Below, one piece after another: positions 1-64,000 of a stretch of 64,000 nucleotides of DNA (the first letter of the stretch is position 1; each line of letters opens with the position of its first letter). This DNA comes from Malacoraja senta. Taxonomy: Eukaryota. Under the pieces are notes generated by a model. That model was not told the origin of the DNA. It made no database searches and saw only the letters and a program-made list of their open reading frames with translations. The position numbers were made by a program, and so were the translations under genes. The DNA lies in the NCBI GenBank assembly GCA_038087875.1, contig CM075991.1, positions 1,612,001 through 1,676,000 of the forward strand, written 5' to 3'.

Positions 1-1027
1 CTTCAAGGGACCCACATTTGTCTTAACTAATTTTTTACTCTTCACATACATAAAGACACTTTTACTATCTCCTTTATATTCTTTGCTAGCTTATCTTCGT
101 ACCTCATCCTTTCTCCCCGTATTGCTTTTTACTTCTATTCTGTTGCTCTATAAAAGTTACCTAATCCTCTGGCTTCCAGCTCATCTTTCTATGTTGTACT
201 TCTCTTTTACTTTTTTACTGTCCCTGACTTCCGTCAGCCACGGTCGCCCCTTACTCCCCTTAGAATCTTTCTTCCTCTTTGCAATGAACTGATCCTGCAC
301 CTTCTGTATTATTCCCAGAAATACCTGCCATTGTTGTTCCACTCTCACCCTGCTAGGGTCTCTTTCCATTCAACTTTGGTCAGCATCCTCCCTCATGCCT
401 CCATAGTCCCCCTTTGCGTATCTGTAATACCGACACTTCTGATTTTCCCTCCTCCCTCTCCAATTGAAAATTGTCAAACTTATCATATCATGGTCACTGC
501 AGTACCTCCTAATTACTCCTTTACCTTGAGTTCCCTTTATCAAATCCGTTTAATTACACAACACTATATCCAGAATTGCCTTCTCCCTAGTAGCCTCCAG
601 TAGAACCTGCTCTGAGAAACCATCTCGGAGGCACTCCACAAACTCCCTTTCTTCGGGTCCAGTACCAACCTGATTTTCCCAATCTACCTGCATGTTGAAA
701 TCCTCATAACCACCGTAGCATTACCTTTACTACATGCCAACTTTAACTCTTGATGCAACTTGCACCTTATATCTAAGCTACTGTTTGGGGGGCTATAGAT
801 AACTCCCATTAGCGTCTATTTTACCCTTAACTGACTCTACTTCTCCTGATTCTATGTCACCCCTCGCACTGGACTGAATTTCATTCCTTACCAACAGAGC
901 TATCCCAAACCCTCTGCCCACCTGTCTGTTTTTTCGATAGGACGTATACCAGTTCCCTGCCCTGATCCTCTTGCAGTCATGTCTGTAATTCACACAACAT
1001 CAAACTTGTCAATCTCTAACTGAGCCT
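1..1027 (-). mobile_element. Degraded CR1 LINE ORF2 fragment (endonuclease/linker region), running off the window start
   Basis: Broken minus-strand ORFs with CR1 ORF2 peptides (YRKNRQVGRGFGIALLVRNEI; RPWLTEVRDSKKVKEKYN). Near copy of 1610-1661 plus 7572-8551. Confidence 0.85.
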
Positions 1028-1227
1028 NNNNNNNNNNNNNNNNNNNNNNNNNNNNNNNNNNNNNNNNNNNNNNNNNNNNNNNNNNNNNNNNNNNNNNNNN
1101 NNNNNNNNNNNNNNNNNNNNNNNNNNNNNNNNNNNNNNNNNNNNNNNNNNNNNNNNNNNNNNNNNNNNNNNNNNNNNNNNNNNNNNNNNNNNNNNNNNNN
1201 NNNNNNNNNNNNNNNNNNNNNNNNNNN
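1028..1227. other. Assembly gap (200 N)
   Basis: Run of N. Confidence 1.
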
Positions 1228-1661
1228 TCCACGTTTTCTCTCTCGCTCCTTTCCTGAAAAGTTGGATAACATTAGCTACCCTCCAATACACAGGAACTGA
1301 CCCTGAATCTATAAAACATTGGAAAATGATCATCAATGCGTCCACGATTTCCAGAGCCACCTCCTTAGGTACCATGGGATGCAAACCATCAGGCCCTGGA
1401 GATTTATCAGCCTTCAGTCCCATCAATCTACCCAATACCATTTCCTGCCTAATGTGAATTTACTTCAGTTCCTCCGTCACCCTATGACCTCTGGCCACTA
1501 GTACATCTGGGAGATTGGATCTGTCTTCACTAAGGAAGACACAAACAATGTACCTGTTCATCTCGTCTGCCATGTCCTTGTTCCCTATAATAAATTCACC
1601 TGTTTCTGTCTTCAAGGGACCCACATTTGTCTTAACTAATTTTTTACTCTTCACATACATA
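1228..1661 (-). mobile_element. Older CR1 ORF2 fragment, left part of the element interrupted by the 1662-7566 insertion
   Basis: KSPGPDGLHPMVPKEVALEIVDAL and WRVANV are CR1 ORF2 motifs. The sequence resumes at 7572 after a repeated ACATA. Confidence 0.85.
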
Positions 1662-1756
1662 GATACATAGATACATAGAAAATAGGTGCAGGAGTAGGCC
1701 ATTCGGCCCTTTGAGCCTGCACCGCCATTCAATATGATCATGGCTGATCATCCAAC

Positions 1757-4560
1757 TCAGTATCCCGTACCTGCCTTCTCTCCAAACCCCCTGATCCCTT
1801 TAGCCACAAGGGCCACATCTAACTCCCTCTTAAATACAGCCAATGAACTGGCCTCAACTACCCTATGTGGCAGAGAGTTCCAGAGATTCACCACTCTCTG
1901 CGTGAAAATGTTTTTTCTCATCTCGGTCTTAAAGGATTTCCCCCTTATCCTTAAGCTGTGACCCCTTGTCCTGGACTTCCCCAACATCGGGAACAGTCTT
2001 CCTGCATCTAGCCTGTCCAACCCCATAAGAATTTTGTACGTTTCTATAAGATCCCCTCTCAATCTCCTAAATTCTAGCGAGTATAGGCCAAGTCTATCCA
2101 GTCTTTCTTCATATGAAAGTCCTGACATCCCAGGAATCAGCCTGGTGAACCTTCTCTGCACTCCCTCTATGGCTATAATGTCCTTCCTCAGATTTGGAGA
2201 CCAAAACTGTACGCAATACTCCAGGTGTGGTCTCACGAAGACCCTGTACAACTGCAGTAGAACCTCCCTGCTCCTATACTCAAATCCTTTTGCTATGAAA
2301 GCTAACATACCATTCGCTTTCTTCACTGCCTGCTGCACCTGCATGCCTACTTTCAATGACTGGTGTACCATGACACCCAGGTCTCGCTGCATCTCCCCTT
2401 TTCCTAATCGGCCACCATTTAGATAATAGTCTACTTTCCTAATTTTGCCACCAAAGTGGACAACCTCACATTTATCCATATTATACTGCATCTGCCAAAC
2501 ATTTGCCCACTCACCCAGCCTATCCAAGTCACCTTGCAGTCTCCTAGCATCCTCCTCACAGCTAACACTGCCCCCCAGCTTAGTATCATCCGCAAACTTG
2601 GAGATGTTGCCTTCAATTCCCTCATCCAGTTCATTAATATAAATTGTAAATAGCTCGGGTCCCAGCACTGAGCCTTGCGGTACCCCACTAGTCACTGCCT
2701 GCCATTGTGAAAAGGACCCGTTTACTCCTACTCTTTGCTTCCTGTTTGTCAGCCAGTTCTCTATCCACATCAATACTGAACCCCCAATACCGTGTGCTTT
2801 AAGTTTGTATACTAATCTCTTATGTGGGACCTTGTCAAAAGCCTTGTGAAAGTCCAGATACAACACATCCACTGGTTCTCCCCTATCCACTCTACTAGTT
2901 ACATCCTCGAAGAATTCTATAAGATTCGTCAGACATGATTTACCTTTCGTAAATCCATGCTGACTTCATCCAATGATTGCACCACTTTCCAAATGTGCTG
3001 CTATCCCATCTTTAATACCTGACTCTAGCAGTTTCCCCACAACCGATGTTAGACTAACTGGTCTGTAATTCCCCGTTTTCTCTCTCCCTCCCTTCTTAAA
3101 AAGTGGGGTTACGTTTGCTACCCTCCAATCCTCAGGAACTACTCCAGAATCTAAAGAGTTTTGAAAAATTATCACTAATGCATCCACTATTTCTGGAGCT
3201 ACTTCCTTAAGTACTCTGGGATGCAGCCTATCTGGCCCTGGTGATTTATCGGTCTTTAATCCATTCAATTTACCCAACACCACTTCCCGACTAACCTGGA
3301 TTTCACTCAGTTCCTCTATCTCATTTGACCCGCGGTCCCCTGCTATTTCCGGCAGATTATTTATGTCTTCCTTAGTGAAGACGGAACCAAAGTAGTTATT
3401 CAATTGGTCCGCCATATCCTTGTTCCCCATGATCAATTCACCTGTTTCTGACTGCAAGGGACCTACATTTGTTTTCACTAATCTCTTTCTCTTCACATAT
3501 CTATAAAAACTTTTGCAGTCAGTTTTTATGTTCCCTGCCAGTTTTCTTTCATAATCTATTTTCCCTTTCCTAATTAAGCCATTTGTCCTCCTCTGCTGGT
3601 CTCTGAATTTCTCCCAGTCCTCTGGTATGCTGCTTTTTCTGGCTAATTTGTACGCATCATCTTTTGCTTTGATACCATCCCTGATTTCCCTTGTTATCCA
3701 CGGATGGACTACCTTCCCTGATTTATTCTTTTTCCAAACTGGGATGAACAATTTTTGTAGTTCATCCATGCAGTCTTTAAATGCCTTCCTTTGCATATCC
3801 ACCGTCAACCCTTTTAGAACTAATTGCCAGTCAATCTTGGCCAATTCACGTCTCATACCCTCAAAGTTACCTTTCTTTAAGTTCAGAACCGTTGTTTCTG
3901 AATTAACAAGGTCACTCACCATCCTAATGGAGAACTCAACCATATTATGGTCACTCTTGCCCAAGGGGGCACGCACAACAAGACTGCTAACTAACCCTTC
4001 CTCATTACTCAATACCCAGTCTAGAATAGCCTGCTCTCTCGTTGGTTCCTCTACATGTTGGTTTAGATAACTATCCCGCATACATTCCAAGAAATCCTCT
4101 TCCTCAGCACCCCTGCCAATTTGATTCACCCAATCTATATGTAGATTGAAGTCACCCATTATAACTGTTTTGCCTTTGTTGCACGCATTTCTAATTTCCT
4201 GTTTGATGCCATCCCCAACTTCACTACTACTACTAGGTGGCCTGTACACAACACCCACCAGCGTTTTCTGCCCCTTAGTGTTTCGCAGCTCTACCCATAC
4301 CGATTCCACATCCTCCAAGCTAATGTCCTTCCTTTCCACTGCGTTAATCTCCTCTCTAACCAAGAACGCTACTCCACCACCTTTTCCTTTCTCTCTATCC
4401 CTCCTGAATATTGAATATCCCTGGATGTTCAGCTCCCAGCCTTGGTCACCCTGGAGCCATGTCTCCGTGATCCCGACTATATCATAATCATTAATAGCTA
4501 TCTGCACGTTCAACTCATCCACCTTATTACGAATGCTCCTTGCATTGAGACACAAAGCCT
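1757..4560 (-). pseudogene. CR1 ORF2 (AP endonuclease + reverse transcriptase) with a single in-frame TGA at 2966-2968; 5' boundary approximate
   Basis: APE motifs LNARS, GITETW, MGDFN, SDHN. RT motifs YLDFHKAFD, GVPQGSVLGP, FADD. ORFs 2966-5092 and 1757-2890 are in the same frame. Confidence 0.93.
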
Positions 4561-4869
4561 TCAGGCTTGTTTTTACAACGCTCTTACCCCTTATACAATT
4601 ATGTTGATAAGTGGCCCTTTTTGATTTTTGCCCTGGATTTGTCTGCCTGTCACTTTTACTTTTCACCTTGCTACCTATTGCTTCCGCCCGCATTTTACAC
4701 CCCTCTGTTTCTCTGCTCACCCATTTAAGAACCCCACCACCTCTTATTCTCTGTTTATTATTGTTTTCTTCTTTCCCCCCTACATGTTGGGTCTGAGTGC
4801 TTTCCTTCTCTGCCTCCTGCCTCACAGACTGTCTAATAGCTTTCTCTATTTGAGTCCCTCCCCCCAACC

Positions 4870-5810
4870 ATTCTAGTTTAAAGTCTCCCCAGTAGCCTTT
4901 GCAGATCTCCCCGCCAGGATATCGGTCCCCCTCAGGTTCAAGTGCAACCCATCCTTTTTGTACAGGTCGCACCTTCCACAAAAGAGATCCCAATGATACA
5001 GAAATTTTAAATCCCTGCCCTCTGCACCAGTCCTTCAGCCACGCATTTATCCTCCACCTTGCTCCATTCCTAATCTCACTGTCGCGTGGCACAGGCAGTA
5101 ATCCCTAGATTGTTACCTTTGCTGTCCTACTCTTTAATTCCCCTCCTAACTCCCTAAATTCTCCTTTCAGGACCTCTTCTCTTTTTTTACCTATGTCATT
5201 GGTACCTATATGTACCACGACCTCGGGCTCCTCTCCCTCCCCTTTCAGGATATCTTGGATACGTTGAGACACATCACAGACCCTGGCACCAGGGAGGCAA
5301 ACTACCATCCGGGTCTCCCGACTGCGTCCACAGAATCGCCTGTCTGACCCCATTACTATAGTCCCCTATTAGTATCGCCCTCCTCTTATTTTCCTTACCC
5401 TTCTGAGCAACAGGGCCGGTCTCTGTACCGGAGGCCCGGCCGCTGTCGCTACCCCCAGATAGGCTGTCCCCCCCAACAGTGCTCAAACAGGAGTACTTAT
5501 TGTCAAGGTGTACAGCCACCGGGGTACTCTCTAGTCCCTGCCTGTGCCCCTTGCCTCTCGCAACCGTGATCCACTTGCCTGCCTCCTGTGGTCTTGGAGT
5601 GACCACCTCCCTGTAACTCCTCTCAATGACTTCCTCGCTCTCCCTGACCAGACGGAGGTCATCGAGCTGCTGCTCCAGGTTCCTAATACGGTCCCTTAGG
5701 AGCCCCATCTCGATACACCTGGCGCAGATGTGGACGTCTGGAGGGCTATCAGACTCCATGACTTCCCACATCTGACATCCAGAACAGTAAACTGCCCTGG
5801 CCCTCATACT
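4870..5810 (-). pseudogene. CR1 ORF1 (CxxC zinc finger, coiled coil, SGNH/GDSL-type esterase), disrupted
   Basis: CSGC and CARC, LEQQLDDL coil, LIGD and HIGTND esterase blocks. Frameshift near 5355 and TAG at 5105-5107. Confidence 0.85.
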
Positions 5811-7406
5811 CCCCTTACCCTGGATACAATACATCTGACATCCAGAACAGCAAACTGCCCTGGCCCTCATACTCCCCTTACCCTGGATACAATAATCTGA
5901 CATCCAGAACAGTAAACTGCCCTGGCCCTCATACTCCCCTTACCATGGATACAATACATCTGACACCCAGAACAGTAAACTGCCCTGGCCCTCATACTCC
6001 CCTTACCCTGGATACAATACATCTGACATCCAGAACAGTAAACTGCCCTGGCCCTCATACTACCCTTACCCTGGATACAATACATCTGACATCCAGAATA
6101 GGAAACTGCCCTGGCCCTCATACTCCCCTTACCCTGGATACAATACATCTGACATCCAGAACAGTAAACTGCCCTGGCCCTCATACTCCCCTTACCCTGG
6201 ATACAATACATCTGACATCCAGAACAGTAAACTGCCCTGGCCCTCATACTCCCCTTACCCTGGATACAATACATCTGACATCCAGAACAGTAAACTGCCC
6301 TGGCCCTCATACTCCCCTTACCCTGGATACAATACATCTGACATCCAGAACAGTAAACTGCCCTGGCCCTCATACTCCCCTTTCCCTGGATACAATACAT
6401 CTGTCATCCAGAACAGTAAACTGCCCTGGCCCTCATACTCCCCTTACCCTGGATACAATACATCTGACATCCAGAACAGTAAACTGCCTTGGCCCTCATA
6501 CTCCCCTTACCCTGAATACAATACATCTGACATCCAGAACAGTAAACTGCCCTGGCCCTCATACTCCCCTTACCCTGGATACAATACATCTGACATCCAG
6601 AACAGTAAACTGCCCTGGCCCTCATACTCCCCTTACCCTGGATACAATACATCTGACATCCAGAACAGTAAACTGCCCTGGCCCTCATACCCCCCTTACC
6701 CTGGATACAATACATCTGACTTCCAGAACAGTAAACTGCCCTGGCCCTCATACTCCCCTTACCCTGGATACAATACATCTGACATCCAGAACAGTAAACT
6801 GCCCTGGCCCTCATACTCCCCTTACCCTGGATACAATATATCTGACATCCAGAACAGTAAACTGCCCTGGCCCTCATACTCCCCTTACCCTGGATACAAT
6901 ACATCTGACATCCAGAACAGTAAACTGCCCTGGCCCTCATACCCCCCTTACCCTGGATACAATACATCTGACTTCCAGAACAGTAAAGTGCCCTGGCCCT
7001 CATACTCCCCTTACCCTGGATACAATACATCTGACATCCAGAACAGTAAACTGCCCTGGCCCTCATACTCCCCTTACCCTGGATACAATACATCTGACAT
7101 CCAGAACAGTAAACTGCCCTGGCCCTCATACTCCCCTTACCCTGAATACAATACATCTGACATCCAGAACAGTAAACTGCCCTGGCCCTCATACTCCCCT
7201 TACCCTGGATACAATACATCTGAGATCCAGAACAGTAAACTGCCCTGGCCCTCATACTCCCCTTACCCTGGATACAATACATCTGACATCCAGAACAGTA
7301 AACTGCCCTGGCCCTCATACTCCCCTTACCCTGGATACAATACATCTGACATCCAGAACAGTAAACTGCCCTGGCCCTCATACTCCCCTTACCCTGGATA
7401 CAATAC
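5768..7406. repeat. 63-bp tandem array, about 26 copies, over the CR1 5'UTR/ORF1 start
   Basis: Unit CCCTGGATACAATACATCTGACATCCAGAACAGTAAACTGCCCTGGCCCTCATACTCCCCTTA. The minus frame reads (MYCIQGKGSMRARAVYCSGCQ)n. Confidence 0.97.
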
Positions 7407-7566
7407 AAAACAAACTGCTACAATACAGTACAATCAGCAGGGATCTGACTCCCAATCAGCTGCTCCCTCTTGTCTGCTTCCACCAATGAGCGGCTTCCTC
7501 AAGCCCACGTTGCAGATTTTGGCCCCTCCTCCCTCTGCGACCTCTCCAACGGCTCTCGGGCCTCTG

Positions 7567-8660
7567 ACATAAAGACACTTTTACTATCCTCCTTTATATT
7601 CTTTGCTAGCTTATCTTCGTACCTCATCTTTTCCCCTCGTATTGCCTTATTACTTCTATTCTGTTGCTCTTTAAAAGTTAACTAATCCTCTTGCTTCCAG
7701 CTCATCTTTGCTATGTTGTACTTATCTTTTATTTTTATACTGTCCCTGACTTCCCTTGTCAGCCACGGTCGCCCCTTACTCCCCTTAGAATCTTTCTTCC
7801 TCTTTGCAATGAACTGATCCTGCACCTTCTGTATTATTCCCAGAAATACCCGCCATTGTTGTTCCACTCTCACCCATGCTAGGGTCTCTTTCCATTCAAC
7901 TTTGGCCAGCATCCTCCCTCATGCCTCCATAGTCCCCTTTGCTTATCTGTAATACCGACACTTCTGATTTTCCCTCCTCCCTCTCCGATTGAAATTTTTC
8001 AAACTTATCATATTATGGTCACTGCAGTACCTCCTAATGACTCCTTTACCTTGAGTTCCCTTTATCAAATCCGTATAGTTACACAACACTATATCCAGAA
8101 TTGCCTTCTCCCTAGTAGCCTCCAATAGAAGCTGCTCTGAGAAATCATCTCGGAGGCACTCCACAAACTCCCTTTCTTCGGGTCCAGTACCAACCTGGTT
8201 TTCCCAATCTACCTGCATGTTGAAATCTTCCATAAAACACCGTAGCATTACCTTTACTACATGCCAACTTTAACTCTTGATGCAACTTGCACCTTATATC
8301 TAAGCTACTGTTTGGGGGGCTGTAGATAACCCATTAGCGTCTATTTTACCCTTAACTGACTCTACATCTCCTGATTCTATGTCACCCCTCGCACTGGACT
8401 GAATTTCATTCCTTACCAACATAGCTATCCCAACCCCCCTGCCCACCTGTCTGTCTTTTCGATAGGAAGTATACCAGTTCCCAGACCTGATCCTCTTGCA
8501 GCCATGTCTGTAATTCACACAACATGAAACTTGTCAATCTCTAACTGAGCCTCAAGCTCGTCCACATTATTTCTTATACTTATCGCATTCATATACAACA
8601 CATTAACTTCGGTATTCACCCCCCCCCCTCAATCCGGTCACTATTGCCCCTGACCTTACT
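7567..8660 (-). mobile_element. Older CR1 ORF2 fragment, right part of the interrupted host element
   Basis: Peptides MEDFNMQVDWENQ, CSDHNMI and RPWLTREVRD. Contiguous with 1228-1661 once the insertion is removed. Confidence 0.85.
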
Positions 8661-8895
8661 CTCTTATTCCTTCTCGATATTTATGATTTGTAGACAGAGA
8701 ATGGCAATATTTCGAAGGTACTACAGAGGGGGGATGAGATAGAAACTCTGCTTTTAAAGGCATTTCGGCTTGCACTCGAGGCACTGGTCGGAATGTGGGC
8801 AAAACGCATAGTGTAATTTGGAAGGAATTGTGCATTTGACCTACACTCTGAATATGTTTTTTACTTGTGGCCCATTTGTCCTCTTGGGATAGTTC

Positions 8896-9184
8896 AATAG
8901 ACAATAGACAATAGGTGCAGGAGTAGGCCATTCTGCCCTTCGAGCCAGCACTGTCATTCAATGTGATCATGGCTGATCATCCCCAATCAGTACCCCGTTC
9001 CTGCCTTCTCTCCATATCCCCGGACTCCGCTATCTTTAAGAGCCCTATCTAGCTCTCTCTTGAAAGTATCCAGAGAACCGGTCTCCACTGCCCTCGGAGG
9101 CAGAGAATTCCACAAACTTACAACTCTGTGAGAAAAAATGTTTTCTCATCTCCGTTCTAAATGGCTTACCCCTTATTCTTAAAG
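8896..9184 (-). mobile_element. 5'-truncated CR1 3' end
   Basis: (CAATAGA)n tail and the conserved CR1 3'UTR block GGTGCAGGAGTAGGCCATT. Confidence 0.85.
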
Positions 9185-10565
9185 TATTGAGTAATGAGGA
9201 AGGGTTAGTTAGCAGTCTTGTTGTGCGTGCCCCCTTGGGCAAGAGTGACTATAATATGGTTGAGTTCTTCATTAGGATGGAGAGTGACATTGTTAATTCA
9301 GAAACAACAGTTCTGAACTTAAAGAAAGGTAACTTTGAGGGTATGAGACGTGAATTGGCCAAGATTGACTGGCAATTAGTTCTAAAAGGGTTGACGGTGG
9401 ATATGCAATGGAAGGCATGTAAAGACTGCATGGATGAACTACAAAAATTGTTCATCCCAGTTTGGCAAAATAATAAATCAGGGAAGGTAGTGCATCCGTG
9501 GATAACAAGGGAAATCAGGGATGGTATCAAAGCAAAAGATGATGCTTACAAATTAGCCAGAAAAAGCAGCATACCAGAGGACTGGGAGAAATTCAGAGAC
9601 GGCAGAGGAGGACAAAGGGCTTAATTAGGAAAGGGAAAATAGATTATGAAAGAAAACTGGCAGGGAACATAAAAATTGACTGCAAAAGTTTTTATAGATA
9701 TGTGAAGAGAAAGAGATTAGTGAAAACAAATGTAGGTCCCTTGCAGTCAGAAACAGGTGAATTGATCATGGGGAACAAGGATATGGCGGACCAATTGAAT
9801 AACTACTTTGGTTCCGTCTTCACTAAGGAAGACATAAATAATCTGCTGGAAATAGCAGGGGACCACGGGTCAAAGGAGATAGAGGAACTGAGTGAAATCC
9901 AGATTAGTCGGGAAGTGGTGTTGGGTAAATTGAATGGATTAAAGGCCGATAAATCACCAGGGCCAGATAGGCTGCATCCCAGAGTACTTAAGGAAGTAGC
10001 TCCAGAAATAGTGGATGCATTAGTGATAATTTTTCAAAACTCTTTAGATTCTGGAGTAGTTCCTGAGGATTGGAGGGTAGCAAACGTAACCCCACTTTTT
10101 AAAAAGGGAGGGAGAGAGAAAACGGGGAATTACAGACCAGTTAGTCTAACATCTGTAGTGGGGAAACTGCTAGAGTCAGTTATTAAAGATGGGATAGCAG
10201 CACATTTGGAAAGTGGTGAAATCATTGGACAAAGTCAGCATGGATTTACGAAAGGACAAGGGGTCACAGCTTAAGGATAAGGGGGAAATCCTTTAAGACC
10301 GAGATGAGATAAAAAGGTTTTCACACAGAGAGTGGTTAATCTCTGGAACTCTCTGCCACAGAGGGTAGTTGAGGCCAGTTCATTCGCTATATTTAAGAGG
10401 GAGTTAGATGTGGCCCTTGTGGCTAAAGGGATCAGGGGGTATGGAGAGAAGGCAGGTACGGGATACTGAGTTGGATGATCAGCCATGATCATATTGAATG
10501 GCGGTGCAGGCTCGAAGGGCCGAATGGCCTACTCCTGCACCTATTTTCTATGTATCTATGTATCT
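9185..10565 (+). mobile_element. CR1 ORF2 fragment of the same family as 1662-7566, with most of RT deleted at ~10253 and an intact 3' tail
   Basis: ORFs 9187-9624 and 9702-10274 are nearly identical to ORF2 of the full-length copy. QHGFTKG joins directly to the C-terminal GHSLRIRG region. (CTATGTAT)n tail. Confidence 0.9.
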
Positions 10566-11365
10566 AAACTGTAGCCCCTGGTACTGGACTCCTCCAACAT
10601 CGGGAACATGTTTCCTGCCTCTAGCATATTCAAACCATTAACAACCTTATATGTTTCAATAAGATTGCCTCTCATCCTTCAGTTCCTCCGTCACCCCAGA
10701 TCCTCTGGCCACTATTATATCAGGAATATTGTTTGTGTCCTCCTTAGTAAAGACGGATCCAAAGTACCTGTTCACCTCATCTGCCATTTCCTTGTTCCCC
10801 ATAATAAATTCACATTTTTTTATCTTCAAGGGTCCAACTTTGGTCTTAACAATTTTTTTCCTCTTCACATACCTAAAGAAGCTTTTACTATTCTCCTTTA
10901 TATTCTTGGCTAGCTTAGCTTCGTCCTCATCTTTTCTCCCCGTATTGTCTTTTTAGTTATCTTCTGTTGCTCTTTAAACATTACCCAGTCCTCTTGCTTC
11001 CCGCTCATCTTTGCTATGTTGTACTTCTTCTCGTTTATTTTTATACTGTCCCTGACGTCCGTTGTCAGCCACGGTCGCCCCTTACTCCCCTTGGAATCTT
11101 TCTTCCCCTTTGGAATGAACTGATCCTGCACCTTCTGTATTATTCCTAAAAATACCTGCCATTGTTGTTCCATTGTCATCCCTGCTAGGATACCTTTCCA
11201 GTCAACTTTGGCCAGCTCCTCCCTCATGGCTCCATTGTCCCCTTTATTCAACTGTAACACTGACACCTCCGATCTACCCTTCTCACTCTCCAATTGTAGA
11301 TCACTACATCCTAATGGCTCCTTACCCTCAAGTTCCTTTACCAAATCAGGTTCATTACATAACGG
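10566..11365 (-). mobile_element. Rearranged older CR1 ORF2 fragments
   Basis: Peptides KTKVGPLK, NRYFGSVFTKED and EELAKVDW. Confidence 0.8.
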
Positions 11366-11816
11366 TTCAGAATGGGACAGACACAAAGCACATCTCGTAC
11401 ACCAGTGGTGAGTTTCTGAAACAGGTCGGTGTGTTCGTCCTTAATGGTATATATTGCAAACACTGAGAGAGACCAAAGTGCTTTAATAATTCACAACACA
11501 TACATATGTTTTAATGACCTCGCGGCACAACTGTAACGTGCGAACTTTACATCATTGAAATAAGTAATCAGATCAACGTTTCCCTGCAGTTTGTCATTCC
11601 TGCATATTTAACCTCAATTTCCCAGTTTTCTGGAAAACCAGTATCCCATTTATCTGAGCGGCGGGTGAAATAAAGTACACCCCTATATACAGATTCGTTT
11701 TTTGGCCCTGAGCCTGGTTTCCAGATTGTGGTCCGCGTGCACTTCGTGGGCCACAGGGTCTGTTTCCATGCTCAATGACTCCACTCTAATTGCGAGTATT
11801 CTTCCCACTGCTACGT

Positions 11817-12225
11817 TCATAGAAACATAGAAACATAGAAAATAGGTGCAGAAGTAGGCCATTCGGCCCTTCGAGCCTGCACCGCCATTCAATATGATCA
11901 TGGCTGATCATCCAACTCAGTATCCTGTACCTGCCTTCTCTCCATACCCCCTGATCCCTTTAGCCACAAGGGCCACATCTAACTCCCTCTTAAATATAGC
12001 CAATGAACTGGCCTCAACTACTTTCTGTGGCTGAGAATTCCACAGATTCACCACTCTCTGTGCGAAAAATGATTTTCTCATCTCGGTCCTAAAAGACTTC
12101 CCCCCTATCCTTAAACTGTGACCCCCTGTTCTGGATTTCCCCAACATCGGGAACAATATTCCGGCATTTAGCCTGTCCAACCCCTAAAGAATCTTGTAAG
12201 TTTCTATAAAATCCCCCCTAATATC
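11817..12225 (-). mobile_element. 5'-truncated CR1 3' end downstream of the GPCR gene
   Basis: ORF 11917-12180 is the CR1 C-terminus (QRVVNLWNS). (ATAGAAAC)n tail. Confidence 0.9.
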
Positions 12226-12416
12226 TCTCATATTCAGCTCATGCTGCTGGTTGCCAGATCGCGGTCCGCGGGCACTTGGTGAGCCACATGGTCTGTTTCC
12301 ATGCTCAATGACTCCACTCTAATTGCGAATACTCTTCCCACTGCTACGTTCTCTCCTATTCAGCTCATGCTGGTGTATCTGAATTGGAGAAAACGTGATC
12401 CATCATCGCGTCGCGT

Positions 12417-13327
12417 TCAGTTGCTTAACCTATTAATTAAATGAATACTTAAGGTGACCGGAAATTTTGCTGCGTTCATGAACTGCCATCTGAACTCTGA
12501 CTGAATTACCGCATAAATAAACGTGTTTGTGCAGCAACTCAGTGTGAGCAACATATATCCGGACTGTGAAAATATGTATTCTGAATCGTTGTAATTGTTG
12601 CGCCCTGCTACTACAAAGGTGTAATAAATGAAGTCAACAACATTTACAGACCACAGGAGTATGAAGCTGCCGGATATGGCGAACAGCAAAATTACAGACC
12701 TCCTCCTACTCTCCATCTCCTGGTCACTGCGGTTCTCCCCCTGGTTCTGACTTTTCAGGACCTTACGGACGCGATTTGCCAATAAAATGTGCCTGATTGT
12801 CAGTGCGTTGAGCAGCAGAATCAACGTAAAAGGGAGCAATGGGGTTAGAACAGTGTGCTGCCAGTCAAACGCCACCCACTCGGGATCCGTAAAATAGTTC
12901 GGCTTCTGATAGCAGTCCCAGGGTACGTTATCGACCATCTTCCCGGGCTCATATGCGAAGTAGTAAGGCACATTTTTTAAACAGAGCACGGCGCTGGTTG
13001 TTGCGAGAACCGCATTCGCAGTTTTCCCGGTGCAATATTTTGTTTTCAGTTTCTGGCAACAAATGGCAACAAATCGATCAAATGTGAAAGTGACCGTAAA
13101 CCACACGGAACAATCGATTGCTGAATATCCCAGGGCTGACACAAGACTGCACACGGGGGTGATGTCCAGAAATGTTCCAGGGAAATAATAATAACTGATC
13201 CGCCACAGTATGACCTCAGTGACGATAGTCAGTAAATCTGACGTTGCCATGGCCACCAGGTAGCGCGTGGTGCAGGAGGAGAGACCGCACCTTCCTCGGG
13301 ACAGGATCACAATCGCCACTAAATTCA
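12417..13327 (-). CDS. GPR139/GPR142-like class A GPCR, exon 2 (about 324 aa with exon 1), reading frame intact
   Basis: Hydrophobic TM segments, TM2 MATSDL, TM3 TFDRFVAIC, TM7 CCTNTFIY. AG acceptor at 13328-13329 with phase matching exon 1. Confidence 0.88.
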
Positions 13328-14805
13328 CTGGAGGAGCAAAGACTGATGTTACTGGCTAATTGTTTCGTGGATCCCTGGACAGACATGAGTTTGAGATTTA
13401 CAACAATTAAACTTTGATGCGGTGTCAGTTAGAGCCTTGAGACTTTAGAGGACTTGCTGGGCTACTATTCATCCATCCGCGTTTAAGGGGAGTGAAGGGA
13501 GAATCGAGCGTAGTATAATTCCCACATTATTTTTAAACTCACTGTTGGCTGCACTACTGCTCCAGTTTCCAACATGTAATGCTATCTTTCCAGGTTAATA
13601 GGGCAAACAATATTTTCCCTTTGTAGAATATCTTAAAATGTAAATTATGCTGTGATGTCGTACCAATAGAACTGCTGCCTATTATCCAGTACATCTGTTT
13701 TTTCGACACCGCCAGTGTAGGATGAGGGCAATCTGCCTATCCATTGCCTCATACAGAAGCTCGGGGAATCAAAGCAGGAGTAAACATGCACAACGTTTTA
13801 CAATAAATACATGGTTTCTCGAGTCCTTATTAAATTTCGGCTTTTGTTTTCATAAAGATAATGGAGCGTGTTCTGTCAACCGCAACACACCGCTCGAATT
13901 CGGCACAATCCAACCAGGACAGATCCTGCCTTTCAACCTTGGTCAATAGATGGTTAAGATAACGGCAGTAGTTGCAAAGCAAGGTTAACGGTCTCACACC
14001 GTGACCTTTTAATTAGGAAAGCCTTTAACTGAAATGAAGGCTCCCGGATCTGAACCATTCCCAGTTTTTCTTGCCATAGATTCTTCCTGTAATTTCCGCT
14101 TAAATTTACTGTCGAAATTAATTGCAAATAGTTGTTTTATAGGGATAGTGCAAAAAACGGAACGGCAGCTTTACTACAAGTGTCCAATGTTTTCTTTAAA
14201 TCAGATGGGAAAAGCCAGCGCTTTTTGCCGCGACAAACTGTCAACGAAGTCTTGTTGGTTCTACTTTCACCTCGGTCAAGTCAATGTAGAAGCAAACATA
14301 TGTGCAGTAACAATCTAATAATCCACTATCTGGCAATTCTGCACGCCCGCTGGTGTTTCCAGCGTTCCGGTGATCTGATGAACGCCCCGGCTCCATCCGC
14401 TCCTTAAAGTTATTGATTTACTGGCGGGTTATTTTTAATACTACGGAACGTTTAAAGATAATGATTAATAAAGGACAACATTCAGTAGTCTGAAAAACTC
14501 GCCATTCCGACACGATCAGTGCAGCGAATCGGAGTTTTTGACAGCGGAATTGAAATGACAAATCAACTAATGCGGACTGCAAATCTGCAACGCTAAACCT
14601 CTCTGGTCTTCATTCCAGAGTCTGGTTCATGTGCAATTTTGCTTATGCCGAGTAATAGAATAAAGCAAAAAGGGACATGAACGATAACAGACCTTATTCC
14701 TGACTTCTGCGTGAAGGCTATTTGTTAATACAATACGGTCCGAGGTGGAATGAATTCAACGACCACATACAAAAGTAAAACATGTTAGTTTGCCAATGTT
14801 CTTAC

Positions 14806-14869
14806 CAGGAACACCGATAACAGCAATGATCATATAAAACACTTTTCTCACATCGAAAAATGTAAACAT
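14806..14869 (-). CDS. GPR139/GPR142-like GPCR, exon 1 (MFTFFDVRKVFYMIIAVIGVP)
   Basis: ATG at 14869, first half of TM1, then a G|GTAAG phase-1 donor. Splicing gives IGVPVNLVAI. Confidence 0.82.
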
Positions 14870-16134
14870 GTTTTGTGAGTGTGCCGGCAGACTTTCCGAT
14901 GGAAACTCTGAGGCAACCCATCTGCACGTCCTCAATTTATACCGTGCTGTTTTTCCGCTATAACGCTGAGCGTTCAATGTGTCCAAAACAGATGTTAAAC
15001 AATCGAGTCATTCGAGTTAAATCCCAGCGGAAATTAGAAATAAGTAATTCTGCGCCAGATTGCAAAATCTCAAACACAAAGTTATCGCGATGCAAGAAGT
15101 CAGTGCAGATTGTCGTGTGAAACACTCTCAGGCTGAATTCCCCATTTCATATTGTCTCATACGATATCTGTTACTCTGCTCAAATGATATTCTCATGAAA
15201 TGTCCAATGTTGTACTATCCGCACAAATGGTCTTTGTCAGCGGACGCTCCAACAGGTGAAGAACTCCGTGGTGTGTAGTCCCTTATTTTGCACATCCAAT
15301 TCAAGAAGCATCTCAACCTAACGGAATACTCAAACCTTGGCAAACTTCAAAGTAATACAGATCCTGAAAATAATTGAGGCGTCATGCATTCCCTAACAAT
15401 GTACTGCCCCACTGAAAGAAACCAATCAAACCACCATATTGTAGACTCTCGAAATGGTATAGGTGGTTGGGCAGACGGATGAAGTAATTAAAACTGCACA
15501 GACCAATTCTCATCGTTCTGTGGCTGATAAAAGCGTCCAGGACGGCATTTTGCATTGTCTTACCATATACCATGCCCCATTGAATGGCAGACGTGGGCTA
15601 CGATCGGTTGCTTGTCACACTGTGGCGCATGTCTCATTGAATGATGAAGCTGAGCGGCGGTATAGTCTCCGGTCGTCATACCATTGAATGGCAGACCGAG
15701 ACGTCGATATGCAGTGTGTCATTATCTCTTTCAAATTAAAATAGCCCAAGTTACAGCAGTCGTTAATCTTGTCGTTTAATTACAAACCACATTTGGCTAT
15801 ATGTGTCGATACATAATTAGATTTTCTGTGAATTCAAGTTGGACTAATTAACCCACAATGCCTTTAAACTCATACTTTTCATTCTAATCTGTACATTCTT
15901 CCTAACAATGGCATCAGTTTGATTTTGAATCTGTCATTAGCATTCCGTGTATAGATTTCAGGATGTCCATTCCAGCTCATTTGGTCTTTAAATAGAGAAT
16001 TATTCTGCATGTGATCCGTGTACATATAGTCCTCATCTACAGTACGTCGTCATCTCCCATCCAAATCATCTACAGTGTTCATTTCCTGACGCCACGACAA
16101 TGTATTCCCTTTCTCAGGGTTACATAATACATGG

Positions 16135-16499
16135 ATACATAGACAATAGGTGCAGGACTAGGCCATTCGGCCATTCGAGCCAGCACGCCATTCAATGTGA
16201 TCATGGCTGATCATCCACAATCAATACCCCGTTCCTGACCTCTCCCCATACCCCTTGATTCCGCTAGCCGAGGCGCTCTATCCAACTGTCTTTTGAATGT
16301 ATCCAGAGAATCGGCCTCCACTGCCTTCTGAGGCAAAGAATTCCACAAATTCACAACTACGTGAAAAGGTTTTTCCTCATGTCGGTTCTAAATGGACTAC
16401 CCCTTATTCTTGAACTGTAGCCCCTGGTTCTGGACTCCCCCAACGTAGGGAACATGTTTCCTGCATCTAACATCCAATCCCTTGATAATTTTATAGGTT
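16135..16499 (-). mobile_element. CR1 3' end; the element continues at ~22207 beyond the Helitron chain
   Basis: CR1 3'UTR and C-terminal coding sequence stop at GATAATTTTATAGGTT and resume in register at ~22207. Confidence 0.8.
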
Positions 16500-16614
16500 A
16501 CTGGACCAAGGGGGTCCAGTTGGGTCCCGTCCCCTCAACGCGCGGTTGCGGGGGTGAGGGGGGGGGGAGCTGCGGCGTCGTACACACACTAACCACCCGC
16601 ATATACACAGGGTG

Positions 16615-17520
16615 TGGAGTGGGAGGGGGGAGAGGAGAGGGGGGAGGAGAGTGGGGGAGGGGAGAATGGGATGCGAGAGGGGGGAGAGAGGGGGAGGGGG
16701 GAGAGAGAGGAGGGGGAGAGATGGGGGAGTGGGGGGAAGGGTGGGGAGAGGGGGGAAGGTAGTGGAGGGGGGAGAGGGATGCGGGGAGTGGGGGGAGAGA
16801 GTGGGCAAAGGGGGAGGTGGAGGGGAAGGGGAGGGGGGTGGGGCTGGAGGGGGGGAGTGGTGGCAGAGAGGGGAGGGAGATGGGGAGGGAAGGGGGAGCC
16901 AGAGGAGGAGGGGAGAGAGGGGGAGTGGGGGACAGTAGGGGGAGAGGGGGAGGGGAGGGGGAGGGAGAGATGGAGGGGGAGTGGAGGTGTGGGGTGGAGG
17001 GAGGGCAGAGGGGTGGAGGAGGAGGGGGGAGAGGAAGGGGAAGGGGAGAGAGAGGATGGGGGAGATAGGGGGTAGTGGGGAGAGGGGGGAAGGGAGGGGG
17101 GGGGAGGGGGAAGAGAGGGGATGGGAGGTTCGGCAGAGGGGGAGAGAGAGGAGGGGGAGAGAGGGGGGAGGGGGAGAGAGAGGAGGGGAGAGAGAGTAGA
17201 GGGGACAGAGGAGGGGGGAGAAGAAGAGGGGGGCAGAGGGGGAGAGATGAGGGGTAGAGGAGGGGGAGGGGGAGGGAGGGGTGGAGGGATGAGGGGGAGG
17301 GGTGGGGGTAGTGGGAGGGAGGCAGTGGGGGGAGGAGAGAGAGGAGGGAGAGGGGCGGTAGAGGGGATGAGCGGGGGGAGAGGGGAAGGGATGGAGGGGG
17401 GGAGAGCATAGAGGGGAAAGAGGGGGGAGAGAGGGGGGAGAGAGGAGGGGGGAAAGAGGGGGAACGAGGAGAGCGGAGGAGGGAGAGGCTGGGAGAGGAG
17501 GTGGGGGAGAAGAGGAGGCC
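16615..17520 (+). repeat. G/A-rich low-complexity tract
   Basis: About 900 bp almost entirely G and A, with many G runs. Confidence 0.95.
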
Positions 17521-18070
17521 GCTGCGGACGGCCGACCGAGTGCGAGTGGACTGTGAGTCGGGAGGCGATAAAATGACTTTAGGCGGAGGAGGGGTATGGG
17601 TTACTGTAACTCGTCATCGGCATCAATCCAAAGCGGGGGGGGGGGGGGGAAGGTGGGCTAGGAATCTGGCGGGGCGGGGCGGGGCGGCGCGCGGCGCTGC
17701 GGACGGCAGGCCAGCCGACTGTGAGCGAGAGGAGCCATTGTGACGTCATGCAGCTTGTGAGATTTTTAAAAGATGTCAGATTTGTGAACAATTTTAATAA
17801 AAAACTCGGCACGTAATGAACCAAATTTTCAGATGGGGGGGGGGGGGGGGTGGGGGGGGATATTGAATTCATGAGGTAAATCTCTACCGGAATATGTAAA
17901 CATTTCACCGTTACCGCGTCGGGTTTCGAGCAGATGTGAATGAAAGAAAATGTTCAAGCAAGCAAGTAAACCACAAGTAAACATCCAAGATCAGACTTCT
18001 AATAGACCAAGGGGGACCCGTTGGGTCCCGTCCCCACAACGCGCGGTTGCCGGGGGAGGGCCTTCGGGCG

Positions 18071-18127
<57 letters not shown>

Positions 18128-20093
18128 CCACCCCCCACACACACCAACCCCCCCCCCCGTTGATATTATATTAATATTATTCATTCGCTCCTTTTACCCC
18201 ACCCCGCCCAAACCATTCACGCATAACCCCAACTGTGCAGGCGCGGCTAGAGAGGGGGGGGGGGTTGGAGAGGGAGGGGAGGGGGTAGAGAGAGGGAGGG
18301 GCAGAGATTGAGGGGTGTGGGGCGCGACTTCACAGGGGAGGGCTGGTTCCCTAACGGAATACCCCACCACTCACCCATAGGTCCCAATATTCACCACTCG
18401 CTGGAGATGGAGGGGGGGGGGGGGCAGAGAGGGAGGGGGGAGGGCAGAGAGAGAGGGGGGGGGCAGAGAGGGAGGGAGGGCCAGAGAGGAAACGGGGGGA
18501 GTGGCAGAGAGTGTGGGGGCCAGAGAGGGGGGCAGAGACGAAGGGCCCCTCCCCTACTCTCCTCCTCCCTCCCCCCTTTCCTCTACCCCTTCCCCCCCTC
18601 TCCTCTCCCTCTCCCCCTCCCCCGTTCCATTCCCCCCTCTCCTCCGCCCCTCTCCATTCTCCCCTCCACCCCTCCCTCTCTACCCCCTCTCCCCCAGTCC
18701 CTCCACCCCCGCTCTCTCCCCCCCACTCTCTCCCCCCACTCTCCCCCCCCCACTCTCTCCCCCCACTCTCTCTCTCTCTTTCTCTGCACCGGGGAGGGGG
18801 CAGAGAGGGAGGGGGAGGGTGTAGAGGCAGTACCTAACCAGGTCATAGAGCAGAACTCGCCCCATCAGGCGCCGGGCCCGAGCTAGGCTGCGACCGGCGT
18901 GGACCAGAGCAAGGTCCGGAGCGATCTGAGGATGGTGAAAAGCAGCGGAGGGCCGGCCGATCGTGGCTTCCGCGAGTGTAAGCCCACCAGCGTGACAGAC
19001 GTTGAAAATTCTGCGCAGCTTGCCGCGAGGAGCAAAGGCATTGTGACGTCATCCAGCTCGCTTCAGCACGTTAGATTTAAAAAAGTTGTCAGATTGGTGA
19101 ACAATTTTAGTAAAACACTCGGGATATAATGAATCAAGTTTTCAGATGAGGGGATTTTTGAAATCATGAGGTAAATCTCTACCGGAATATGTAAAAATAT
19201 CACCTTTACCGCGTCAGGTTTTCGAGGAGATGTGAATGAAATAAAAAGTGCAAGCAAGCAAGCAAACCAACAAGTAAACAACCAAGATCAGACTTTTATA
19301 ATTTACTAGACCAAGTGGGACCCGTTGGGTCCCGTCCCCTCAACGCGCATTTGCAGGGGGGGGGGGCTGCGGCGTCACACACACACAGTAAGCACCCTCC
19401 TTGATATTATATTAATATTATTCATTTGCTCCTTTTACCCAATCCCTGCCCTATCCATTGACGCAAAGCACCGAACTCGCAGGCGCGTCTAGAGAGGGTG
19501 AGGGATTAGAGAGAGAGGGCAGAGAGAGAGGGCAGAGACAGAGAGAGCGGCAGGGACAGAGAGAGAGGAAAGGGGGTGGAAGGGAGGGGAGAGGGGAAAG
19601 GGGAGGGGAGAGAGAGGAGGGGGGGAGAGAGAGAGAGAAGGGGGGGGAGAGAGAGAAAGGGGGAGAAGGGGAAGAAAGAGAAGGGGGGAGTGGGGGAAAG
19701 GTACGGGGTGGAGGGAGGGGGAGAGATCTCCCACCCCTGTCCCATTGTGATTGTACATCTGTGAGATGGCTCTGTGACTCATGCAGCTGTGTGATTTTAG
19801 TGGACCACGTGAAGGTTCCATTCTCCCACACCTGTCTCATTGTGATGTCATATATGTAAATGAGATCCATTGTGATTGGACATCTGTGAGGTGGCACTGA
19901 CTCATGCAGCAGTTAGATTTTAACATTTGTTTATGTTTTGTGAACAATTGTATTCAAAATCTGGGGAAATAATTGACCCAAATCTAGAGAGGAGTGCATT
20001 TATGAAATCGCAAGTTAAATCCCTACCGAAATTGTTAAAGGCTTCGCGTTTTTGCGTCTGGTTTTCGAGAAAATACGTTTCACATGCAAAATG

Positions 20094-20278
<185 letters not shown>

Positions 20279-20384
20279 GTTTTAATAGAAACTAGACCAA
20301 GTGCAGACCTGTTAGGTCTGTGCCCCCAACGCGCGGTTGCGAGGAGAGGGGGCGGCCTGAGGCGTCACACACACACTAACCAAC

Positions 20385-20415
<31 letters not shown>

Positions 20416-20441
20416 GCACACACACACACACACTAACCACC

Positions 20442-20478
<37 letters not shown>

Positions 20479-20569
20479 CCACCCCCATTAATATTATATT
20501 AATATTATTAATTCACTCCTTTTACCCCATGCCCTGCTATATCCATTCACACATAGCCCCCAATTCGCA

Positions 20570-21360
20570 GGCACGGAGGGGGAGACGGAGGCACAGAGAG
20601 GGAGACAGAGGAACAGAGAGGGAGACACGGAGGCACAGAGAGGGAGACACGGAGGCACAGAGAGGGAGACACGGAGGCACAGAGAGAGACACGGAGGCAC
20701 AGAGAGAGACACGGAGGCACAGAGAGAGACACGGTGGCACAAAGGGACACGGAGGCACAGAGAGGGACACGGAGGCACAGAGAAGGACACGGAGGCATAG
20801 AGACGGACACGGAGGCACACAGAGAGGGACACTGAGGCACAGAGAAGGACACGGAGGCACAGAGAGGGACACGGAGGCACACAGAGAGGGGCACGGAGGC
20901 ACAGAGAGGGACACGGAGGCACAGAGAGGGACACGGAGGCACAGAAAGGGGCACAGAGAGGGACGCGGAGGCACACGGAGAGGGACACGGAGGCACACAG
21001 AGAGGGACACAGAGGCACACAGAGAGGGACACGGAGGCACACAGAGAGGGACGAGCAGCCACACAGAGAGGGACACGGAGCCACACAGAGAGGAACACGG
21101 AGGCACACACAGAGAGGGTCACGGAGGCACACAGAGAGGGACACGGAGGCACACAGAGAGGGACACGGAGGCACACAGAGAGGGACACGGAGGCACACAG
21201 AGAGGGACACGGAGGCACACAGAGAGGGACACGGAGGCACACAGAGAGGGACACGGAGGCACACAGAGAGGGACACAGAGGCACACACAGAGATAGGCAC
21301 ACAGAGAGGGACACACAGAGAGGGACACACAGAGAGGGGCACAGAAAGGGACACAGAGGC
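20570..21360. repeat. 20-22-bp minisatellite GAGGCAC(AC)AGAGAGGGACACG inside a Helitron
   Basis: Direct reading of tandem units. Confidence 0.95.
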
Positions 21361-21731
21361 AGGGTAGCTTCCAGCCTTTTGGAGCGGACGATCAAAAGCA
21401 GCAGAGGGCCGGCCGATCGAGAGATAGGGGAGAGAGAGAGAGGGGGAGAGAGAGAGAGGAGGGGAGAGAGGGGAAGGGGGAGAGGGGAGGGGGAGAGAGG
21501 GGAGGGGGGATGTGGAGAGAGGGGAGGGGGAGGGGGGAGAAGGGGTGGGTGAAGGGAGGGGGAAGAAGGGAGGGAGGAGAGGGGTAGGGCCGCCCAGCAG
21601 CCGTCGGCCTCAGAGTGAGACTCAGCTCCATGGCCTCGCATCCTCGGCGCTTCAGACCCCGAGTACGGGGAGGGGGGGGGGTGTAGTGGGCGGGGCGGTC
21701 ACCTCCGGATCTGCAGAACGCTCGTTCTTTC

Positions 21732-21762
21732 CAAAGATCCTATAGCCGCTATAGGATCTTTG
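21732..21762. mobile_element. 31-bp palindromic hAT-type micro-element
   Basis: CAAAGATCCTATAGC-C-GCTATAGGATCTTTG flanked by GTTCTTTC / GTTATTTC (8-bp duplication, 7/8 match). Confidence 0.7.
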
Positions 21763-22206
21763 GTTATTTCTGCGCAATTTGAACAACGGGGAGGGGGGGG
21801 GGGGAGTTGGAGCGGGCGGGCGAGTCGAGATGCGGGTGGCGTGGCACGAGCGTACTTGGAGCAGGAGGGGGGGGGGGTGGAGGAGAGCCGGGCTGCGAAA
21901 TTAAGAGAGAGAGAGAAGCGGCTTGAATTGGTCGGCATGTGAGCATTGTGACGTCAGCAGCTTGTAAGAGCCGTTTAGATCTTAAAAATTGAGATTTGTT
22001 AGAGTTTTGTGATCAATTTTACTCAAAATCTGGGGAAATAATTGACCAAGGATGTGCGAATGTAAAAGTAAAATCGCAAGCGAAATGGTAAAAATCTCGG
22101 CGTTTTTGCGCCTGGTTTGCACGGAGTAACGAATCAAATGCAAAACGCCGTACACCCGCACACACACAGAGTTTTAAAAGTATATAGATATATGATATGA
22201 TATGAT

Positions 22207-24280
22207 AAAAGAATCCCTCTCATCCTTCTGAAATCAAATGAATACAAGCCCAGTCGCTCCATTCTTTCATCATATGACAGTCCTGCCATCCTGGGAATTA
22301 ACCTCGTGAACCCACGCTGCACTCCCTCAATAGCAAAAATGTCCTTCCTCAAATTAGGAGACCAGAATTGTACACAATACTCCAGGTGTGGTCTCACGAA
22401 GGCCCTGTGCAATTGCAGAAGGACCTCTTTGCTCCAATACTTAACGCCTCTCATTATGAAGGCCAACATGCCATTAGGTTTCTTCACTGCCTGTTGTACC
22501 TGTATGCTTACTTTCCGTGACTGATGCATTAGGACACTCAGGTCTCGTTGTACTTCCCCTTTTCCTAACCTGACACCATTCAGATAATAATCTGCCTTCC
22601 CGTTCTTGCCTCCAAAGTGGGTAACCTCACATTTATCCACATTATACTGCCATGCATCTGCCCACTCACCCAACCTGTCCAAGTCACTCGGATTCCTCAT
22701 AGCGTCCTCTTTGGAGTTCACACTGCCACACAATTTGATAATGTTACTTGTAATTCCTTCATCTCAATCATTAATGTATATTGTAAATAGCTGCAGCCCC
22801 AGCACAGAGCCTCGAGGCACCCCACTAGTCACTGCCTGCCATTCTGAAAATCCCTACTCTTTATTTCCTGTCTACCAACCAATTTTCTATCCATGTCAAT
22901 ACACGACCTCCAATACCATGTGCTCTAATTTTGCCCACTAATCTCCTGTGTGGGACCATATCAAACGCATTCTGAAAGTCCAGGTACACTACATCCACTG
23001 ACTCTCCCTTGCGCATTTTACGTATTACATCCTCAAAAAATTCCAGAAGATTTGTCAATCTTGATCTCCCCTTCGTAAATGTATGCTGACTTGGACTGAT
23101 CCTGTTACCGCTATCCAAATGCACCGCTATTACATCTTTGATAATCGACTCCAGCATCTTCCCCACCACCGATGTCAGGCTAACTCGTCTAAAATTCCCT
23201 GCTTTCTCTCTCCCTCCTTTCTTGAAAAGTGGGATAACATTAGCTACCCTCCAGGAACTGATCCAGAATCTATAGAACAGTGGAAAATGATCACCAATTT
23301 GTCCACCATTTCTCAAGCCACCTCATTGAGTACCCTGGGATGCAGACCACCAAGCCCTAGGGATTTGACAGCCTTCAGTCCCATCAGTGTACCCAACACC
23401 ATCTCCTGACATGTGAATTTCCTTAAATCTAAATCCCTGCTCCCTGCACCAACCTCTCAGCCACAGATTTAGATCCCCTATCTCCCTGTTCCTGCCCTCA
23501 CCAGCACGAGGTACTGGAAACAATCCAGATATAACCACCCTAGATCTCTTGCTTTTCAGCCTTCTTCCTAACTCTCCAAACTCATGTTGCAGAACCTCCC
23601 TCTTCTTCCCAACGTCGTTTGTGCTCACGTGCACAAACACTTGCGGCTGATCACCCTCCCTCTTGAGGATGTTCTGAAGTCGGTCCGAGATATCCTGAAC
23701 CCTGGCAGGTAACAAACCATCCTTGAGTCTTGCCAGCTGCCACAGAATCTCCTGTCCGCACCTCACACAATGGAGTCACCCACCAGTATGGCTCTGCCGG
23801 TCGATTCTGATCGCTAGTATTGGAGCCACCGACTTGTCCACCTCTCGGACTGGAAGCGTCGTCTGCCAGATGCCAAGAGGGTGTACCTGTTATCATTAGG
23901 TGCAGCCTAATGATAACACTCCACGTTTACTCCTCTTTCTCATAGTCACCCACCTTCGCTCCTCCAGTATCCTTAGTGTGACAACCTCACTGTAGGTCCT
24001 GTCCAGGAAACTCATTTTCCCGGATGGCCCTGGGGTCATCCAGCTGCTGCTCCAGTTCCCCAACACATTCATTCGGCACCTGCACCTGGACACAATTTCT
24101 GCAGGTGTAATTGTCAGAAGTACGAGCGATGTCCCTGCCTTCCCACATCCTACAGGATACATACTGTACCAACTTGCCTGCGTCTCTTTAGTGGACAAAA
24201 AAAAATCACAAATTTCGAATCGCGTAGCCTCCTTGTCTCGGCCTCGTCGCCGAAGACTCTCGAACCAAAGACTCACACTT
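22207..24280 (-). mobile_element. Degraded CR1 (RT part joined by an internal deletion at ~23420 to ORF1 esterase)
   Basis: ORF2 peptides YLDFQNAFD and RPHLEYCVQFWSP. ORF1 peptides HVSTNDVG, CRMW, CRNC and ELEQQLDD. Confidence 0.85.
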
Positions 24281-24309
24281 TACTCACCACTCAAGCCAAA
24301 GATTCATGG

Positions 24310-25085
24310 GCCTGTGAAGACGATTTTTCAGCGGACTGCCGGCGACTGTCAAGTTGCCGGCAGTCGCCTGAAAAACCAAGAACTGGAACGGCGACTGTCA
24401 GAGTGGAACACACACAAATGAACACATCGCAAATACAGGTGTCAGGGCAAGCGGGGGGAGCGCTGTCTGAAATTCACCCGGTGCAAAGCCAAGGTGATAC
24501 AGACACACACCGCGATGAACAGGAAGGTTGGCACTGTAATTAAGACAGCTTTAAGCACAGTGTACAGTAAGTCCTTTAAAAGAGGGGGGAGAGAGGGGGG
24601 GAGTGAAGGGGGGAGAGGCAGAGGGCGGTGGGGCGAGAAGGGGGGGGAGAAGGGGGGGGAAGACAACTTTTAAGAACCCAGACTACCTTTAATAAGCCAG
24701 AGATACACAGCTGTGAAGTTCGGCAGACATTTAACATTGCTGGTCGGTTATGGGCCTGTCCCACCCAGGTGACATTTTCTGCGACTCATAGACTCTGCGC
24801 TCGCTACATTGTCGCCACATGTTCGCTGGTGGTCTCTGGTGAGTCTCCTTCATGGTGGTGAGGAGATCCCGCATTCTGGGAACTAGTCGCGGCCTCAGTA
24901 TGGTCGTCGAAAATGTTTCAACATGTTGAACATTTTTCTGCGACCAAAAATTGGTTGCCATGGAGAAAATCGATAATCCTGTAGTCGTCGGTGCAGTAGT
25001 GGGGTCGCCATGTAGTCGTAGGTAGTCGAGGTAGTCGTAGGTAGTTGTAGTTAATCGCCTTTGCTGACCGGTCATTTTCATTGGC
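24310..25085. mobile_element. Possible non-autonomous DNA transposon fragments (GGGCCTGTCCCAC-type ends, internal hairpin)
   Basis: ATGGGCCTGT occurs at ~24306 and ~24750. Imperfect hairpin at ~24325-24375. No matching right end found. Confidence 0.35.
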
Positions 25086-25220
25086 TCATTGCAAAAAAAG
25101 GTATGTAAACAGCTGCATGTGGTGCGTTGTCATTCCAGTGCGCGGTCATTGCGCAATTTCTCTACTTGTGATGCCACTTTCAAGGAACTAGGCACTTGCA
25201 GTCATAAATCTCTTTATAAT

Positions 25221-25300
25221 CAGGGGTCGGCAACCTTGTTCTGCATAGGGGCCAGGACCCATGTCTGTGAGCGGATGGCGGGCCACATCTATCGCCATCG
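25221..25300 (+). mobile_element. Possible hAT (Charlie-like) left end, truncated
   Basis: Starts CAGGGGTCGGCAACCT, a typical vertebrate hAT MITE terminus. No partner TIR found. Confidence 0.4.
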
Positions 25301-25471
25301 TTAATAAATGGAGGTAATAAAAATACATACTAACTAAATTAGTAATTAGTAATAACACATATTAATAATACATAAATTAGGAATACTACATACTAATAAT
25401 ACATATTACCTAGTGTGACACTGTGTTATTTTTCGCATTAATGTTCACGAGTTTTTCCCATTAGTTTTCTA

Positions 25472-25820
25472 CAGTTCCCAGATCCCTCGCGTCGCCGGGA
25501 CTGGCTGCAGTTCCCAGATCAGCTCGTGTCTCCCGGACCAAAGATCTTATAGCTATAGGATCTTTGCCCCGGACTGGCTGCAATACCCAGGTCGGCTGCG
25601 TACCCCCGGGGCTGGCTGTAGTTCCCAGATCCCTCGCGCACCCGGGACTTGCTGCAGTTCCCAGGTCGCCTGCGTGCCGCGGGACTGGCTGCAGTTCCCA
25701 GATCCCTCGCGTGCCCCGGGACTAGCTGCGTTTTCCGGATCCATCGCGAGCCCCGGGACCAGCTGTAGAGTTCCCAGATCCCTCGCGTCCCCGGGACTGG
25801 CTGCAGTTCCCAGGTCTCGC
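25472..25820. repeat. ~37-bp GC-rich minisatellite (GCAGTTCCCAGATCCCTCGCGTCCCCGGGACTGGCT)
   Basis: About 9 diverged units. Confidence 0.85.
25539..25566. mobile_element. 28-bp palindromic hAT-type micro-element
   Basis: CAAAGATCTTATAGCTATAGGATCTTTG flanked by TCCCGGAC / CCCCGGAC. Confidence 0.7.
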
Positions 25821-25874
25821 AAACGAATTGAAAAAAAAATACGCCTGCGTGCCGGATGATTTCGGGTTACGGGC

Positions 25875-26060
25875 CGCACGTCTTTGGGGTGTGGGGTGAA
25901 ACTATAGGATCTTTGGGTGAAAGCAGAGCACCTGGGAGAACCCGTGCGGTCACAGAGAGAATGTTCAAACTACGCACAGACAACACCCGCTATTGGGAAC
26001 AGATCCGGGTGTCTGGTATTGTGCGGCAACAGATATACCAGTTGCGCCACTGTGCCGCCA
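25875..26060 (-). mobile_element. tRNA-derived SINE, degraded
   Basis: Minus strand starts GGCGGCACAGTGGCGCA (A-box-like). Homologous to 60415-60600. Confidence 0.7.
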
Positions 26061-26100
26061 TACTATGACTGTCTGCCGCGTCCCTTCTCTGCTTCTATTC

Positions 26101-26988
26101 TCTATATAATTAAAACTCTGATCTTGACCACTTCCTGTTGCACTGCATATTGATTTTAGAAAAAGAAAAACCACTTACGCCTTTGATTTTTGGCCATCTT
26201 ACTCAGAGTCTCCCTCCGCTGCGCAGGACAAGAGGATTTTACCCATCGATGAAAAATAAAAGATTTATTAATGTTTAAAAAATGTTGAGATTCTCTCTCC
26301 TGTCATTCACGCCATGAAGGCCAGGCCCCTTCTGGTGGGAGGGGGAGGGACTATAAAACCCAGAAGTGTGGAGGTGCCTCAGTTCTCTGCAAGATGGGGA
26401 GGGAGAAGTCACGACTCTCAATCTGAGCTGTGAATAACATGGAACACATGTCTACTAAACTGTGAGTGGTTATACTGACATGTGAGGGCCCTTAATGTGG
26501 GTTGAAAATGTGGATTGAAAATGCAAAAGTTGCCTTTGGTTTGAAAATGCTAAAGTGTGTTTTGGTTTGAAAATGCCAAAGTGTGTTTTGGTTTGAAAAT
26601 GCTAAAGTATGGTTTGGTTTGAAAATGCTAAAGTGTGGTTTGGTTTGAAAATGCTAAAGTTGCCTTTGGTTTGAAAATGCTCAAGTTGCCTTTGGTTTGA
26701 AAATGCTCAAGTTGCCTTTGGTTTGAAAATGCTAAAGTTGCCTTTGGTTTGAAAGTGCTAAAGTTGCCTTTGGTTTGAAAATGCTACAGTTGCCTTTGGT
26801 TTGAAAATGCTCATGTTGCCTTTGGTTTGAAAAGGCTACAGTTGCCTTCGGTTTGAAAATGCTACAGTTGCCTTTGGATTGAAAATGCAAAAGTTGCCTT
26901 TGGGTTGAAAATGCTAAAGTGGCCTTATTGAAAAGTGGTGTTGCCTTATTGAAAAGTGGTGTTGCCTAATTGAAAAGTGGTGTTGCCT
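26101..26988 (+). mobile_element. Helitron-like 5' portion with internal 26-bp and 21-bp tandem repeats
   Basis: Starts TCTATATAATTAAAACTCTGATCTTG, matching the 5' ends of the minus-strand chain. (GCTAAAGTTGCCTTTGGTTTGAAAAT)n at ~26500-26920. Confidence 0.65.
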
Positions 26989-27523
26989 TCTATATAATTA
27001 AAAGTCTAATCTTGACCACTTCCTGTTTGCGCTATATATTGATCTTAGAAAAAACGCTACCACATACGGCTGTGATTTTTGGAAAATAAAAGTGTTATTA
27101 GTGTTTAACAAATGTTGAGATTCTCTCTCCTGTCAATCACGCCACGAGGGCCACGCCCCTTCCGGTGGGAGGGAGGGACTACAAAACCCGGAAGTGTGGG
27201 CGTGGCTCAGTCTCTGCAAGGTGGGGGAGGGAGAGGTCACAACTCTCTGTCTTTGTTGTCCTTGCACCCTGCTTGAAGTGGTAGGAAACTGCACTTGAAT
27301 TTGGTGGCCTTGCAGCCTGCTTGAAGTGGCATGACGCTGCACTTGAATTTGGGGGCCTTGCACCCTGCTTAAAGTGGCATGATGCTGCACTTGAATTTGG
27401 TGGCCTCGCACCCTGCTTGAAGTTGCATGACGCTGCACTTGAATTTGGTGGCCTTGCGCCCTGCTTGAAGTGGCATGACGCTGCACTTGAATTTGGTGGC
27501 CTTGCACCCTGCTTGAAATGGAA
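26989..27523 (+). mobile_element. Second Helitron-like 5' portion with an internal 48-bp tandem repeat (27261-27523)
   Basis: Starts TCTATATAATTAAAAGTCTAATCTTG and is homologous to 26101-26420. Unit CTTGCACCCTGCTTGAAGTGGCATGACGCTGCACTTGAATTTGGTGGC. Confidence 0.65.
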
Positions 27524-27664
27524 TCAGAAAGGTAGCTCCTCTGAATAATGTTGCAACGAGGCCTCCCCTTGGGTAACCCATAACCTATAAATTATAACGT
27601 TCGGGAGGTAATCAGTACATCTGAACGTCTTTCTGTGCGCGGGACCACGTCATTCGCGGAGAGT

Positions 27665-30178
27665 ATGTTGGAGGCATTTAACACTTTCGAGAGAGTAATC
27701 TACTTTATTATTACTGTTCTTGGGGTTCTCGGTAAGTGGATGTAAGCGATGTATATTCAGCGATGTATATTCAGAATCGCCTTCACACTTGGTTCAGTTT
27801 ATTAAACGGAAGATCCGCTGCTCCGACAGTTGGCTTTACTAAATCATTGTGAACAATGTAAAAATAACTTAGATTTATAAACCAGGAAAACATTTGTCAT
27901 TGGGAACTATACAGAACACAGCGATGGTAGATTGTAATACATCTTCATTTAATTGTTTTTCGTTATAAAGGTATGGAGTGTGAAGCACCGAGATTTATAT
28001 TTTGATCACACAATGATTGTCAGTTACGGATTTGATGGAATGCTAATTCGTACATTGCACAGTGAATAAATTGAGACGAAGTTTAAACCCTCCCATTACT
28101 CTCCCATTCCTATTTAATAAAGACCGATTGCTTTAAAGTGGGCCATAACTCGCTGCTTTTGCTTTTGTTATTTGGCCAGTGCGCGTCCCGTGTCATTTAC
28201 ATTAATTTCTATTCTGCCTTCGAGTGACTCAGAAAGTCAAGGCAACTTCACGATCAAGGAAGCGAAATGGCAACGTGCAGTTTCTGTAATCGGTGGTTTA
28301 GGAAAAGGGGAGATGCAACGAGACCTGGGTGTCATGGTACACCAGTCATTGAAAGTAGGCATGCAGGTGCAGCAGGCAGTGAAGAAAGCGAATGGTATGT
28401 TAGCATTCATAGCAAAAGGATTTGAGTATAGGAGCAGGGAGGTTCTACTGCAGTTGTACAGGGTCTTGGTGAGACCACACCTGGAGTATTGCGTACAGGT
28501 TTGGTCTCCAAATCTGAGGAAAGACATTCTTGCCATAGAGGAAGTACAGAGAAGGTTCACCAGACTGATTCCTGGGATGTCAGGACATTCATATGAAGAA
28601 AGACTGAATAGACTCGGCTTGTACTCGCTAGAATTTAGAAGATTGAGGGGGGATCTTATAGAAACTTACAAAATTCTTAAGGGGTTGGAGAGGCTAGATG
28701 CAGGAAGATTGTTCCCGATGTTGGGGAAGTCCAGAATAAGCGGTCACAGTTTAAGGATAAAGGGGAAATCCTTTAGGACCGAGATGAGAAAAACATTTTT
28801 CACACAGAGAGTGGTGAATCTCTGGAATTCTCTGCCACAGAAGGTAGTTGAGGCCAGTTCATTTGCTATATTTAAGAGGGAGTTAGATGTGGCCCTTGTG
28901 GCTAAAGGGTTCAATGGGTATGGAGAGAAGGCAGGTACAGGATACTGAGTTGGATGATTAGCCATGATCATATTGAATGGCGGTGCAGGCTCGAAGGGCC
29001 GAATGGCCTACTCCTGCACCTATTTTCTATGTATCTATGTATGTAGGTCCGTACACTGATCACAATTACATTCATTTTGTCGAGTTCTACAATGCGTTGG
29101 CGATACAAATATGTATTCAAATGTTCCGAATCATTGCGAGCGTCACAGAGATATACTGCACGAAAAACTCATCCCTGTCCACCAAAAAGCCCCATGGAAG
29201 CTTGCCACTAATTGCCCTCGTTTAGTCCATATCTTCTGATTTGATCTCAGGCAAGCTAGAAGCGTTGTAACTAATATGCAATCCGTTTCCTTATTTACAG
29301 TGAATTTGGTTGCAATCGCCATCCTGTCCCGGGGAAAGTGCGGTCTGTCCACTTGCACAACTCGCTATTTGATCGTGATGGCGGCGGCGGACCTTCTGGC
29401 AGTCGTCACCGCCGTCATTCTGAGACGGATCAGTTTTTACTTCTCCGGATCTTTTCTCGATATCTACCCGTACTGCAACGTAATATTCGTCCTTATGTGC
29501 GCCACCAGAGACTGTTCGGTCTGGTTTACCGTCATGTTCACTTTTGATCGCTTTGTCCTCATTTGTTGCCAGAGGCTGAAACCAAAATATTGCACCGTAA
29601 AAACTGCGCTTGTGGTTCTGGGGTTCAAAAAACGTTCCTCTCTATTTCATCTTTAAACCAAGAGTGATCATTAATAACGTTCCGTGGTTCTGTGATGCAA
29701 AACCAGCGTATTATCGGGATCCAGTATGGGTGGAATATGGCCGGTTGGATAAGATAGTCGTTCCATTACTCCCTTTCGCTGTGATCGTGCTCTTCAATAT
29801 TCTGACAGTCAGGCACATTTTATTGGCGAGTCGCGTTCGTAAGGCACTGAGGGGTCAAGGACATGTGGGGAATCAGAATGATCCAGATATGGAGAGCAGA
29901 AGGAGGTCTATAATTCTGCTTTTCACTATATCTGGCAGTTTCATACTTCTGTGGATAACAACTGTTGTGGATTATTTATATTATAACGTTGCAGGAAAAA
30001 ATCCCAATTATTACAACCCCCCTGAATATATATTTGGTCAGTTCGGGTACATACCACAGAACCTCAGCCTTTGTACCAACACTTTTATTTATGGAGTGAC
30101 TCAGCCAAGTTCAGAATGGAGTTTGTGAACATGGTGAAGTATCCAGTGGAGGCAATTATTGGAATGATTAAAAAATAA
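27665..30178 (+). pseudogene. GPR139/GPR142-like GPCR paralogue, frameshifted (exon 1 27665-27731, exon 2 29301-30178)
   Basis: Exon 1 MLEAFNTFERVIYFIITVLGVL followed by G|GTAAGT; acceptor TTTACAG at 29300; TFDRFVLIC and CTNTFIY. Deletion/frameshift in TM4 near 29620 and a second frameshift near 30105. Confidence 0.85.
28293..29044 (+). mobile_element. 5'-truncated CR1 in the GPCR pseudogene intron
   Basis: CR1 C-terminal peptide nearly identical to the 1757-2890 ORF, with 3'UTR and tail. Confidence 0.92.
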
Positions 30179-31094
30179 AGCAATTGGATGAGCAGGGGGA
30201 AAAGGTCAGGGAACCAAGGTAAGTAGCCGCCTGCTGAACTACACGAGTGATTGACCTCTATACAAAAAGATTGCCAGTGTCGATCGACGACATTGGTTAA
30301 GACCGGGCAGTAGTTTCTGTTGAAACTGTCAGAAGGAACTCATTGGAAGTGACGGATTCGTTATAGTCACATCGCGTCGAACCATCCTTTTGCTGCTTTC
30401 CACAGCAACCATCCACATTAGAACAACGCAATACCTGCCCTCACTTCATCTTTAAGCATCCCAATCCGATACATCGTTTGTGTGTGGTCTCTTCGCAGGT
30501 GTTGCCTGACCCTCTGAGTTTCTCGTGCAGTTTGCTATTCGCTCATGACTCCAGTTTGTGCGGTGTAGAGTATCTCCTTTGCATTCGATTTCTGTACAGT
30601 AACCTCACTCGCACTTTTCTGAATTGTATCAATGATATTTTGGTCAGTTCGCCAACCAAGCTCCAGTCGTAACGACTTTTTGGTCCTATTAAGAATATGT
30701 AATATTCACTATTTCATTTCTGTTCCGGGTTTTCACGTGTGGTTTTTATCTGACGATTCGGAACACGATGAGCTCATTGCATTCCTTCCACTCTACCATT
30801 TTAACCAGCAGTCGCTGCATTTCGCAAGCCATCGAATTCACTTCATCAAACAATCCTTTCCACGGTCTTAGCACCGATTCTAAATAACATACTACCTTCA
30901 GAATGGCGTTTACTAAGTGTGAACACATGGACCGCACTCAAGGACGTTACGGAATATACACTTCAACGTGCATCAATGATGCTTTGTTTCGTCCATGCCG
31001 AGGGCTGAGATATGGATTGGCGACTTCAGCCAGAGTGCAATGCGTTTAATGTTTAAACTCGAGACAACTGTGTGATCTTGGGCGCACTGATTAC

Positions 31095-31097
<3 letters not shown>

Positions 31098-31139
<42 letters not shown>
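31098..31139. repeat. (AG)n microsatellite
   Basis: Direct reading. Confidence 0.98.
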
Positions 31140-31142
<3 letters not shown>

Positions 31143-31561
31143 TAAGTGTTTAGGTTTTTAGCCACCCCGAGATGTTAACTTTGTGAATGAGAGGACAACG
31201 GTGATAATCCAAAGCACCTATGCCTGCTGTTTAAAAAAAAAATCAATTATTGTTATGGAAACACAAAAATAAAATGCAAACCAAAATATTCATTTTTGAT
31301 TTGTACCTGCAACATTTTAGAAGCTTGGATTTGTCCCATCTTCATACTGGAATCTCCATGACCATATAGACGTCATTGTTCTTGAATTCTGAAATGCTGC
31401 AAATATATTCCACTGGTTCTTTCCAATGGCTTTGATTTAATTGCCCAATGGTTTCATGTTAAGCTATTTTCACGTCTGTGGGTTTTATTGTATTCCCAAA
31501 ATATTGCAGAGCCACATCACCGATAACCGTCGAAATGCTGACCTCTAATTTCATTCCAACA

Positions 31562-32600
31562 CTAGAATAAGTAGGACCCATTGGGTCCCATGTTTACGCA
31601 GGAGGGCTGGACCCCCAAGGCAATATTCCACCTTTCTACCAATTCCTATATTCGTGGCCAGTGGGGGGGGGGGGGGCTTTCTGGAGCGCTAGTATGGGTG
31701 TTGTGGGCCGAAGGGACTGGTTTCCAGAGGGCTAGTATGTAAATTGTGGGCCAAAAAGGATACTTGGGCTGGCAGCTCAGTCACTCAGGCCTGGTTCACT
31801 GGCAGCTCAGTCACTCAGGCCTGGTGGGCTGGCAACTCAGTCACTCAGGCCTGGTGGGCTGGCAGCTCAGTTACTCAAGCCTGGCGGGCTGAAGCTCAGT
31901 CACTCAGGCCTGCTGGGCTGGCAGCTCAGTCGCTCAGGCCTGGTGGGCTTGCAGCTCAGTCACTCAGGCCTGGTAAACTGGCAGCTCAGTCACTCAGGCC
32001 TGGTGGGCTGGCAGCTCAGTCACACAGGCCTGTTGGGCTGGCAGCTCAGTGACCCAGGGCTGGTGGGCTGGCAACTCAGTCACTCAGGCCTGGTGGGCTG
32101 GCTGCTCAGTCACTCAGGTCTGGTGGACTGGCAGTTCAGTCACTCAGGCCTGGTGGGCTGGCAGAGCAGTCACTCAGGACTGGTGGGCTGGCAGCTCAGA
32201 AACTGCCAGAAATTCTGCCCAAAACAGGTTAGAGACTCTGTGAGAGATGACAGCAGATCACAGCAGTAAAGGAATAAAGTCGATCCTGGTCTGGATCTCA
32301 CAGGGAGCCAATGAAGGGATAGAGAAAAATACTGGGGTGAGGTTTAGTACTTACAGGGGGAATACTTAGTGATGGGCCGATGGGGCTCCTCCCGGGCTAG
32401 TACAGGCCTGATGGGCCGAAGGGACCGTTTAAAAAAAAGTGAGATCTCAGTGAAAGGCACTTTTTCGGGACATTTCCTGGCCTGTCATGGGGCCTATTGG
32501 GCCAAAATGCTCCTCCTGTGCTAATACGGGCATTTTGGGAAAGGCGACTGGTTTCTGGGCTAATAGGGGCCTTGTGGGCCAACACGAGTGGTTTCAGGTA
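31562..32600 (-). mobile_element. Helitron-like 3' portion running into the 41-bp satellite
   Basis: CTAG at 31562-31565 flanked by T on the minus strand, with hairpin GGACCC-ATT-GGGTCC at 31574-31588 as in the other copies. Confidence 0.65.
31766..32198. repeat. 30-bp minisatellite (GGGCTGGCAGCTCAGTCACTCAGGCCTGGT), about 14 copies
   Basis: Direct reading. Confidence 0.95.
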
Positions 32601-35600
32601 GGCCAAACAGCTCATTACATTTCCCTTTCAAGCACAGTGCAAGGACAACAACTCATTTTATTTCCCTTTCCAGCACAGTGCAAGCCCAACAACTCATTTC
32701 ATTTCCATTTCAACTTCAGTGCATGGCCAACAACGCATTTCATTTCCATTTCAAGCTCAGTGCAAGGCCAACAACTCATTTTATTTCAATTTCAAGTACA
32801 ATGGAAGGTCAACAACTCATTTCATGTCCGTTTCAAGCACAGTGCAAGGCCAACAACTCATTTCATTTCCATTTCAAGCACAGTGCAAGGCCAACAACAC
32901 ATTTAATTTCCATTTCAAGCACAGTGCCAGGCCAACAACCCATTTCATTTCCATTTCAACCAGTGCATGGCCAACAACGCATTTCATTTCCATTTCAAGC
33001 TCAGTGGAAGGTAAACAACTCATTTTATTTCAATTTCAAGCACTGTGCAAGGCCAACAACTCATTTTGTTTCCATTTCAAGCTCAGTGCAAGGCCAACAA
33101 CTCATTTCATTTCCATTTCAAGTTCAGTGCAAGGCCAACAATTCATTTCATTTCCATTTGAATCTCAGTGCAAGGCCAACAACTCATCTCATTTCCATTT
33201 CAGGCACAGTGCCAGGCCAACAACGCGTTTCACACCCCTTTCAAGCACATTGCAAGTCCAACAACTCATTTTAATTCAATTTCAAGCACAGTGCAAGACC
33301 AACAACTCATGTTATTTCAATTCCAAGCACAATGCATGGCCAATAACTCCTTTCATTTCCATTTCAACCACAGTGCAAGGCCAACAACTCATTTATTTCC
33401 ATTTCAAGCACAGTGCAAGGCCATCAACATATAATTTCCATTTCAAGCACAGTGCAAGTCCAACAACTCATTTCAATTCCATTTCAAGCACAGTGCCAGG
33501 CCAACAATTCGTTTCGTTTCCATTTCAAGCACAATGCAAGGCCAATAACTCATTTCATTTCCATTTCAACCAGTGCAAGGCCAACAACTCATGTCAAGCC
33601 CAGTGCAAGGCCACCAACTCATTTAATTTCCATTTCAAGTACAATGCAAGGCCAATAACTAATTACATTCCCATTTCAAGCACAGTGCAAGGCCAACAAC
33701 TCATTTAATTTCAATTTCAAGCCCAGTGCAAGGTCAACAACTCATTGAATTTCAATTTCAAGCACTGTGCAAGGCCAACAACTCATTTCATTTCCATTTC
33801 AACCAGTGCAAGGCCAACAACTCATGTCAAGCCCAGTGCAAGGCCAACAACTCATTTAATTTCAATTTCAAGCACGGTGCAAGGCCACCAACTCATTTAA
33901 TTTCCATTTCAAGTACAATGCAAGGCCAATAACTCATTACATTCCCATTTCAAGCACAATGCAAGGCCAACAACTCATTTAATTTCAATTTCAAGCCCAG
34001 TGCAAGGCCAACAACTCATTGAATTTCAATTTCAAGCACTGTGCAAGGCCAACAACTCATTTCATTTCCATTTCAAGCACAGTGCAAGGCCAAATTCTCA
34101 TTTCATTTCCATTTAATCTTCAGTGCAAGGCCAATAACTCATTTCATTTCCATTTCAAGCACAGTGCAATGCCAAAAACTCATTTCATTTCCATTTCAAC
34201 CACAGTGCAAGGCCAACAACTCATTTCATTTCCATTTCAAGCTCAGTGCAATACCATCAATTCATGTAATTTCCATTTCAAGCACAGTGCAAGGCCAACA
34301 ACTCATTTCAATTCCATTTCAAGTATAGTGCGAAGCCAACAACTCATTTCCATTTCAAGCACAGTGCAAGGCCAACAACTCGTTTCATTTCCATTTCAAC
34401 TTCAGTGCAAGGCCAACAACTCAATCCAAGCCCAGTGCAAGGCCAACAACTAATTTACTTTCAATTTCAATAACAGTGCAAGGCCAACAACTCATTTAAT
34501 TTTCATTTCAAGCACAATGCAAGGCCACAACTCATTTCATTTCCATTTCAAGCTCCGTGAAGGACAACAACTCATTTGTTTCCCTTTCAAGCACAGTGCA
34601 AGGCCAACAGCTCATTTCATTTCCATTTCAAGCTCAGTGGAAGACTAAAAACTCGTTTCATTTCCATTTCAAGCACAGTGCAAGGCCAACAACTAATTTC
34701 ATTTCCATTTCAAGCACAGTGCAAGGCCAACAACTCATTGCATTTCCATTTCAAGCACAGTGCCAGGCCAACAACTCATTTCATTTCCATTTCAAGCACA
34801 GTGGAAGGCCAACAACTCATTTCATTTCCATTTCAACTTCAGTGCAAGGCCAACAACTAATTTAATTTCCATTTAAAGCTCAGTGCAAGGTCAACAACTC
34901 ATTTTATTTCAATTTCAAGCACAGTGCAAGACCAACAACTCATTTCATTTCCATTTCAAGCACAGTGCAAGGCCAACAACTCATTGCATTTCCATTTCAA
35001 GTTCAGTGCAAGGCCAACAACTCATTTCATTTCCATTTCACGCTCAGTGCAAGGCCAACAACACATTTGTTTCCCTTTCAAGCACAGCGCAAGGCCAACA
35101 ACTCTTTCATTTCCATTTCAAGCACAGCGCAAGGCCAACAACTCTTTCATTTCCATTTCAAGCACAGTGCAAGGTCAACAACTCATTTCATTTCCATTTC
35201 AAGCTCAGTGGAAGGTAAACAACTCATTTTATTTCAATTTCAAGCACTGTGCAAGGCCAACAACTCATTTTGTTTCCATTTCAAGCTCAGTGCAAGACCA
35301 ACAACTCACTTCATTTCCATTTCAAGTTCAGTGCAAGGCCAACAATTCATTTCATTTCCATTTCAATCTCAGTGCAAGGCCAACAACTCATTTCATTTCC
35401 ATTTCAAGCACAGTGCCAGGCCAACAACGCATTTCACACCCCTTTCAAGCACATTGCAAGGCCACCAACTCATTTTAATTCAATTTCAAGCACAGTGCAA
35501 GACCAACAACTAATCTAATTTCAATTTCAAGCACAATGCATGGCCAATAACTCCTTTCATTTCCATTTCAAGCCCAGTGCAAGGCCCACAACTCATTTCA

Positions 35601-38600
35601 TTTCCATTTCAACCACAGTGCAAGGCCAACAACTCATTTCATTTCCATTTCATGCACAGTGCAAGGCCATCAACATATAATTTCCATTTCAAGCACAGTG
35701 CAAGTCCAACAACTCACTTCAATTCCATTTCAAGCACAGTGCCAGGCCAACAACTCATTTCATTTCGATTTCAAGCACAATGCAAGGCCAATAACTCATT
35801 TCATTTCCATTTCAACTTCAGCGCAAGGCCAACAACTCATGTCAAGCCCAGTGCAAGGCCAACAACTCATTTAATTTCAATTTCAAGCACAGTGCAAGGC
35901 CACCAACTCATTTAAGTTCCATTTCAAGCACAATGCAAGGCCAATAACTCATTACATTTCCATTTCAAGGACAGTGCAAGGCCAACAACTCATTTAATTT
36001 CAATTTCAAGCCCAGTGCAAGCCCATCAACTCATTTAAATTTCAAGCACTGTGCAAGGCCAACAACTCATTTCATTTCCATTTCAAGCACAGTGTAAGGC
36101 CAACAACTCATTTCATTTCCATTTCATCTTCAGTGCAAGGCCAACAACTCATTTCATTTCCATTTCAAGCACAATGCAAGGCCAATAACTCATTTCATTT
36201 CCATTTCAACTTCAGTGCAAGGCCAACAACTCATGTCAAGCCCAGTGCAAGGCCAACAACTCATTTAATTTCAATTTCAAGCACAGTGCAAGGCCACCAA
36301 CTCATTTAAGTTCCATTTCAAGCACAATGCAAGGCCAACAACTCTTTCATTTCCATTTCAAGCACAGCACAAGGTCAACAAATCATTTCATTTCCATTTC
36401 AAGCACAGTGCCAGGCCAACAACTCATTTCATTTCCATTTCAAGTACAGTGCAAGGCCAACAACTCATTTTATTTCCATTAGAAGCACAGTGCAAGGCCA
36501 ACAACTCATTTCAATTCCATTTCAAGCATAGTGCCAGTCCAACAACTCATGTCATTTTCATTTCAAGCACAGTGCAGGGCCAACAACTCATTTCATTTCC
36601 ATTTCAACTTCAGTGCAAGGCCAACAACTCATTCCAAGCCCAGTGCAAGGCCAACAACTCATTTAATTTCAATTTCAATAACAGTTGAAGGCCAACAACT
36701 CATTTCATTTCCATTTCAAGCTCAGTGAAGGCCAACAACTCATTTGTTTCCCTTTCAAGCACAGTGCAAGGCCATAAACTCATTTCATTTCCTTTTCAAG
36801 TACAATGCAAGGCCAACAACTCATTTCATTTCCCTTTCAAGCACAGTGCAAGGCCAACAACTCATTTCATTTCCATTTCAAGCACAGTGCCAGGCCAACA
36901 ACTCATGTCATTTTCATTTCAAGCACAGTGCAAGGCCAACAACTAATTTCATTTCCATTTCAACTTCAGTGCAAGGCCAACAACCCATTTTATTTCCATT
37001 TTTATAGCTCAGTGCAAGGGCAACAACTCATTTCATTTCCATTTCCAGCTCAGTGCAAGGCCAACAACTCATTTTATTTCCATTTCAAGCACAGTGCAAG
37101 GCCAACAACTCATTTTATTTCCATTTCAAGCGTAGTGCCAAGACAACAACTCATTTCATTTACATTTCAAGTACAGTGCAAGGCCAACTGCTCATAAATT
37201 TCAATTTCAAACACAGTGCAAGGCCAACAACTCATTTCAATTCCATTTCAAGCGTAGTGCCAAGCCAACAACTTGTCTCATTTTCATTTCAAGTACAGTG
37301 CAAGGCCAACTGCTCATTTTATTTCCATTTCAAGCACAGTGCAAGGCCAACAACATTGCATTTCCATTTCAAGTTCAGTGCAAGGCCAACAACTCATCTA
37401 ATTTCAATTTCAAGCACAATGCATGGCCAATAACTCCTTTCATTTCCATTTCAAGCACAGTGGAAGTCCAACTACTCATTTCATTTCCATTTCAACCACA
37501 GTGCAAGGCCAAGAACTCATTTCATTTCCATTTCAAGCACAGTGCAAGGCCATGAACATATAATTTCCATTTCAAGCACAGTGCAAGTCCAACAACTCAT
37601 TTCAATTACATTTCAAGCACAGTGCCAGGGCAACAACTCGTTTCATTTCCATTTCAAGCACAATGCAAGGCCAATAACTCATTTCATTTCCATTTCAACA
37701 TCAGTGCAAGGCCAACAACTCACTTCAAGCCCAGTGCAAGGCCAACAACTCATTTAATTTCAATTTCAAGCACAGTGCAAGGCCACCAACTCATTTAATT
37801 TCCATTTCAAGCAAAATGCAAGGCCAATAACTCATTCCATTTCAAGTTCAAGCACAGTGCAAGGCCAACAACTCATTTAATTTCAATTTCAAGCCCAGTG
37901 CAAGGCCAACAACTCATTTAATTTCAACTTCAAGCACTGTGCAAGGCCAACAACTCATTTCATTTCCATTTCAAGCACAGTGCAAGGCCAACAACTCATT
38001 TCATTTCCATTTCATCTTCAGTGCGAGGCCAATAATTCATTTCATTTCCATTTCAAGCACAGTGCAAGGCCAAAAACTCATTTCATTTCCATTTCAACCA
38101 CAGTGCAAGGCCAACAACCCATTTCATTTCCATTTCAAGCTCAGTGCAATGCCATCAATTCATATAATTTCCATTTCAAGCACAGTGCAAGGCCAACAAC
38201 TCATTTCAATTGCATTTCAAGTATCGTGCCAGGCCAACAACTCATTTCCATTTCAAGCACAGTGCAAGGCCAACAACTCATTTCATTTCCATTTCAACTT
38301 CAGTGCAAGGCCAACAACTCATTCCAAGCCCAGGCCAAGGCCAACAACTCATTTAATTTCAATTTCAAGCCCAGTGCAAGGCCAACAACTCATTAATTTC
38401 AATTTCAAGCACTGTGCAAGGCCAACAACTCATTTAATTTCAATTTCAATAACAGTGCAAGGACAACAACTCATTTAATTTTCATTTCAAGCACAATGCA
38501 AGGCCAACTGCTCATTTTATTTCCATTTCAAGCACAGTGCAAGGCCAACAACATTGCATTTCCATTTCAAGTTCAGTGCAAGGCCAACAACTCATCTAAT

Positions 38601-41600
38601 TACAATTTCAAGCACAATGCATGGCCAATAAATCCTTTCATTTCCATTTCAAGCACAGTGCAAGTCCAACTACTCATTTCATTTCCATTTCAACCACAGT
38701 GCAAGGCCAAGAACTCATTTCATTTCCATTTCAAGCACAGTGCAAGGCCATGAACATATAATTTCCATTTCAAGCACAGTGCAAGTCCAACAACTCATTT
38801 CAATTACATTTCAAGCACAGTGCCTGGGCAACAACTCATTTCATTTCCATTTCAAGCACAATGCAAGGCCAATAACTCATTTCATTTCCATTTCAACATC
38901 AGTGCAAGGCCAACAACTCATTTCAAGCCCAGTGCAAAGCCAACAACTCATTTAATTTCAATTTCAAGCACAGTGCAAGGCCACCAACTCATTTAATTTC
39001 CATTTCAAGCACAATGCAAGGCCACTAACTCATTACATTTCCATTGCAAGCACAGTGCAAGGCCAACAACTCATTTAATTTCAATTTCAAGCCCAGTGCA
39101 AGGCCAACAACTCATTTAATTTCAATTTCAAGCACTGTGCAAGGCCAACAACTCATTTCATTTCCATTTCAAGCACAGTGCAAGGCCAACAACTCATTTC
39201 ATTTCCATTTCATCTTCAGTGCAAGGCCAATAACTCATTTCATTTCCATTTCAAGCACAGTGCAAGGCCAAAAACTCATTTCATTTCCATTTCAACCACA
39301 GTGCAAGGCCAACAACCCATTTCATTTCCATTTCAAGCTCAGTGCAATGCCATCAATTCATATAATTTCCATTTCAAGCACAGTGCAAGGCCAACAACTC
39401 ATTTCAATTCCATTTCAAGTATCGTGCCAGGCCAACAACTCATTTCCATTTCAAGCACAGTGCAAGGCCAACAACTCATTTCATTTCCATTTCAACTTCA
39501 GTGCAAGGCCAACAACTCATTCCAAGCCCAGTGCAAGGCCAACAACTCATTTAATTTCAATTTCAAGCCCAGTGCAAGGCCAACAACTCATTAATTTCAA
39601 TTTCAAGCACTGTGCAAGGCCAACAACTCATTTAATTTCAATTTCAATAACAGTGCAAGGACAACAACTCATTTAATTTTCATTTCAAGCACAATGCAAG
39701 GCCAACAACTCATTTCATTTCAATTTCAAGCACAGTGCAAGGCCAACAACTCATTTCATTTCCATTTCATCTTCAGTGCAAGGCCAATAACTCATTTCAT
39801 TTCCATTTCAAGCACAGTGCAAGGCCAAAATCTCATTTCATTTCCATTTCAACCACAGTGCAAGGCCAACAACTCATTTCATTTCCATTTCAAGCTCAGT
39901 GCAATGCCATCAATTCATGTAATTTCCATTTCAAGCACAGTGCAAGGCCAACAACTCATTTCAATTCCATTTCAAGTATAGTGCCAGGCCAACAACTCTT
40001 TTCCATTTCAAGCACAGTGCAAGGCCAACAACTCATTTCATTTCCATTTCAACTTCAGTGCAAGGCCAACAACTCATTCCAAGCCCAGTGCAAGGCCAAC
40101 AACTCATTTAATTTCAATTTCAACAAACAGTGCAAGGACAACAACTCATTTAATTTTCATTTCAAGCACAATGCAAGGCCAACAACTCATTTCATTTCCA
40201 TTTCAAGCTCAGTGAAGGCCAACAACTCATTTGTTTCCCTTTCAAGCACAGTGCAAGGCCAACAACTCATTTTATTTCAATTTCAAGTACAATGCATGGC
40301 CAACAACTCATTTCATTTCCCTTTCAAGCACAGTGCAAGACCAACAACTCATTTCATTTCCATTTCAAGCACAGTGCCAGGCCAACAACTCATGTCATTT
40401 CCATTTCAAGCACAGTGCAAGGCCAACAACTCATTTCATTTCCATTTCAACTTCAGTGCAAGGCCAACAACTCATTTTATTTCCATTTTTATAGCTCAGT
40501 GCAAGGGCAACAACTCATTTCATTTCCATTTCAAGCTCAGCGCAAGGCCAACAACTCATTTTATTTCCAACCACAGTGCAAGGCCAACAACTCATTTCAT
40601 TTCCATTTCAAGTTCAGTGCAAGGCCAACAGCTCATTTCATTTCCATTTCAAGCTCAGTGCAAGACTAAAAACTCATTTAATTTCCATTTCAAGCACAGT
40701 GCAAGGCCAATAACTAATTTCATTTCCATTTCAAGCACAGTGCAAGGCCAACAACTCATTGCATTTCCATTTCAAGCACAGTGCCAGGCCAACAACTCAT
40801 TTCATTTCCGTTTCAAGCACAGTGGAAGGCCAACAACTCATTTCATTTCCATTTCAACTTCAGTGCAAGGCCAACAACTAATTAAATTTCCATTTAAAGC
40901 TCAGTGCAAGGTCAACAACTCATTTTATTTCAATTTCAAGCACAGTGCATGGCCAACAACTCATTTCATTTCCATTTCAAGCACAATGCAAGACCAACAA
41001 CTCATTTCATTTCCATTTCAAGCACAGTGCAAGGCCAACAACTCATTGCATTTCCATTTCAAGTTCAGTGCAAGGCCAACAACTCATTTCATTTCCATTT
41101 CAAGCTCAGTGCAAGGCCAACAACACATTTGTTTCCCTTTCAAGCACAGTGCAAGGCAAACAACTCGTTTGATTTCCCTTTCAAGCACAGCGCAAGGCCA
41201 ACAACTCTTTCATTTCCATTTCAAGCACAGCACAATGTCAACAAATCATTTCATTTCCATTTCAAGCACAGTGCCAGGCCAACAACTCATTTCATTAGCA
41301 TTTCAAGTACAGTGCAAGGCCAACAACTCATTTTATTTCCATTAGAAGCACAGTGCAAGGCCAACAACTCATTTCAATTCCATTTCAAGTATAGTGCCAG
41401 GTCAACAACTCATTTGCATTTCAAGTACAATGCAAGGCCAACAAATCATTTCATTTCCATTTCAACTTCAGTGCAAGACCAACAACTCATTCCAAGCCCA
41501 GTGCAAGGCCAACAACTCAGTTAATTTCAATTTCAATAGCAGTTGAAGGCCAACAACTCATTTAATTTTCATTTCAAGCACAATGCAAGGCCAACAACTC

Positions 41601-44600
41601 ATTTCATTTCCATTTCAAGCTCAGTGAAGGCCAACAACTCATTTATTTCCCTTTCAAGCACAGTGCAAGGCCAACAACTCATTTCATTTCCATTTCAAGC
41701 ACAGTGCCAGGCCAACAACTCATGTCATTTCCATTTCAAGCACAGTGCAAGGCCAACAACTCATTTCCTTTCCATTTCAACTTCAGTGCAAGGCCAACAA
41801 CTCATTGTATTTCCATTTTTATAGCTCAGTGCAAGGGCAACAACTCATTTCATTTCCATTTCAAGCACAATGCAAGACCAACAACTCATTTCATTTCCAT
41901 TTCAAGCACAGTGCAAGGCCAACAACTCATTGCATTTCCATTTCAAGTTCAGTGCTAGGCCAACAACTCATTTCATTTCCATTTCACGCTCAGTGCAAGG
42001 CCAACAACACATTTGTTTCCCTTTCAAGCACAGTGCAAGGCAAACAACTCATTTGATTTCCCTTTCAAGCACAGCGCAAGGCCAACAACTCTTTCATTTC
42101 CATTTCAAGCACAGCACAAGGTCAACAAATCATTTCATTTCCATTTCAAGCACAGTGCCAGGCCAACAACTCATTTCATTTCCATTTCAAGTACAGTGCA
42201 AGGCCAACAACTCATTTTATTTCCATTAGAAGCACAGTGCAAGGCCAACAACTCATTTCAATTCCATTTCAAGTATAGTGCCAGGTCAACAACTCATTTG
42301 CATTTCAAGTACATTGCAAGGCCAACAAATCATTTCATTTCCATTTCAACTTCAGTGCAAGACCAACAACTCATTCCAAGCCCAGTGCAAGGCCAACAAC
42401 TCAGTTAATTTCAATTTCAATAACAGTTGAAGGCCAACAACTAATTTAATTTTCATTTCAAGTACAGTGCAATGCCAACTGCTCATATAATTTCAATTTC
42501 AAGCACAGTGCAAAGCCAACAACTCATTTCAATTCCATTTCAAGCGTAGTGCCAAGCCAACAACTCATTTCATTTCCATTTCAAGCTCAGTGCAAGGCCA
42601 TCAACTCATATAATTTCAATTGCAAGCACAGTGCAAGGCCAACAACTCATTTCAATTCCATTTCAAGCGTAGTGCCAAGCCAACAACTCGTTTCATTTTC
42701 ATTTCAAGTACAGTGCAAGGCCAACTGCTCATTTTATTCCCATTTCAAGCACAGTGCAAGGCCAACAACTCATTGCATTTCCATTTCAAGTTCAGTGCAA
42801 GGCCAACAACTCATCTAATTTCAATTTCAAGCACAATGCATGGCCAATAGCTCCTTTCATTTCCATTTCAACAACAGTGCAAGGCCAACAACTCATTTCA
42901 TTTCCATTTCAAGCACAGTGCAAGGCCATCAACATATAATTTCCATTTCAAGCACAGTGCAAGTCCAACAACTCATTTCAATTCCATTTCAAGCATAGTG
43001 CAAGGCCAACAACTCGTTTCATTTCCATTTCAAGCACAATGCAAGGCCAACAACTCATTTAATTTCCATTTCAACTTCAGTGCAAGGCTAACTACTCATT
43101 TCAAGCCCAGTGCAAGGCCAACAACTCATTTAATTTCAATTTCAAGCACAGTGCAAGGCCACCAACTCATTTAATTTCCATTTCAAGCACAATGCAAGGC
43201 CAATAACTCATTACATTTCCATTTCAAGCACAGTGCAAGGCCAACAACTCATTTAATTTCAATTTCAAGCCCAGTGCAAGGCCAACAACTCATTTAATTT
43301 CAATTTCAAGCACTGTGCAAGGCCAACAACTCATTTCATTTCCATTTCAAGCACAGTGCAAGGCCAACAACTCATTTTGTTTCCATTTCAAGCACAATGC
43401 AAGGCCAACAACTCATTTCATTTCCCTTTCAAGCACAGTGCAAGGACAACAACTCATTCCATTTCCAATTCAAGCGTGGTGCCAAGCCAACAACTCATTT
43501 CATTTTCATTTCAAGTACAGTGCAATGCCAACTGCTCATATAATTTCAATTTCAAGCACAGTGCAAAGCCAACAACTCATTTCAATTCCATTTCAAGCGT
43601 AGTGCCAAGCCAACAACTCATTTCATTTCCATTTCAAGCTCAGTGCAAGGCCATCAACTCATATAATTTCAATTTCAAGCACAGTGCAAGGCCAACAACT
43701 CATTTCAATTGCATTTCAAGCATAGTGCCAAGCCAACAACTCGTTTCATTTTCATTTCAAGTACAGTGCAAGGCCAACTGCTCATTTTATTTCCATTTCA
43801 AGCACAGTGCCAGGCCAACAACTCATTGCATTTCTATTTCAAGTTCAGTGCAAGGCCAACAACTCATCTAATTTCAATTTCAAGCACAATGCATGGCCAA
43901 TAGCTCCTTTCATTACCATTTCAAGGACAGTGCAAGGCCAACAACTCATTTCATTTCCATTTCAACCACAGTGCAAGGCCAACAACTCATTTCATTTCCA
44001 TTTCAAGCACAGTACAAGGCCATCAACATATAATTTCCATTTCAAGCACAGTGCAAGTCCAACAACTCATTTCAATTCCATTTCAAGCATAGTGCAAGGC
44101 CAACAACTCGTTTCATTTCCATTTCAAGCACAATGCAAGGCCAACAACTCATTTAATTTCCATTTCAACTTCAGTGCAAGGCTAACTACTCATTTCAAGC
44201 CCAGTGCAAGGCCAACAACTCATTTAATTTCAATTTCAAGCACAGTGCAAGGCCACCAACTCATTTAATTTCCATTTCAAGCACAATGCAAGGCCAATAA
44301 CTCATTACATTTCCATTTCAAGCACAGTGCAAGGCCAACAACTCATTTAATTTCAATTTCAAGCCCAGTGCAAGGCCAACAACTCATTTAATTTCAATTT
44401 CAAGCACTGTGCAAGGCCAACAACTCATTTCATTTCCATTTCAAGCACAGTGCAAGGCCAACAACTCATTTTGTTTCCATTTCATCTTCAGTGCAAGGCT
44501 AATAACTCATTTCATTTCCATTTCAAGCACAGTGCAAGGCCAAAAACTCATTTCATTTCCATTTCAACCACAGTGCAAGGCCAACAACTCATTTAATTTC

Positions 44601-47144
44601 CATCTCAAGCTCAGTGCAATGCCATCAATTCATATAATTTCCATTTCGAGCACAGTGCAAGGCCAACAACACATTTCAATTCCATTTGAAGTATAGTGCC
44701 AGGCCAACAACTCATTTCCATTTCAAGCACAGTGCAAGGCCAACAACTCATTTCATTTCCATTTCAACTTCAGTGCAAGGCAAACAACTCATTCCAAGCC
44801 CAGTGCAAGGCCAACAACTCATTTAATTTCAATTTCAATAACAGTGCAAGGCCAACAACTCATTTAATTTTCTTTTCAAGCACAATGCAAGGCCAACAAC
44901 TCATTTCATTTCCCTTTCAAGCACAGTGCAAGGACAACAACTCATTCCATTTCCAATCAAGCGTGGTGCCAAGCCAACAACTCATTTAATTTTCATTTCA
45001 AGTACAGTGCAATGCCAACTGCTCATATAATTTCAATTTCAAGCACAGTGCAAAGCCAACAACTCATTTCCATTCCATTTCAAGCGTAGTGCCAAGCCAA
45101 CAACTCATTTCATTTCCATTTCAAGCACAGTGCAAGGCCAACAACTCATTTAATTTCCATTTTAACTTCAGTGCAAGGCCAACAACTCATTTTGTTTCCA
45201 TTTTTATAGCTCAGTGCAAGGGCAACAACTCATTTCATTTCCATTTCAAGCTCAGTACAAGGGCAACAACTCATTTCATTTCCAATTCAAGCGTAGTGCC
45301 AAGCCAACAACTCATTTCATTTAATTTTCAAGTACAGTGCAAGGCCAACTGCTCATATAATTTCAATTTCAAGCACAGTGCAAGGCCAACAACTCATTTG
45401 CATTTCAAGCACAATGCAAGGCCAACAACTCATTTCATTTCCATTTCAACTTCAGTGCAAGGCCAACAACTCATTTCATTTGCATTTCAAGTACAGTGCA
45501 AGGCCAACAACTCATTTCATTTCCATTTCAACTTCAGTGCAAGGCCAACAACTCATTTAATTTCCATTTCATGCTCAGTGCAAGGCCAACAACTCATTTT
45601 GTTTCCATTTCATGCACAGTGCAAGGCCAACAACTCATTTCCTTTCCATTTCAATTCAGTGCAAGTCCAACAACTCATTTCATTTTCAATTCAAGCTCAG
45701 TGCAAGGCCAACAACTCATTTTATTTCCCTTTCAAGCACAGTGCAAGGCCACCAACTAATTTCATTTCCATTTCAAGCATTGTGCAAGGCAAACAAATCA
45801 TTTTATTACCATTTCAAGCACAGAGCAAGGCCAACAACTCATTTCGTTTCCATTTCAAGCTCAGTGCAAGGCCATCAACTCACATAGTTTCAATTTCAAG
45901 CACAGTGCAAGGCCAACAACTCATTTCAATTCCATTTCAAGCATAGTGCCAGGCCAACAACTCACTTCATTTGCATTTCAAGTAAAGTGCAAGGCCAACA
46001 ACTCATTTTATTTCCATTTCAAGCACAGTGCAAGGCCAACAACGCATTTAATTTCCCTTTCAAGCACAGTGCAAGGCAAACAACTCATTTCATTTCCATT
46101 TCAAGCGCAGTGGAAGGTCAATTACTCATTTCATTTCCATTTCAAGCACAGTTCCAGGCCAACAACTCATTTCATTTCCATTTCAATCACAGTGGAAGGC
46201 CAACAACTCATTTCATTTCCATTTCAACTTCAGTGCAAGGCCAACAACTGATTTTATTTCCATTTGAAGCACAATGCAAGACCAACAACTCATTTCATTT
46301 CCATTTCAAGCACAATGCAAGACCAACAACCCACTTCATTTCCATTTCAAGCACAGTGCAAGGCCAACAAATCATTCCATTTTCATTTCAAGCACAGTGC
46401 AAGGCCATCAACTCATTGTGTTTCCATTTCAAGCACAGTGCCAGGCCAGGAACTCATTTCATTTCCCTTTCAAGCACAGTGCAAGGCTAAAAACTCATTT
46501 CATTTCCATTTCAAGCACAGTGCAAGGCCAACAACTCATTTCATTTCCATTTCTACTTCAGTGCAAGGCCACCAACTCATTTCATTTCTATTTCAAGCTC
46601 ATTGAAATGCCAACAACTCATTTTATTTCCATTTCAAGCACAGTGCAAGGCCAACAACTCATTTCATTTCCATTTCAATTTCAGTGCCAGGCCAAGAACT
46701 CATTTAATTTCCATTTCAATCTCAGTGCAAGGCCAACAACTCATTTTATTTCATTTTCAAGCAGTGCGAGGCCAACAACTCATTTCATTTCCATTTCAAG
46801 CACAGTGCAAGGCCAACACCACGTTTCATTTCCAATTCAAACAGTGCAAGGCTAATAATTCATTTCATTTCAATTTCAAGCACAGTGCAAGGCCAATAAC
46901 TCATTTCATTTTCATTTCAACCACAGTGCAAGGCCAACAACTCATTTCATTTCCATTTCTAGCACAGTGCAAGGCCAACAACTTATTTCATTTCCATTTC
47001 AACTTCAGTGCAAGGCCAACAACTCATTTCATTTCCAATTCAAGCTCAGTGCAAGACCAACAACTCATTTCATTTCCCTTTCAAGCACAGTGCAAGGCCA
47101 ACAACTAATTTCATTTCCATTTCAAGCATTGTGCAAGGCCAACA
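32601..47144. repeat. 41-bp satellite array, main block
   Basis: Consensus CAAGCACAGTGCAAGGCCAACAACTCATTTCATTTCCATTT with shorter deletion variants; roughly 350 units. Confidence 0.98.
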
Positions 47145-47880
47145 TGATAATATCCTACTTAATAATGACATATTTTATATTAGAATGGATTAAGTAAAAT
47201 ATTAGCTTGCGTGTCGCCTGAGTATAACCAAGCTTTTTCTGGGTGCTGAAATAAGCTGAAGTTTGCAGAAATGTGGGAATCAGGAAATTGGAGGCCAGCT
47301 TTCAAACTGCCGTTCAAGCTGGTTCCTGTTATGTGCCAAGTAGAACACCATTCACAATGGTGAGAGGGGATATACTTCCTGGGAAGGTCCAGGCTTCTGT
47401 TTACAGCAGCATTGAGAGAGGATGAGCTTCTTGAGAAATTGGTATTCTCTGCTAACATGAATTTCTGTGGGTAGCTGATTCCGAGATTGTATTGTTAAGA
47501 CAGAATTGTAATGGTTGTGTTTCTTGACTAACTTCCTGCTTTTGAATGTTTGGGATCAACAGTTTTATTATTGAAAGAAGCAAATGATGGCAAGACTATT
47601 GTATCAGTGACAAGTATACTTTGAATGGGTAGAGCTGTGATTGATTTGTATTAAACATCATTGCTGCCATTCTGTATGAACATGTGACTATGTTTCCAAA
47701 ATAGTATAAAAAAAGCTGTATGTCTCCATTCATTAGAGTGTTAGCCCAGGGAGAGCCAAGTATCGGCTGTTTACTTGGTTTTGTATCTCCTAACACTTTC
47801 GCCGGCTCAGTGATCAGTAAAGCGTGTTGGTTTTACCTAACTTATTGTGAGTTGCCTGTTTTAAGAAATGAACTTTAACA
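47145..47880 (+). repeat. 5' LTR (736 bp)
   Basis: TGATAATATC...TTTAACA, a direct repeat of 55497-56234. TATAAA at 47705-47710 and an AGTAAA poly(A)-like signal at ~47816. Confidence 0.97.
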
Positions 47881-47881
47881 T

Positions 47882-47916
47882 TGGCGTAGTCGGCAGGATT
47901 CGAACCTGCGCGGGGA
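47882..47916 (+). promoter_or_regulatory. Primer-binding site complementary to tRNA-Ser, extended to about 35 nt
   Basis: TGGCGTAGTCGGCAGGATTCGAACCTGCGCGGGGA starts 1 nt after the LTR and is the reverse complement of the vertebrate tRNA-Ser 3' end plus CCA (tRNA sequence recalled from memory). Confidence 0.9.
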
Positions 47917-48227
47917 CCCCATCAACAGCTGACTGTGCAAGAGGTTGCAGAGGTTGCCGGGATTGGAAGGGAGACAGCTGAGCTCTATCGGCCCCCTTGT
48001 AAGACCGACTCCCCTAGAAACTCCCGGGAACATCTGTGATCCTTCATCAGAGGTTGATCCAGGTTCCCTGCCGAGGTACTTAATACAGACAACAAAGGTA
48101 AGACCAGTTGGGCTTTGTGTATGTATTTTTTCAGAAGGAATTGTGTACGTATTTTTAAGAAGGGCTTGTGTATATTTTTAAGAAGGAATTGAGCGGTTTC
48201 TCTCTCTTTTTCTCTCTCTATTTTTTC

Positions 48228-48263
<36 letters not shown>

Positions 48264-48570
48264 TTTCCCCTTTCTCTCTCTCTTCAAAGGGCTCGTCGGC
48301 CTTGTTGAGACATCCGAAGTTTGTCGGGTTGAGATACAGGGGACGATGTGTGCGCCTGGCTCGTTGAGACATCCGAAGAGTTGTCGGGTTGAGAAATAAG
48401 CGGCGTTGTTTTTTTTAAAGAATTAAGAAGTCTGCCAAGTTGAGTAACTGGGGTCTCGGTTAGCGGGTCTGCCTAGTTGAAATACTTGGTGCGTTGTTCT
48501 TGTTTTTTAAAGAGTTGAGAAGTCTGCTTTCACTTTCTCTTTCTCTCTTTCTCTTTCTCTCTCTCTATCT

Positions 48571-50334
48571 ATGGGGAATAATCTGGATAAAAGTGAAGGG
48601 GGCACGGCCGTCCAACATATGTGTTATTTGAATCCTAAAAGTAACAAAGACTATAGAATATTAAGTTATAAGCTAACCAAACGTTTGGGAGATGAATCCT
48701 GGCCAGTAGGAGGCACTTGGAATGTAGAGACAATTAAAAGAGCAGAGCTGTTGATATGGGAAAGGGATGCAGGAAAGAAATGGAAAAAAATAATTAAGGA
48801 ATGGAAAGCAGAGGCAGAGAAGAAGCAAGATGGGAGTAGGGATCGGAGTTGGATGGATAATGCATGTAAGAGAGGGATAGAGTTAAGGAACAAGGATGGC
48901 ACTATGAAAGGATGGAAAGTGTTGCAGCTAGAATGCCAGTGGGCAGAGGAACAAGAGAAAAGAACTAAGAGACAGGCGGAAGGTAAAAAACAGGTGATGG
49001 TTAATAAAAAAAAACAGTACTGGTAAATTCTCCGGAGGAGACCTCATGTCTGGTACGGCGACCCTGTTTGGTAGTGAAGATGAGGATTTAGATAATCCCG
49101 GGAGGCACCCACCTCCCTATGCCCCACCAGTAGCAATGACATCCTTACCTGTAGCAGCTCCGGTAGTAACACCCATATACCCCGAAATTCCGCCCTTACA
49201 AAGCTCCCCAGAATTGGGAGCACGGGAAAACACACCCAGATGGGAAAAACCAAACGAAGAAATGAGTGAGGTAATAGAAAGTGCACAAAATTTAGCAATT
49301 GACCCTGAGGGATCAATCGGGGAGCGAGTAAAAAACAACCCTAGAAGGGCTGCGCAGAACCTCCCTATGAGAACTGTGCCAAACCCTAGGGCAGGACAAG
49401 GCAATCAGGAAGATACCATGCAGATATATGGACCATGGAAATCATATGAACAATGTATGATACGGGATAAAGCCCCAAATCGCCACAAGACCTCTCAGGA
49501 CTGGCTACGGACCGTGATATTTGGTCCATGACTATGTCGCTTCTGTCACCAGCCGAACAACAGAAGTGCAAGAATACTATGGAACATCAGACATGGCAGG
49601 CACTAAAGAACACACCAGGGCATGCAGACCATGCAGTTTGTGTACATTTTATGATGACCAATCTATTTGAATGTTTGAAAAAAACAATTAACATGTCGGT
49701 GGTCCTCGATTGTAAGCCCGGTCCAAAAGAAGACCCCCAGTCGTATCTGGATCGTTTCACTAGTATCTATGGAACCCATGCAGGAGACCCTGTATACAAT
49801 GCTGGAAACAAATCCCCAGCTTTTAATGCTATATTGATGAGTTGTCTCCCGTTCAAAGTGCAGGCAATGGTTAAAACAAACTTAAACTGGGCGGACAATG
49901 ACATAACCCAAATGAGACGTGCAGTAACTGCCTTTTGGGCTGATGGTGCCGGAAACACGGCTGCCACTAGTTCACCCAGAATAAAAACAGAATATTATAT
50001 GTGGGAACCAGCAGCTGAGGAATGCTCACAGATTCTGGCCATGAGACCAAGGAATGGGATGCGCCCTGGTAGAGGAAGGGGTTTTCAGCCTAGACCACAA
50101 TGGAACGGAGAATTCCGGGGGGGACGAGGACAAAACCACCCAGGGCAGGGAAGACCCCAAGGTGAGAGAGGAGCTGGAGGAAGCTGTTTTAAGTGTGGGG
50201 GAATAGGGCATTGGGTGAGGGACTGCCCCTCTCGTGTCACAGGGGAAGGACGGGGAAGACGGCTCCGTACTCCACCAACAACCCGTTTTCCCAATGATCC
50301 ACCGACTCCACTGTACAACACCTATTCCCACTAA
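48571..50334 (+). pseudogene. gag: Retroviral Gag, frameshifted
   Basis: N-terminal MG (myristoylation-type), PPPY late domain, MHR-like PKEDPQSYLDRF, one CCHC knuckle CFKCGGIGHWVRDC. Split over three ORFs. Confidence 0.9.
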
Positions 50335-50650
50335 TCACCAACCCCGATGAAGAACCCATAGTAAACATGATGCTGGGGGACACCAGAGTTCCGTTTTTGA
50401 TTGATACAGGAGCAACCTCATCTACCCTGAATCAGGAGCTTGCGGCATCTCTGGGAGTTCCCATGTCAGACCATGTAACACGATTATCAGGATTGGACGG
50501 GAAAGTACGGTGTTACCCCCTAACAGCCTCTGACTGTAACCTATGGACAGGAACAGTGCACCATCTCCTTTTCCCTTACCCCATATCTTGGCTGCAATCT
50601 CGCAGGCAGAGACCTATTAATAGGATTAAAAGCAGGAATTACCTGCACTG
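50298..50650 (+). pseudogene. pro: Retroviral aspartic protease, frameshifted
   Basis: FLIDTGAT active site; CNLAGRDLL occurs in the shifted frame. Confidence 0.9.
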
Positions 50651-50712
50651 ACGAGGGAATTCACCTCCAGACCCAGAAGATGATGCACACACACTTCCCA
50701 ACACCTCAATGA

Positions 50713-51060
50713 TGGGCCATTGATCTTTTGTCAGCACCAGTCTTTGGAAATACACCCAATCCACATGTGACTCTATTTTATGATCCCACGGGTTGCAATC
50801 CTGAAATGGGAGATTATTTTAGGCCACTGATAGGGAAAGCGACCACAGTCCGCTTGATAGGAACAGTGTCAGGCGAACCTGGCACTGCCGTGATAGTGCA
50901 AGTGGAAGAAGGGTTGTGGAAACAGAATGCTTCCCTAGTGGCACCGCATGTAACCACCTCAGTGAGGGCAGATCACTCAGCAAAAGAGCTGGGGTACCTC
51001 ACCTACGAATTACGCAATCAAGCAGATAACATACTGGGTGAGCAATATTTTTCTCAGGGA
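50713..51060 (+). other. 2H phosphoesterase-like domain in Pol between protease and RT
   Basis: PHVTL (His at 50764) and PHVTT...HSAKELG (His at 50947), in frame with RT. Confidence 0.75.
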
Positions 51061-51139
51061 ATACTAGAGTACTGGAAAGAGTGCCAGATTGTTGAAGGAA
51101 TCATCCGACGACACCAGCCGCCGAAGAACGACATAGACA

Positions 51140-54100
51140 AACTTCAGATTTGGTCGACATCACTGCATGAGGTAGGACTGACTTATTGTGCTCCTGTAAT
51201 GATCACGCTCAAGCCGGATGTCCGCCTCCCTGCAGTCCACCAATATCCATTAAAACCAGAGGCAGTGGCAGGAATACAGCAACTGGTACAGTCCCTTTTA
51301 TACCAGGGTATATTGGTGCAGTGTCATTCACCATGTAACACCCCGATCTTCCCGATACCCAAGCTCGGACGCTCAGAGTGGAGGCTAGTACAGGACCTTC
51401 GTGCAATTAATGACATTGTTACGCCAATGCACGCCATCGTACCTAACCCTGCAACTATCCTGAGCCAGGTTCCCGCCTCTGCAACCATCTTCACCGTAAT
51501 TGATCTACAGCATGCATTCTTCGCTGACCCTCTACATCCCGATTGCCAATACCTTTTTGCGTTTACATATGAAGGACAACAATATACGTGGACACGCCTA
51601 CCGCAAGGCTTTGTACATTCACCCATGATATTTTCCCAGTGCTAGCAGACCAGTTAAAGACATTAACCCTCCCGCAAGGCTCAGCTGTAATTCAGTATGT
51701 TGATGACCTGCTCCTCGCCAGCTCTGATGAGGCCAGCAACATCACTGACACAGCAAAGTTATTAGAAGCCTTACACGCTTGGGGGTATGTGATCCCTCAG
51801 AGGAAAGTTTCAGAGGGCAAAAAGGAGGTTAAATTTCTCGGAGTTATGATTAGTGCTACTGAAAGAGCACTCACTCCAGCAAGAGTGGACCCTATTATCC
51901 GATACCCAAAACCAGAAACCCCCAAACAAATGAGAGCCTTTTTGGGGTTAGTGAACTTTTGTCGCCAATGGATTCCCGATGTTGTGCTCTATACAAAGCA
52001 TCTATCACCGCTGGCTTCTGCAAATGCTGATCAACATTTTTCCCTCAATGAGAAACAGGCTGAGGCTTTTATAGCCCTAAAAGATGCATTAGCCTCTGCC
52101 CCAGCCATCAGCAGACCACTATATGATAGGCCATTTCATCTGTATGTTACAATAATCCAAGACTGTGCATCAGCGTACTGACGCAAACACATGGGGATGT
52201 TAAACGACCAGTAGCTTACTTCTCACTTCGCCTGGATGTGGTAGCACGCGGCTACCCCCCTTGCACTCAGATTTTGCCTGGTATACATGCCGCTGTCTCG
52301 GCTGCCGCAAACATAACTATGCATCAACCGGTGATCGTATTTACGACTCATTGTGTCACCGCATTAATGAATGCAGGCCAAACAAAATACCTCTCCCAGG
52401 CACGCCTGGGCCGTTATGAACTGACATTGTTGAATAATCAAAATTTGACCTTTCGGCATTGTTCTACAATAAATCCATCTGCCTTTTTGACAGAGCCACC
52501 TGAGCCTTGCACAGAGCCGCCCCACAATTGTGAGTTGGCCAATGACTTATTGACAAACACACGGGGGGGATTGTCCGACGTACCATTGGAAGGCAACATA
52601 CCAACATGGTTTGTCGATGGGTCCTCCATGATTATTCCTGAAACAGGACAGCGAGCTTCCGGCTATGCAGTAGTAAACGAGTCACAGATGATTTTGGAAG
52701 AAGGAAGATTTCAGATTCCGTTATCAGCACAACAGGCAGAACTATTTGCCTTAACAAGAGCCTGCATATTAGTAACGGACAAACAAATTAATATCGATAC
52801 TGATTCCGGATACGTCTTCGGCGTTGCTCATGACTTTGGCGCTCTCTGGCAACACAGAGGATTCCTGACTTCGGCAGGAACACCCATTAAGAATGCCCTT
52901 TTTGTGCGTAATTTGCTTAATGATGCTACCAGAACAGCTGGTCGTTATTAAATGTGCCGCCCACACTGGTGTTGGGGACCCTATAACCAAAGGCAGTGCA
53001 TTTGCCGATAGTGTAGCCAAACAAGCAGCCTGCGCATCCAAATGCATAGTGACAGCAGGTAAACAGATGCTAGCAAATAGAACGGTCTTGCCAGATATGA
53101 GGGAGGTATGTACATTACAGAGGGACGCCTCTGATAACCAAAAACAACTATGGAAACAAGAGGGCTGTGCTATTGATTCCACCACGGGACTTTGGCTTAC
53201 CCCTCTAGGACAAGTTTGTGTACCTGATGCATTTTTACCTGTCTTGCTAACATATATTCACTCCCTTACACATGCTGGTAAGGAGGGAATGATTAGGATG
53301 GCGAACGAAACATGGTGGCACCCGAAAATTCGGCAAGAGGCACTGAAGCAGGCTTCTGAATGTAAAATCTGCCAACGAAGTAATCCAGGCAAACCGATTA
53401 AGATACCCTCAGGAGTGATGCCAATGCCATCACGACCGTTTGAATGCATACAGATTGATTTTATTGAAATGCCAAGGGCCCATTGCTATAAATATTGCCT
53501 AGTGATTTTAGATTCATTTAGCAGGTGGATTGAAGCTCTACCAACCACTAATAATACTGCTGAAACTACGGTAACATTGTTGTTAAGAGAAGTTATTCCC
53601 AGGTTTGGCCTACCTACTGTCATAAGCTCGGACAATGGTCCCCATTTTATTGCCACTATTAATAAGGAACTATGTGCACATTTTAATATCAGACAGCAGT
53701 TTCACTGTGTACACCACCCACAGGCATCCGGGATGGTGGAAAGAGCCAATGGGGCATTGAAAAACAAAATTACCAAGCTGATGGGAGAAATGTGACAGAC
53801 ATGGATTAAAGTATTACTCTTAGCATTATTTGAAATGAGGGTAACGCCCCATAGTGCTACGAAGCTATCCCCAGCAGAAATTATCTATGGTAAACCTCTA
53901 CGAACCCCCTGGGGAGCAAGCATCACTTATGAAGGAACCCTAGATTTACACGCATTAAACGATGAAATGATAACCTATGTTCAGAGGCTCACCCATATTC
54001 TGTCAGCATTACATCTACAGGTAAAGGAGTCCCAGAGGCCGGTACCTGACGGTGACCAGAGCGAAATAGTCCAACCAGGGGACTATGTACTTATAAGAAA

Positions 54101-54305
54101 TTGGGACCGTAAGAAACTTGATGCCTGGTGGAATGGACCATACCAAGTGTTGCTGACTACACCAACGGCTGTGAAGGTTGAGAACCATCCTCGCTGGATA
54201 CATCTTACAGACTGTAAGAAAATTGGACTTGAACAAAAAGGACATGGCACAGACACTTCCAATTCTGTTGCTTGTCCTGGGAATGGCCCAGATGACCTGG
54301 ATTAA
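51140..54305 (+). pseudogene. pol: Pol: RT, RNase H, integrase; several frameshifts and a stop at 53793-53795
   Basis: RT: QYPL, WRLVQDLR, LPQGF, YVDD. RNase H: WFVDGS, SAQQAEL, TDS. Integrase: HSLTH/CKIC, QIDF, SDNG, VERAN, GPY. Confidence 0.95.
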
Positions 54306-55465
54306 TACCTTTTTGTCTATGAGTTATGAATTTGCTCGTAGGGGGAATGGCAGTGACTGTTGGGTGTGCACTTCTGTTCACCACAACAGTGCGGAAGGTG
54401 TACCGCTACTGCCAATACCCCTGAATCTAACTGAACGGCTGGCCCTACTCTGTTTTCGCAACGCTACAGCATCTAGTAGGTGCCGAGTGATCAACCACGG
54501 GTAAATGGGACCCGTAGGTATGGGGGACTTATATATGATAATTTTAAAGGATAGTACACCCCCCCCATTTAAACCAGGGTGGAAGGTGAATGAAACTAAG
54601 GTATGGAAGATACCCCGGATGAGAATAATAAGCGATCCTCGTATATTATCAAATGCCTCATGTCATTGCAACTACCTAGAAAAGGGTTTATATTTGGGAA
54701 ACAGCTCATGCACTACAATCTCGCCTCAGGGACCACCACGATCAGTAAATGGAACATACTTTGTGTGTGGGTCATGAGCATATCCGTGGCTGCCAGGGAT
54801 GCCACTGGAAGACCACAGCAATTGGGAAAGGAAGTGGGGAAAGAACTACCGCTGGAATGGGTGCTGCTATATAGCCTATGTTGTTCCCTATATGAGGATG
54901 GTCCAGGATCTTACACAAGTAGATAAAACCACAAGTCAAAAGGGGTATCTCGGAAACTGAGAGGTATAGGATGATCATTTCCCCCCCGTATGGTGTAGCT
55001 AGAGCCGCTAAGGAATTAAAAAATATGGCATCGGCTATGGAAACTTTAGCTAATTCCACTGCACAGGCTTTTATGGATGTACGGCAATCCATTCAGGACA
55101 TCACTGCTGAAATGGTGGCGATGAGAGTAGTAGTCCTCCAGAACCGAATGGCATTAGATTTTATTCTAGCAGAGAAAGGGAGTACTTGTGCTATTATAGG
55201 GCGCGAATGTTGCATTTACATTCCCGATGAATCCTCTAACATTACAGATTTAGCAGCACATATCACCAGAGAAATAAAGAAGATTACAGAGGTTGGGGAA
55301 GAAATGCATAACATTAATAAAGGTGGAGAATGTTGGCCATTTAGCATGTTTGGAGGAATATGGGGAATGATAATTCACTATGGATCTTTTGTACTGTTGA
55401 TTGTTGTATTAATCTATGTACTGAAATGCTTGAAGCCTTTAGTATGTACTAACCAAGGACTGTAG
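54244..55465 (+). pseudogene. env: Gamma-type Env; stops at 54502 and 54775, frameshift near 54925
   Basis: Signal peptide MAQTLPILLLVLG, SU CWVC, QVKR cleavage-like site, ISD LQNRMALDFILA, CX6CC (CAIIGRECC), TM anchor. Confidence 0.92.
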
Positions 55466-55483
55466 TGTTATCATTCATATGAT

Positions 55484-55496
55484 AAATAGGAGGGAA
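55484..55496 (+). promoter_or_regulatory. Polypurine tract
   Basis: AAATAGGAGGGAA directly before the 3' LTR. Confidence 0.85.
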
Positions 55497-56234
55497 TGAT
55501 AATATCCTAGTTAATAATGACATATTTTATAATTAGAATGGATTAAGTAAAATATTAGCTTGCGTGTCGCCTGAGTATAACCCAGCTTTTTCTGGGTGCT
55601 GAAATAAGCTGACGTTTGCAGAAATGTGGGAATCAGGAAATTGGAGGCCAGCTTTCAAACTGCCATTCAAGCTGGTTCCTGTTATGTGTCACGTAGAACA
55701 CCATTCACAATGGTGAGAGGGGATATACTTCCTGGGAAGGTTCAGGCTTCTGTTTACGGAAGCCTTGAGAGAGGATGAGCTTCTTGAGAAATTGGTATTC
55801 TCTGCTAACATGAATTTCTGTGGGTAGCTGACATTCCGAGATTGTATTGTTAAGACAGAATTGTAATGGTTGTGTTTCTTGACTAACTTCCTGCTTTTGA
55901 ATGTTTGGGATCAACAGTTTTATTATTGAAAGAAGCAATTGATGGCAAGACTATTGTATTAGTGACAAGTATACTTTGAATGGGTAGAGCTGTGATTGAT
56001 TTGTATTAAACATCATTGCTGCCATTCTGTATGAAATTGTGACTATGTTTCCAAAATAGTATAAAAAAGCTGTATGTCTTCATTCATTAGAGTGTTAGCC
56101 CAGGGAGAGCCAAGTATCGGCGGTTTACCTGGCTTTGTATCTCCTAACACTTTCGCCGGCTCAAAGATCAGTAAAGCTTGTTGGTTTTACCTAACTTATT
56201 GTGAGTTGTCTGTTTTAAGAAATGAACTTTAACA
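55497..56234 (+). repeat. 3' LTR (738 bp)
   Basis: Direct repeat of the 5' LTR; manual count of about 22 substitutions and 3 small indels. Confidence 0.97.
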
Positions 56235-56645
56235 AACAACTCATTTCATTTCCATTTCAAGCACAGAGCAAGGCCAACAACTAATTTCATTTCCATTTCA
56301 AGCACATTGCAAGGCCACCAACTCATTTCATTTCCATTTAAAGCGCAGTGCAAGGTCAACAACTCATTTTATTTCAATTTCAAGCACAGTGCAAGGCCAA
56401 CAACTCATTTCATTTCCATTTCAAGCACAATGCAAGATCAACAACTCATTTCATTTCCATTTCAAGCACACTGCAAGACCAACAACTCATTTCATTTCCA
56501 TTTCAAGCACAGTGCAAGGTCAACAAATCATTCCATTTGCATTTCAAGCACAGTGCAAGGCCATCAACTCATTTAATTTCCATTTCAAGCACAGTGCCAG
56601 GCCAGGTACTCATTTAATTTCCCTTTCAAACACAGTGCAAGGCCA
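56235..56645. repeat. 41-bp satellite, middle block
   Basis: Same consensus, resuming in phase after the provirus. Confidence 0.97.
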
Positions 56646-57463
56646 GGATTACTGCAGCGGCCCCTACAGCCCGTCTGTCTTTTTTTTTATTTTTGTCTAG
56701 TTAAATGTAGTTGTTTGTGTTTTTTTTGTACTGTTTTAATTGTGTATATGTGGGGGGCGGGGGGGGGGGAGGGGGAAACTTTAAAAATCTCTTCCCTGCA
56801 CGGGAGACCCGACCTTTTCCCTGTCGGGTCTCCGTTGTCGTTGGGGCCTAGCTCCGTGGAGCGGCCTCCGACCGGGACGACCTGGGGGCTCCAGTCGCGG
56901 AGCCTGTGGAGCTGCGGACTCACCATCGTGGGGCTGGCCGGCCTCGGAGCGCGGGGAGCGGTGGTGGCTCGTTGCTGCGGCCCGACTCCGGAGCTCCAGC
57001 TGCAGCTGCAGACCTGTGGACTGTGATATCGGGAGTTCGCGGGTCCGGGTGAGAGACCGCTTTCCGGAGCTCCCGCAACGCAACTTCTCCAGCTCGAGTC
57101 GCGGGGTTGGAACGACCGGAGCGGGGCCGTAAATCCAGCGCCCGCCGGGGGCTCCAACTTTGTGACTTTTGGGCCCGGAGCGAGGCAGTACACCGCCCGG
57201 CGGGGCCTCAACGGCCGTGGGACTTAACATTGCCCGCCTGGGGCTTCAACATCGGGAGAAAAATGGTGCAGGGGAGAGAAAAGACTTTGCCTTCCATCAC
57301 AGTGAGGAGGAGATTCACTGTGATGGATGTTTTTCTGTAAATTGAATTGTTTGTGTGTCTTGTAGGAATTGTTTTGTTTGTATGGCTGTGGAAACAGAGT
57401 TTCGTTTGAGCCTCTTTGAGGTTCAAATGACAAGAAATAAATCAAATCAAATCAAATCAAATC
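56646..57463 (+). mobile_element. Non-coding non-LTR retroposon (SINE or LINE 3' end) with a (TCAAA)n tail, inserted in the satellite
   Basis: Ends AATAAA(TCAAA)n and splits GGCCA|ACAACTC. Related T-rich/G-run/GC-rich segments occur at 60710-61030 and 63600-64000. Confidence 0.7.
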
Positions 57464-58435
57464 ACAACTCATTTCATTTCCATTTCGAGCACAGTGCAAG
57501 GCCAACAACTCATTTCATTTCCATTTCAAGCACAATGCAAGGCCATCAACTCATTTCATTTCCATTTCAAGCACAGTGCCAGGCCAACAACTCATTTCAT
57601 TTCCCTTTCAAGCACAGTGCAAGGTCAACAACTCATTTAATTTCCATTTCAAGCACAGTGCAAGGCCAACTCATTTCATTTCCATTTCAACTTCAGTGCA
57701 AGGCCACCAACTCATTTCAATTCTATTTCAAGCTCAGTGCAATGCCAACAACTCATTTCATTCCCATTTCAAGCACAATGCAAGATCAACAACTCATTTC
57801 ATTTCCATTTCAAGCTCACTGCAAGACCAACAACTCATTTCATTTCCATTTCAAGCACAATGCAAGGTCAACAAATCATTCGATTTGCATTTCAAGCACA
57901 GTGCAAGGCCATCAACTCATTTAATTTCCATTTCAAGCACAGTGCCAGGCCAGGTACTCATTTAATTTCCCTTTCAAACACAGTGCAAGGCCAACAACTC
58001 ATTTCATTTCCATTTCGAGCACAGTGCAAGGCCAACAACTCATTTCATTTCCATTTCAAGCACAATGCAAGGCCATCAACTCATTTCATTTCCATTTCAA
58101 GCACAGTGCCAGGCCAACAACTCATTTCATTTCCCTTTCAACTTCAGTGCAAGGCCACCAACTCATTTCAATTCTATTTCAAGCTCAGTGCAATGCCAAC
58201 AACTCGTTTTATTTCCATTTCAAGCAAAGTGCAAGGCCAACAACTCATTTAATTTCCATTTCATGTTCAGTGCAAGGCCAACAACTCATTTAATTTCCAT
58301 TTCAAGCTCAGTGCAAGGCCAACCACTCATTTTATTTCCTTTTGCAGCACAGTGCAAGGCCAACATCTCATTTCATTTCCATTTCTCGCACAGTGCAAGG
58401 CCAACAACTCATTTCATTTCCATTTCAAGCACAGT
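57464..58435. repeat. 41-bp satellite, right block
   Basis: Same consensus. Confidence 0.97.
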
Positions 58436-59052
58436 GGTCAATACAGAAATGGTCTTGTCAACACATCCTTTCTGCCCATCTCCCATATACCTGCCCATTT
58501 CACATTATTGAGGTAGCCAGGCACAATTGTGGCAACCTCATGGAAATCCTCTTGACTCTGCCAATGCCCATTTTGCGATCCTTTGCCCTTTTCCAACCAA
58601 TTCTCCCCCTTTCCAATAATTACGTTTCCCTCGTTCAGATAGCTTGCCATTTTTGCTCCAACTGTAAGGTGAAGCTGTGAGTGCAAAGATGGCCTGATCC
58701 ATTGCCGCAGAACTAATCAATACTGCTCTTTGTTATCGGCTTTGGTATCGATATTGTTGTCGGGTTATTATCGACATGTATACCGAAACATTGTGAAATA
58801 TTGTGCTTCATGTACTATCCTGGCAGATCATACATTATGTGAGTACAACAGGTACTGCAAAGATAAAATATATATGGAAGAATATAGTGTTACAGCGCCA
58901 AGGAAACATTTGATAAAAATGAGCAAGTTTATGCAACTATGAAGTTATGACCGAGAACTGGCTTTCACTCCTCTCACCATTGTGTTCTCTTTTGTAAAGG
59001 ATTTACAATCTCATTGATTCTTCCTTCCGTCATCTGATCATTATAAATGTTA

Positions 59053-60181
59053 CTAGACCAAATGTTACTAGACCAACGCAGGAGGGGGGGGGGGGGCTGC
59101 AGCGTCACAGGTGTGCACTTCTGGGTGTGCACTTGCATTGGTCCCAGAATGCAAGATTCAACCGCTCACCGATAGGTCCCAATACTCACAACTCCATAGG
59201 GAGGGAGGGGTAGTAGAGCGCGGGGGGGGGGGGGGGGGGAGGGGGTGGGGGGGAGAGGGAGGGGGTAGAGAGTGAGGGGGAAGAGAGATGGAGCGGTGGC
59301 AGAGAGGGAGGGGGCGTAAAGAGCGAGGGGGAGGGGAGTGGGGTAGAGGGAGGGGGTAGAGAGGGAGGGGGTAGAGAGGGAGGGGGTAGAGAGGGAGAGG
59401 GGCAGGGAGGGAGGAGGTAAAGACCCTACCGCATCTCCCTCCTCATTTCCTTCCCCTCACTCCCATTCCCTGCCCCAGGACCTACCCAGGTCGTACAGCA
59501 GCGCCAGGGCCTGGACCTCGGCCTGGTTCTCGTACTTGACCCGGCCCTGGCTGTAGACCCAGGCTCGTCCGTGGCTCCAACGGCAGCCGCCAGCTGCCAG
59601 CTCGGCCGCCGCCTAGGCTCCAGTGCAGGTTCCGACTTCACCGTCCCTGACCCTGAACCCAGGCTCGTCCTCGGTTCCACCGGCGGCTTTTTTCTCGGCC
59701 CCGGTCACGGCCCCATCGCAAGCCGTGGGCTCGGCGCTCATTCCAACTCTTGGCTCGGCTCCAGCCCAAGCCCAGTCGCCGGGCTCGGCCCGCAGCAGCA
59801 GCAGCCTCGCCACCATGCACCGGGCTGCAGCGGCCGCCACTCCTCATTCACCGTGAGCGCTGGAGTGGCCCTCCATCCCGGAATGTCCCGTCCTGCCTTG
59901 CGTGTGCATTATGACGTCAGTCGGATTTTTTTCCCTCAAAATGTGTGAGTTTGGGCTGTTTTTAAAATTTCAACTATCAAAAAGTTCAGAAATTATAGGT
60001 GGAAATGCGACAGGAAGACCCTTATCGCCTCCAGGGGGGAAATGTGAGTAGGACGTGTGTATATGGGAAGGCTGTGGCCTAGCCTTCGGAAGAAAATTGG
60101 ATTGAACCAGATTGTGCCCAGATGACATACACACACACATATACATATACACAAACAAGAGAATAGTTTTAGTAATATAGA
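59053..60181 (-). mobile_element. Non-autonomous Helitron-like element with both termini
   Basis: Minus strand A|TCTATATTACTAAAAC at 60181 and TGGTCTAG|T at 59053. The 3' end is locally duplicated (15 bp) and the hairpin is deleted. Confidence 0.7.
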
Positions 60182-60414
60182 TTCCGAGAGCACCTCCCAA
60201 TTCCAAGGAGGACAGGAGAGGTAGGAATTGGGGCAAATGTAGGTTCCTCCCACCTCGTACCCTATCTTGACTTGGAGATTCGTCTTTGTTCCTTCTTCGG
60301 CGCTGGATCTAAATAAACTAGATCTCTAAACTATAAACAGCCTGGAAATATGCCCTTTTGTCCAGTGAGTCCGTGACGACCAGCGATCGCCTATACCATC
60401 TATATCCTGTCAGT

Positions 60415-60600
60415 CGGGACAATTTACCGACAAACCTTTACGTCGTTGGAACGTGGGAGAATACCGGAGCACCCGCATAAAACCCATGTGGTCACAGGAA
60501 GAACGTGCAAACTCCGTACGAACAGCACTCGTAGTCAGGATCGAATCCATGTCTCTGGCGCTAGTTGAAAGCAACTCTTCCGCAGCGCCACTGCGCCGCC
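60415..60600 (-). mobile_element. tRNA-derived SINE
   Basis: Minus strand GGCGGCGCAGTGGCGCTGCGG (A box) and GGATTCGATCC (B box). Confidence 0.75.
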
Positions 60601-60709
60601 TCATTTCACCTCATTCTAGATTGTACCTCTACCCTTTTTCTGATTGTAGCTATACTTTATTCTTCTTATTCACGTTCGGTATTCAGCTGAGGATCAGCTC
60701 TTGCTACTA

Positions 60710-61030
60710 AATCGGATGGTAAAGTCCGCAGGCCACGGTTGGAGCATTGATCCCAGGCAAGGGATCAACTTGCCACGCCCCGCGGTGGGGCTCGGTCGGT
60801 CCCGAGGAGGCCTCTAGCTCCAAGATATTAGGCCGCAGAGCGACCGGAGATACAACCTGGAGAATAATCGCATTTCCGGCAGGGTAATAGATTTTTAAAA
60901 AATCCCCCAAATCCCCCCCCCCTCCCCCACATAAAACAAACGAGAGAACATTAAAACAAACTTTCAAAACACACTAGAAAATAACGAAAAAAGACGAAAA
61001 AACAGACAGACTGATGGCGAGGCTGCCAAT
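60710..61030 (-). mobile_element. Fragment of the non-coding retroposon family also seen at 56646 and 63600
   Basis: Reverse complement gives GGCAGCC...CAGTCTGTCTG, a T-rich tract and TATGTGGGGG, as at 63625-63730. Confidence 0.55.
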
Positions 61031-61035
61031 CGTAC

Positions 61036-61425
61036 ATTCAACAAGGATGGCTATACCACCCACTCCCCTGGGGTATTTGCCCCTGAAACCGCAGGAGATG
61101 CAACACGTGCCTTTATACCTCCTCCCTAGACTCGATGCAGGTACCCCGAAAGTCCTTCAGGTGAAACAGAGGATCACATGTACTTCCTCTAACCACAACT
61201 ACTGCATCCAGTGTTCCCGATGCGAAATTCTGTACATCAGTGAGACTAAATGTAGACCCCGCGACCGTTTCGCTGAACACACGCAGAGGCCGACGGGATC
61301 CCCGGTTGCCAACTCCCCTTCCCATTCCCATTCCCATACTACCCTTTCTGCCCTGAGCCTCATCCATTGCCCGAGTGAGTCAACGCGCAAATAAGCAAGT
61401 TCGGTATTCCGACTGCGCTTGCCCA
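61036..61425 (+). mobile_element. Penelope-like element fragment, GIY-YIG endonuclease
   Basis: TCTSSNHNYCIQCSRCEILYISETKCRPRDRFAEH. Confidence 0.8.
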
Positions 61426-61882
61426 GGTCATAGGTCACAAGCGAAAAACAGTCTCAGCAAAGGTGGTGCTGCATTGTGTGCAGGCTTGCGTTTCGTCCGT
61501 GGTCGGGGTCGAGCCCGGCTCTCTGTCGCTGCGGGTGCTGTTGAGTTGCTGTTAGTCCGTCCTCTTCCCCTCCCCGGAGTCCCGTCCCTGTCCGGGATGG
61601 CCCTGAGCTGGCAGGGCGGCCCCGGACATGCAGCTCTGCCTGGCCCGCCGGGTTAGCCGGCAGCCCTCCACCGCCACCCCCTCTGCTCAGTCCGACACCG
61701 AGATCCTGCTGAAAATGGGTTGCCGCCGGACCTGCTCGGAGACGGGCTACTCGGAGCCGCTGCTGCTGGAGTCGCCCTGGTCGGAAAGAGGGCGCCTGCT
61801 GGAGCTGCTGGTGCTGTTGGTGGTGCTGGCGGCAGCAGCAACCTCCCCTCCCCTTACCCAGCCCCAAGCCCAGAGTCTTGGC

Positions 61883-61904
61883 CAAAAATCCTATAGGATC
61901 TTTG
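61883..61904. mobile_element. 22-bp palindromic hAT-type micro-element
   Basis: CAAAAATCCTATAGGATCTTTG flanked by a perfect GTCTTGGC 8-bp duplication. Confidence 0.75.
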
Positions 61905-62739
61905 GTCTTGGCCAGCTCCAACTCCAGGTCGAGGCTGAAGGCTGCCCGCAGCACAGTCGAGCGCCGGGACGGAGGAGGCCGAGCCCAGTCTGGCGCTCTG
62001 GCGCAGGCGTGGCCGGGGTCCTCACTCCTCCTCGGGGTTGTGCATGATGTGGCAGGGGGCACCGTAGGGATAGAAGCCAGTGGTGTGCAAGGTGCATCAC
62101 GGCTCCGTCTTGTAGTTGGGGTGGCGGCTGAGGGAGTACAGCTCGGCCAGGCCGTGGGCGAACTGGCACTTGACCCCGTAGCGGACAATCGGGGAGCGGG
62201 TTCCTCTAGAGTTGGAGCGGGGTTGGGCTGGAGTTGGACGGGCTTCTTCTCTGCGCTGGCTGTGGGCCTGGGGCCAGTGTCATTGGTCCGGGCTGTCGGT
62301 TGGCCGGGCGGGTGAGCTGGGGTTGGCGCTTCTCTGCGCTGGGTGGTGGTATCCCGTCGGTCTGTACATCTCCAGCCGCCCCCTGGGCGGGGATGGGACA
62401 CTTGAGTGGGGGGGGGGGGGGGTTGGGGGGGCGAGGGGCGAGGATGGTCCAGTGGCGGTTCGACAGCACATGCGGAGCCAGGGAGACGTGTTCGATCCTG
62501 GCTGCGGATCTGTGTGCGTGCAACTGCCGAGAGCCGGTCCAGTGCCCCCCGTCCCCCCGTCCCCCACTCGTATCTGTCCCCTCTATCTGCCCCCTGACAA
62601 ATACAAACTTGAAAAAAGACAACAATTCGGACCCAAACTATACTCACTGTATCTACAGCGCTTCGTTCGATATTTATTTATAGCGTTTGACCTTTGGCAA
62701 ATCTCATGATCCCTTGCGGTTTCCGGAATACCGAACCGG

Positions 62740-63125
62740 CTTAAGAACAGCGCTTCATATTTCGCTTGGGCAGCTTACAACCCAGCGGTATGAATGTTGA
62801 ATTCTCTAATTTTAGGTAACTTCTACTAATATTCCTTTTCACTCCCTTGCGCCCTTCTCCCCCCCCCCGCCCCCCTAGTCGTTTCACTCGTTCCACAGTT
62901 CAAACCATTGTAACCTTCTCAAGATCACACCTTCCCCAAACAACAATAGGTCTGATAGGTCTAACAGGGCATTTGTGGCCGGCCCTGATTGATCCTGGTC
63001 TTTTCTCGCCTCCTGTTCTTCACCCCCTCCCCCACCCCCTACTTTCAGTCTGAAGATGGGGCCCGATCCGAGCCGTCACCCATCTGAATATAATACCGTA
63101 TAAGCCAGCATCTGCAGCTGTTTTT
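62740..63125 (+). mobile_element. Penelope-like C-terminus and 3' tail
   Basis: Translates to IFRLGSLQPSGMNVEF, followed by a CTGAAGA...CCCGATCCGA...CGTCACC tail. An antisense copy of the tail lies at 63470-63555. Confidence 0.65.
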
Positions 63126-63599
63126 TTCTATAGGATGGCTATACTCCTTCAATAGGCATAAATCTGAGTAATCCTGAATATTATATGATTAGTTTTCATT
63201 GTGTTTTTGTGTTGCTCTTCACCTCACAAATTATGAATTATCTACCGCTAGCGTTTCTTCCCCTGACGTAGATCTCACTGGTTCCCACTGAACTATTGTA
63301 TTTATCTGTCCAGGTGGCTATTGTTGGAAAAAAGAACGTGTGTTTTAAATGGTTCAGTATTCGGCTGTCTTTGAAACAAACTGCTATACTGCATTTGTCC
63401 AGCGGAGGGCAACAGCGACCTGTAAGGACGAGCGCAGAAGGCAGCTGATATTAACGTCTGATGATGGATAGACACAAAAAGCTGGAGTAACTCAGCGGGT
63501 CAGGAGAAAAGGAATAGGTGACGTTTCGGGTCGAGGCCCTTATTCTGACTGGGAGTCAGAGGAAAGGGAAACGAGAGTTATAGATGGTTATATAGATGG

Positions 63600-64000
63600 A
63601 GCTAGGGGGCGCCGGAGGAGGGAGATGGCAGCCCTGCCGACAGTCTGTTCGTTCTTTTCATCCTTTTTGTTATTTTTAGCATTTGTTTAAAGTTTGTTTT
63701 TAATGTTTTTCGGTTTGTTTTATGTGGGGGTCGGAGGAAACTTTTTTTTCAGGTCCTTACCTTCCCGGAGATGTGATCAATTTTCGGATCACATTCTCCA
63801 GGCTCTGCGGCCTACCATCGATGGAGCTGAAAGCCCCCTCGGACTGTCGTGATCCCCATCGCGGGGCGCGGACTTACCATCGGAGCGGATCCCTTGCCTG
63901 GGATCGCTCCCACCGCGGCCTGCGGACTTACTTACCATCAAGGGCTCACAGTCTCGGGAGAGGCTAGTCGGGAGCTCCAACGCCGCAGAAGGTGCGTCCA
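63600..64000 (+). mobile_element. Non-coding retroposon family member, truncated by the window end
   Basis: Homologous to the reverse complement of 60710-61030. Confidence 0.55.

Follow-up and report, generated by a model that had tools for sequence, protein, structure and literature searches.

Retroviral plus-strand strong-stop DNA normally ends before m1A58 of the tRNA primer, with minor products ending at position 55, 54 or 37 (PMC13191261; PMC8599865). In lentiviruses and spumaviruses, a "primer over-extension sequence" lets products ending at positions 54-55 still be transferred (Muthuswami et al. 2002, as cited in PMC13191261; see also PMC8599865). Further read-through is documented in HIV-1, for which 44 proviruses (43 from GenBank and one newly described) have, behind the primer site, 7-54 nt of tRNA-Lys3; these inserts were ascribed to delayed second-strand transfer, and every one of the 44 proviruses is defective and has its insert where sequence was deleted (PMC12657518). 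Among endogenous elements, XtERV-S has a site matching 19 nt of Ser(AGA/TGA) (PMC8278194). A literature search that reached few subscription papers turned up no report of an endogenous retrovirus with a long primer site, and PMC10699275 gives no primer-site data.

The locus described here lies in a stretch of 64,000 nucleotides from Malacoraja senta (hereafter the window, meaning all of the DNA analysed) and belongs to a decayed, epsilon-like provirus of 9.1 kb (47145-56234; the provirus and all its features are on the forward strand). The provirus sits within a 41-bp satellite, whose array stops at 47144 and restarts at 56235, and is flanked by a 4-bp target-site duplication (left copy 47141-47144, right copy 56235-56238). 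Comparison of the LTR pair delimits a 5' LTR (47145-47880) of the form TG...CA, and the primer site is followed by the remaining 5' leader (47922-48570), which contains a splice-donor-like site near 48098 and five 6-nt palindromes. Downstream lie gag, broken into three open pieces and with a zinc knuckle (48571-50334); a protease broken by one frame change (50298-50651); a 2H phosphoesterase domain between protease and reverse transcriptase (RT), with HxT motifs at about 50764 and 50947 (50713-51120); RT, RNase H and integrase, interrupted by frame changes and stops (51121-54305); a broken env with a class I-type TM (TLV_coat; 54175-55465); and a 3' LTR (55497-56234) with a polypurine tract just upstream. 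All of gag, pro, pol and env are recognisable and all are broken, pol having 4 frame changes in 3.6 kb. The arrangement gag-pro-pol-env between LTRs, an RT near those of walleye viruses and a class I TM place the element among epsilon-like class I endogenous retroviruses, an assignment that rests on these features rather than on a tree. Among named proteins, the one closest to it comes from Amblyraja radiata (84-94%). Related elements were found in 20 sequencing runs under 9 organism labels, with word shares of 0.14-0.42, none reaching half, although these shares do not bear on the primer site or on expression; no RNA run is among the runs listed.

The two LTRs are 96.5% identical, with 22 substitutions and 3 indels over 738 columns. 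Transversions (12) outnumber transitions (10) among these differences, which is unusual for neutral decay, and assembly error or gene conversion are possible causes. The 41-bp satellite occupies 32600-47144, 56235-56645 and 57464-58436, with about 360 copies to the left of the provirus. Elsewhere in the window (1757-5104 on the reverse strand, and 5768-7407), a LINE with endonuclease and RT domains adjoins an array of 26 tandem 63-bp repeats (97% identity); this array is open in several frames, and the Pfam hits within it are repeat artefacts. In addition, an Amblyraja gene model (P0001) presents the 2H-RT segment of the provirus family fused to a zinc-finger array, which is likely to be a gene-prediction artefact.

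The initial annotation had proposed that the primer-binding site of this provirus matches about 35 nt of tRNA-Ser rather than 18, followed by about 5 nt more after a 2-nt gap, and this description proves accurate. The site begins 1 nt past the CA end of the 5' LTR, within the 0-3 nt at which a canonical primer-binding site starts, and opens with the complement of CCA. Its canonical 18 nt, assigned to tRNA-Ser(AGA/TGA/CGA) (47882-47899), are followed by a 17-nt extension (47900-47916) complementary to A58, the rest of the T loop, the 5' strand of the T stem, C48 and the 3' strand of the variable arm, stopping at the base before 47d. Together the 35 nt (47882-47916) are complementary, without a mismatch, to mature tRNA-Ser from its 3' end inwards (linear position 85 down to 51 in a tRNA of 85 nt, CCA included), and beyond a 2-nt gap covering 47d another 5 tRNA-Ser bases (47917-47921) reach U44. 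A canonical match ends at 18 nt, before A58, whereas here the match to the primer tRNA runs on in register past position 58. Alternative gaps of 1, 3 or 4 nt yield just 0, 3 or 2 further matches, respectively. The chance of 17 exact bases past the canonical 18 is about 6e-11, and in a generic read-through test that is independent of any tRNA the site scores 5/5 loop positions and 5/5 stem pairs.

As reference tRNAs, we used 63 metagenome loci containing animal tRNA-Ser genes rather than the host's own genes, called with ARAGORN and with CCA added. Aligned to this set, the site matches 35 nt rather than about 18 in 26 of the 47 distinct Ser-labelled genes and more in none, a proportion that is no estimate of chance, since the loci were chosen for containing the pattern. 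Met, Thr, Ile and Val tRNA genes match over at most 4 nt, and five oddly labelled tRNA calls, probably decayed Ser copies, match over 33-35 nt. The CCA complement stands in front in 1 of 58 distinct tRNA-gene contexts, and a variable loop shorter by 2 nt occurs in none of the 58, which argues that the gap was not derived from a common isodecoder. The presence of the non-encoded CCA, together with the exact register 1 nt after the LTR, identifies the template as mature tRNA copied by the viral RT. ARAGORN called no tRNA gene within the 64-kb window, and Rfam, run on the window, reported chance hits only and not the tRNA fragment. The CpGs in the match, 5 of 5 of them intact, are uninformative; at 12 CpG sites in the LTRs, the two copies differ in 6. 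All 17 bases of the extension have stayed unchanged, as would be expected with a probability of 0.77 from LTR divergence alone, and their preservation therefore fits recency and maintenance alike.

The match first fails at linear position 50 of the tRNA, which is 47d, and the gap spans this position in either alignment. In human tRNA-Ser, m3C at position 47d is an RT stop by primer extension, as demonstrated for Ser-GCT (PMC9072684), and m3C47d is reported for Ser-AGA, CGA, TGA and GCT (PMC11233606). If 47d is m3C as in human tRNA-Ser, the exact match thus begins at the CCA end and runs up to the first base beyond A58 that blocks pairing. By analogy, we infer that the skate tRNA-Ser carries m3C47d; since 47d itself falls inside the gap, a C at this position is not confirmable from the site, and T47d isodecoders exist.

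Four distant comparators, none of them a member of the provirus's family, allow the primer site to be set against those of other elements, and the long site is present in none of the four. A search of viral contigs with the RT query returned 3 loci, of which one includes a 5' end (L064, a fish retrovirus of 12,708 nt that we take to be walleye dermal sarcoma virus), and no 5' end from a close relative. The RT of the provirus is 58% identical to that of L064 over 150 RT residues. In the read-through test, L064 scores 2/5 loop positions and fails after 20 nt, against 5/5 for the provirus. Two of the elephant-shark CmiERV elements have readable sites, the primer tRNA on scaffold 324 being presumably tRNA-Gln. 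The element on scaffold 2 shares the tRNA-Ser primer of the provirus and that on scaffold 324 shares the order protease-2H-RT, yet both depart from their tRNAs at base 19 and have 18-nt sites as judged by eye, in contrast to the 35 nt seen here (PMC4422223 and its supplement 1); scaffold 2324 was left out because it comes without a 5' end (PMC4422223 supplement 1). On scaffold 324, four bases past the 18-nt site would, by eye, match tRNA positions 57-54 if the base opposite A58 were skipped (PMC4422223 supplement 1), a match that may be due to chance or represent a short over-extension sequence. The fourth comparator is XtERV-S, mentioned above. The integrase, P0008 and prokaryote-genome scans likewise found no 5' end of a relative. 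The exact pattern of the site had no hits in the viral contigs, and its hits in metagenomes were all tRNA genes. A search with an antisense frame of the neighbouring leader found no protein, and no clear structure covering the primer site emerged when the leader was folded.

The substrates that 2H enzymes open are 2',3'-cyclic phosphates; when an RNA is cut, such groups remain on its 5' piece and not at a CCA end. That pol encodes a 2H domain had been stated in the initial annotation, and two HxT motifs together with a predicted CNPase-like fold support this. The motifs (H18 and H79 of the open piece) are nearly invariant in 10 aligned sequences, and the structure model (pLDDT 83.5) finds its best fold match in mouse CNPase (E 1.9e-4, TM 0.65); it has 22 PDB matches at E <= 0.001, all matches listed being CNPase, and it also folds like a fungal tRNA-ligase phosphodiesterase. 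Searches with the sequence of the domain gave no Pfam hit and no PDB hit. Twelve relatives occur in the representative library, the named ones coming from skates, rays and a catshark, and the Pol 2H domain of the provirus recurs in proteins named from Leucoraja, Amblyraja, Mobula and Scyliorhinus; an alignment of 2H sequences proved too diverse to serve as a scanning query. In L064, the Env tail (L064 9046-9240) contains a 2H homologue (29% identity, pairwise E 2e-6). No 2H domain lies between protease and RT in L064, and the gene that harbours the domain thus varies among fish retroviruses. That fish retroviruses carry 2H domains was already known (PMC9503650, citing Mazumder et al. 2002), and the one in the provirus resembles them and vertebrate CNPase in its two HxT motifs, its CNPase-like fold and its homology to the L064 domain, but differs in its position in Pol between protease and RT rather than in the Env tail, both being putative in function (PMC9503650). 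Capture of the domain from the host is a possibility.

We lean towards reading the site as the fossil of a plus strand that over-extended past A58, stalled and skipped at 47d, and underwent an aberrant second-strand transfer. Priming would have been ordinary, from the CCA end of full-length tRNA-Ser. In a single round of reverse transcription, in the provirus or a recent ancestor, plus-strand strong-stop DNA would have passed A58 with a templated base, either on an under-methylated primer or by bypass, and would then have copied the T arm and half of the variable arm. At the next block to base pairing, m3C47d, synthesis would have stalled, two bases would have been skipped and five more copied, before transfer to the minus strand slightly downstream, such that a few bases formerly after the primer site were replaced. 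The extra sequence would have been carried passively ever since, and we infer that the extension is not under selection. Spleen necrosis virus vectors give similar read-through products. Read-through of m1A58 as a class of event, one of the possibilities raised in the initial annotation, has its precedent in HIV-1 (PMC12657518, PMC8599865, PMC13191261). The tRNA-Lys3 inserts of HIV-1 resemble the present case in that tRNA sequence runs on right after the 18-nt site, and the 22 extra nt here fall inside their range of 7-54 nt, whereas the provirus differs in using tRNA-Ser, in being in the germ line, in its internal 2-nt gap at 47d and in showing no evident large leader deletion (PMC12657518). 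The lack of the long site in the distant comparators supports the fossil reading. Against a pure one-off, the leader measures 689 nt, with its splice-donor-like site about 216 nt beyond the primer site; it is not shorter than the leaders of the comparators (that of L064 being about 646 nt), and no copy of the leader sequence after the site was found elsewhere in the provirus. Given this length and the splice-donor-like site, any deletion was probably small, the virus may have gone on replicating with the insert, and its descendants may share the extension.

A tentative alternative, which we consider clearly the less probable, is that the provirus represents a family in which all members maintain a primer over-extension sequence of very great length that is matched to m3C47d. 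In such a family, plus strands ending at A58 (18 nt) or at 47d (35 nt) might both transfer perfectly, and the longer duplex might aid primer capture; the sequence might have originated as a read-through accident and been preserved since, either because it was selected or because it was copied anew from the tRNA time after time. A short over-extension matched to a second stop at positions 54-55 is retained in lentiviruses and spumaviruses (PMC13191261, PMC8599865), and the likeness would lie in viral sequence that adjoins the primer site and follows the tRNA as far as a second modification stop, although theirs comprises about 4 extra bases, conserved across viruses, as opposed to the 17 exact bases to 47d found here (PMC13191261). 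In keeping with a maintained sequence, the exact match ends right at the next pairing-blocking base (47d, m3C being known there from human tRNA-Ser), the leader lacks a large deletion, and related elements occur in the 20 runs under 9 labels noted above, the shares for which do not cover the primer site. The duplex predicted with unmodified tRNA also has an energy of -79 kcal/mol at 35 nt versus -37 at 18 nt, but a lower energy is automatic for any longer match, and the calculation ignores m1A58. Set against a maintained sequence, moreover, no second copy was seen in the viral contigs, metagenome contigs and prokaryote genomes searched, all four distant comparators lack the long site, and a stop at 47d does not account for the five bases past the gap, which point instead to synthesis that overshot once. 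Should this doubtful reading hold nonetheless, a skate retrovirus family would have a fixed 35-nt match in which m3C47d of tRNA-Ser is the second plus-strand stop, replication with primers lacking m1A58 would be possible, and the over-extension would be the longest on record. A separate question concerns the gap, for which a viral origin seems probable and an RT skip is the cause that we deduce. It is possible, though rather unlikely, that a 42-nt read-through occurred without any skip and that 2 nt were lost later through replication slippage in the host genome or an assembly error, an estimate that applies to the gap alone and does not add to those for the site as a whole. The gap lies at the tip of a hairpin, in a dinucleotide repeat of two units with a homopolymer run on either side, one of the indels between the LTRs is also of 2 nt, and the provirus has several frame changes, all of which favour later loss. 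However, the per-base indel rate of the provirus, about 0.1-0.2% from the LTR pair and the pol frame changes, gives a prior for a later indel of about 3-4% anywhere in the 22-nt extension and of roughly 0.5% on the 2-3 bases covering 47d, before allowing for the repeat.

Two further proposals place the origin of the long site outside ordinary priming. We regard it as highly improbable that priming was non-canonical and used a 3' tRNA half or fragment made ready by the Pol 2H enzyme, as the initial annotation had suggested in linking the 2H domain to an unusual primer. The domain is real, with a predicted fold like CNPase and the fungal tRNA-ligase phosphodiesterase, and a fragment beginning near U44 would give run-off at about the observed length. 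Yet the match stops at U44, outside and short of the anticodon loop, A58 is still within any 3' fragment and must still be passed, and the cyclic phosphates opened by 2H enzymes sit on the 5' piece of a cut RNA, leaving such an enzyme no obvious job on a CCA-ended primer. Furthermore, the two other fish retroviruses that carry 2H and whose 5' end can be read both have canonical sites, which speaks against the link: elephant-shark scaffold 324 has both 2H motifs between protease and RT, yet an 18-nt site by eye (PMC4422223), and L064, with its homologue in the Env tail, leaves the read-through pattern after 20 nt. HTLV-1, for its part, packages an 18-nt fragment, yet it is the full tRNA that primes (PMC11251516). 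Least credible of all is the insertion of a tRNA retro-pseudogene or SINE head beside the LTR after integration. Copies of tRNAs can integrate beside proviruses in cell culture (PMC12220202), but the piece starts exactly at the position required of a primer site, in primer-site orientation and with the CCA complement first, and neither a second primer site nor a duplication of the following leader was found.

If the long site is an accident, as the over-extension reading that we favour would have it, then the read-through slip known from HIV-1 also occurs in the germ line and can leave a near-complete provirus, and a second tRNA modification leaves its mark in DNA. If, on the other hand, it is family-wide, it would be a natural exception to the 18-nt rule, with the plus-strand stop determined by another modification, and the role of m1A58 would become testable by comparison; proviruses of this family would then be a fossil record of tRNA modification in the cartilaginous-fish germ line. 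Under either of these readings, the 2H domain needs an explanation other than priming.

Follow-up and report, generated by a model that had tools for sequence, protein, structure and literature searches.

Retroviral Pol is composed of protease, reverse transcriptase (RT) and integrase, plus a dUTPase in some viruses. 2H phosphoesterase domains have been described in fish retroviruses and in WDSV, as the accessible text of PMC9503650 recounts with attribution to Mazumder et al. (2002), and some epsilon-like teleost endogenous retroviruses (ERVs) encode CNPase or macro domains, a finding that PMC4977317, in the portion available, attributes to Basta et al. (2009). Both sources agree with a preliminary description of the present locus, made from sequence alone, which had remarked on earlier notice of such inserts in some fish retroviral polyproteins. 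That such a domain exists is established, and the copy described here is an ordinary dead member. The ray-finned-fish elements resemble it in being class I ERVs with CNPase-like coding sequence, and teleost relatives were found directly in this work; the same portion of PMC4977317 presents them as carrying occasional additional ORFs, whereas in the present family the domain is built in frame into Pol and follows RT in both chondrichthyans and teleosts. The domain, noted since 2002, would represent a fourth Pol enzyme, under purifying selection in the retroviruses of cartilaginous and bony fishes. No functional study of a retroviral 2H domain was found in the literature searched, most subscription papers lying outside its reach; 'retrovir' and 'walleye' are absent from the main texts of PMC11410667 and bioRxiv 10.1101/2025.08.21.671373, whose supplementary tables could list one.

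The stretch analyzed (the window) comprises 64,000 nucleotides of the skate Malacoraja senta (GCA_038087875.1, contig CM075991.1, positions 1,612,001 to 1,676,000 of the forward strand). It holds a provirus with the following features, given in window coordinates.

47141-47144, plus strand: 5' target-site duplication AACA, read from the sequence; second AACA copy at 56235-56238
47145-47880, plus strand: 5' LTR with TG...CA ends, identical to the 3' LTR in 714 of 740 columns
47882-47916, plus strand: primer-binding site, a 35-nt perfect complement to the 3' end of host tRNA-Ser(AGA)
48571-50334, plus strand: gag, split over three frames, with a CCHC zinc knuckle near its end
50352-50709, plus strand: aspartyl protease and linker (DTG at 50403, GRDLL at 50605-50619, frameshift near 50525)
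50710-50712, plus strand: in-frame TGA stop directly 5' of the 2H domain
50713-51114, plus strand: predicted CNPase-like 2H phosphoesterase domain, 134 aa (AlphaFold, Foldseek against PDB, BFVD)
50761-50781, plus strand: first motif P-H-V-T-L-F-Y, with His18, Thr20 and Tyr23 (spacing as for CNPase Phe235)
50944-50994, plus strand: second motif P-H-V-T (His79, Thr81) and HSAKELG, the loop and helix start matching CNPase helix alpha7
51151-52951, plus strand: reverse transcriptase and RNase H, with frameshifts near 51640, 52170 and 52920
52920-54305, plus strand: integrase (H2C2, rve, MLV-type C-terminal domain) with one in-frame stop
54175-55465, plus strand: fragmented env remnant with a TLV_coat match in the transmembrane part
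55497-56234, plus strand: 3' LTR, with a purine-rich tract just 5' at about 55484-55496

The provirus as a whole occupies 47145-56234, is flanked by a 4-bp target duplication and was inserted within a 41-bp satellite array. A Pfam scan recovered zinc knuckle, aspartyl protease, RT, RNase H, integrase with an MLV-type C terminus and TLV_coat env. The order LTR-gag-pro-pol-env, a YVDD RT, the integrase C terminus and the TLV_coat env identify a class I (gamma/epsilon-like) retrovirus; a closer tie to WDSV and WEHV (genus Epsilonretrovirus) is suggested by a single character, the predicted structural match of the 2H domain. Judged by its LTRs, which are 96.5% identical, the provirus is young. It is also a dead copy: gag, pol and env are all broken, pol by frameshifts near 50525, 51640, 52170 and 52920, and Pol is interrupted upstream of the 2H domain.

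The two PHVT motifs that had drawn attention to the region lie at 50761-50772 and 50944-50955 with their histidines 61 aa apart, and are followed by HSAKELG at 50974-50994; all could be placed by coordinate between protease and RT. Together with WSTSLHEVG at 51151-51177 they share one open frame of 310 codons (50713-51645) that continues into RT, so the earlier statement that everything is in frame with RT holds for the motifs. The protease side calls for a correction: GRDLL, 177 codons from WSTS, is in the domain's frame, but the TGA at 50710-50712, which went unmentioned, stands between, and the protease active site DTG is in a different frame. The extent first proposed, 50713-51060, begins correctly and ends too early, losing the last strand; the folded domain of about 134 aa in the AlphaFold model reaches about 51114. 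In 20,000 shuffles of a 146-aa stretch, two H-hydrophobic-[TS] motifs 50-90 aa apart arose in 0.25% and the looser pair of H-x-[TS] motifs in 2.1%. We accept the domain as real beyond these odds because of its conservation and predicted fold.

An AlphaFold2 model was built on an alignment of 63 rows, drawn from this genome and other sources, the named ones being sharks, rays and teleosts, and reached pLDDT 93.9 and pTM 0.87. In a Foldseek search of the PDB, all matches listed (ranks 1-50) were CNPase or its fish homologue RICH, with TM-scores on the query of 0.61-0.74; the Foldseek probability for CNPase was 1.00, and 29 matches had E of 0.001 or less. These ranks are mostly variants of one mouse protein, leaving no room for other 2H families such as AKAP7, NS2, Acb1 and fungal Trl1. 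The 2H fold proposed from the motifs is thus borne out by prediction, and the domain carries the two H-hydrophobic-T/S motifs of the 2H superfamily. Against BFVD the best match was the WEHV-1 polyprotein Q9WHI8 (1317 aa, E 3.3e-7), followed by the WDSV polyprotein A4GTG3 (1159 aa, E 5.3e-5) and an unnamed 1072-aa entry (E 3.7e-4). BFVD labels the two walleye entries 'Envelope polyprotein' with the aligned range not shown; from entry length and the accessible text of PMC9503650 we infer that the match falls within Pol. The WDSV and WEHV domains, like the skate domain, belong to fish epsilon-type retroviruses, whose polyprotein models are its top two structural matches in BFVD; they differ in sharing only about 20% identity with it, and the skate copy is endogenous and resides in a cartilaginous fish. 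Next in BFVD came giant-virus and unnamed proteins, including Tupanvirus and Marseillevirus RNA ligases (E 1e-3 to 6e-2, TM 0.44-0.61).

Sequence comparisons agree with the structural kinship to CNPase, weakly. A profile (A3, 40 rows) searched against PDB gave 16 matches at E of 10 or less, 15 of them CNPase or RICH at E 0.16-2.1 and largely variants of a single mouse protein. The family profile aligned to the host CNP exon (E 8.4e-4 in a set of 24 segments); hhalign gave this alignment a probability of 53% and E 1.4e-4, and it sets HSAKELG without a gap on the CNP stretch VHAVQTG. The top ESM Atlas cluster, for the window domain and one distant relative, was tRNA-ligase cyclic phosphodiesterase (PF08302, 0.96). 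The best per-member Pfam matches were Acb1 (E 0.002, 2 of 25 members) and CNPase (E 0.011, 2 of 63). The window domain itself matched nothing in Pfam, PF05881 included, and a genome search with PF05881 returned the host gene alone and missed the retroviral copies.

The catalytic pairs of CNPase are His230/Thr232 and His309/Thr311, its base sandwich is formed by Phe235 and Val321, and Arg307 is a further pocket residue; helix alpha7, which vertebrate CNPases conserve and other 2H enzymes lack, has been proposed to limit substrate size (PMC4643303, accessible text). Vertebrate CNPase and fish RICH (2yoz, 1woj, 2i3e; PF05881) share with the retroviral domain the predicted fold, two HxT motifs, an aromatic residue at His+5 (the Phe235 position; of 63 rows, 59 have Tyr and 3 have Phe) and a helix after motif 2, whose predicted counterpart of alpha7 spans model residues 90-103 and starts 11 residues past the second histidine. 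They are unlike it in length (about 210 aa versus 134), in motif spacing (79 versus 61) and in sequence, at 14-19% identity, and the retroviral domain has no N-terminal kinase-like domain. At the Val321 position 50 of 63 rows have Lys, and at the Arg307 position (His-2) the window copy has Ala; because of these substitutions and the shorter spacing, the retroviral pocket differs from that of CNPase. As modeled, the domain is CNPase-type yet not CNPase proper, having neither Val321 nor Arg307, failing the PF05881 cut-off and being more compact.

The prediction further assigns the domain to the CNPase/RNA-healing cyclic phosphodiesterase type, apart from the LigT-group 2',5'-phosphodiesterases NS2, VP3 and AKAP7. 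This bears on the possibility that the domain destroys 2-5A and so blocks OAS-RNase L, as coronavirus NS2 and rotavirus VP3 do, which we consider improbable. MHV NS2, MERS NS4b, rotavirus VP3, AKAP7, Acb1 and the avian poxvirus PDE belong to the same superfamily, share its catalytic motifs and are virus-encoded. Known 2-5A cleavers, however, fall in the eukaryotic-viral LigT group with a spacing of about 80 residues (PMC8406329, accessible text). Here the spacing is 61, the structural neighbors among the matches listed are CNPases where LigT proteins would mark that group, and VP3 appears far down in BFVD (E 0.2-0.3, TM 0.38-0.40). Two observations favor 2-5A cleavage: OAS is expanded in the host, where 51 exon matches on contig C4 amount to a cluster of about 8-9 gene copies, and Pfam 2_5_RNA_ligase2 is weakly matched by 7 of the 63 members, at a best E of 0.024. 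An exon-wise search found no RNase L in the host, weak evidence of absence that counts against such cleavage. A KEN domain was matched just once in the host genome, among 4 candidates scored, by a sequence that reads like IRE1.

The catalytic residues are kept throughout the family. Across the 63 aligned rows, His18 and His79 each occur in 61, Thr20 in 57, Thr/Ser81 in 61, Tyr23 in 59 (Phe in 3), Lys91 in 50 and Gly94 in 60, and in distant rows, where overall identity is 17-40%, the catalytic residues are still the best kept. With 150 of 475 candidates scored, the skate's own genome yields at least 151 domain matches, whose identity falls from 94% to about 28%, and 10 of the best 30 lie within open frames of 1,332-1,338 codons. 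Beyond the window copy, 69 loci were examined (29 next-best matches and 40 chosen among more divergent ones); most are broken, each histidine is retained in 66 and both H-x-T/S motifs in 62, the remaining 7 being altered or unaligned, although these loci were picked up by similarity, which biases toward motif retention. Conservation of the histidines over family copies, which the preliminary description had put forward as a check on its reading, is therefore seen both in the alignment and at the genomic loci.

When 1.84 billion representatives were searched with a profile, 82 matched at E of 0.001 or less, four of them through spurious repeat matches. Named sources among 20 looked-up matches and their cluster members were skates, catshark, devil ray, cichlids, Denticeps, zebrafish, catfish and pipefish; a grouper relative was found in addition. 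Retroviral pol domains were present in 13 of 14 long matches or cluster members scanned, and the nearest named relative was from the skate Amblyraja radiata (83% identity), as would be expected if the host is itself a skate or ray. Distances for the domain and for RT correlate (Spearman 0.64, 0 of 2000 permutations) across 27 sequences that include near-duplicates, the pairs and the tree being non-independent samples; this co-tracking fits, and does not prove, a single old capture inherited with pol.

Selection on the domain was evident in its substitution ratios. Between the window copy and four relatives, dN/dS was 0.19-0.25 with bootstrap upper bounds of 0.36-0.50, evidence of purifying selection from the kind of dN/dS comparison proposed earlier. 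Nine of 10 pairs, which share branches, were below 1 at p<0.05, and the tenth was 0.63 and not significant. More distant pairs gave 0.13-0.37 wherever dS was measurable, and close sibling pairs 0.41-1.5. The window copy differs from its closest sibling by 2 synonymous and 9 non-synonymous changes, a dN/dS of 1.5 from small counts, and looks neutral in that comparison. A high ratio against the sibling and a low one against the relatives indicate that the domain was constrained during viral replication and has drifted since integration.

Survival of both motifs in the window copy needs no special explanation. The preliminary description had found this survival in a decayed provirus telling; the young LTRs, the break in Pol upstream and the sibling comparison speak against that view. 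For host co-option of the window copy, one could cite the frame open over 310 codons from 50713 and an Amblyraja radiata RefSeq model (P0003) that fuses part of such a domain and RT to a zinc-finger array. We regard co-option as very improbable, given the excess of non-synonymous differences from the sibling, the retention of both motifs in 62 of 69 copies that are mostly broken, a first in-frame ATG that lies past the first motif, and the absence of the first histidine from P0003.

The RT start has a lower dN/dS (0.06-0.07) than the 2H domain (about 0.2-0.25), a weaker constraint on the latter that would suit an RNA or nucleotide binder, or a decoy against host CNP, with catalysis secondary. 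CNP is tabled as a Gag-MA interactor that inhibits HIV-1 particle formation in the accessible text of PMC7471995. Still, such a role has only a slim chance in our estimate, since the two histidines (61 of 63 rows each) and Thr/Ser residues (57 and 61) are the best-kept positions at 17-40% identity.

As to function, we give an even chance to the proposal that the retroviral Pol 2H domain acts within the virion or reverse-transcription complex, hydrolyzing 2',3'-cyclic phosphates carried by RNA ends or nucleotides. From its position, the domain would be synthesized at Pol levels and packaged along with Pol into the virion. By CNPase chemistry, one histidine would activate water and the other would protonate the leaving group, leaving a 2'-phosphate beside a free 3'-OH. 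The enzyme would act on the ends of nuclease-cut RNA, whether viral genome or tRNA primer, or on 2',3'-cyclic nucleotides. For the 2H domains of RNA viruses, proposals in PMC9503650 (accessible text) include such RNA-end processing in some cases and immune evasion in others. The RNA-healing CPD modules of fungal Trl1 (PF08302) and giant-virus RNA-ligase fusions resemble the domain in being its top ESM neighbor (0.96) and next BFVD neighbors and in compact size; they are unlike it in that the domain is fused to protease and RT in a provirus with neither ligase nor kinase. The Pfam scan of the provirus found no ligase to complete repair, and a 2'-phosphate beside the freed 3'-OH may hinder priming, which counts against RNA-end healing. 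Fold class is also a poor predictor of substrate, because 2H substrate ranges vary between and within structural groups (bioRxiv 10.1101/2025.08.21.671373, accessible text). Among the substrates first suggested, then, cyclic-phosphate RNA ends come out favored and 2-5A disfavored, with cGAMP as the main rival.

cGAS detects retroviral DNA, and a CNPase-type fold repurposed against cyclic dinucleotides (2'3'-cGAMP) and delivered with the core could damp cGAS-STING sensing of reverse-transcribed DNA; we hold this as a tentative possibility. The weak Acb1 Pfam match (E 0.002) points in this direction, and the conserved Lys at the Val321 position could hold a second phosphate. Viruses have adapted 2H folds to cGAMP again and again (PMC11410667, accessible text). 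On the other side, neither Acb1 nor the poxvirus PDE occurs among the Foldseek PDB matches listed (ranks 1-50) or the named top BFVD matches, several BFVD entries being unnamed. An enzyme made at Pol's low level is better suited to acting locally than to serving as a sink for the whole cell. Helix alpha7, moreover, is proposed to restrict substrate size in CNPase (PMC4643303, accessible text). That an old fish-retrovirus clade, spanning sharks, rays and teleosts, packages a CNPase-derived Pol enzyme that destroys cGAMP during reverse transcription seems rather doubtful. If it were true, retroviruses would possess a nuclease against immune messengers, a CNPase-type fold turned on cyclic dinucleotides; if instead cyclic-phosphate hydrolysis is the function, RNA-end healing would be a step of retroviral replication. 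The domain could also bear on the physiological substrate of CNPase; it is short, at 134 aa, with good predicted folding, and assays on it would be inexpensive.

The primer-binding site at 47882-47916 matches the 3' end of the host tRNA-Ser(AGA) gene over 35 nt with zero mismatches. In a survey of 45 loci, 12 of them without an anchor, the window's site alone among 33 anchored sites exceeded 19 nt, the other 32 being variable, 2-19 nt long and some with T tracts. The long site appears to stem from one event, with RT reading past the usual 18-nt stop and switching strands on short homology, and we see no link to the 2H domain. In several young copies (L076-L086, L096-L118), a T tract replaces primer-site positions 7-11 and leaves an initial match of 5-6 nt, so that the priming of these copies calls for an explanation. 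Copies L085 and L086 are nearly identical to L077-L084 internally and differ at the LTR 3' ends, and the window LTR end is different again; by sequence, this is LTR swapping within the family.

Further observations concern the surroundings of the domain. The gene models P0003 and P0088 join a partial 2H domain and RT, or gag-pol, to C2H2 zinc fingers; P0003 begins past the first histidine and so lacks half the active site. Such models may be annotation artifacts, with ERVs lying inside zinc-finger clusters, or real chimeric transcripts. The tandem OAS genes, about 8-9, lie at G000:C4:6100000-6375000, with C5659 listed alongside. A short direct repeat duplicates part of the leader at window 48295-48400, between primer-binding site and gag, with CT-rich flanks. 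The 41-bp satellite spans about 32500-47140 and 56235-58400 of the window, with more than 300 overlapping 300-nt matches. Several repeats, probably LINE/SINE fragments, are interspersed over window 1228-29619 in either orientation, with complementarity reaching 98% over 654 nt.
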